From contig NC_068988.1 of NCBI RefSeq assembly GCF_001194135.2, positions 17,541,419 through 17,605,418 of the forward strand: a stretch of 64,000 nucleotides of DNA. The letters run 5' to 3'. Positions 1 to 64,000 of the stretch are shown here, in pieces. The notes under the pieces were generated by a model. That model searched no databases, had not been told where the DNA came from, and saw only the letters and a program-made list of their open reading frames with translations. Made by a program: the position numbers and the translations under genes. Source of the stretch: Octopus bimaculoides. Taxonomy: Eukaryota. The first letter of the stretch is position 1. Every line of letters begins with the position of its first letter.

Positions 1-19
1 TAGACAGACTTATATACCC

Positions 20-557
20 TTTATTGGTTTCATCCTCTCTTTTCTTCATAACTGGAATAGATAGTATGTTTTGGGGGTAGTTGTTGCTAAATAGATTGTT
101 ACTAAGCTTGATCATTTCTTCGTGGTAGGTATCACGATCGCTACTTATATTCTTTGCTCGTTGTTTTAGGCACTGAGCAATCCCTCAATTTACACTGTAT
201 GCATGGTGGGAAGTTAAGGTATCGTCCAGTGAAGGTCGGCTTGTGGTATACGGATGTCCTGAATCCATACTTGATGTGTATTATTAATACGTCTAGTAAT
301 GCTAGCTGATTGTCGTGTTTCGTTTTCCCTTGCTGATCTAGCAGCACTTGGACATCTTCCTGGCGGGACCAGAGTATAAAGGTGTCATCAACATATCGCA
401 GCCATCGGGTTGGTCTTAGTGGTATTGATCCTAAAGCCAAATTCTCAATCTTGATGGAAATGTTGATCTTCTGTGAAGAAGCTACCTACTTCAGTATGGT
501 CACTGACATATATCGACTAGAAGAGGGTTGAGCTATGGGTTCGCCGTTATCACAATA
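20..557 (-). mobile_element. Penelope-like (Poseidon-type) retroelement RT remnant with an inverted 5' piece
   Basis: The minus strand from ~449 down encodes ENLALGSIPLRPTRWLRYVDDTFILW...LALLDVLI...FRTSVYHKPTFTGRYLNF. After a frameshift it continues GIAQCLKQRAKNISSDRDTYHEEM. The plus strand at 450-557 encodes the preceding RT block LMEMLIFC...TYF...YRLEEG*AMGSPLS. Stops and frameshifts are present. Confidence 0.85.
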
Positions 558-840
558 GATTCTTTCCTCCGGCTGTTCGATTCGTGATAAGGTAATCTGA
601 TAATATGACTGGAACACGAAACGGAATGTATCTATAACTGTTTACAGCAGGATCTACTACCATATACTGACATTTCATAAATTTCAGATATACAGATAGT
701 ATATAAAGTGCTGAGCCTTACCGTCACCGTATTGATGCATTGAGAATGATGCTCAACGCCGAAACACTTTTGCCGAACCATTAGGTTACGTGGACGTAAA
801 TAAATCAACATCGGTCTTTTAAGTGATGTTGGTGAGGAAC

Positions 841-1018
841 AAAGACTGGCACAACCACAAATACGATGGGCTTCTTCCTGTTTCCCTCTACCAAAACCAC
901 TCACAAGTCTTTGATCGGCCCGAGGCTATAGTAGAAAACACTTACCCAAGGTGCCATACAGTGACTGAACCCGAAATCATGTGGTTCGGAAGCAAGCTTC
1001 TTACTACACAGCCTCGCC
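841..1018 (-). mobile_element. SINE family C, partial copy
   Basis: Matches the head and body of the fuller copies at 10171-10603 and 60310-60708 (ccaaggtgcca...ctgaacccg...agcaagct..ttac). Confidence 0.85.
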
Positions 1019-2476
1019 AGCACGATGTTCTGGGTGCGTAAATATGATAAATACCATTTCCATTATAAATAATAACTGCAGCTCGTGAAAGTCTTTCTTC
1101 ACTTCCTCAATAAATGTTGTCAATCTGGAATGTATTTTAAATTTTTAACCACCATATATATATTCTCTTAGATATTTCTGTTGCTAAGGCAAACCTGCAG
1201 TGGTCTCTTCGTATTTAGAATTTAGCAACTAATTCGAAATTATTTGGATAACTAATTTTGCTTGTTTCCATGCTTATAACACTGCTCAAGAACACTTTAC
1301 TGCAATCAACTTTTTCTGCCACAATTATTTTTATATTTGTATTCACTACATTAAGTTATCCTAACTTACGCATACCACCCTCCCATCGTGTTTTCAAGGC
1401 TAATGAATCTCATCAAATTCTCCATACCTTAGCTGATTGCAGTAATGATTCCATAGCTTCTCATGCGTATGTATTTGCAGCATATTAGTCAAGCAAATTC
1501 GAAATATAACCGCTTTAATCTGAAATAGGCTCCATCCTCCGTAATTGTGAGCGACTCTACTTGGGTGAGACATTCTCTCACAATAGACGCAGGTGAAGAT
1601 TTTAATCGAGATATCGTTTTGGTGTGATCCTTATAATCTAGGTTACGTATCAATAACTAATCAATCGACGCCCGTTTCTTTAAAAGGATTACAAGGATTA
1701 CAGAAAAATATTACCACTAATTATCATACAGAAGAAAACAATTTAGGAAAAGAAAAAAAATATGAAACATATTTCCGTTGAAAGTATTTTCATAGATTGT
1801 TTTTAAACGTGTGCTAAAGAATTACTTTTCTATCTGAAATACGTCAATAGCAGTTACTATGGCAACACACGTCCTACACTTCACACGCGCTGAACATGCA
1901 GTAACTATATTAAGCTAAACACACACCTCTGCCATTTTAACGTGCTACGCCTAGAGGAACAACAATGTGATCGCATGTTGATATTTGTGAATTCTTATGT
2001 GTATGCATATGCGTGTTTGCCATATTTATGCAGGAGCAATTAAATAATGCCTCGCAAAGGCACATGTACAGACACACACAAGCATATACAAATATACACA
2101 CACACACATTTATTCATGGTGTGTATATTCTGATATATATATATATATATATATAGGCACACACACACGCACACACACACACACAGATATTTCAACAGAC
2201 ACAGAAGCGTTTATAACCAAATTCTCAATTGAACACTTAGACATATTCAAGCGCGTATATATTCCAATAGATACGGACACACATACATCAAATCCTTCGA
2301 ACGAACAGGGAACTGGTATATATTGCATCCAATGAGAAGTGAAGCGGCACAAAACAAATACAATGCGATAATAGGAGAATACTTTGGTTTTTATACTTCT
2401 GTCAGTCGACGGACGACAGTCATTTGTAGGTCATTGCCTGAATGCTTCCGTCAAACAAATCAGTAGCAGTACTTAC

Positions 2477-2556
2477 TTTTGAAAGACTGGTACTTATTGT
2501 CTGACGCCATATTCCTGAATCGCTAACGAACGAAGACTTAAGCTAATATTGAAAAG
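2477..2556 (-). CDS. Candidate start-codon exon (5'UTR + MASDNKYQSFK, phase 1) of a gene running off the left edge
   Basis: Minus strand: tcttcgtctttctacacataacAG acceptor, 80-nt exon, in-frame stops upstream of the ATG at 2510 (context aatATGG), and donor AAA|GTAAGT at 2477/2476. No homology recognised. Confidence 0.4.
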
Positions 2557-3101
2557 CTGTTATGTGTAGAAAGACGAAGACACATGCACGCCCGCACACA
2601 CAGGCACATGTGATTGAGAAGCAAGCTTATAACCACACAGCCACACCTACGCATATATGTGTGTTCCTATGTGTGCGTGTGCGTATGTTTATGTGTATGA
2701 TTGGTTTCTTTCAGTCGTGCCATTACCTATTTCTATGACTGAGTCAATCGTAGATGTTTACATATGTATGTGTGTTCACACTATGTTAACGTTAATTCCA
2801 TCGGCACATAGATTTTTTTTTTTCAATGAGATGGGAGAATGTTATAGAGTAGAACAGGTGGGGAAAATATGCAGAAGAAATTCAAGGAAGTAAACGTCTT
2901 GTATATTTGAATTCGTGCTTTCAACCATGCAGTTTCATTCATTGCTGTGCTAATTTCGTTTACTTTACCCCGAAGAAGACATCCATACTTATTTTTTTAG
3001 TATTATTCGTCGATTTATACTTCTGTAATGTTCTAATAATTGCATTTCTTATTGCAAGGAAACCAAGAACAAAAATAGCATCACCATCAGTAATAACACC
3101 A

Positions 3102-3104
<3 letters not shown>

Positions 3105-3147
<43 letters not shown>

Positions 3148-3268
3148 ATAATAATAATAATAATAACAATAATAATCATGGCCATCATCTTCATCATCAT
3201 CAGCAGCAGCAACAGCAGCAGTAGTAGTAGTACTCACAGTGGCAGTGGTAGTAGCAGTAGCAATAGTA
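3105..3268. repeat. Compound trinucleotide microsatellite (ACT)n(AAT)n(CAT)n(CAG)n(TAG)n
   Basis: Read directly; explains the low-complexity ORFs 2907..3224 and 2960..3169. Confidence 0.95.
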
Positions 3269-3501
3269 GTAGCTTCTTTAAAATAGGCACTGAGCTAGAA
3301 ATTACTTTTGAGGGAATGTAACACTGATTGTATCGATCTCAGTACAGAAGGATGTTTATTTTTGTTGATATAAACTCATGATATAAAGAGCCGGAGGAAA
3401 TATCGCTAATCTTGCAATGATTTTGTTCGACGCAGTTGCCATTTTGTCCATTCAAAATTGTATTGAAAATAGTCATTATTATTACTACTATTATCATTAT
3501 T

Positions 3502-3693
3502 AGGCGGCGAGCTGGCAGAATGGTTAGCGGTATTTCGTCTGTCGCTACGTTCTGAGTTTATATTTCCGCCGGGGTTGACTTTGTCTTTCATCCTTTCGGG
3601 GTGGATAAATTAAGTACCAGTGAAACACTGATCAATATAATCGACTGCGCCCCCTCCACGAATTTCAAGCCTTGTGCCTTTAGTAGAAAGGAT
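3502..3693 (+). mobile_element. SINE family B (tRNA-derived, short tail), with an internal deletion
   Basis: Head ggcggcgagctggcagaa, B-box-like gttctgagtt, core tttcatcctttcggggtggataaattaagtaccag, (ATT)n on both sides. Confidence 0.9.
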
Positions 3694-3710
3694 TATTATT
3701 ATTATCATAA

Positions 3711-3797
3711 TTGAGTGAAGGAGCAGCGCATGTCATGAAATTGGCGCTGGAGTAAAATAAAGGAAGCTCAGTATACCCATCATGACTACTCGTCTGA
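3711..3797 (-). mobile_element. Unclassified repeat family D, terminal fragment
   Basis: Matches the ends of the copies at 51605-52147 and 59395-59512 (tagtcatgatgggtatactg...cactc followed by AAT repeats). Confidence 0.7.
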
Positions 3798-3807
3798 TTA
3801 TTATTAC

Positions 3808-3856
<49 letters not shown>

Positions 3857-4430
3857 GTTTGATACTGTCCCGAAAGTTCCAATCGACGGGCTATCTTGTA
3901 TTTAAGAAGATTGTGTAAGCGTATTTTTTTCGCCTTCCCTACTTAACTAATTGTGTGTCAAAGGGTTAGGCAACATCAGTTATAGAGCACGTGTAGCTTA
4001 CTTTGTCTATCATTACTAGGTCAGGCTTGTTCTCAAGTACCTGGTCCCTTTCGACTGGGAAATACCACAGGAATTTGCAAGTCTCCGACTTAACCATTTC
4101 CTCTGATATGTGTTTATACCAAATCTTGCCTCTCATCAACTCCATTTCACACAGCTGTGAAGTGCAGCACTTTTGGCACTTCATCATGTTGCTTCAATTT
4201 ATATTGGTTTGGGGCAAGTCGCATTCATTCGGTTAGAATATGGGTAAGGGTTTCTTCAAATCCATTGCATTAGCTCATTCAAGTAATGTCTACTCTGTAG
4301 ATAAAAACTTGTATCGAAAGCTCACTATTTAGTTTCTTTCCATTTGGCAATGCAGGTTTGTCATCTGTGTTGTAAAATACGGAATCTGAACTTGGGGGCA
4401 ACAAAAACAGTTATTCTGCACTTTACTAAA
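3857..4430 (-). mobile_element. R4/Dong-clade non-LTR retrotransposon remnant (zinc-knuckle region + restriction-like endonuclease)
   Basis: Minus translation gives ETLTHILTE*MRLAPNQYKLKQHDEVPKVLH...WYKH...CKFLWYFP...ENKPDLVMIDK...ITDVA*PFDT...LKYKIAR...IGTFGTVSN. It abuts (TAA)n at ~3798-3857. Confidence 0.85.
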
Positions 4431-7215
4431 TCGATAGTCGGCGTTTGAATTTAATTAAAGGTCATATATTGCCTTTCTTTAAGGTGTAGAGTAGTATAAT
4501 TGGTCAGTATATCACTTGCTTCATTTGTTTCAGTTGCGGTATGTCTGTTACGGAGGAATATATCCCAATAAATGCTTTCAATTGCAGTGTCAGATTTTCA
4601 TCCAAGAGGAAATAGCTATCTTTATGGTGGTGAAGAATTTGTTGTTATTGTATGTCGATGAGAAATACTTCACTGGAAACAGACATTTCCTGGATACGTT
4701 AGTCACAAAATTCATGTTGAATGGGTAATCAAAGAAGCTACATTGTATTCCCTGGTTCGTCAATGGTTTGGAGGAGGGTGATTTGGAATCTTGCATGCGA
4801 AATAATTATGAAACTCTCTGAGTCATCTTGTTTGAGGAAAAGTCAGTGACTCCCATAATCATTTCGCATACTAGATTCATAATTATGACCAAGCATATTG
4901 AGACTTTGGAAAAGTATCCAGTGTTCAAATTAGAATTTTAGAAGAGAAGGAGTGGTGTTTGTTATGAATATGTAGATTAACATAATATGATGTTGATAGT
5001 TATAAGTATTTGGATTTCTATAAATACTCATGATAAACAGAAATTCTTTGTCCTATACGGTACAAAATTGAAGTGTAACCACGAAAATATATAGCTACTT
5101 TTATACAACTCTGTAGTTGATACAGCTCACGAGATATTTATATAGCGCTTTGAAAGTATTTCTATATGTAAATGAAGATGCATATGTCTAAAATATGTGA
5201 ATATTCTCTGATTACTGCTCCGTTAAATACATGAATGTGTTTTGAAAACATAAACCCCGATAAAATATTAAAACAAAATAAAATATAGATAAATCGGAAG
5301 TATCTGTTGAATAATCTAAATTTGTGTCCATTGCTCTAATGGTTAGAACATCGGTTATTCCGTTCTACAAAAGAATTAATAGGATATAGACAGATATGTC
5401 GCGCTAAAAATATAACGAACATAGTGGCAAATAATAAATGTAGAATTTATTTCCAGAGAAAATGTTTGAAAAATATTTTCGCATGTGCACTTAATTCAAT
5501 ATAGAGGAAAAGATGAATGAATGCAAACGTTAAACCAAGATACATATGGTGGCTACTTGTAATTATTTTTTTAATATTTAATTATACTTTTATGTCAGAC
5601 AATTCATTGAATGTAAGTGGCTACTCAATTATAAATGGTTTCTCCGCTTCATAGTTTTCCTCTCAAGTTAATATATTTTAAAACGTATTTGAGCATATGA
5701 TTTAAAATTTGATTTTTCCATAGGAATACCATGTTATCTGATAGTAAATATATGAAAAGCATGTCAGTAACAAAGACTTTATGTCCCCAAATTTTCTGGA
5801 CATTAATATTCAGAGCAGCCTATCTTCATAGTTTTGACTGAATATGTTATTGTCGTAATGGATTATACAAATATCTGAATTTTTAAAGTGCGAATTGATA
5901 CATGAAATGCATAAAAAGCAATTTACACACAGAATCATGGAATAAATATTATAAAAATTGTAAACAATAAAGCCCATGGATTTAGTATTTTAATCCAATA
6001 ATCCTTCTAATGTAAAATTACTAAGAAACTACTTGTAAAGGGAATTAAGACGAAATGGAACCTCCATTCATGTCTGCAATACAGTTTCTATAAAACTCCG
6101 CCTACTTTTAATCCAACATAAAATTGACATAGCAGCAAAAATTAATCCACTGAGTAGCTAAAATCATGAATTTTCCCAATGGAAGAAATCTAATTTACTT
6201 AACCTTAAATAATCGTGTACCAAAATTTTCAATTAAAATTTACCAATCGCAATTCTGCTCAATTGAACACGTGTCTAATTAATACACAATCTTTAAAGCG
6301 TACAACATAGACTGATTGTCAAATATTGATGGATGTTTCGTTTCCTAAAACTGTTCAAGGAAATCTGCTCGAAATAGAAGTACATTTTGAGATCACATCA
6401 GGAGCAATATTATCTCTGTTAGTAATTTCCTTTGTTTAGAGTAATAGAAGCGATTTATAGTACTTGTATATTCGGTCAAATCTGTAGTAGGTCTCACGAA
6501 AGAAGACTGGATAGAAGAAAACCGGATATGTCGCAAAGTATTGAAATTACATAAAGAATTAACAAAAAACAACAACAACAAAGCAAAGCCTATCTATTCC
6601 ACGTTATTGGTAAAAATTAACGCCCGTAGATAGTATCGGCAGGAGTTATGCTTGAATATTTTCTAATTTCTGCATAGAGTTGTCACGGAAACATACGACA
6701 GAAATTAACACACTGTAATTGTCATTTTCACATTTGAAGTACTGTAGCACATATAGCAGGTTCAGGTATCGATTGGAATATGAATTACTAATTCAAAAGT
6801 GTGAGGAAAGAAAAGGTAATAACTACTCATTTTTGGTGTTCACAAAAGCGTTTATGATTAAGAATCAGTAGTATAAATCAAAGCAAGTAAAATAAAAATC
6901 AAAGATGTATAAAAATGAAACTATATGTATTGGTGAACATTATATGCAGCATCATTGATAGATCGTTCAATCATATCATATTTCTACTTTCAACGTTGAG
7001 GCTAAGGAGTTTCGATGCGAAGCAACATAATTATTTTATCTAGGTTTCATCACGGCATAGATTGAGGTTTACAGAATGTTCTATTTTACAGAGACAGTAC
7101 TATATACAGGCATATAAAGTTACAGACAATAATTGTGTGTTTGATACAGACTTGTATGTCTATGTTTTACATTAATGTGAATCCATGTCTCTCTATGTAT
7201 ATGTATGAGTGTGTG

Positions 7216-7251
<36 letters not shown>

Positions 7252-7261
7252 NNNNNNNNNN

Positions 7262-7301
<40 letters not shown>

Positions 7302-7544
7302 TCATGTGTGTATGTGTGTGCAGCTGGATATCTTTGTATATGCACTTATGTATAATGATATAAATATATGTGTACATGTATGCATAAATAATTATATATG
7401 TATGTATAATACATATGTATATGTATTTATATGTTTCTGAATATACGTATAGTTAAATATGCATACACGCGCACACATACACAAACGCAAGCACGCGCAC
7501 GCGCACGTATATATTTATTTATACACACACAAACACACACACAC

Positions 7545-7602
<58 letters not shown>

Positions 7603-8157
7603 ATAAATACATAATGTTAGGCATTAATATTGTTGTGTTTAGGGAGGGTCATAATGCCAATGATATTTAGAAAAAACACTCACTAGTTCAATACCACTTC
7701 TTTTGTTTACGAACTAACTATTCAATTATGTGTTTAATGTGTTCATTGAACAATCAGTCGGTTGTTGGTTTTCTCTGTCAAAGTCCTTTCTCGTTGGTAT
7801 TCGACACTTCATGAATGTCACCTCCTCGCCCTTCACGGTCTCTTTGAATTTGTATGTATGTACGTATGAATGAGTGTTTACTTGTCTGTGCCTTCTACTT
7901 TCTGTGGTATAGCTGTCTTTGTGTTGAATAGGTAAACGTCTATATACGTTTGTGTGTGTACGTTCTTCTGTGTGCATGTTTCCGCGCAAATGTGTTCTTG
8001 TGTGTTTCAGTGTCTATGTGTATTTTTTATGCCTGTGTGTGTTTTAGCGTGTGCATTTCGTGTACGTAGATGTGTATGTTTGTGTACTAGAATTGTTCAT
8101 AATTACACGTATTAATCTTTAAGCATACCTGTGTGTCCTACTATCATTCAAATACTG

Positions 8158-8197
<40 letters not shown>

Positions 8198-8800
8198 TTA
8201 TATATATACCCACTTAGGCATGACCACCCGCCCACCAACATGGACGTACACGCACCCACATTATGTATGTGTTGCGTGGGCAGTGACAGTGGTGCTGTGA
8301 TTCTATTATTTCCTATGTATATATTCTATTTAGAGTTGGCTTCGTCTCATTTGTGAAAAACAAATTACCTATCTGAAGTCTCTCGGGTGTTTAGACAAGA
8401 TTTCGATACAAATACGATTCAACACGCCACTATGTTGATCTTTGGCATGTTGGTAGAGTATCGAGGACTGTTTCCTGTCATTACACACTCACCATAGCTG
8501 ACAACAATGGGGCATTTACCCATAGATATATGTATATATGTATATATATATGTGTATATTCGTACTGATATATGTGAATAGCCGTGTGTGTGTGTGTGCG
8601 TGTTTGTCTGAGCCCTTTGGTGTTTAGCTCCAGAACAACTCTGGCCTACAAGTCCACTGTCTCTATCAATCATCTAGAATTTTAACACCAAATGTTTCCT
8701 TCTGTTTCTGAAAAGACATGGTGTATTTATCGCTGAAATTTCACCTTGCTATATGTAAATATTTAGCTTGCAAGATGCAGAAAGGACATCCATCCTCAAA

Positions 8801-8965
8801 TGTTCCGTCCGAAAGAAAACCATCGTGTGATTCGAAAGCGGACGAGATGAGAGCTACGTCGAAAATGGCATCGATCGTGACAACGTCAGTCGTAAATTCG
8901 CTGCGGCAAACGAGGGAAACTATGTCGGCAGCATTGCACAATTACATCCGTTTTAATGTAATTAT
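8801..8965. promoter_or_regulatory. CpG-dense unique block (possible promoter or first exon)
   Basis: 16 CpG in 140 nt (8801-8940), about 49% GC against an AT-rich background; not similar to any repeat recognised in the window. Confidence 0.3.
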
Positions 8966-10170
8966 GCGTGATTTTACTAATGTGATATAGAAAAACTACA
9001 ACCTTTGTATGACACACGTGTGTTCAAATGTTAAAATGAAATTGCAGTATTGAAGCTATAAAGATTAGAGGATACATTTGTCACAGGGAATTAACAGATC
9101 CGTGTTCTAACGTCTGTATAACGATAACAAGCTAGTACACTCGTTTGAAAATTGTTTGCTACGGATGCCATGATCCATTAAGTACATACCGTTATATATT
9201 CATTGTCGTTAGTGCAGCGATAGTCAAATTAATTCCTTTGAAAATTGTTTGCCGCTAGTGTAACAATTTAACAGGTGGATTCTATTGTAAATCATTTGCA
9301 GTTTGATCACAGAAAGCAAAATTACTATGTTTCTTAGAAAAATGTTTGGCCGCTTAAGCAAGGTTTTTCATCAGACCAGAAAATTCTCTCATATTACCTC
9401 CTCGAGATCTATAAAAATCTAGCACGAATGAGCTGGGTTAGGTAATGGTCGAAGTCGAGCATAGGTAAATTAATGTTATAAAATGAACATTAGCCCTCTT
9501 CTATTTCACTGGTTTTCCACGTCGCTCTAATACAGAGCACTCGTATATTGAATAGCGTAGCTCTACATGACATCACGTTATTACAGAGTAAATTGCTCAA
9601 TGCTTACCCATCCATAATTGATATAATATTTATGTTGGTATAGCAACTTTACGACAAATGAAGCTTCAATCCCTATTAGAAGTTATTCATCTTACATCAT
9701 ATCCCAATGCACAATTCTCGTGTTGGATATAATGCCTTAAGGACACAATCATTGTAGCATAGCAACTATAAAGCCCTGCAGATCGTTTGCAGTATTATCA
9801 CGTATTTAATACTTGGCTGTTGTCTAGCTTTACATACGGTCACGTAATTCTAGTTTATGTTGCTCATAGATTACCAAGATGTCAAGCTATTTGCATGCTT
9901 GCATGCATTTTCGCTTTTATTCTCTGTTTATTTCGACAGACATTTCTACCACGGGAACGAACATTATCTCTTCTTTCTCCAGTGCAATTATTTTTTCACA
10001 TTATTTAGAACATTATGTATGATTAACGTGCATGTTACATTTTCAACTAGCTTCCTTTAAAATGGTGTGTTTATATTCTTCCTATTTAAACCTATGGATA
10101 TTATCAGTCTACCACATGGAACACCACTAAAATCAAGAATTTCAGTTCATGAACACTCAGTTGAATCCAC

Positions 10171-10603
10171 TTATACTCTTTTACTCTTATACTTGTTTCA
10201 GTCCATTGACTACGGCCATGCTGGAGCACCACCTTTAGTCGAGCAAATAGACCCCAGGACTTATTCTTTGTAAGCCTGCCTAGTACTTATTCTATCGGTC
10301 TCTTTTGGCGAACCGCTAAGTTACAGGGAAATAAACACACCAGCATCGATTGTCAACAGATGTTGGGTGGGGGGGACAAACACAGACACTTAAACATACA
10401 CACATACACACACACACACACATATATATGTAAACATATATACGACGGGCTTCTTTCAGTTTCCGTCTACCAAATCCACTCACAAGGCTTTGGTCGGCCC
10501 GAGGCTATAGTAGAAGACACTTGCCCAAGGTGCCACGCAGTGGGACTGAACCCGGAACCATTTCGTAAGCAAGCTACTTACCACACGGCCACTCCTACGC
10601 CTT
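10171..10603 (-). mobile_element. SINE family C, near full length, with internal (CA)/(TA) microsatellite
   Basis: The reverse complement begins aggcgtaggagtggccgtgtggtaagtagc (A box), then ggttccgggttcagtccc (B box) and ggcaccttgggcaagtgtctt (CORE-like motif), and ends gactgaaacaagtataagagtaaaagag. May be one of the published octopus OK/OR1/OR2 families; not assignable by eye. Confidence 0.92.
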
Positions 10604-10902
10604 ATCTATAGAACACTTGTTTTTATTAGTATATTGGTTCGAAAACTGTTATTTTACTTCGAGCGTGCGACAACATAACCTTTGTTAAAACACGTACTTG
10701 TTTAATTGCTGTAGGATTATTATACGCAACTGGTGGTATATGGAATATAAAAGAAAGTTCATAGCAACTAACTTAGGTGTCATTCACAATCGAATAAGAC
10801 ATAGTAACCATGTGGAGAATTTCTCGTAGCTTATTTTTGGTAGCCGTGTAGTCAGGGGCTGAAATAGTCACTCTTCCTTCTTGCGCATATTTTTCTCAAC
10901 AG

Positions 10903-10914
10903 GATATGAATTAG
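10903..10914 (+). CDS. Candidate 12-nt frame-preserving microexon (phase 1-1; x-Y-E-L-x)
   Basis: ctcttccttcttgcgcatatttttctcaacAG|GATATGAATTAG|GTATCT; long pyrimidine-rich tract containing TGC; only one frame is open. Confidence 0.3.
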   Translation, partial: DMN

Positions 10915-11321
10915 GTATCTTGCTTTCTTTATTTAGATACTAAGATAATGACAGAAGATGCTTACTCGGTTCCATTTGAACTCAGAATATAAAGAACCGA
11001 AACAAATACCACAAAGTATTTTGCCCGACGCTACAACGAATCTGCCAATTCACTACATTAAGGATATATATATATATATATATATANNNNNNNNNNNNNN
11101 NNNNNNNNNNNNNNNNNNNNNNNNNNNNNNNNNNNNNNNNNNNNNNNNNNNNNNNNNNNNNNNNNNNNNNNNNNNNNNNNNNNNNNNNNNNNNNNNNNNN
11201 NNNNNNNNNNNNNNNNNNNNNNNNNNNNNNNNNNNNNNNNNNNNNNGAGACAGTATACGCATACACATACACAGCAGAAATACACATAAATACATATATA
11301 TATATAATGTGCATATATAAA

Positions 11322-11372
<51 letters not shown>

Positions 11373-12975
11373 ATGTATGTATGTATATATATATATATGG
11401 GCGTTTGTATTGTTCTAATCTCCACACACCCATTATTTTCGACAAATGCGTGTGCTAATTACAATTATTTGCTCGAGATGATTGTTATATTCTTATGAAT
11501 ATTTGCAAATTATGGCTAACATCATTCATTTGGATGTTACCATGACAATGGAAATACAACATTGACATTAAATGGTATATATTACACCCAAATGAATGTA
11601 ATAAAGTAAAGAAGCCATGTAAACATGACAACAAATCCAAATAATTCGGTTTTAATTTATCGCTTTCTAATTTCGAGAGCGTAATACTCTTACTTTAATA
11701 GACTGTTGATATTTGTTTACCTTCCATATTTCCTGTCCACCATTTCATTTGAATGATTATTTATATTCGTAGTAGTATTTTCTTTCATTATCAGCCACGA
11801 GTAAATATTGTAATAGTAAACGCTTTATGATTTTTATGCAGTATCTCCCATTAAAATTGTTGATGTTAACAATAGCATTCGATCTCATCATAACAACAAC
11901 AACAACAATAACAACGAAAAAGAATATCCTTAAGAGAGAATTTTTCCTCTAGTTATGTTAACATTTATAGAGAAAACGGTTGTCCAGAGACGCCATCAAC
12001 TAAGAGTGTCTTATATATTATTGATTTTTAAATTAATTCCACGTATTGGCTCCTTAGTGACCGAGATACTTAGCTTAGCTTCTATCGGTTATTTTTCCAT
12101 TTACAGAATAAATGAATTATAAAAGGGGAGACATGGCTGGGGATGTAAATGCATTATGATTTTTTTTTTTTTTTGTTATTGTTAAATTTCTATCCAATCT
12201 GATTTCCTCGAAAAGAGGATGTAGAATACGCTAAGCAACTTTTAGTAGTTTATACTTTTTGCTAATAGGAAAATAAAAATGTTAAACTGTACGTTCGATT
12301 ACGAAAATGGTCATGGTGGTTGTCTGTGCATTAATCTCTCCCATGTTAGAAAATATCTCTCGTAAAATGTTATCCAGAAAGATGCAATATGTGAATGAAT
12401 ATAATTCATTCATGTTGTTTCCTAAGTGCTTTGGTAGCGCAAAGCAAGCAAAATGGCTTCAAATGCAATCGACACACAAACCTGGAATCCGTTCTTTGAT
12501 TGTTTATTTATTTCCTGAAAGAACACGAGAGAAATTTTTCCAAAATAGGGATAACTTTAATAGGAAACATTTTTTTTGTCTGAGCTTTAGTATCACAGGT
12601 TTAACTACTTTCTTACCTCCTTATGTGTGGGCAAGTAGATTTTAGAGACGACTGGCGTTTTATCCGTGATTGTAAAATACACAAATCCACTTCATTGAGC
12701 TCATGATTTTATTATCGATGCAGTTAGACGCGGACCTGACGGCCGAAATTTAAACTAAGATGACAGATGTGAAAACCAATACAGTGAAACATTTTATCCA
12801 ATAAACTAACAAAACTGCCAATTAAATGCCTTAGGAAATATTTGAACATATGAATAATCTGAATATGAATTATTTAGATCATTCATAGGAACAGCAAATC
12901 CTAGGGCTAAAATCATCCAGATTTTTGTCTCAGGTGCAAGAGCATGTTTTATAAGGCAGCATAGGATTCTGAATG

Positions 12976-13162
12976 ATCTTTTCTACTCTAAGTACGAGGT
13001 CCGAAATTTTTGGCATGGGACCAGTCGATTAGATCGACCCAGTACGCAACTGGTACTTAATTTATCGACCTTGAAGGGATGAAAGGCAAAAGTCGATCTC
13101 GACAGAATTCGAGCTCAGAACGTAGACAGACGGAATAAACTTTTCTGCCAGCTCACCGCCTT
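12976..13162 (-). mobile_element. SINE family B, internally deleted
   Basis: Reverse complement of the B consensus (head at 13141-13162, tail at 12976-13030). Confidence 0.85.
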
Positions 13163-13256
13163 ATATTCAGTATATATTATTAATAATAATAATTGTATTT
13201 TTATACACGTTTATTCAAGTCATAAGAATATTGTATGGCATTAACGCTATTCTCTT

Positions 13257-13465
13257 AAGGTGGCGAGCTGGCAGAAACGTTTGCACGCCGGGCGAAATGC
13301 TTAGTGGTATGTCGTTACATTCTGAGTTCAAATTCCACCGAGGTCGACTTTGCCTTTCATCCTTTCGGGGTCGATAAATTAAGTACCAGTTGCGCACTGG
13401 GTCGATATAATTGACTGGTCCCCTCCCCCAAAATTTCGGGCCTTATACCTAGAGTAGAAAAGATT
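13257..13465 (+). mobile_element. SINE family B, short tail
   Basis: aaggtggcgagctggcagaaacg...ttctgagttcaaattccaccgagg...agtagaaaagatt. Confidence 0.92.
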
Positions 13466-13756
13466 AACGATGTTCCCTTCTGCTAAATGCATTGCAAAAG
13501 AAATGGAACGTAACATTTAAAAGACATTCCAAACGCAAACCTTAATTGGAGATAATTTGTATTAATCTTAAAATATATATACTCCAGTAAACACATTATA
13601 TACACATGAAAAAGTCTTTAGCATGTGTGTCTGTTTGTTTTGGGTGTGTGGGTGTATGTTTTGGGTGTATGTGGTTGCGTATTTACTCATATACATATAT
13701 GTGGTTGTATATATTGATGTATATGTATACATATACATGAGCACACGAATATGCAT

Positions 13757-13787
<31 letters not shown>

Positions 13788-13788
13788 C

Positions 13789-13819
<31 letters not shown>

Positions 13820-14218
13820 GTGACCATAGTATATTAAAACCGAGTTAGGAGATAGATGAATGGCATTTAAGCTAATAAAGCTTCTAATGTGGTGATGCAA
13901 ATTTGTTCGAGAATATTTTTACTTAAAATAAGCCTCTCGAGTATATCGCAAGCGTTAAAACAATCACACTGGTTATGATGATTCTAGAATATCAGAAAGC
14001 TAGAAAAGGAGTGACAATGCTATACACACATAGCGATTTATAAGACGGTATGTCCGATTTTCTTATCCACCAAATTTGACAGTCGTTAACTCTAATGTTT
14101 TATCCTGGCAATTCTTTGTTTTACAACATTGAAGAGTAAGATCATCACTTATCGAAATGCAATATACGGTGTCTGATTATACTGTGAGTTTTCTCTTGTA
14201 AGTCAATTTTGTGTACCC

Positions 14219-14868
14219 ATGGATAAATCAAAAATTCGTGTGTTTATGCATATGAGTTTCGTCGTGGACTCAATGCATTCCAGACAGCTCGAAACATCAA
14301 TGATGTTTTTGGTGAAGATATGGCGAATGAGCGCCTGTTTTGAGAAGTTCTGATCTGGTGACTTTATTCTTGAAAATCAGCCTCGTGATAGACCAGAGAT
14401 TAAGGTGGAATATGAGAAACTGGAAACTGTAGTGGAAGTAGGTACATCTTAAACTACGTGTGAGTTAGCAGCAAGGCTTGATGTTTTCATTCCAACTGTA
14501 TCGGACCATCTGAAACAAATAGGCAAGGTAAAGAAGCTAGAGAAGTGGGCACCGCACGAACTTTGCTTTCACGACATAAAAGCAAGCCATTTTGCATTGT
14601 ATTGTTACGTGTGATGACAAATGGATTCGTTTCAGCAATAGCAAGCGTTCTGTACGGTGGTTGATTAGAGAAGAAATGTTAAAATACAATCCAAAAAAGA
14701 ATAAACAACTTTTTGCAACGAAAAATCTTCAAATATGAAGAAGATGCAAAAATAGCCTTTCGTGATTTCCTCACCGCTTGTTCTCCAGAATTCTTCGTTG
14801 CTGGAATAAATAAGCTGCCGATAAAATGGAAAAATAGTGTTGATAATTTAGGTGAATACTTTGATTAA
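14219..14868 (+). pseudogene. Mariner (Tc1/mariner) transposase pseudogene
   Basis: MDKSKIR.../YEFRRG...ARNINDVFG...FEKF*SGDFILENQPR...LKQIGKVKKLEKWAPHEL (WVPHEL motif), IVTCDDKW (first catalytic Asp), and C-terminal FFVAGINKLPIKWKNSVDNLGEYFD*. It has frameshifts and a deletion removing the rest of the DDD domain. Terminal inverted repeats were not recognisable. Confidence 0.92.
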
Positions 14869-15420
14869 CTGCTCTGGTTTTTTTTGTTTATTTTTTTTTG
14901 AGGTAAACTAAAATAAACTTCCAGTTCAAAATTCCAGTCCAAAAAATGAGTGCAAATTTATGCGAAATATAATTACATTTCTAAGAGATTTAATGAAGTG
15001 AATATGTAAACTTATGAGAATGTTTGATACGTATTATACAACAGAAACTAAATAACATAAATACCATCTATTCACAATCTTTATGGGGATATTTAAGAAA
15101 ATTATTACATATATTTTCAAATATTTCGAAGTTTTTCTCAGAACAGAGAAAGATTCTTCAGCGGAAGTGTTTTATAAGAAACATAATGAACACCTTCGCA
15201 CAATTTTAACGGCATTTTTCTTCCGATGTCTACTTCTCGTTCCATCACTCCCAATAGCAATCTTATCTACCTTCCGATATTAGTTTCTTTTTCTATCGAG
15301 TCTTTAGTATCTCTGTATCCCTCTCATTCTCATTCTCTCTCTCTCTCTCTCTCATTCTCTCTCTCTAATGTGTTTATTATATTACACCTGTCAAGAATTT
15401 TTACTTTTACTACTCTGTCG

Positions 15421-15455
<35 letters not shown>

Positions 15456-16220
15456 TGTACATATTTAGATATATATATATATATAAATATAGATATTTAG
15501 ATCTGTCTATTTGTGTTTGTGTATAACTGTACATGTATGTAAATAAATATGCATGCATGTGTGTATCAGAAATAAAGTATCAAGTATCCTTGTCTGGCAT
15601 TAGGCCGAACTATCAGCTGGAATGCTTATATACTTCTCTACCTATTTGAAAAGGAAGAAAAAAAAAATGAAGGTTATCATACACGCCCATATCCGCCACA
15701 TTAATATGTCAACATATATGTATATATAGAAGAAAATTTGAGGAAAATTAATTAACTTATGTTGGTATTTATTATTTATTATGTGTAAAGGAATCTTCGG
15801 CAGATGTTCGTTGTGCGAGCAACGAGATTCTAGTTAATTTATTGACTGTGTATCCAAAAACGTTATTTCTAATTGACCACTGGACTATTGTTATTTAATA
15901 GCTAGGCGATTTTACGTCCTGAGATCCAATTCCACCAAGGTCATCACTGATTCTTATTCCACCGAAGTCGATAATATTATGTACTACATACGTATAGCAG
16001 TTTATGGGGTCGACTTATTCGTCCACTTTAACTTGCTGGCGTTTGGAGAAATAAAATGTTATTTGGTAGTCGGAAGAGATGATAAAATCACGTTTACTTT
16101 TCAAAAATGAGAACCGATTCTGAGAGGAACGTTTCTTATAAGTTTTAATCGCTTACATGTTCCAATGATTGGATTGCAGTTGTACGTCGAACAAATAGGC
16201 CCCGCTACTGTTTTTTTTAG

Positions 16221-16262
16221 TCTGGTAATTATACTATCGGGCAATTGTGCTGAACCACTAGG
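16221..16262 (+). CDS. Candidate 42-nt symmetric exon (phase 2-2; LVIILSGNCAEPLG)
   Basis: gctactgttttttttAG acceptor, AGG|GTAAGG donor, and a single open frame. Confidence 0.25.
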
Positions 16263-16391
16263 GTAAGGTAACATACAATCCAACAGCGACTGGCAAGCAT
16301 GGACGGAAACTAACAAACCCTCACATTTACACAAACGCTCATATGTATATACATTCACACACATAAACACGCATGCATGTATACACACACA

Positions 16392-16436
<45 letters not shown>

Positions 16437-16967
16437 CAAAAATAAAATATAATCAATGAGAATACAACAAACATACTGAATTTCTAATAAGTTCTCTTGG
16501 TAGGGAAATGTATGAAACATTAAAGGTATTTTGACATTTAATAAGAGTGATTATATATTATAGTATAAAATAAGAGCAGGAAAATTACATCAAGAAACAT
16601 CACAGAAGATATACGTCCAAAATAATATTGTATTAATAGATAGATGTCTAAATATATAAAGTATGATTATTTAAAAAAGTTTAAAAGTTAAAAATATCTT
16701 CTGATCGCTTCATGAATTTATTACTCTTCGAAATGGAATCTAAAATTCATAATCATTATGAGTTAATACATCCACTCGTCAGAGAGAAAGAGGGTGAAAT
16801 GCCGTGTAGTCAATCGAATGCTATTTAAAAATATATGGAAAAGATGTTGTTTAAAAAGTTACTGGCATAGATATGCGTTGGTACACTCTTGTGCTAAAGA
16901 TTTTGAAGAAATAACATACATCCGTGGTAAAATCCACTGCAGTAATCCATAACGGCTGTGTGTAAAT

Positions 16968-17349
16968 TGTTGGCACTCCATCACTTACGACGTCGAGGGT
17001 TCCAGTTGATCCGATCAACGGAATAGCCTGCTCGTGAAATTAACGTGCAAATGGCTGAGCACTCCACAAACACGTGTACCCTTAACGTAGTTCTCGGAGA
17101 GATTCAGCGTGCCACAGTGTGTCAAGGCTGACCCTTTGAATTACAGGCGCAACAGAAACAGGAAGTAAGAGTGAGAGGAAGTTGTGGTGGAAGAGTACAG
17201 CAGGGTTCGCCACCATCCCCTGCCTGAGCCTCGTGGAGCTTTAGGTGTTTTCGCAAAATAAAAACTCACAATGCCCTGTCTCGGAATCGAAACCGCGATC
17301 ATATGACCACGAGTCCGCTGCCCTAACCACTGGGCCATTGCGCCTCCAC
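16968..17349 (-). mobile_element. SINE family A, full length, (AAC) tail
   Basis: Head gtggaggcgcaatggcccagtgg (A box) and ggtttcgattcc (B box); 11-bp target-site duplication tgtgtgtaaat at 16957-16967 and 17350-17360. Confidence 0.95.
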
Positions 17350-17375
17350 TGTGTGTAAATATAAAGCCCATAATT

Positions 17376-17593
17376 CTTATTTCTTTGTTGCCCACAAGGG
17401 GCTAAACATAGAGGGGACAAACAAGGACAGACAAAGGGATTAAGTCGATTACATCGACCCCAGTACGCCACTGGTACTTATTTAATCGACCCCGAAAGGA
17501 TGAAAGGCAAAGTCGACCTCGGCGGAATTTGAACTCAGAGCGTAGCAACAGACGAAATACCGCTAAGCATTTCGCCCGGCGTGCTAACGTTTC
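17376..17593 (-). mobile_element. SINE family B, long-tail variant, cut by a gap
   Basis: B core followed by the tail ...gtttagccccttgtgggcaacaaagaaataag; the head runs into the N-gap at 17594. Confidence 0.92.
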
Positions 17594-17959
17594 NNNNNNN
17601 NNNAAAGTAGTTTTTGCCTTTTATAGTTGCGTATATCATTGTTATATTTTATGCAAATATAAAAATAGCCGTTTACTGACCCAATATAGAGTAAAATCAT
17701 GTAATATTCAAATTATTATATTTAAAATCAGTTTGTTGTACCTTAGAACTGTACAGGTTCTAATTTTAAGAAAACATATTTCTGGCATTCATCCAATGGA
17801 TAATTTACATTATGTGAAATGTGTACATTTAAAATAATTTAAATTTAATTTTCTTTTTTGCTTACCTGTGACTATCCTACTATTATTATGATACCACTAT
17901 ATGAAAAATAAGAAAAATAAGATATTAATGTGAATCTTTACTCGATGATCTCTTACAGT

Positions 17960-18790
17960 GTTTAAAAGATTTATAAAACTTATGTCTACATGTGGATAAT
18001 GCACCCGATTGGCAACTAATTAAATTATGTGTACAAAGACGGCAGATAGAAGATTTATGAGTATATGGTGTAGCTGAGACAATGATTGACCAGGATAATT
18101 AATAGTTAACGTTATTTTTTTGTTTGAGTTTATGTGTATATGTAGCCAATGAAGTAGTGGCACTCGTTATATTCGGTTTAAATGAATGTATACGTGGTAA
18201 AAATGTTTGTTTAAAGTTAATAGAGCTCCCTGTATATAATATACCATACAGTGTGAGTTAACACTTTGTGTAACAGTGCACTTATATAATACGTTGAACC
18301 TTCTGCATTTGCCTTCTAAAGGACATGATTTTTTAAATTTTTATATCAACAATATTTAGTTGTGTTTCTCGTCTGTGATATAATATTTAATAATATTTTG
18401 ATTGTTTGTTATGATGTGTGGTGTTGTATTTGAATTTGTTGTGGAATCATTCAAAATAGAATTAGGTATATTTACTGTTTGTATGTTATTGTTATTAGAT
18501 TGTGGTAGTGGATTATCTAAAGTATATTGCATGTTTTGAGTTGTATGATTATTGGAATTTTTCTGAGATTTTGTTACTGTTACAGTATTGCTTTGTATTT
18601 TCGTAATGTTATCTATTGACCTAGTATTATGTTGAGTATTATTTGTTGTTCTGGGATTTTGGGAATGTCTTACAAATCTTTATTGTGCCACTAATGGATT
18701 TGATTTGGAGAATCCGTGTCAGTATCTTTTTGTTCTTACTCTGTGAAACCGTGTATTCTATGGTTTTGATTCATATTTGTTCGTACATAG
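17960..18790 (-). mobile_element. Penelope-like (Neptune-type) retroelement remnant, GIY-YIG endonuclease region
   Basis: Minus translation of ~18330-18000 gives SCPLEGKCRRFNVLYKCTVT...LYTGSS.NFKQ...TTSLATYTHKLKQK...LSWSII.SATPY...ICRLC, i.e. a Cys linker plus a degenerate GIY-YIG domain. The stretch 18350-18790 is strongly A/C-skewed on the minus strand and is assigned by position only. Confidence 0.7.
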
Positions 18791-18854
18791 CCTAATACAA
18801 CTATGAGGATAATGTATGTATGTGTGTATGCGAGCGCGTGCATGTGTGTATACA

Positions 18855-19020
18855 CGATGTGTGTCTCCACAGTTTCGTTCTACCAAATTTGCTCACATGG
18901 CTTGGTTAACTGGGGGCTGTTGTAGATGACAATTCATTAAGATAGTGAGCAGTAGGACTGAACCTGAAACCATATAATTGCGAAGTATTCTCTTTAGCCA
19001 CAAAACAATGCTTGCGCTTA
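18855..19020 (-). mobile_element. SINE family C, old degenerate partial copy
   Basis: ctaccaaatttgctcac...gtagatgaca...ggactgaacctgaaaccat. Confidence 0.65.
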
Positions 19021-19428
19021 TTTTATCTGACAAAAAACAATCTTTCGTTTATAATTTAACGTAATGTAGTGACAAACTGTCATGTGACTTTGAATTCATT
19101 TTATGAAAAATTGATTTTTGGCTCTTAGTATAATAGCCAATCTACGGCTAATGTTGAAAAAATATAGATTTCTAAAAGCCAATCACTATTAAAATAACAT
19201 TTCAGTTGAAAATCTTTTATTATTCAGAAACACAAGTTTTTATGAACATATAAAACTAATATCTTTAGAGCTAAGTTACATACGTTTTCCGTTAATGGTA
19301 AGATTTACATCTTTCGGCCATTGAATTTAATCAGAGAAGAATCTGATTTTTATTTATTTCATATGTTTCGTTTTGTTATTTATGGGGTGCTTGTGCTAGT
19401 GTTTAAAACATACGCATTCATACGTGTT

Positions 19429-19459
<31 letters not shown>

Positions 19460-20004
19460 ATGATCATGTGTGTTTGAGCGTATGGCATGTTTTCACATAT
19501 GTGCATGAGCCTGTAATATTCTTACAAGTAGATGTATTAGGGAGGTACATATTCCATGTAGGATTTTCTAGTCGAGATTTTGAATGTAGTGGTGATAGTT
19601 ATGCGTGTTGTGGCAGTTATTCTACTTATGAATATACTCTGGTTCTTATAAGGGATATACAATATTATGGGTCTCATAGTGTCTATTATAATACTTAGCG
19701 ATAAAATATGATCAGTGTGACATTTATGGCTAAGGTTCTGATAGGGGCCACAAGTGATACAAAGGGAATGTTAAAGAAGCATACTTCTATTATAGTAAGT
19801 TATATAAAGATTGCTTCAAGGAAGCACTAAACCCTTCAGCAACGATATATAATATATATTTTACATTTATTATATTATTAATCAATGATTCAGCTTATTA
19901 TATCTGAAAGAGAAGTCAGTGTGAGTGTAAGGTTTTGAGAACACCTCTTATAAGTTTTATAAAATCAGCTTAAATTAAAACATATAAGCACGCTCACAGA
20001 CAAA

Positions 20005-20024
20005 CACACACACACACACATATA

Positions 20025-20088
<64 letters not shown>

Positions 20089-20144
20089 GAGTCAGACATA
20101 TAGAGAGAGAAGTACATAGCTAGCCAGCTAGCTAGGTAGCAAGG

Positions 20145-20176
<32 letters not shown>

Positions 20177-20177
20177 C

Positions 20178-20212
<35 letters not shown>

Positions 20213-20255
20213 TTGATTGATAATACATACATACATACATACATACATACATACA
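20005..20255. repeat. Compound microsatellite (CA)n(TA)n(TAGC)n(TAGA)n(GA)n(TACA)n
   Basis: Read directly. Confidence 0.95.
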
Positions 20256-21238
20256 TAGAAACCCACATTCACACATACACAGACATACTGAGACACAGAT
20301 ACGTTTTCGCATATTTCTCTGAGTTTCACTCTTACAATTTTGATATTCAACTTACCACGTCTTTACATTTTGTCCTTCATTTCTCCCTGCTTATATGGGT
20401 GCGAATGTGTGTTGTGTATGTATGTGTGCTTGCATACGTATGTGCATTTGAATGTACATATGTATATAATTGCGAGTGCGCCGGTGAATATGTGACTGTA
20501 TTTGTTTTGTGTATCTACATATATTATGCAATCAGATTTTTGACTCTACTTAATTATTCATATTCAGTATTACGCAATTAATGCTTAAACAGTCAACTGT
20601 TCCAGCAGAAGTTTTAATTAATCAAACAATTTCTTCAGTAGTAACAAATTAACAGGTGCCGATATACAAACCAGATAACCAGTTATCAAGATTCTTTATA
20701 AATAATTTAATGTGTTCAGATGGAAAGTACTTTAGACGAAGCAGAGCTATTAAATATAATTTGATACAGAATATCGATTGACGATATAACATGATAAAAT
20801 AAGATATTCATTTTGGAACATCTGGAGGTACTACTGTTACGTCCCCATCCACCACCAAAAATAATTAAAAAAACAAACAAACAGTAAAGAAGAATGTTTA
20901 AAAAACATTTGATGATTAAAATTATGCAAATGTAACATGTTAATGTGAGCCTAACCGGACTGAGAACTTAAATTCCAACCCTCAAACTATTTAAATCAGA
21001 TTTCTTTTAATAACAACACATTCCATCGTTTAATTCAGCAGCAAACTCTTTCATTTCTTCTTTCTTCTACTTTTTAATTATTGTTACTTTTCCTAATATT
21101 AAATTTCTTTTAGTAATATGAGAGAAATAATGACACTGTGTATTATTTTTTGAAATAATTTCTTTGCTTTATGCACTAAGTTCGAGGAATTGTAAGTGCT
21201 ATGAAGAAGAATCATTTTTATTATAATAGGATTCCATG

Positions 21239-21304
<66 letters not shown>

Positions 21305-21397
21305 GGTGTGGGGGTGTGTGTGGGTGTGTGTGTGTGTGTGTGGCTACTGAATAAGTGTCACGTTATTTATATATATATATGTGTGTGTGTGTGTGTG

Positions 21398-22021
21398 NNN
21401 NNNNNNNNNNNNNNNNNNNNNNNNNNNNNNNNNNNNNNNNNNNNNNNNNNNNNNNNNNNNNNNNNNNNNNNNNNNNNNNNNNNNNNNNNNNNNNNNNNNN
21501 NNNNNNNNNNNNNNNNNNNNNNNNNNNNNNNNNNNNNNNNNNNNNNNNNNNNNNNNNNNNNNNNNNNNNNNNNNNNNNNNNNNNNNNNNNNNNNNNNNNN
21601 NNNNNNNNNNNNNNNNNNNNNNNNNNNNNNNNNNNNNNNNNNNNNNNNNNNNNNNNNNNNNNNNNNNNNNNNNNNNNNNNNNNNNNNNNNNNNNNNNNNN
21701 NNNNNNNNNNNNNNNNNNNNNNNNNNNNNNNNNNNNNNNNNNNNNNNNNNNNNNNNNNNNNNNNNNNNNNNNNNNNNNNNNNNNNNNNNNNNNNNNNNNN
21801 NNNNNNNNNNNNNNNNNNNNNNNNNNNNNNNNNNNNNNNNNNNNNNNNNNNNNNNNNNNNNNNNNNNNNNNNNNNNNNNNNNNNNNNNNNNNNNNNNNNN
21901 NNNNNNNNNNNNNNNNNNNNNNNNNNNNNNNNNNNNNNNNNNNNNNNNNNNNNNNNNNNNNNNNNNNNNNNNNNNNNNNNNNNNNNNNNNNNNNNNNNNN
22001 NNNNNNNNNNNNNNNNNNNNN
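21398..22021. other. Assembly gap (one of ten: 7252-7261, 11087-11246, 17594-17603, 21398-22021, 30397-30614, 35871-36544, 41779-41946, 53362-53752, 57695-57793, 60252-60309)
   Basis: N runs, nine of ten abutting dinucleotide microsatellites; exons could be hidden in them. Confidence 1.
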
Positions 22022-22086
<65 letters not shown>

Positions 22087-22759
22087 ATATGCATACATAT
22101 ACATATGTGCCTGCCTCCGTGTACTTCTATGTATGTAGTCGTGAATAATATATATATATATATATATGTGTGTATGTATGCATAAACATGTAATACAAAA
22201 CAATATACCTCATATATATGAATGTACATATAGACAAACACACACAGGAATATATATGTCAACAGTCGTGTGTCATTAGTTTCTTTCGAAATTTCGTTGG
22301 AACGTAAGTAATATTCATATTGATAATTAATAGGGAATAATTCTAATCAGAAAGCAGCTTAATCATATGGCATTTCTCAGTGACATTTTGCAGGCTTATC
22401 ATATTTGGCACATTTCTTCCCTTTAGTTTCATGCAGTCTATAGATAATAATCGATATACACTATTTTGAATGCAAGACCGAAGGAAGCAGGAAAAATATG
22501 TTATAAGTAAAACTAAATGTAATTTGTGCAGACAACTTCCACTCTGGAATTCAAGATGCTACGAACCATATTTTAATATACTTGCATCAGACTGAATAAA
22601 CACGAATGGACTGTAATTATATTCATTATACCATATATGGATGCAAATTGGTGTTTAAACGAAATGAATGAATGTATATACACGTATATGATACTTTGTG
22701 CCTGCCTGCGTGTGCTTCTATGTACGTTGTCGTGAGTAATATATACATATGCATATATA

Positions 22760-22833
<74 letters not shown>

Positions 22834-23290
22834 ATACTTTCAAAACAGATGAGTAATAGTACCTTCGACGTTTCAGCCTGCCAGCCTTCATAGGCCGAAG
22901 CTTCGAAATCATTATCACCGCTCTTCTTGTGTAACCGTAATAAATATGTAAGCTGCTAGTGCATAGTAATTCCTCAATTTTATGCTTAACTAATTAGATT
23001 TTAACTCGGTTTAAAATTAGATTATACACACACACCACGCTCACAAACACACATGCTTACACGCATACAAACATACAAATATGTGTGTGTATGTATATAT
23101 ATATATATATATCACGTGACCCACGTGACCGACCAGACTATCAGATATTTTCACACATCGCTAGTCACAATGCGGTTTTGAAGTGTTTGGGCTTCCGAAT
23201 GACGCCTCCCTGTCAACATTTCCATCGCTAATAGAAAGGTGGACTGGAACAACATAACACTAGGACACGCACCTCCCGAATATATATAAA

Positions 23291-24485
23291 CTAGCAAGAA
23301 GTACCCGGCGTTGCCTGGGCTAAAGAAAGTAATGAAATTTAACGCCGTCAAGATTATGCAGGTAACAACTTCTAGTAGCTGAATAACCAACGTTCTATGT
23401 AACTCTGCAATCCATACCAACATGGAACATAGACGTTTGTCTAACTTATTTCGTAACCAGAAAACAGGTACAGATTATAAACAATGAAAGGCCGTGCGTA
23501 GAGTACGCACAAATAGACAGTGAATATATCACGTTATTGCTCCACTTTTATACACACAGATATATATTCACGCATGTCAGTCGAAATGTGAAAGTGTGAT
23601 AGTGATACTCTAATATTCAATGGTTTTACACTTCTGTATGATATGGACCTACTATTCATGTAAATGATTCTTCATATACTGTGTTTTCTTGCCAGGTTTG
23701 TCATTGAGAGTGTAGAGATACTTTACATCTCCATCTTTAAAATATCCAGCATACAGCTGACCGTGTGAGAAGCAAAGTTGAAGGAGGTTAAGTCCCGCCA
23801 GATTTAGACATTACAAAGCTTAGTTTGACAGGAAACTGCAGTCTCTTGAACTGAAATGGGACATCATTTGAAATGAGACGTATCCTTGGAATGAAGACAT
23901 TCTCACCAATCATGTTGCCAGGATGGAGAAGAGTTTTCTCAGCTGCATAGGAGACTTGCACATTTGTGCCTTTGTCAGAGTGGCATCCCAGTGTGCATCA
24001 TCTTCCAGAAGATCTCTGAGATGGGAAGCCTGGCGATATGTTTGACATACTATGTCATCAAGGCTGTAAATGATGACAGGTCCCTTGACATGGTCCAGTA
24101 GAAGCCTTAGATAGTAGCACTCTGAGTAGTTGAGATGGACAGCATAGACTCTGCCCAGTGTGTCTGATTTATTGATTCCCAGATGATGTGTGGGTGCTCC
24201 AAGTGCACGTCTTTTCAGTTTGTTTTGGTACCAGGTATGGAATTGTGGAACTTCAATGTATAAAAGTCTTATAGCAAATCCATCATCTTGACAAGGTAAA
24301 GAGTGACTATAAGAGGGATCGAGTTGAGTAGATATAGAGGCAATTATGCAGATAAACAAATTAGATATGCTAAACGTAACAGTTTGCGTATAAAATATAA
24401 AATATGTATATATGTATACATGCAGAACGAGAGAAAGCAAAACGAAAACTTTCAGATGATGAATGTTTAAATATAAATATATAGA
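23291..24485 (-). mobile_element. Helitron, internally deleted non-autonomous copy with both termini
   Basis: Minus strand A|TCTATATAT at 24485. RepHel fragments are YYLRLLLDHVKGP...LLEDDAHWDATL...LRKLFSIL and GENVFIPRI...PFQFKRLQFPVKLSF...FSHGQLY. The 3' hairpin cccaggc-aac-gccggg (23304-23319) is followed by CTAG|T at 23291. The 5' end is less certain than the 3' end. Confidence 0.85.
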
Positions 24486-25071
24486 TGTTTATATTAATAG
24501 ATTCAACTTACAGAGCGTACAAATGACAGGAAATTAAAGCAGTGGAAGAAAGTTTTTATAAGTCCAACAGCTGTTGGGGAGGGGGATCAGAGATCCATCA
24601 TAATGCTGGTAGATACAGTTCATCACAATATGCGGTCGTAATGGAAGCAATCAACATTGGATAAAACGAGCCTCCATCACCAGGGTGGAAAAGACCTTAC
24701 GTTTCAGATCCTGTTGCGGAGCCCCTTGTGGGCAATACAGAATTAATATATATATAGGTACTGTAAATTTTAGAGGTGTTACTTGATAAGTGTAAGCACC
24801 TGTATATGCCGGATAGTGGCAGAGGTAATATTATATATATATATATATATAATTCTCAGAAAGGGAGTAGAATAAATCCACACTGATTACTCACGAATGA
24901 GCGCAGCAGTGTATAACATCTGAGGCGGACAATCACCCACATTTTCTTTGACTCAACCTGTATTTATTTATTCTGAAACAAATATACTATTGATTGATTT
25001 TCTACCATTGAATACATGTTCATTGATTATTACCTGACATTTACGTAATTATTTTCAAAGTCATTTACAAA

Positions 25072-25112
25072 TAACTAACGTTTCTTTTTTTTTTCTTCTT
25101 TTTCAGGTAAGT
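25072..25112 (+). other. Recursive splice site (ratchet point / zero-length exon)
   Basis: Branch point TAACTAAC at 25072-25079, 24/24 pyrimidines at 25081-25104, and CAG ending at 25106 immediately followed by a perfect donor GTAAGT (25107-25112). Confidence 0.7.
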
Positions 25113-25367
25113 TCCTGTGATTCGAAATGGCTATACACTCGTTCCCCATTTTTTTTTCACCTTTCCATTAAACACTGAAAATCTGTGTTCCTTCCCCACT
25201 GCGTTTTATATCTGTTTGTTTCTTTAATGTCAAAAGACCTCTACTATCCAATCCTCACTCTGGTTCATCCGAGTGTATTATGCCAATCTGTTATCCAGTC
25301 ATTTATTCACCCGGCTTAGAGGTGAGCTTAAATAACGTTTTCTTGTTCATAACATTCTTTGCTATTA

Positions 25368-25530
25368 CTCCTTCTTCTTCTTCTTCTTCTTCTTCTTATT
25401 ATTATTATTATTATCATTATTCATCTTCCCTATCTTCTTTTTCTTCTTCTCCTCCTCCTCCTTCTTCTCCTGTTCCTCCTCCTCCTTCTTCTTCTCCTGT
25501 TCCTCCTCCTCCTTCTTTTTCTTGCTGTTG

Positions 25531-25563
<33 letters not shown>

Positions 25564-25665
25564 CCACCATCACCACCACCACAACCACCACCACAGTTAT
25601 AATCATCACCTTCATCATCATAATCATCATCATCATAATCATCATCAGTAGCAGCTGCAGCAGCA
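25368..25665. repeat. Compound trinucleotide tract (TCT)n(TAT)n(CCT)n(CAT)n(CAC)n
   Basis: Read directly; source of the poly-S/P/H/L/R ORFs in the track. Confidence 0.95.
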
Positions 25666-26159
25666 TTATAATCTTGCTTCTCTTCTTTTTTTTTTTACTA
25701 TAACAACCACTGCTGGTGCTTCTGTCGTTGTCGATATTGACGATGGTGGTGATGTTGGTCGTGCTGGTACAACTAGTATTATTCCATAAATTAATTCACT
25801 CTGTGAAAGCGTCGGCGTTTATTTGAAGCCTTATAAATCTCAATAGAAACAAGTATGTCGCTTGAATTAGATTCGATTCCAGAGGAAAAAAAAAAACATT
25901 CCAGACAGTTCTCCAATAGTTCAATGATGTTTAAAACATTCGATTATCTTCTGCATTTTTGTTATATTTTGCGACACTTTTACTTTACTATCATTAATCA
26001 TTCAGTACAATAACAATAATAGCATTTTCAGTAATAGTGGAGTCGCGTGGCTTTGTGGTTAGTGTATTGCACTTAATATCGTAAGAGTGGTTTCGACTCC
26101 TGGACAAGGAAATAAAATTTTTACGTGTGTATATGTACATAATTCTACAATAAGCACAA

Positions 26160-26332
26160 AGTCTCCAATTTTGTGGGTGGGGTTAGTCAATTTCGTTGAC
26201 ATCAGTATTCAATTGAAGTATCGAATTCGAAGTGGTAAGAAGGAATTTGAAAGTTAAAGACAGACGAGATGCTGCAAAGCACTTTGTCTGGTCTACTAAT
26301 AATTCTGTTAGCTCGCTGACTTAATAACTTAA
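26160..26332 (-). mobile_element. SINE family B, old degenerate copy
   Basis: Reverse complement aagtcagcgagctaacagaatt...tcgtctgtcttta...tcaaattc. Confidence 0.6.
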
Positions 26333-26369
26333 CAACAACAACAACAACAACAATTATAATAATAAGGTT

Positions 26370-28435
26370 TTCTTTATTAAACAAAACCGGTTCACAACAC
26401 ACAAAAAAACATTCGGGATGGTACAAGAGAATGCAATGACGGTTTACATAAAATGGAGCTCGTGAAGTGTAGAAAAAATATAATATATTTTAACACTGAC
26501 AAATTTTACAAAGGAAGGAGACTTTCATGGGCTGCTCGTGGAAATCCCACTAAAATATAGAGGAACTGACCTGTAGGGCAAACGCTCTCCCCATAACGCC
26601 TATATGCGCGTGCTTAGAATATGCCTGTAAACTCGGACCATTCTTGTAACATTCACACACCCGTCAACAAAATTTTTGGGAAGCAGCACTTCCTTCTCTT
26701 CCATGATTTTCTTTTTCAAGTGAAACTTGAAACACTTGACGTGTGCTTGGCCAAAGTGGGAAGTATCAATCTTCTGCTTTTTCAATCTGGTCCATCACAC
26801 AGCCTCCTTCGCTAAGGCTACCAGACAAGAAAACGTTGCCTGTCCTTCCCGGCCAAAGAAGGCGGCGGGGCGATCTTCGCAACTGACTCAGCTAATAGCC
26901 GGATCTTTTCTGGACGTGATAACAGGTTTTTAACATAAGCTAACAGGTCAGCAATACTCGGGAACTGGACGAGAGTGCGCAAAGCATTTTCGTCGCCCTG
27001 AGCGCATCTTGAAGCAACTCTAGCTGACAGCACTTCCATGCCTGTAGAGGTTATCCCGAGCCGGCAATGCACCCCATCAAAGCACTGTCAGGCCAGGGAT
27101 TTCTGTAAGTTATCAATGGGCCCCGTCCCGTAAGCCTACTCATTCTCATCGACGCCCAAAATCTCCCAGTGAACATCGTCGTACCTGCCCGCCACTAAGC
27201 CTCTGTAGAATGTCAGATTGCCAGTCTGACAGGGGATTTTGAGCGCTTGACGACAATTTAAGTGACAAACACCCTGTCTTGGTCTACGCTTGATCCATGA
27301 CTGCTGCTCAGCCAAAGAGACGCGCAGTGAAAAAGCTGTCTGAAAAATGACGACCACACCTACTCACTACAATAAAATGCGAGAGATATAGCCTCAGCGT
27401 ATATCTGCGCATCAACGGACACGACACGCCAGCCCTAAGCCCGCGGGTATTGACAGCAAATGGAGCGTCAGACTATTGAAACACGACCCTTCCACATAAA
27501 ATGAAAGAACATGTGATCCAATTTGGTCAGACGCATCTTGAGGCAAGGCACGACGGTTAGACGTTCATATGTAATAAAGCCGATGTAAGACCTTGTCACC
27601 TCTGCCCGACCTTTTATAGAACGTTTACTCTCGGTCCATTTCTGGGTTTAATTAGCCACCCTGCACGTCATCTAGTCCCAGCTCCTCTCCAGCTGGAGAT
27701 TTGGACCAAACCAGACTCTGAGAAATTTAACCGGTTTCTCCGTCCAGTGTCCTACGACGTTGTTGGACAATATGGACCTGCCTCTATAGGTTCTGAGCTG
27801 CAGGCCCACTGACTTATGTTGGTTAATTTTTATTCCTGTTATCATTTCGCATTGTTTTAAGCAGTGCCGAGCTCGTCTATTTGCTTGGTGTTCGACACTA
27901 TGAAGGTGTTGTCGTCAGTGTACGACGACACTGTTCGCACGAAATGCCTCTCAACGCTCTAGTTCGCGCGAGAGGCCTCTCAGTGCTACTGATTTCTGCA
28001 GTAGTGTCTGTAGAAATAGTACATATAGAAAAGAGGGGAGTGGAGTCTGTTGACAGACCAAGTGCAAGAAGTTAATTATTCCTTTAGGTAACCGTTCACA
28101 GGAACTACTGATCAGATGTTGCTGTACATTGCGGTAATCCAACCATAGAAAACGGGACCGAACCCCGCCATAATGAGAACGGCCACCAAATATTGGTGTT
28201 TGTCCCTATCAAAGACTTTAGACTGATCCAGTGCTTGATCAGGGCCTCACCCATGACAGCTTCTTTACCCAACTTGTCTATGATATATCGTATGAGGTGG
28301 GGGTTGTGTAACGCTGAATCTATAAGACAAGCAAATACTTATACACTTAAGAATCTAATTCAACGAGTAGAGTCCATGTGTTTAATCGGACGGTCACGCG
28401 TAGGAGTCAGTGAAGGCATCCACTATATGTCTCAG
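26370..28435 (-). mobile_element. L1/Tx1-clade LINE, 5'-truncated ORF2 remnant with 3'UTR
   Basis: RT motifs LDQSKVFDRDKHQYL, FLYVLFLQTLL and SYTDD; a degenerate Cys/His knuckle RCAQGDE.ALRTLVQ; ORF end at ~26600; AATAAA near 26380. Many stops and frameshifts. Confidence 0.9.
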
Positions 28436-29479
28436 TGACTGTTTGTTGTTGTTGCTAAGTAAGTGTTGACAAGTAAAATACAAAGTATGTGCCCAACAGG
28501 CAGTCAGATTGAACCCGAAACCATGTGTTTGTTTACCGCGTTTCATAAACACATAGCTACGCTTGCATTTCAGAAAATACAAAAGGCTATAAATTTTAAT
28601 CCTTTTCAAATTTCACCCGTACTGAAGGATAGGAATCTTCAACCATATAATTTACTGGGTTAAAAAAATGTACATGCTATACAGTGGCGAATGAGATATA
28701 ACACATAAGAATTTTGTTACTGAATGACTTAACATTAAAGAATAGTGTAACTGCAGCTGTAGTATCTTAGAGATTAAAGATGGGGAGCATTAATGTTAAT
28801 AAACACTGATTATTGTAAAGAACGTAGAAGCTTGATATGGAAAGATATCGAAAAATGCCTATTACTAGAAAACATAGGAAAACGGCTGCTAACATATTTG
28901 ATTTTGTGAACCGAGCCACCAGTTCATAATTAATTAAAATCACACCTTTAATGACAAGAATAAATTAGTCTCAAAGTGACTAATTATTCTGGTCAAAACA
29001 GAGTTGAGAAGGCAATCCCGAAAATTTAGATAATTAAAGTCGATTAAATATGGAATGAAATACGGAACGAATCCAAATTCGTCACTGTTTCTCCAAAGAG
29101 AGATACTAACCTCCTCATAGCATTCCGCATTTAATTAATCTTAGTTAATTAAAATTTCTTGTCATGAAATATGATAGCGTTAAATTTACTAGTAAGTTCT
29201 TATACAGCAGCCATCCATGAGAATTTTACCCTCTCACAGGGGTACACGTTGGCGTGGTGGGTTTAGGGACTGTGACTCTGTTGCCATGCAGTATTTGTAA
29301 AAAATACGTATCAATATACATATCGATAGACACACACACCTACCTACCTGCATGCATACATATATACGTGTATGTATGTGAGTGGGTGGGTGATGCATAT
29401 ACATACATTGTTGCCTGCCTTACTAGATTACCTGCCTTGCTAGTTAACAGGAAGTGAACGAGGTTACCTGTCTCGTACT

Positions 29480-29584
29480 ATGCTAACTTCCTGTATATAT
29501 ATTTGGTTATTCATACCAACGTTATTACTTTGTGCCAAACAGTCGTTGACAACCGTTTATCTCGCCACCTTCGGAAAATATAGG
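29480..29584 (+). CDS. Candidate exon encoding a signal-peptide-like N-terminus (MLTSCIYIWLFIPTLLLCAKQSLTTVYLATFGKYR), phase 0
   Basis: ATG with A at -3, a 14-residue hydrophobic core, 35 open codons ending exactly at AGG|GTAAGT, and possible in-frame acceptors at 29443 and 29450. No homology recognised. Confidence 0.4.
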
Positions 29585-30362
29585 GTAAGTTATCACCCTT
29601 CATTATCTTATCCCAATACATAACAGCATATATGTATGATTGTATTATCATGTACATATACGTATATTTATACTTACAAACAAACACATAATCACCTTCT
29701 TTATGCCATTTGTTATTTCTTGTATCTATGCCGCTTATTTCACAGATATCTCGTTACGCACATAATTTAATGCCCGCGCGGACACACACTCACATACTTA
29801 TAAACATATTCAATTTTTTTTTTATGTAATGCATGAAATTGTTTTCGTTTTCTCTCTTCTGATATCTAACTACTACCTTCCTCCCTGCTTTCATAATTAA
29901 GTCCTTTATCTTTCTCAATATATTTTTTTTTAATATTTAATCTGCATAAATTATAGTCACACATTAGTATGTATACATGCATTGTACATTTAAACATGCA
30001 TAAACTGCATTAGGCTTGTATAAACTGGCATGAATTATGAAGCCCGTATCGCACTTTCACCTTCCATGGACAGCTATGGAATTCCACAGAAAGAGGAAAT
30101 TGCTATAGGGTAAAAAGTCTGAAATTATTTCTTAAATTTATACCTAGATTTACTGTTATTATTCATATGAGAGTGACATGATATTGTATCGCTAGGAAAT
30201 CGTTCGTACATTTATAAGAATAAAGGTACTATTATCTATTGCGATAAACATTATCTATCTTTAAGTATGCGGGAGCTCTTCTGACGTTGACAGTAGATGA
30301 GGTTTTGCCAATTTCTTACTGATGAACCTGCTCCCGTGAAGTTTTACCTATAAATATACATG

Positions 30363-30396
<34 letters not shown>

Positions 30397-30614
30397 NNNN
30401 NNNNNNNNNNNNNNNNNNNNNNNNNNNNNNNNNNNNNNNNNNNNNNNNNNNNNNNNNNNNNNNNNNNNNNNNNNNNNNNNNNNNNNNNNNNNNNNNNNNN
30501 NNNNNNNNNNNNNNNNNNNNNNNNNNNNNNNNNNNNNNNNNNNNNNNNNNNNNNNNNNNNNNNNNNNNNNNNNNNNNNNNNNNNNNNNNNNNNNNNNNNN
30601 NNNNNNNNNNNNNN

Positions 30615-30654
<40 letters not shown>

Positions 30655-31111
30655 ATAAAATGCTTGGGCTGCCCATTAGTTCATTAAATCAATATTACTT
30701 GTAAACATACACGGTGGATCAACGGTCACATGTCGGAGTGATCGCATAGCAAAGGAACATGAAATGTTATGTTCAAGAACATAGCACGCCGCTCTGTCCA
30801 GGAATCGAAGTTATAATCTCACGACTGTGAGTGCAGTATCCCCAAAATTATGAAAAGCTTCCTCACTAACTAATGTATGTATTCATATATGTATGTACAC
30901 ACACACACGTTTTTATAAGTCTCACTTATGGCCAACTTAATGTCATTGTCCTTTAAGGGGCTACCACCGTGCCCTTTAACTCCAAGAAGACATCTGCTGC
31001 AGGTGGCATATTCCGTGCGCTTCTCGCAACTGATATTTATTGCGAAGGAGAGACAACTCCTGCTACCCTGTTTTCAAGATCACAAAACCAAGTGGTACAC
31101 ACACACACACA

Positions 31112-31155
<44 letters not shown>

Positions 31156-31166
31156 CGTGGCTATAT

Positions 31167-31533
31167 GGAGGCGCAGGCGTGGCTGTGTGGTGGAAAGCTT
31201 ACTTCCCAACCACATGGCATCTTGGGGGAGTGTCTTCTGCTATAGGCTCGGGCCGACCAAAGTCTTGTGAGTGGATTTGGTAGAGGAGCCTGAAAGAAGC
31301 CCGTCGTATATATGTGTATGTGTGTGTTCGTGCGTGTGTGTATTTGTTATTTGTGTCTGCGTTTGTCCTTCCACCACCGCTTGACAAGCGATATTGGTGT
31401 GTTTTCGTCCTCGTAATCTAGCGGTTAGACAATACGATGGATAGATTAAGCTCTGGGGTCAATTAGTCCAACTAAAGGTGGTGCTGCAGCATGGCCATAG
31501 TCAAACCACAGAAGCAAGTTCGAGAATAAAAGA
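31167..31533 (+). mobile_element. SINE family C, diverged near-full copy
   Basis: ggaggcgcaggcgtggctgtgtgg...gggccgaccaaagtcttgtgagtggatttggtag...cagcatggcc. Confidence 0.9.
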
Positions 31534-32304
31534 ATATATATATATATATATAATTATAAGAAGGTCAGTAATGAGTAGGGCCACATGCTAGAAATAGACG
31601 CAAAATTGCTCTAAAATCTAAATGATTTACTGGGAACTAGAGGACAAATGGCGCTAAGAACTACATTATTTACTGGTAGATAATGTAGTTCTGATAGTCA
31701 TTTGGCATTACTCATTAGTGGCGCTACTCATTAGTGCCCTTACTATAATTATATTTATATAATTATATATTTCGTATTAATTGTTACCTATATGGTTTAT
31801 TGTTTGCTGGTTACTTGATAAAATCTTATAGAGAGTTTATCCTTGATCATAAATATGTATATATATATGTATTACATATATATAAATTAGAAATGAAAAT
31901 AAAATAGATTGAATAATTGAATCAATATATAATAGATTCAATCCAGTTTTTATTATTTCTGTATAAACAAATGAATAATTAAGTTACAGCTGTTTCTACT
32001 TCATTAACTAGGCTTTGTTTAAGATTGCAAATTACCATTTAAAAAAAATATAATCATGGTTCGTCAGAGAGACATATTCTTGAAATATATTAGGAAAATA
32101 GCAAGTGAACATTTTTCTATAAGTATAACGCATTTAAAACGCTATATTAAGAGTGAGCTTAATAATAATAATAATAATATAGAGATCTATATTATATACA
32201 TATATAAGATATATATGTAATATACGTATATATAAATATAATATATATATATATATATATAATACAATATATATATGTATACATATATGTGTGTGTGTGT
32301 GTGC

Positions 32305-32351
<47 letters not shown>

Positions 32352-32381
32352 TGTATATTTATACCTAAATGTCAAACGATG

Positions 32382-32943
32382 AAATTTGTAAATTTCCGAG
32401 AAATCCCGTGAACGAAGCAAGACTTTTCCAGAATGGAGGCGAAAACCTTTCTCCGTGTGATCGGTTTGAAAACTTGCTAAGACACTAAGATATTTTCCTC
32501 TTTTTCTTGACATGAAACCTATGGTAATTCACAAATTAAGAAAATGTATATGGTTATATACATATGAAATTAACGGACTCTCGCATCATTAGACGACATA
32601 TGAGGGTTGGACAATTTCTTACCGAACAACCACGCACAAGATTTGTTTATAGTGATCAAATGTTTGTGTAGACATAAGTTCACTCCCCCCAACACATCGA
32701 CATTATTTGTACACGTGCAAGTGGGTGCCAGATGAGTCCACGATGCTAATTTACATATATTAACCAGAAAAATCCGCCATGTACTGATTTCACAATAAGT
32801 GAACCGCAATATGGCGAGGAATATAAAACAATATTCTAGTGTCGTAATTGTTTTTCAAGCCGATCATATGGAGAAGGTATTCGCCTCAATTTTGGAAAAC
32901 CGTGTCGCTTCGTTCACTGGATTTCTTGTAAATTCGCAAATTT
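32382..32943. repeat. Foldback element with ~105-bp imperfect inverted arms
   Basis: The reverse complement of 32382-32488 aligns with 32836-32943 (roughly three quarters identical by eye); spacer ~345 bp. Confidence 0.8.
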
Positions 32944-33886
32944 ATATGTGTGTGTGTGTGCGTGTTCTGATATAAATGGAGACGAGCACCAACATTTTCA
33001 TGTAGTACACGTGAACAAGATCTCTTCATATGAGACCACTGATTTGTAATCAGTGTGGGTGAGTGTGTGCGCGCGCACGTACATGTGTGTGTACATGTGA
33101 GTAATTCCGCGTGCAAATTGCAGCGTATTCATTACAATTCATATTATCGAAAAACTTCCTTACAACTATTTGAAAGCGCAAATATAAAGATATGCAGAAT
33201 CTAACAAACAAAAGCAAAGCAAGAATACATCTTCGTAGAGAGATAATATATTAATTAGATATATCTTGGTTTGATGAAACTGTAAGCTTCTCAAATGACA
33301 TTTCCGTGAAGAAAATATCGCTTAGACGACGTTATTTAAATTTTCTAGTTGTGAAATATCATGCGATATTCACTAAACCTTTAGATCAAAGGCATTTATT
33401 GTATATATGTGCTGACAAATCAGGTTTCAGGAATGAGATTGCTTTTATTTCCTGTAAAATTCCAAAGATGTATGTTACCTAACCGAATTGTTCTTTGGAA
33501 GAACGCCTGTCATGATTACAAGAAATGCGTGTTCGAGTCGTACCTGCAACATCCGACTTTCTCCATCCGATATTCCAAATCAATAATTCATTCCAGTTAT
33601 TTTTCAAGTTTATAAACTCTTCTGACGTCAAAAGTATGCAATTCTGGCCGGAAAGAAAAAGTTTCTAAAATTGGAAGAGAATGTCGAAGTACTTCTTTGA
33701 TCCATCGGTGGAACGGCTCTAATGTTTAGAAATGTGGGTTCGAAGCATGCGAGGAGGTTTTTAGTATTCTATCCAAAAGGCTTTTTAAACCAGATATTTA
33801 CACGCTTTTATTTATAGCTCTACGTCCCCGCAATTTTCTTAACATTATTATTATCAGTATCATCATTATTATCATTATTATCAATA

Positions 33887-35258
33887 AGGCGGTGAGCTGG
33901 TAGAAACGTTAGCACGCCGGGCGAAATGCTTACCGATTATTTCGTCTGCCACTACGTTCCGAATTCAAATTCCACCGAGGTCGAATTTGCCTTTCCTCCT
34001 TTCGGGGTCGATAAATTAAGTTCGAGTTGCACACTGGGGTCGATCTAAGCGACTGACCTCCTCCTCCCAAATTTCAGGCCTTGTGCCTATAGTAGTAAAT
34101 ATTATCATAATTATTAATAATAATAATAATAATAAGATGGGGAGATGGCAGAATCGTTAGCACGAAGGGTTAAATACACAACGGCATTTCTTCTGTCTCC
34201 ACCACGATCTGTGTTCAAATTCCACCGAGTAGACGTTGCCTTTCATCGTTTCGGAGTCGGTAAAATAAGTACAAGTTGAGCACTGGGGGTCGATGTAATC
34301 GACTATTCCCCTCCTTTAAATTTCCGGCCTTGTGCCTATACTAGAAAGGATTATTATTAAGGCGGTGAGCAGGCATAATCGTTAGTAATCCGTGTTAAAT
34401 GCGTAGCCGTATTTCATCTGTCGCCACCACTTTCTGAGTTCAAATTCTGTTGAGGTTGATTTTGCCTTTCATTCTTTCGGGGTTGATAAAATAAGTACCA
34501 GGTGAAGACTGGGATTGTTGTAACCGATTCATCTCCTCCCTCCAAATTGGTGCCCTTGTGGAAAAAATTGAAACCATTATTACTAATGCAACGAGCTAGC
34601 AGAATAATTCACGCATCAGGATTTCTGCCGACTTATTAGGTTCTGAGTTCAAATTCCGCCGAGGTCAAATTTGCCTATCATTCTCTCGAGATCGATGAAA
34701 TAATTATCAACTGAGACCTGGGATGTTACCCCAACCTCAAAACTGCGGGCTTAGTACCAACATTTGAAATTATTTTTATAATTATTATTAATGCAGTTAG
34801 CAAACAGAACCATTAGGCATTGGAAACAAAAAGTCTAACCATATTTTTTCCGACTCACTAGGTTTCGAGTTCAAATCCCACCGATGTCGATTTTGCATCT
34901 CATCATTTCGGGTTCGATATAATAATCACCAGTCAAACATTGCGGCTGTTGTACGCGTTTTCTCCGTCCCCTGAATACTATTGGACTTTTCCCAAACATA
35001 GAAAGGATTATTATTACTGTTGTTGTTGCTAGTAGCAGTATTTTTGTGCAGGTATAATCGTTAAATCGTTGGATAAAAAAATGTCTTGCAGTATTTCATG
35101 TCTTTACGGTCCAAGTTTCAAAATCTGCCGAAATCAAACTTTGACTTTCATCCCTTCGGTGTCGATAATATATAGTACCAGTCAAATACTTGGGAAGATG
35201 GTATCGATAAATCTCCCCTTTCAAAACTGCTGGCCTTGTACTTGAATCAGGAAATATC
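33887..35258 (+). mobile_element. Head-to-tail array of six SINE-B copies
   Basis: Copies at ~33887-34103, 34134-34357, 34359-34582, 34584-34775, 34790-35015 and 35046-35258. Each has a gagttcaaatt-like box and a tttcatc.ttcgg core, and they are separated by (ATT/AAT)n-type tracts. Confidence 0.85.
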
Positions 35259-35582
35259 AGTGTTTTGTATGATATTATTTGTGCGCAACATCATATACAC
35301 ACGAAGAAATACATTTCCACTGAAACCTCATCGCATGTAATATATGCGTATTGCGTATGATTTTGTGATCAGTTTCTAATTATCTATAGGATTTTAGTAT
35401 GTCGCTTTCTAATAAACGTCGAGGCAGAATTATGCTTTGAATAATTCATATGGCAACAGGGTTGATATCTAGGCATTTTATGCATTTTAATTCTTCCACT
35501 TTGCACTAAGTGTAAACTATATGATGCCTACATATTCGAGTAATTTGATTTTACATACAAGTGTACGGATATCTGTACATAC

Positions 35583-35634
<52 letters not shown>

Positions 35635-35639
35635 ATATA

Positions 35640-35668
35640 TATATATATATGTATATGTATGAAGGTGT

Positions 35669-35700
<32 letters not shown>

Positions 35701-35870
35701 GTATGAAGGTGTATATGTGTATATATATATATATGTATATGTATGAAGGTGTATATATGTATATATATATATATGTATATGTATGAAGGTGTATATATGT
35801 ATATATATATATATATATGTATATGTATGAAGGTGTATATATGTATATATATATATATATATGTATATGT
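35640..35870. repeat. Minisatellite of ~37-43 bp, TATGTATATGTATGAAGGTG(TA)n, at least 5 units, running into a gap
   Basis: The GAAGGTG core recurs five times among variable (TA)n. Confidence 0.9.
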
Positions 35871-37099
35871 NNNNNNNNNNNNNNNNNNNNNNNNNNNNNN
35901 NNNNNNNNNNNNNNNNNNNNNNNNNNNNNNNNNNNNNNNNNNNNNNNNNNNNNNNNNNNNNNNNNNNNNNNNNNNNNNNNNNNNNNNNNNNNNNNNNNNN
36001 NNNNNNNNNNNNNNNNNNNNNNNNNNNNNNNNNNNNNNNNNNNNNNNNNNNNNNNNNNNNNNNNNNNNNNNNNNNNNNNNNNNNNNNNNNNNNNNNNNNN
36101 NNNNNNNNNNNNNNNNNNNNNNNNNNNNNNNNNNNNNNNNNNNNNNNNNNNNNNNNNNNNNNNNNNNNNNNNNNNNNNNNNNNNNNNNNNNNNNNNNNNN
36201 NNNNNNNNNNNNNNNNNNNNNNNNNNNNNNNNNNNNNNNNNNNNNNNNNNNNNNNNNNNNNNNNNNNNNNNNNNNNNNNNNNNNNNNNNNNNNNNNNNNN
36301 NNNNNNNNNNNNNNNNNNNNNNNNNNNNNNNNNNNNNNNNNNNNNNNNNNNNNNNNNNNNNNNNNNNNNNNNNNNNNNNNNNNNNNNNNNNNNNNNNNNN
36401 NNNNNNNNNNNNNNNNNNNNNNNNNNNNNNNNNNNNNNNNNNNNNNNNNNNNNNNNNNNNNNNNNNNNNNNNNNNNNNNNNNNNNNNNNNNNNNNNNNNN
36501 NNNNNNNNNNNNNNNNNNNNNNNNNNNNNNNNNNNNNNNNNNNNTATATATATATATATATGTACATATACATACACAGACACATATGTTTGGGTGCGTG
36601 TATATGTATATGTGTGTGTTTGTATTAGGCTTTTTTATATTTCGCATCCATTTAATGAACTTATTCTTTGCTATTATAGTTTTTTTTTTCTTGTTTCCGT
36701 TATTGGAATACGGCCATGCCGTGATATCGACTTGAAAGACTCAGTCGGAATATTTTCATACTTAATTTAAGTCTCGAGTTTACAGAATCACTCTCATTTT
36801 GCCAAACCGCTAGGCTACATTTGTGTAAACACATTATTACCCGGTTAAGCGGGTTTTGCATTATGATTTCAAATGCCCTTCAACTTTAATTCTTCAAAGA
36901 TTGATAGTATAATGTTCCATATAGTATATTCATAGTACAATGTTCTATATCATTGACTTTCTTACCCACCAAATAGCAGGCATTGCAGCTGCATTAAAGT
37001 ATCTATATATTGCTTACCATTTGGCATAATGCTTTTCAAATTAATTATAAATTATTTAGAAACTAAAAGCCGATAAATTCATATTTCTGTAGTAGTCCG

Positions 37100-37385
37100 G
37101 ATATGCTTGGAAACCGTTGTCATATTTGGCGGTATGTATGTATGTATGTATGTATGTATTATTGCGTCTGTGTCTTTATGTTTATGTTTGTCCTGCAACT
37201 CCACTTGGCAACTAGTTTTGGCTCGTTTCCGCCTCCGTTAGCTAGCGGTTTTAGAAAAAAAGGGAGCAGATAGAATAACAGTCAAGTTTAAAAGAACACA
37301 AGCACGGGTTGGACTTGTGCGACCAAGCCCTTCAAGGCGGTGACCCAACTTGGCCGCACTCAATTAACTGAAGCAAATAAATGAA
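37100..37385 (+). mobile_element. SINE family C, old degenerate copy
   Basis: tttgtcctgcaactccacttggcaac...tagcggtt...aaggcggtgacccaacttggccgcac. Confidence 0.6.
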
Positions 37386-37878
37386 TAAAATAATAAATGC
37401 TTATTTGAATCTGAACCAAAGTAATTGAAATTTATACCAAATTGTTATCATACAGGTTCATGAGAGTTTACAGCAGTAAGCCTGCGGATTACAAATTCCT
37501 TTGGAGTGAATTAAGTTGACTGAAATTAGAATTAAATTCAATCAAAGTTGCTAAGTTAATTAACATACACGCCAAGTTAATTTGAAAGTGCAGAGGCATT
37601 GTAAGCATACCGTTGTTCCTGAAAAGGTTAGATAGACTCGGGTAGGTGTTGAGAAAAGTTTAGATGGACCGTGGTAGGTGTTGAAAAAAGGTGATATATG
37701 AAATCTATATCATATAAACAATTAGTAATTTCAATGAGTGCAATACAAGAAATGAAATTAGACAAAATTAAAACCTTAGACAAAATTAACTCATTAAGTC
37801 TTAAAATAAGTATGTGAATATAAGGAGCCGAAACAGATACCATAAAATATTTTGTGCAGAAATGTAAAGATTTCACAA

Positions 37879-38196
37879 TTTTTTTTTCGCCCTATCAAAG
37901 CCTAGCTAGGCTCATGGGCCCGGTTTCCCGGTTTCTATGGCGTATGTGCTCTCCCCCCCCCCCAGCTGGACGGGACGCTAGTCCATCGCAGCGTTACTCA
38001 AGGAACAGGAAGAAAGAATTAGGGGAAAGTTGGGGCGGAAGAGTACAACAGGGGTTGCCGCCACCCCCTACCGGAGCCTCGTGGAGCTTAGGTTCTTTCA
38101 CTCAGTAAACACTCACAACGCTCGGTCTGGGAATCGAAACCGCGATCCTCCGACCGCGAGTCCGCTGCCCTAATCACTGGGCCATTGCGCCTCCAC
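37879..38196 (-). mobile_element. SINE family A head/body with an alternative 3' tail and poly(A)
   Basis: 38004-38196 matches family A; 37879-38003 is a different tail ending in A9. An 11-bp target-site duplication agatttcacaa lies at 37868-37878 and 38197-38207. Confidence 0.92.
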
Positions 38197-39164
38197 AGAT
38201 TTCACAAATACATCACCTTGATAACAATAAAGAGAACAGCAATAGCAACAATTCTGCCTCCTGCAGGCACTAGGAATGAAATTTTGGGAGAGGTTTGGGG
38301 TACGGGACTAGACAATTACTTCGAATACTATCAAGTCCATATATGTCTTCATGTATCCTACATAAGCTAGTCTTATTTGTTTATAGAGAATATAAATTCT
38401 GGTTTATTGTTTTGCGAGGGTTATCTGGATATAAATTCGGATTATAATGTTTAAAAGATTTAGAATTCTGTTGCAGACATTTAATCACTCCTTTCAGAAT
38501 GTCTGTTAGGAAGGAAATGTCTAATGATGCGTGTAGAAAAGTTTCTGTTGTAATTAAGTTGCAGGATCTATTGTTAGAAGTTTACAAGTTGAAAGCATGT
38601 TATTACTCTTTAAATCCTATATATGAATTTCCCGGTCAGAGAAAAAATTAAAATGCTAACTGTTTCGTAATTTGAATATATTGACGCATAAAAACTTTGG
38701 TTTAATGTGAATTATATATGTTTGCGGTAGTGTTAGTTCTAAGCGAGTATTAATGATAGTGATAACATGGACGTGTTTCAATAGAGAAGAAACTCTATTT
38801 TGAATAAATCTAGGTGCTGTGAAATATGATAGTTTAAAAATGATTCCATATCAATGTTATGGTGAAAGTATCTTGTCAATAAGACAGCGAAACACTGCTA
38901 TGGATGTCATCACATGTAATTTGAACTAACCAAAATCTTTAACTTATTTCTGAGATTAACCTCTCAGGTGCTTTCTGAAATATGTTATTATTTTTAAAAC
39001 ATCAAATCCGTTTCTATATAAGCTACATTGCAGCTTACGTTTCCGTGCTGAACAATATTCGAGAGTTTAAGTGTTTCTGTGTGTAAATTTAAATCTGGCT
39101 CAGGCCATGTCAAGCTTCATAGCACCGCCTGATAGGATTTGCTAGATCGTTTTCAAGAAATGTT

Positions 39165-40480
39165 TATGGTATCATGGCCCATTCAAGTAGAGGATTTTTG
39201 TTGGTATAGGTGGCTTATCTGATATCCTTTAAAAAAATTGTCCATATTCCGTTTAAGGGTGATGCGAACTTTTTCCTTTATGATTTGTTTTAGGATAATG
39301 TTAAATAGGCAGGCCAGTTGTATGAAAGAAATTATGTTGCAGTGCATTTATGTGTTGTGATGCTGAATTATGTAGGGGACGCATGGCACGTACTCCTAGT
39401 CTTGGCTGAATTCCGAAACTAATGTCAAGGCCGTTTGGGCAATGCAAGTAGCATATTCTCCCCATTGTGCAAATGATGTATCGTTCACGGTGGCACTGGA
39501 GAGAATAGAGTTTCAGTGCTTTAAGGCGGTCCTAATAATAGAAATCGGTCATGCCCTTAATTGTTTTAGTGAATGCTCTCTGGGGTTTCGATTCTCGTAA
39601 TGTTTTGTTTTGTGTGGGGAAACCACAGGGGGCAGCAGTATTCTAGGTGTGGCGGTACAAAGGAGAAAAGAGCAATGACGTTGTTGTTGATGTGGGCGCT
39701 CGAATGGAGATTGTTGTCAACAATTACACCTCTCTGATATTATTAGATGTTGTGAGTGGTCCTCCCGAAGGAAGAGAGTATGGTTGTTTTAGCATAGTCT
39801 TTTATCCAAAATGCATCAGTTCAAAACTTCTCTCGTTTAGTCGCATTTTGTCTACGTCTGACAATTGGCTTACAACATGTAGATCAGACTGGAGTTTAGT
39901 TCGGTCATTCCTTCGTCGATAATGTTCGGGAGATTGTAGTCATCGGCGAATATTTTCACTTTCTTGTGTTTCATGACGCTTGAAATGTTTATATAGACTA
40001 TAAACAGAAGCGGACGCAAGACAGTCCGCTGCAGAAACACCACTGGTGACAATTGTTGGGCTTGAATGGATTTCACGTATTACATGTGTTCTGTTCCCCA
40101 GGAAATACTTAATCCAGTGTAGTAGTTTTCCACAGATTCCAATATTTGACAATTTTGACTGTGGGATATTGTGATCGACTCTGTCAAACGCTTTTGCTGA
40201 AATCAAGACATATGACGTCAGCTTTCTAACCTAGTCCAAAGGCTTTAAGGTTATCGTTGATGTGATGTAAGAGCTGTGTAAGACAGTCCATGCCACAGCG
40301 AATTGCTAGTTGGAATTTAGAAGATTGTATCTCTCCAGGAAGCGAGCAATTCTTGTTCTCACTACCCTTTCAAATGCTTTGAGAATATGGGAGATGAGTG
40401 AGATTGGGTGATAGTTGACTGAGAGGTATCTATTTCCCTGTTTCAAGACTATATATATAGTAACAACAAGAACTTTTTGA
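39165..40480 (-). mobile_element. CR1-like LINE, RT and 3' end remnant
   Basis: NYHPISLISHILKAFERVV, SAKAFDRVDH, TVLRPLLFIVYI, IFADD, EYCCPLW, DRLKALKLYSLQ..RERY; multiple stops and frameshifts. Confidence 0.9.
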
Positions 40481-41747
40481 TGGAGATTCATTAACCTTTT
40501 AATGATTTAGTTGCTGTATTTGCCATCCATAGGATATTACAAATATGATTTGCGAAATCCATGGATTAACACGTGTTCATCATCATCATCATTATATATT
40601 TATAATTATTATAAGCTTAAGATTATAAATTTTCTTTATTTCGATAAAGTTTCTGTTCACTACTGTTATCTTTCACTTTTTCTTTATTTATCATGTCTCA
40701 TTTTTTTATTTACTTTTTAATCACTCCTTGAAATATTAATGTATTAATATAATTGTTACTTTTAGTAACCCTTTGTATTTTTTATACGTCACAATAATCT
40801 GTAGTGTAAGAATTTATTCTCTAGTGATTGCTTTTCTATATTTAGTTTTCTTCCTCATACTCACTTTACATGATTACGTATATATCTCATACAAGGTTTA
40901 CATGTATGGCAAGTTCTGCGCTTCTTTGCAAACACATTATGGTCCATCTGATCTTCTCAAGTAACCATTCTCTGGCTAAATTACATCCGTCCTTTCGAGA
41001 TAATTTCAATTAACTATATATTGGTGCGAGTTTAATTCTGAATTCAACCAAAATTAGCATGTTCTGAATGAAATATTAATCCACAAACCAATGAGTGTAA
41101 GCCTCATTAAAACTGCTCTTTTGAATTGTTTTGGTATGAATTTCAATTTATTTTATTCTGTCTTCAATCAAATTCACGATAGAAATATTAATCTCTTGCC
41201 GTTGTATTTTTAACAACTGCAAACTCAGTTTTAAAATTTTAATAACAAATGCTAAGCTCCATTTAAAATAACGACATCAAGAGCAACATCTTCCTTATAC
41301 CACTTCGTCACTAATCAATGATGGAATTGTTTATTGTAATAACAGATAAATTTGATTAGCTGGAAATCTATAATGAAACATTAGCTTTCTTCCAAAATAT
41401 CATCGCAAACATATTGGTGTGGCTGCGTTTTTTCTTTCTTTCTTTTCCATTCATCTTTACATTTCTTTCTTTTTTCTTTCTGTCCCCTCTCTCTTTTCCT
41501 CTTTCTGTTCTGTCTCCTTCTTTCTCTACCCTCCCTCTCACACTTTCTTTTCTCTCCATCATTTGCTCACTCGCAAACGCGTGCGCATACGCTTTCATTT
41601 TCTTTCTGATTTTACCGATTGTTACAGTTTTCTCGTTTTCTTTGTGACGTTCAATCTTTTCATACTGAATTCAAATATTTCTAATACGGTAACAATTTAA
41701 CACCATATTCTAACAGTTTTCTGTCTTTTCTTCTTCCATATTTATAC

Positions 41748-41778
<31 letters not shown>

Positions 41779-42018
41779 NNNNNNNNNNNNNNNNNNNNNN
41801 NNNNNNNNNNNNNNNNNNNNNNNNNNNNNNNNNNNNNNNNNNNNNNNNNNNNNNNNNNNNNNNNNNNNNNNNNNNNNNNNNNNNNNNNNNNNNNNNNNNN
41901 NNNNNNNNNNNNNNNNNNNNNNNNNNNNNNNNNNNNNNNNNNNNNNATCCAAATTCACAGGTGAATATGTGACTGGATTTTCATCGATGATTTCATGAAC
42001 CTTGGTTCTTTTCTCTAA

Positions 42019-42074
<56 letters not shown>

Positions 42075-42208
42075 AAATGTGCGAGCGTATGTATATATAA
42101 TGTATATATGCATGCATATATAAATACATAGTTTATTCTACATGGGTAGAGATATAGGAAACAACAGAAGCTGAAAATGCACTGAGAATAGTTAAAATAT
42201 ATTTCATT

Positions 42209-42705
42209 AATATATTGAAAGCTTTAACCGGTTTCACAATTTACAGTGGTTTTCTGAAACTTCAAATAGAAAGACGTGGCTTTTGTCCCAGCTGTCTTGC
42301 TTCTGACTAGTGTTTGAAGCTGGCCTTTTTTTTTTTTTTTTTGATAGGGAGTTCATGGCTCAAATTGAGAACAGCGTAGATTTACTGTGTAATCTCTTTT
42401 CAACAGAGTTGACTTAATGATAACTATGTGATGAAAACAAAAAATTCCTGAAGTTGTTAACGTTGGATACCGTGTTCGTTTATTTTAATCTATTTTCTTA
42501 GATAACTGTGTCAGTGATCGGTCTCAAATATAGAGTTCAAGGACACGTACGTAACACAGAACTTGACAAAAGTGGCAGACGCGTTGTAATTTAATTAATG
42601 ATAGTTAATTGTTTTATAAGCCATGTCTTTCCATTGCTTGAATATGTCTTTCCAGTGCTTGAATATCAGTGTAAATTGTGAAACCAGTTAAAGCTTTAAA
42701 TATAT
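42209..42705. mobile_element. MITE-like element with ~40-bp terminal inverted repeats
   Basis: aatatattgaaagctttaaccggtttcacaatttacagtg (42209-42248) versus cagtgtaaattgtgaaaccagttaaagctttaaatatat (42667-42705). Confidence 0.7.
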
Positions 42706-43315
42706 CAATAAGAAATATTAAAATAGTAGGGTAAAAAAGTGGATATTAATTAATATCAATTTACTACCAGGAAACTAGAACAGATTTTTTATTTTTTGAG
42801 AACTATTCGGTGATCTTCTTCTAGCACATTAGCAGTCCACTTAGTGGTCTCTTTTATATATATATATACATATATATATATAGGCGCACATAGCACGCAT
42901 ATGTATGTATGTATGCATCCACGTATGTATATTTGTATATATGACACCTTGCAATACACTCATAAAAACATACTAAACTACTGGTTATATATGCCATGCA
43001 ATTAGAAACTTATAGAGTACTGTGTTTAAGAATTGTTGCAGTTTCCACACAAGCCTGACCCACAAACTCTCTGTAGCACTCAAAACAGTGATTGCAAATA
43101 TTAAGTAAACTAAATACACTGAAGTGTTGCTATCGTAACACATTTCACATTGTTGCTAAGTGTAAATCACGTGCAAAATATTCCCATCGGAAATCTACAG
43201 AACAAATACTCTTATAAATAGTTGTAGTGTTTCTCATAAGTTAATCCCATATCGACCAAAGCGTTGGAAGATAAAAAAGAAAAAAACATTTTTAAAGATG
43301 TGAGAAGTGAGGACT

Positions 43316-43554
43316 GCGTAGATTTACTGTGTAATCTCTTTTTAACAGAGTTGACTTAATGATAACTATGTGATGAAAACAAAAAAAATCCCTGAAGTCG
43401 TTAACGCTAGATACGGTTTTCGTTTATTTTAATCTATTTTCTTAGATAATTGGGACAGTGATCGGTTTCAAATGTAGAGTTCAAAGACCAGTAGGTAACA
43501 CAAAATTTGACAAAAGTGATAGACGTGCTGTAATTTATTTGATGATAGCTAATT
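43316..43554 (+). repeat. Direct duplicate of 42374-42610
   Basis: gcgtagatttactgtgtaatctc...gataactatgtgatgaaaac...ttgacaaaagtg occurs in both; diverged by roughly 10-15% by eye. Confidence 0.92.
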
Positions 43555-46090
43555 TATTGTTTATATGGTTACTCTGAATCGAGTAAGTCCTTAATAAAGA
43601 ATATTTGTACGGTGCACCATCATGGTTTTTTTTTCCTCATGTAATTTGACCGAGTTAGTCGGTGTCTACTTATTGTGTTACCTAATTGTCACTGAAATGT
43701 GCTTACCATACGACGGATATGTGCAGGATTGGGAACAAGTATTTAAGGAAGACTACCAATTGCTCATGCACTTAAGTTTTCCCCCCTTTCGACGACACTG
43801 ATGTCTCTGCCGGGGTACTTCTACCGAAATAAGATGAATGATTCAGATAAGTACCTGTCTCTTCATACACGTCGTCAGTATCAGAACATAAAGAGCCTGA
43901 TCAGATATCACAAGGTACTTCGCCCTGCGTTCTGACAGTTTCTCCAATTAATCACTCTGGTTCCTCAGCGGTGTTTGAATTCAGACCGCTGAGTCGGAAT
44001 AAATATTTCAAGGTATTCTGTCCAACAGAAAAATTAGAGATTTCCTTGTTGAGAGACTCCTCAACGATCAAAGCAATTTATTTAGTTTTGCCTTACTTAA
44101 GTTCAAAATGTGTTGATATCAGGATTGGTTTTGTATTTCATACCACTGGAGTGATAAGGTAGAGGGTTATAACTATTATAACTACTCCTTACATATTTAT
44201 AACCCTGTGTTAATACAAGAAATCAATAAAATTATATGTCTGTGTAGTGATAATTCCTAACGAATCGTCACTGTTTTCGATATTTTATTATACGTCCTCG
44301 TTGCGACACATTTCCGTTACTTCTCAGTTTCTGTTTATTGATTCTCCTCTTCCTGTCTTCTTTGCGCACAAATACTCCATCTTTGGTTCAGTTATTTATT
44401 CATATATTAATTGTCCCTTCTTGAAAGTGTCATGAATTGTTAATAAGTAGAGTATTATCCCCTTTACCCCCTTAGTAACTAACGAATTCAACTCAACTGG
44501 TGTAGCTATGTACAATCCAGTATTCTTGGACGGCGAACAACCTTACATTAAATACGTCATGGGAGTCGCCGTCACTGTTACTGTTGTAATTGTTATTGGT
44601 GCAGATGTTGACTGGATGGCAAGTTACCCAATAAATAAATATCACCAATTGATATATAAAATTATACAACGAATGCTCTATGAGACTTAATTGGACACTA
44701 TAATCGTTATATTTTATTGTTGTTCTTATTTTCATTAATAATAGTTGTAACAGCACATATTGTTTTATTGATGTTAGTTTCATTGTATAAATAGCATTTT
44801 CTATTAACCTGTCTGCTCGTAGTTATCAGTTGTGTTAGTCACGGTAGCCCCAGTTATTTTGGTTCATCTTCAGATAGGCTAAAGAGAACAAATTTGTGAT
44901 GAAACCACCTTCCAACCATGACTACTCTGTTTTTTTTTTTTCCTGGAATTTGATATCAATATATACATTATATAATGTGTTTTTTCCAACAATTTAAGTT
45001 TGATTTGAGGGAGATATGGCTGTTTTAACTTGTTTAACAGCTTATGCTAGCAGTTAGAAGCTTCGTGTTTGGGCATGGATAATTTTCCTTTGCCAAGATT
45101 TTCTGATAATATTTCCATAAATACTACACCACATTTCTCTTGTCTAATTTCTCATTTACATTAAATCTGCCGATTTAATGACCTCAGCAAATTAGAAAGT
45201 GTCAATCGAGCTATCGATTAGCAGTTTAACTAATGGTGCTTTCACATAGACAGAGAGATTGATCAGATGGTTAGATATATATTAATTACTTGAGGTCAAA
45301 AATTCATACATATATTAATTTACCGGATTTCATAAGCACAGATGGTGCTTCCAATATAATAATATAAATGAAAACAACAGAAGTAATTTTCTGACTTTCA
45401 ATTGACTTAGTACCCACCTAATGATCATCTATACTGCATCATCGATTAAATTTTCTTCACGAGTAAATTTGATGTTTTGCTCCAAGGAAGCCAAACAGCT
45501 GATGGGAGAAAGTAATAGTTTCACAAAGAATATTTTAATTTCGGGTGCAATCTGATATTAATCGTTCATACAAGTTAAATTTGGAATAGTTTACATATCT
45601 CTCTTTGTGCTTCTGTTTAGTTTCCTCATATATATAAAATACTTATTTCGTAGGCTGCAATTCAATTTCACTCACATGTATGTTACTGCACACTGTAAAT
45701 ATCCACTGACTGTATGATAGTTAACGTTTGTATTTCCGAAATATTTTGCACCAACACAGTCCGCATGTTGAATAGGGACACCGTTCTTAAATATAATACA
45801 CGTGAAAAGGATTAAACTTGTCAGTAACTACTCATACAAGAAACTATCGAAGATACAGGAAAGTTTATACAATTAGGCCGTAATTGGTTCTCAAATCAAT
45901 TCTGATATAAAGAACAGGACTTCAATGTCAATTTTCATAAACTATTAAATCACACAAAATAATCCTTTATTAATGATTACTGTATATTGATTTCCAGTTA
46001 CCATTCTACCGGTGTGTGCTAACTATATATTTAAACCATTTCTCGCACACATTTACATAAATATTATATCTTTACATTAATATTATATCT

Positions 46091-46330
46091 CCAAGAATCC
46101 CTCTCAACACATGGCTATGATGGTTCTTCCACTACCACCCCTGCTCATGGTCACAGGAGTGGTTAAGATCAAGCAAATGACAAACAAATCTGTGGTATTG
46201 CGCAGAATATTTGTTATAACGACATTTCTGTTTCGGCAACTCAGCGATGAATTTGTCTGAAATGTAATGGAAAAGAGTGATGTCCAGGTTGTTTCACTTC
46301 GTCAACTCAAAAAGACGTGTTTAAGCATGT
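46091..46330 (-). mobile_element. Unclassified repeat family D fragment
   Basis: cctctcaacacatggctatgatgg...ggttaagatcaagcaaatg, shared with the copies at 47811 and ~51910. Confidence 0.8.
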
Positions 46331-46370
46331 GATATGCATTTCCCTTTCTTCTAACTATTAAGATGTTGTT

Positions 46371-46750
46371 TTTATTTTATTCCTTTACTTGTTTCAGACA
46401 TTTGACAGCGGCCATGCTGGAGCACCGCCTTTAGTCGAACACATCGACCCCAGAACTTATTCTTTATAAACCTAGTACTTATTATATCGGTCTATTTTGT
46501 CGCATCATTAAGTTACGAGGATGTAAGCACGCCAACATCAGTTGTCAAGCGATGGTTGGGGGAGGACAAACAGAGACACACACGTGGAAACACACACAGG
46601 CTTCTTTCAGTTTCCGTCTGCAAAATCCACTCACAAGGCTTTAGTCGGTCCTAGGCTATAGTAGAAGACACTTGCCCAAGGTGCCACGCAATGGGATTGA
46701 ACGCGGTACCATGTGGCTGGAAAGCAAACTTCTTACAACACAGCCACTCC
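46371..46750 (-). mobile_element. SINE family C, near full length
   Basis: gcggccatgctggagcaccgcctttagtcga...gacacttgcccaaggtgccacgc...cagccactcc. Confidence 0.92.
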
Positions 46751-47535
46751 GGTGTTAATTCAAATTAAATAACAATTATAGTAATTTGCTTGCAATCAGC
46801 TATTTCATGCCTTAGTCTCATGAGGTGCTGAATTTTGACCCCTTTGTCGTTCTTTGTTTTGTTTTTTTTTGCTGTTTTTTTTTTGCCCAAGCAAAATATC
46901 GTCACACACGGGAGAAACAGTCCTTTTAATCATTTCGCTTGTATTGACTTGATTTCAATTTACCCATGTATCGGTCTTCATAGATACTTCAACAATAGCA
47001 GCATTCACAATAGTATTGCAGATTGTCATCTGTTTCATAAATCAAGAATAAATGATAGTTGGAAGCAACTTGAGATCCCTTAATTCTTTAAACTGAAAAT
47101 GCCTCGATGCTAAATGTGTATATCGATCTGAATTTCATTTGAAGTTGTCTCCAATCTATAATTTTGAAGACGTTTGTAGCTTATAACTAGAAAGTTTGGT
47201 AAACTTGGTATGAATTTGTTGTCAACTTCAATATTCACTGACTTAATGTGACAATCACATACATTTGAATGATCTAATTTCGTTAAGTGCTGTAGACTTA
47301 ACGTCGGTTGAAATCAATTATATTGAAAACCATACTTAGCGTAAAACTTTTTACATTTATTAAGTAACAACAATATCGTTAACATTATTTCGTTACAATT
47401 ATCGTAGACACCTATTCCAAAATAGACGTTTTTGATCTTTTAGTTGGGGGAAACCATTAAATATTAAGCTGTAGAGATCATTTCAGAGTTTAACATGGGT
47501 AAGTTATAAGAAATGATTCCAAGATTCACAAGTTA

Positions 47536-47673
47536 ATGAATTATCATGTATGAATTATCATGTATGGATTATCATGTATGAATTATCATGTATGGATTAT
47601 CATGTATGAATTATCATGTATGAATTATCATGTATGGATTATCATGTATGGATTATCATGTATGGATTATCAT
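47536..47673. repeat. 14-bp minisatellite ATG(A/G)ATTATCATGT, about 10 units
   Basis: Read directly; unit order A A G A G A A G G G. Confidence 0.95.
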
Positions 47674-47810
47674 CAGATGATACAGTATAACACGATTTTT
47701 CTCTTTGGGTATCAACTGTTTCTTCCTGTTTGCTTACTCATAGAAAGTATGAAAATTGGCTAATTTTCCCTTCAGACTTTGTATTAATTACATTTATTCG
47801 CACTGTAATG

Positions 47811-48760
47811 AATGCCTCTCAACACATGGCTATGATGGTTCCTTCACTGACCCTGCTCTTGATCACAGATGCACTCAAGGACATGCAGGAGTGGTTAAGA
47901 TCAAGCAAATGTCAAGCAAATCTGTTTTATGAAGCAGAGTATTTGTTATAACGATATTTCTGCTTCAGCAACTCCACAATGAATCTGTCTGAAATGCGAT
48001 GGAAAATAGGTCAGTCCCAAAACATTGACGTCCAGGTTACAACAGCAGAGTTTGAAGGGAATAATAGTTATTTCCTTTGATTGTTACACCATTGTAATAA
48101 AATGAATAGACTGGTCCAATCACCACCCTGAATGTAGGCCAGGTTGATTGAGTGAAGGAGTATAAAAAGCTAAGAATACACAGAAATGTTACATTTACTG
48201 ATACTTCACCCAAAGTGTACACATTTATGCACCATGGGAGCGCCATCCACTTTCCTGGACACGTATCCTGGACATCAAGATGACATGATAACGTTTCTAT
48301 TGCTTGAGATACGAACACTGGGTGCCAATTGACAGGGTCTAGAAAGATTTGTTGAATGGATAGATGGCTTTCGGAAACAGAGCACAAGAAGCTTTATGAG
48401 AGACGCTGAATCACTGAACATCAGCAGGAATTAGATAATGCTTGATATCGCTGTTTCTGTAACTGAACCTGTGCCAAACTTTCGATAGAGTCTATATGTT
48501 GTTATTTTCGAGGAATTTATGAGGATTAATATAGTGCCAAATAGAAACCAGGTCAACACTGTGCCTCAAACCGAGGACAGCACTTTCACATTCAACAACT
48601 ACTGGGGCTGTCAGATCTCTTTTTTGGGGTCCTCCTCAGCAGAATAAACTCTGATAACAGAAGCAAGTCACTTTGGAGCTGAAAATCCAAGTTGCTGTGT
48701 TAATCACTAGAAAGGTGAGAAATGCATAACATTGGTTCAGAGTTTACCAAGTGAAATCCT
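47811..48760 (-). mobile_element. Family D fragment with a ~700-bp GC-richer extension (possible parent element)
   Basis: 47811-48030 matches 46091-46330. It continues into sequence richer in GC than the flanks, with interrupted reading frames of unrecognised type. The right boundary is approximate. Confidence 0.5.
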
Positions 48761-61753: not shown

Positions 61754-63650
61754 TCTGTTTTTATTTTTATATTCTTTTATTGCTAAAACAAATTATTTTT
61801 ATTATGGTTATTTATTTATTGGTCTGTTATTAATGTAGATAAGAATTTGTTTTCGATGTATTTCAAAGCAAAATTAATAAAATCTTATATGAACGTCTCC
61901 TTCAAGCTAACCTAGCAATGTAAGTAGATGTATACATTAGTATCTTTCTTATATGAATACAATATTCTGTTTTCGACTGAGTATGAATGCATAAATAATG
62001 ATCGTTTTTATGCTTGTGTCTATGTCTATGTGATCGTTGCCGTTGTCTGTGCTGAATATGATGGAGTTATACGGAAAACGATAGAGAAAATGTGTGTATG
62101 TATGTATGTGTGTGTATGTATATATATGTGTGTGTCTGTGTGTATGTATATATATATATATACGTGTGTGTGTGTGTGTGTGTGTGTTTGTGTGTGCATA
62201 TATGTATTATTGAGCAATATTATCTACATTTATTTCTATTGTTCAAGTTTTGTACGTTATTAAAATATTGTCATTACTAATATAACAAAAGACGATGGAT
62301 TTAGAAAGAAAATATTGCCGAATTAATGGTATTACGATTTACTCTCAACTCTCACGGCTTTTATTTGCTTCCTATTGGGGTAAATAAAAGAACTCCGACA
62401 ATATGATTTTCGTTTAGACTTAATTATAATTTAGTATGTAAGAAATGATCATTTTCAAGCACATAATCCTTCTCATCATATGTTGCATATCAATCATTAT
62501 TATCGTCGTTAAATTTATCAATATTATTTTTCAGTATCAAAAATATTTTTAATACAGATATACACCGATTTTTTTTTCTTTCATTTTAAAGAATGATGCA
62601 CAATGTGGAAGATATGCATAGAAACAACTAGTCAACAAGTCGTTAGTATACTGTGCATTAGCAATATATGCAGACCCACGCGTTTCTATTTTCTCAAATG
62701 CTTCCATGTCCGTGCATAGAACTTAACATGTTATATTTAGAACAAAAAACAAAACATTCTGTATACACCTAACGGGATCATTTACAAAATAGAACAAAGG
62801 GCATGTATGTTACAATTCATGTAGGTCTGAAATCAATAGTGTTTAGTATCTGAGCACAGTTAGTTTGGAGTGTTAAGTCAAACGAACTTCTGTAGTTTTA
62901 TCGTATTGCGAAGTCAAATACTAGAAATCTTTCGTCACTTTTATCATGGAGAATGTCACCAGACTAAAAGTTGCTTAGTAGTTGTATGATAAAGTTCCGA
63001 AGATGCATTTAATCATCATCGGATTTTAAAAGAGGATCACTAGCGTATGGTGGAGATTTTAAAGAGGAGGTCTCTGGGGTAAATAGATAATTTTTCGCTA
63101 TGCCATTATATTTCCAACTGTATCTGCCAGCAAATGCTGCTGGGCATTGTAATAGAGAACGGATTAGTGTTCAAGAAAATAGACCATATACATAATATTT
63201 GTCATCACTGTCGCAGATAACAAAAGTCTAAACTTACACGAAATGGTTGGTTTGTCGTTCATGTATATTGCTTCTAGTCTTAATTACAGTTATTCAGGAT
63301 TTAGATATCCAGAGTAGAATCATTTCTGCATTATTCTATGAAGTATACCGCCCATAGAAGTACTGGTCTGGTAAAGGCATGCTTTTTTAAGTGTTCATTA
63401 TACGGAACTTGTGTCCTGTTTATGTCGTAAAATTTTTATTATGATCACTATGGATCTAATTTACATAGATGATACAAAGACAAATACAAACAGATGTACA
63501 AAATGTATGAGTTCTTTTTAAACATTTTTTACGATGTTTTTATAAAATTTAAAAAACGATGACTTTGAATATTCAGACATACATATGCATGCATACCCAC
63601 ACACATCTATATAAATATATATATATATATATACACATATATACATACAT

Positions 63651-63683
<33 letters not shown>

Positions 63684-63769
63684 TACCCATACATACACCT
63701 ACACACATGTATGTCTATAAAAAGAAGGGGAGATTGGGTTTTTCAACCCGGCAGCCTATAAGGCCCAGC

Positions 63770-64000
63770 AGTTCTTATCTTTTTCCTTAACAAATATTCT
63801 ATCTATATACGATCTGCGTGAGCCGTCGTTATTACTCCACGTCCACTGTGGAACGCTCGGCTCATCCAGTCGGTAACGGTCTACTAGATTAAAGCTCTCT
63901 AGTAGACCTCTGAGGCAAGAATTTCCTTTCCTATCAGCGGAGCCTACACTATCAACTCGCGCATCGAGAATAGTGTTGAAGTCCCCTAACAATACTATGG
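63770..64000 (-). mobile_element. L1/Tx1-clade LINE ORF2 apurinic endonuclease fragment (continues past the window edge)
   Basis: LGDFNTILDAR.D...LVDRYRL...PQWTWSN..GSRRSYIDRIF: GDFN and SxIDR endonuclease motifs. Confidence 0.9.

What the first reader, a model, noticed from the sequence alone, without database searches (positions are those of the whole stretch)
25072..25112. Textbook recursive splice site in a probable octopus long intron
Seen: consensus branch point (A at 25078, 28 nt from the AG), a pure 24-nt pyrimidine tract with no intervening AG, and CAG fused directly to GTAAGT. It is the only such high-quality AG|GTAAGT junction I found in the window. Established: AG|GT ratchet points remove very long introns stepwise in Drosophila and in long vertebrate neural genes. 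I am not aware of a description in cephalopods, but could not search the literature. Inference: the + strand host intron is spliced recursively here, which would imply a ratchet system in coleoid long genes.
Basis: partly seen in the sequence, partly recalled or inferred. Interest (0 to 1): 0.85.

Follow-up and report, generated by a model that had tools for sequence, protein, structure and literature searches.

The report
Candidate recursive splice site, octopus DNA
A near-perfect back-to-back "end of intron / start of intron" signal really sits at 25106|25107 on the + strand of octopus DNA, followed 215 bases later by a second strong donor site as known recursive sites are, but nothing here shows the strand is transcribed, so it remains a good untested candidate.

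Summary
On the + strand there is CTAAC (branch A at 25078), a pure 24-nt pyrimidine tract (25081-25104), and CAG|GTAAGT at 25106|25107. It is the only such junction in the window.

It is rarer than chance predicts. I expect about 4e-4 such sites per 64-kb window, or roughly 17 in a 2.8-Gb genome. It appeared in 0 of 4500 Markov-simulated windows.

A second strong donor, GAG|GTGAGC, lies at 25322, and only 4 AG|GTRAG sites exist on the whole + strand. This defines a 215-nt, frame-breaking, stop-filled "RS-exon", which is the architecture fly and vertebrate recursive sites require. Chance of that co-occurrence is about 0.013.

The window is Octopus DNA, rich in transposon fragments and microsatellites. 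No protein-coding exon was detectable, so the host gene, intron and strand are unproven. A mild T>A skew on the + strand is the only hint of + strand transcription. Conservation and RNA evidence could not be tested.

- Recursive site with a cryptic RS-exon: about 0.45.
- Unused chance motif: about 0.35.
- Acceptor of a non-coding or poison exon: about 0.15.

If real, it is a new member of a known kind. I found no description in cephalopods.

The parts
25075..25079 (+). Candidate branch point CTAAC (branch A at 25078, position -29 from the 3' splice junction)
   Evidence: Read directly. An exact CTAAC at -18..-40 occurs at 1.5% of random positions, and CTRAY at 7.3%. Drosophila ratchet-point branch points lie at -36..-21 with a peak at -30. 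Actual use as a branch point is inferred.
25081..25104 (+). Pure 24-nt polypyrimidine tract (TTTCTTTTTTTTTTCTTCTTTTTC), with T at -5 and -6 and no AG between branch point and acceptor
   Evidence: It is one of 13 pure-pyrimidine tracts of >=18 nt on the + strand, and the only one on either strand followed by NAG.
25105..25106 (+). AG of the candidate 3' splice site (CAG|)
25107..25112 (+). GTAAGT, the candidate regenerated (recursive) 5' splice site. CAG|GTAAGT is a 9/9 match to the consensus that pairs with U1.
   Evidence: It is one of only 4 AG|GTRAG sites on the + strand of the window.
25107..25321 (+). Candidate cryptic RS-exon: 215 nt, not a multiple of 3, with stop codons in all three frames
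   Evidence: translations; no open frame. The surrounding non-repeat ORFs had no protein match.
25322..25327 (+). Candidate RS-exon donor GAG|GTGAGC. In its intronic part it is weaker than GTAAGT.
   Evidence: Only 1.3-1.6% of positions have an AG|GTRAG 30-300 nt downstream.
25371..25647 (.). CTT/CTC/TCA microsatellite block immediately downstream (context only, not part of the splice signal)
23303..24488 (-). Helitron-type helicase-like transposon fragment upstream (context only). Homology to its paralogue stops at 24293, about 800 nt short of the site.
   Evidence: 71% to O. bimaculoides LOC106876819; weaker hits named ATP-dependent DNA helicase. (83% DNA identity, L001 10133-11315 vs window 24293-23303).

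Best explanation
The site is a splicing-competent recursive splice site of the ratchet-point type, sitting at the 5' edge of a cryptic 215-nt RS-exon.

Proposed mechanism (each step inferred from the sequence; none observed):
1. When the + strand is transcribed as part of a long intron, U2AF and U2 recognise the CTAAC branch point, the 24-nt pyrimidine tract and CAG at 25106.
2. U1 binds the downstream donor GAG|GTGAGC at 25322, which defines the exon 25107-25321.
3. The upstream exon is ligated to 25107. This rebuilds a 5' splice site, (exon end)|GTAAGT.
4. That rebuilt donor outcompetes the weaker GTGAGC donor. The 215-nt segment and the rest of the intron are then removed in a second step, leaving nothing in the mRNA.
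5. If the GTAAGT donor were not used, a frame-shifting, stop-containing exon would be included.

Shown: the cis elements, their rarity, and the RS-exon layout.
Not shown: transcription, the host gene, and any use of the site.
For: - All four core elements are optimal and at the stated coordinates.
- It is the only [CT]{16}.AG and the only pyrimidine-tract AG|GTAAGT in 64 kb on both strands.
- The strict motif is expected about 4e-4 times per window. It appeared in 0/1500 windows in each of three Markov simulations and 0/100 shuffles.
- It matches the reported ratchet-point features: TT at -5/-6 in 196/197 fly ratchet points, branch points at -36..-21, and a more prominent pyrimidine tract.
- A second strong donor lies 215 nt downstream. 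Only 4 AG|GTRAG sites exist on the + strand, so the co-occurrence has a chance of about 0.013.
- The enclosed segment is out of frame with stops in all frames. Cryptic RS-exons in flies and mammals are the same, and there too the ratchet-point donor is the stronger one (abstract of PMC6224609).
- Joint chance expectation for the strict motif plus a downstream donor is about 0.2 per genome. It is lower still with the branch point included. This assumes the elements are independent.
- T>A skew of about 3% on the + strand: p about 0.015 across 2-kb bins, positive in 7 of 8 8-kb blocks. T>A is the sign seen on the coding strand of introns in Drosophila and, as that paper notes, in humans.
- No coding exon was detected in 64 kb, which is compatible with a giant intron.
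- The site is not part of the neighbouring transposon or of any repeat present in the window.
Against: - There is no evidence that the + strand is transcribed, or that the window lies in a gene.
- From O. vulgaris statistics (8.36 genes/Mb, median gene 20 kb, median intron 2.5 kb), my rough estimate is that exon-free 64-kb windows are about ten times more often intergenic than intronic.
- The skew is weak, the GC skew is not significant, and the skew has not been calibrated in octopus.
- The chance calculations assume independent elements and a composition-based null. A repeat family carrying the motif elsewhere in the genome could not be excluded, because only the window and one 20-kb octopus locus were available.
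- The candidate RS-exon (215 nt) is longer than the roughly 50 nt typical of flies.
- Recursive splicing has not been reported in any mollusc in the searchable literature, so its frequency there is unknown.
- In mammals, few strong-motif sites are fully suppressed ratchet points (nine were noted definitively).
- The branch point and downstream donor were added to the motif after looking, which inflates their apparent significance.
Confidence: 0.45

Rival explanations
1. Fortuitous, unselected juxtaposition. A T-rich tract, one of many low-complexity pyrimidine runs in this region, happens to abut CAGGTAAGT in DNA that is intergenic, antisense to a gene, or otherwise not spliced here. It has no function.
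For: - The genome is large and AT-rich, so about 17 bare strict motifs are expected by chance genome-wide.
- Six of the 13 + strand pure-pyrimidine tracts cluster within 25081-25696, beside a CTT/CTC microsatellite block. The tract therefore lies in a locally pyrimidine-rich zone.
- No exon was detected in the window.
- By rough arithmetic, exon-free 64-kb windows are mostly intergenic.
- Exon-like acceptor/donor pairs also occur by chance on both strands, for example + 48715 and - 12616.
- The first stage presumably screened many windows.
Against: - The full set of elements (perfect branch point, 24-nt tract, CAG, GTAAGT, and a strong donor at +215) has a joint chance expectation well below one per genome under independence.
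- The strict motif appeared in 0 of 4500 simulated windows.
- The T>A skew points, weakly, to + strand transcription.
Confidence: 0.35
2. An ordinary 3' splice site of a real but non-coding exon at 25107-25321. This could be a UTR, lncRNA, alternative or poison exon that merely begins with GTAAGT, or an expressed RS-exon that is sometimes included.
For: A strong acceptor and a strong donor 215 nt apart form a normal-sized exon unit. In mammals, expressed RS-exons far outnumber fully suppressed ratchet points.
Against: - The segment has stops in all three frames and a length that is not a multiple of three.
- ORFs in this region matched no protein in a database that holds the O. bimaculoides proteome.
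- An exon starting with GTAAGT by coincidence is a roughly 3e-4 event.
- Once joined to an upstream exon, such a start recreates an optimal donor, so it would tend to be re-spliced anyway. That makes this rival mechanistically close to the main explanation.
Confidence: 0.15
3. The motif is carried by a repeat or a relic. It could be part of an unrecognised transposable element or retroposon, in which case the minus-strand reading ...ACTTACCTG followed by an A-rich run would be a 3' end plus tail. Or it could be a decayed duplicated gene fragment preserving an old intron-exon-intron unit.
For: - The window is packed with transposon fragments and SINE-like repeats.
- On the minus strand the pyrimidine tract reads as an A-rich tail.
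- Genome-wide copy number could not be checked.
Against: - Window 24000-26500 has no other copy of this sequence in the window, only microsatellite matches. Window 24500-26800 has none in the 20-kb O. bimaculoides locus.
- Transposon homology ends at 24293.
- The only candidate target-site duplication is a 9-mer, which is expected by chance.
- No AATAAA lies near the A-rich run.
Confidence: 0.05

Closest known systems
Drosophila intronic ratchet points, or zero-nucleotide recursive splice sites (Ubx, kuz, luna and others; Burnette 2005, Duff 2015, Pai 2018, Joseph 2018/2021)
   Same: - Juxtaposed acceptor and donor around AG|GT, with an unusually prominent T-rich tract.
- TT at -5/-6.
- Branch point near -30.
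- GTAAGT donor.
- A downstream weaker donor defining an out-of-frame cryptic RS-exon.
- Location in exon-free DNA.

   Different: - The candidate RS-exon is 215 nt, against about 50 nt typical in flies.
- The organism is a mollusc, where no ratchet point has been described.
- The defining evidence for the fly sites is absent here: junction reads, a sawtooth coverage pattern, lariats, and very strong ("ultraconserved") motif conservation.
Vertebrate recursive splice sites with RS-exons in long neuronal genes (Sibley 2015; Blazquez 2018)
   Same: The mechanism is exon definition through a downstream donor, followed by competition between the rebuilt donor and the RS-exon donor. Inclusion of the RS-exon would disrupt the frame. 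The genome is large and repeat-rich, like a vertebrate genome.
   Different: Vertebrate sites were found from RNA data in introns of very long genes and are conserved. Here the host gene, its length and its expression are unknown. Few strong-motif sites in mammals are fully suppressed ratchet points.
Cryptic or poison exons, and deep-intronic pseudoexons (for example DMD pseudoexons)
   Same: A strong acceptor and donor enclose a non-coding, stop-containing segment deep in exon-free DNA.
   Different: Pseudoexons do not normally start with a perfect donor consensus. The GTAAGT immediately after the AG is what singles out this site.

Membership tests
Intronic ratchet point / zero-nucleotide recursive splice site | [quoted passage not shown] | tested here: met
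   24-nt pure pyrimidine tract, then CAG|GTAAGT. Unique in the window on both strands.
Intronic ratchet point / zero-nucleotide recursive splice site | TT at positions -5 and -6 (196/197 Drosophila ratchet points) | tested here: met
   Positions 25101-25102 are T.
Intronic ratchet point / zero-nucleotide recursive splice site | Branch point 21-36 nt upstream of the acceptor | tested here: met
   CTAAC with its A at -29, within the range given. This is a motif only; use as a branch point is not testable here.
Intronic ratchet point / zero-nucleotide recursive splice site | Lies in the sense orientation inside a long intron (more than about 11 kb in flies) | tested here: inconclusive
   No coding exon was detected in 64 kb, so neither the intron nor the strand can be assigned. 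A T>A skew of about 3% on the + strand is a weak hint. Rough arithmetic favours intergenic DNA for exon-free windows of this size.
Intronic ratchet point / zero-nucleotide recursive splice site | Downstream donor defining a short cryptic RS-exon that is out of frame, with the ratchet-point donor being the stronger one | tested here: met
   GAG|GTGAGC at 25322; the segment is 215 nt with stops in all frames. The length is greater than the fly norm.
Intronic ratchet point / zero-nucleotide recursive splice site | The motif is far better conserved across species than its flanks | not testable with these tools
   No other cephalopod genome can be searched by DNA here. Exact protein look-ups found nothing and a metagenome scan found nothing.
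Intronic ratchet point / zero-nucleotide recursive splice site | RNA evidence: exon-to-ratchet-point junction reads, a sawtooth read-density pattern, recursive lariats | not testable with these tools
Conventional protein-coding exon starting at 25107 | An open reading frame across the exon, or similarity to a known protein | tested here: not met
   Stops in all three frames. No protein hit for non-repeat ORFs of >=48 aa in 1-29.7 kb.
U1 snRNA gene or pseudogene (the minus strand reads ACTTACCTG) | A match to the U1 covariance model beyond the first 9 nt | tested here: not met
   Rfam at gathering thresholds found no match anywhere in the window. The minus strand continues AAAAAGAAG after ACTTACCTG.
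Motif carried by an interspersed repeat | Other copies of the flanking sequence | tested here: inconclusive
   No copy in the window or in O. bimaculoides locus L001. The neighbouring transposon's homology ends at 24293. Genome-wide copy number is not testable here.

The most novel reading that the evidence does not exclude
Coleoid cephalopods use Drosophila-style, selected zero-nucleotide ratchet points with cryptic RS-exons to process giant introns, and 25106|25107 is one of them. That would extend constitutive recursive splicing to Lophotrochozoa. It would argue that the RS-exon mechanism is either ancestral to bilaterians or arises repeatedly wherever introns become very long.
Probability: 0.4. 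Interest if true: 0.5.

Novelty: new member of a known kind. Interest (0 to 1): 0.38.

Why it matters
Recursive splicing is documented in insects and vertebrates. I found no report of it in any mollusc in the searchable literature.

Octopus genomes are large and have long genes. A validated ratchet point there would show that stepwise intron removal through RS-exons extends to a third major animal lineage. It would also give a sequence template (pyrimidine tract, CAG|GTAAGT, and a weaker donor within a few hundred nt) for a genome-wide census using public cephalopod genomes and RNA-seq.

It would not change how splicing is understood. A single in-silico site is a lead, not a finding.

Tried and rejected
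- **Coding exon at or near the site.** Rejected: stops in all frames and no protein match.
- **Finding the host gene through exons anywhere in the window.**
  - I concatenated all non-repeat, non-low-complexity stop-to-stop ORFs of >=48 aa into chimeric queries.
  - Two halves were then searched, and neither gave a hit at E<=1e-3.
  - A near-identical exon of >=30-50 aa should have scored well above threshold. Exons in shorter ORFs, UTR exons and lncRNA exons would be missed.
- **Exact look-up of ten window ORFs in the protein collection**, hoping to fetch the same or orthologous loci. None was present.
- **Transposon origin.** The Helitron-like fragment's paralogue in O. bimaculoides aligns only to window 23303-24293. 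The site region has no other copy in the window and none in L001.
- **Retroposon tail with a target-site duplication.** Only a 9-mer (AGTCATTTA at 25059 and 25297) was found, which is expected by chance.
- **U1 snRNA pseudogene on the minus strand.** Rfam found nothing.
- **Pfam confirmation of the ORFs I read by eye as reverse-transcriptase-like** (26821-28340, 144-485, about 40 kb). No hits. Only the Exo_endo_phos fragment at 63759-63998 is supported, so I do not rely on those labels.
- **Scan of JGI metagenome contigs** for a 24-mer next to the site. No match.
- **AATAAA depletion on the + strand** (61 vs 83). The T>A skew alone explains it, so it adds no independent evidence.

Full report
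**1. The observation**

The + strand reads ...aaataaCTAACgTTTCTTTTTTTTTTCTTCTTTTTCAG|GTAAGTtcc....
- CTAAC occupies 25075-25079, with the branch A at 25078, position -29.
- 25081-25104 is a 24-nt run of pyrimidines only.
- There is no AG between the branch point and the AG at 25105-25106.
- CAG abuts GTAAGT (25107-25112).

The claim that this is the only high-quality junction of this kind in the window is also correct. The window holds two AGGTAAGT on both strands, and the other one (50916, minus strand) has only 10/20 pyrimidines upstream. The site is the only [CT]{16}.AG on either strand. In a ranking of all 291 AGGT sites it stands far above the next best, 14901 on + (gag|GTAAAC).

**2. Is it more than chance?**

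- The tool's dinucleotide shuffles gave 0/100 windows with a match, even allowing two mismatches.
- Shuffles destroy low-complexity runs, so I also simulated 1500 windows from each of three Markov models (orders 1, 3, 5) trained on the window. The strict motif appeared in none. A relaxed motif (>=16/20 pyrimidines) appeared 0.005-0.014 times per window.
- An empirical estimate multiplies three numbers: 18 pure-pyrimidine tracts of >=18 nt per window, 0.06-0.12 of tracts followed by (R)AG, and a 1.6-3.4e-4 chance of GTAAGT after AG. This gives about 4e-4 per window.
- An octopus genome of about 2.8 Gb is about 42,000 such windows (23,423 genes at 8.36 per Mb). That means roughly 17 chance sites genome-wide.

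The bare motif is therefore unusual for one window but not impossible as a chance find in a broad screen.

**3.

Current models hold that intronic recursive splicing needs a cryptic RS-exon in both flies and mammals. A donor downstream of the ratchet point allows exon definition. The rebuilt ratchet-point donor, which is usually the stronger, then wins, so the cryptic exon is skipped. [quoted passage not shown]

Here the next good donor is GAG|GTGAGC at 25322.
- The + strand of the whole window has only four AG|GTRAG sites (25107, 25322, 48715, 60785) and the minus strand has three.
- Only 1.3-1.6% of positions have such a donor 30-300 nt downstream.
- The enclosed segment 25107-25321 is 215 nt, which is not a multiple of three, and has stop codons in all three frames.
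- In its intronic part GTAAGT is a better U1 match than GTGAGC. This follows from the known pairing of the U1 5' end and is not computed here.

This is the predicted architecture, although 215 nt is longer than the roughly 50 nt typical of flies.

Treating the elements as independent, the strict motif plus this donor is expected about 0.2 times per genome. It is rarer still with a CTRAY (7.3%) or exact CTAAC (1.5%) branch point. These extra elements were examined after the fact, and independence is an assumption, so I discount these numbers heavily. They do shift the balance away from pure coincidence.

**4. Where is it?**

- *The window is Octopus DNA.* The ORF at 23913-24488 (-) is 71% identical to 'uncharacterized protein LOC106876819 [Octopus bimaculoides]', with weaker hits named ATP-dependent DNA helicase. 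I read this as a Helitron-type fragment from memory of such families; Pfam did not confirm it. That protein's locus on O. bimaculoides chromosome CM046618.1 (L001) aligns to window 24293-23303 at 83%. It also shares the window's SINE-like families at 80-93%.
- *The site is not part of that transposon.* The transposon homology stops at 24293, about 800 nt from the site. Window 24000-26500 has no other copy of the site region in the window, only microsatellite matches. Window 24500-26800 has none in L001. The site is therefore not part of any repeat I could see.
- *The window as a whole.* It is a draft-assembly stretch with N gaps, (TA)n and (CA)n microsatellites and many interspersed repeats.
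- *No protein-coding exon was detected.* Two chimeric queries built from all non-repeat ORFs of >=48 aa (covering 1-29.7 kb and 30.9-64 kb) found nothing at E<=1e-3 in a database that contains the O. bimaculoides proteome. The window is therefore either intergenic or inside a very large intron, and the host gene and strand cannot be assigned.
- *Prior from gene statistics.* From O. vulgaris annotation statistics (median intron 2.5 kb, median gene 20 kb, 8.36 genes/Mb), my rough estimate is that exon-free 64-kb windows are about ten times more often intergenic than intronic.
- *The only strand hint.* T exceeds A on the + strand by about 3% after masking repeats. The p-value is about 0.015 across 2-kb bins, and the skew is positive in 7 of 8 8-kb blocks. 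T>A is the sign seen on the coding strand of introns in Drosophila and, as that paper notes, in humans. The GC skew is not significant, and the effect has not been calibrated in octopus.

**5. Most likely mechanism, and rivals**

If the + strand is transcribed through this site, its strength makes use by the spliceosome very likely. The GTAAGT start then makes re-splicing (a zero-length exon) the expected outcome. The open question is transcription, not competence.

I weighed three things: the rarity of the full architecture, the unfavourable prior for exon-free windows, and the unknown prevalence of recursive splicing in molluscs. My estimates are:
- about 0.45 for a working recursive site with a cryptic RS-exon;
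- about 0.35 for an unused coincidence;
- about 0.15 for the acceptor of a real non-coding or poison exon at 25107-25321, or an expressed RS-exon;
- about 0.05 for a repeat-borne or relic motif.

These probabilities are judgement, not computation.

**6. Comparison with known systems**

The site matches every cis criterion described for Drosophila ratchet points:
- TT at -5/-6 (196/197 ratchet points);
- branch point at -36..-21;
- a prominent pyrimidine tract;
- GTAAGT;
- a downstream weaker donor with an out-of-frame cryptic exon.

The criteria that actually define membership could not be tested here: location in the sense strand of a long intron, conservation, junction reads, a sawtooth coverage pattern, and lariats. 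It therefore looks built to work like a ratchet point, but membership is unproven.

**7. Novelty**

Full-text searches found no paper combining recursive splicing with octopus. For cephalopods and molluscs they returned one and two papers, each holding the terms only once in the full text; none was opened. Recursive splicing is otherwise described in flies, mammals and lungfish, and the term also occurs in a locust paper that I did not read. If real, this is a new member of a known kind in a new phylum. That is of moderate interest and directly testable with public data.

**8. Limits**

- The chimeric-query design had no positive control.
- Exons inside ORFs shorter than 48 codons, and non-coding exons, would be missed.
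- Only 84 kb of octopus DNA was available for background estimates.
- No RNA data and no second cephalopod genome could be consulted.

Noticed in passing
window 14880-14908 (+): The second-best juxtaposed acceptor/donor on the + strand is ttttttttgtttatttttttttgag|GTAAAC, with the AG at 14901-14902. It has 18/20 pyrimidines, lies 10.2 kb upstream of the main site, and has a much weaker donor. It sits just past an ORF that I read by eye as mariner-like (14453-14865); Pfam gave only a weak HTH hit below its curated cut-off for its first 53 aa.
   Followed up: partly
window 3473-3706, 12972-13467, 17372-17593, 33858-34724, 54032-54865: A SINE-like interspersed repeat family has about 10 or more copies in both orientations. 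It is 80-93% identical to O. bimaculoides locus L001 6387-6754. Its translations repeatedly give NLNSER..RRNTAKHFARRAN.
   Followed up: partly
window 768-1013, 10171-10595, 31214-31538, 46369-46750, 60310-60710; and 16967-17349, 50295-50687, 58994-59379: Two further interspersed repeat families have about 5 and 3 copies. The first also matches L001 20237-20469.
   Followed up: no
window 23303-24488 (-): A helicase-like transposon fragment is 71% identical in protein and 83% in DNA to an annotated 'uncharacterized protein' gene of O. bimaculoides (LOC106876819). This suggests that annotated gene is itself a transposon relic. Pfam gives no domain.
   Followed up: partly
window 63759-63998 (-): An endonuclease/exonuclease/phosphatase (Exo_endo_phos) fragment, Pfam E 4.7e-6, runs off the window end. 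It is probably the endonuclease of a LINE-type retrotransposon.
   Followed up: partly
window 26821-28340 (-), 144-485 (-), about 39900-40300 (+): By eye these ORFs resemble reverse-transcriptase C-terminal regions (YVDD and FADD motifs). Pfam did not confirm any of the sampled ORFs. The chimeric protein search, which included only the ~40-kb one (the other two regions were deliberately left out), gave no hit either. GC content peaks at 0.445 in 26-28 kb.
   Followed up: partly
window 25371-25647: A dense CTT / CTC / TCA trinucleotide microsatellite block, including a 27-nt unit repeated 2.7 times, starts 50 nt after the candidate RS-exon donor. It makes 25081-25700 the most pyrimidine-rich zone of the + strand.
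   Followed up: yes
window 52854-53005: A 30-nt minisatellite with 5.1 copies at 95% identity, unit TTAGAGATTTGAGTAAATATACGATCAATT.
   Followed up: no
window 40001-48000: The T>A skew reaches 0.10 here, three times the window average, together with a negative GC skew. The cause is unknown; it may be a strand-biased repeat or low-complexity content around 41.4-42.3 kb.
   Followed up: no
window 17835-17870 (-): A microexon-like unit on the minus strand: atttttcttatttttcatatag|31 nt|GTAAGC, open in one frame. It is probably chance.
   Followed up: no
window, N runs (e.g. about 21400-22020, 35870-36560, 53300-53750): Assembly gaps are nearly always flanked by (TA)n or (CA)n microsatellites. The draft assembly therefore seems to break at simple repeats, and L001 from GCA_001194135.2 shows the same style with 7 kb of N in 20.5 kb.
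   Followed up: no
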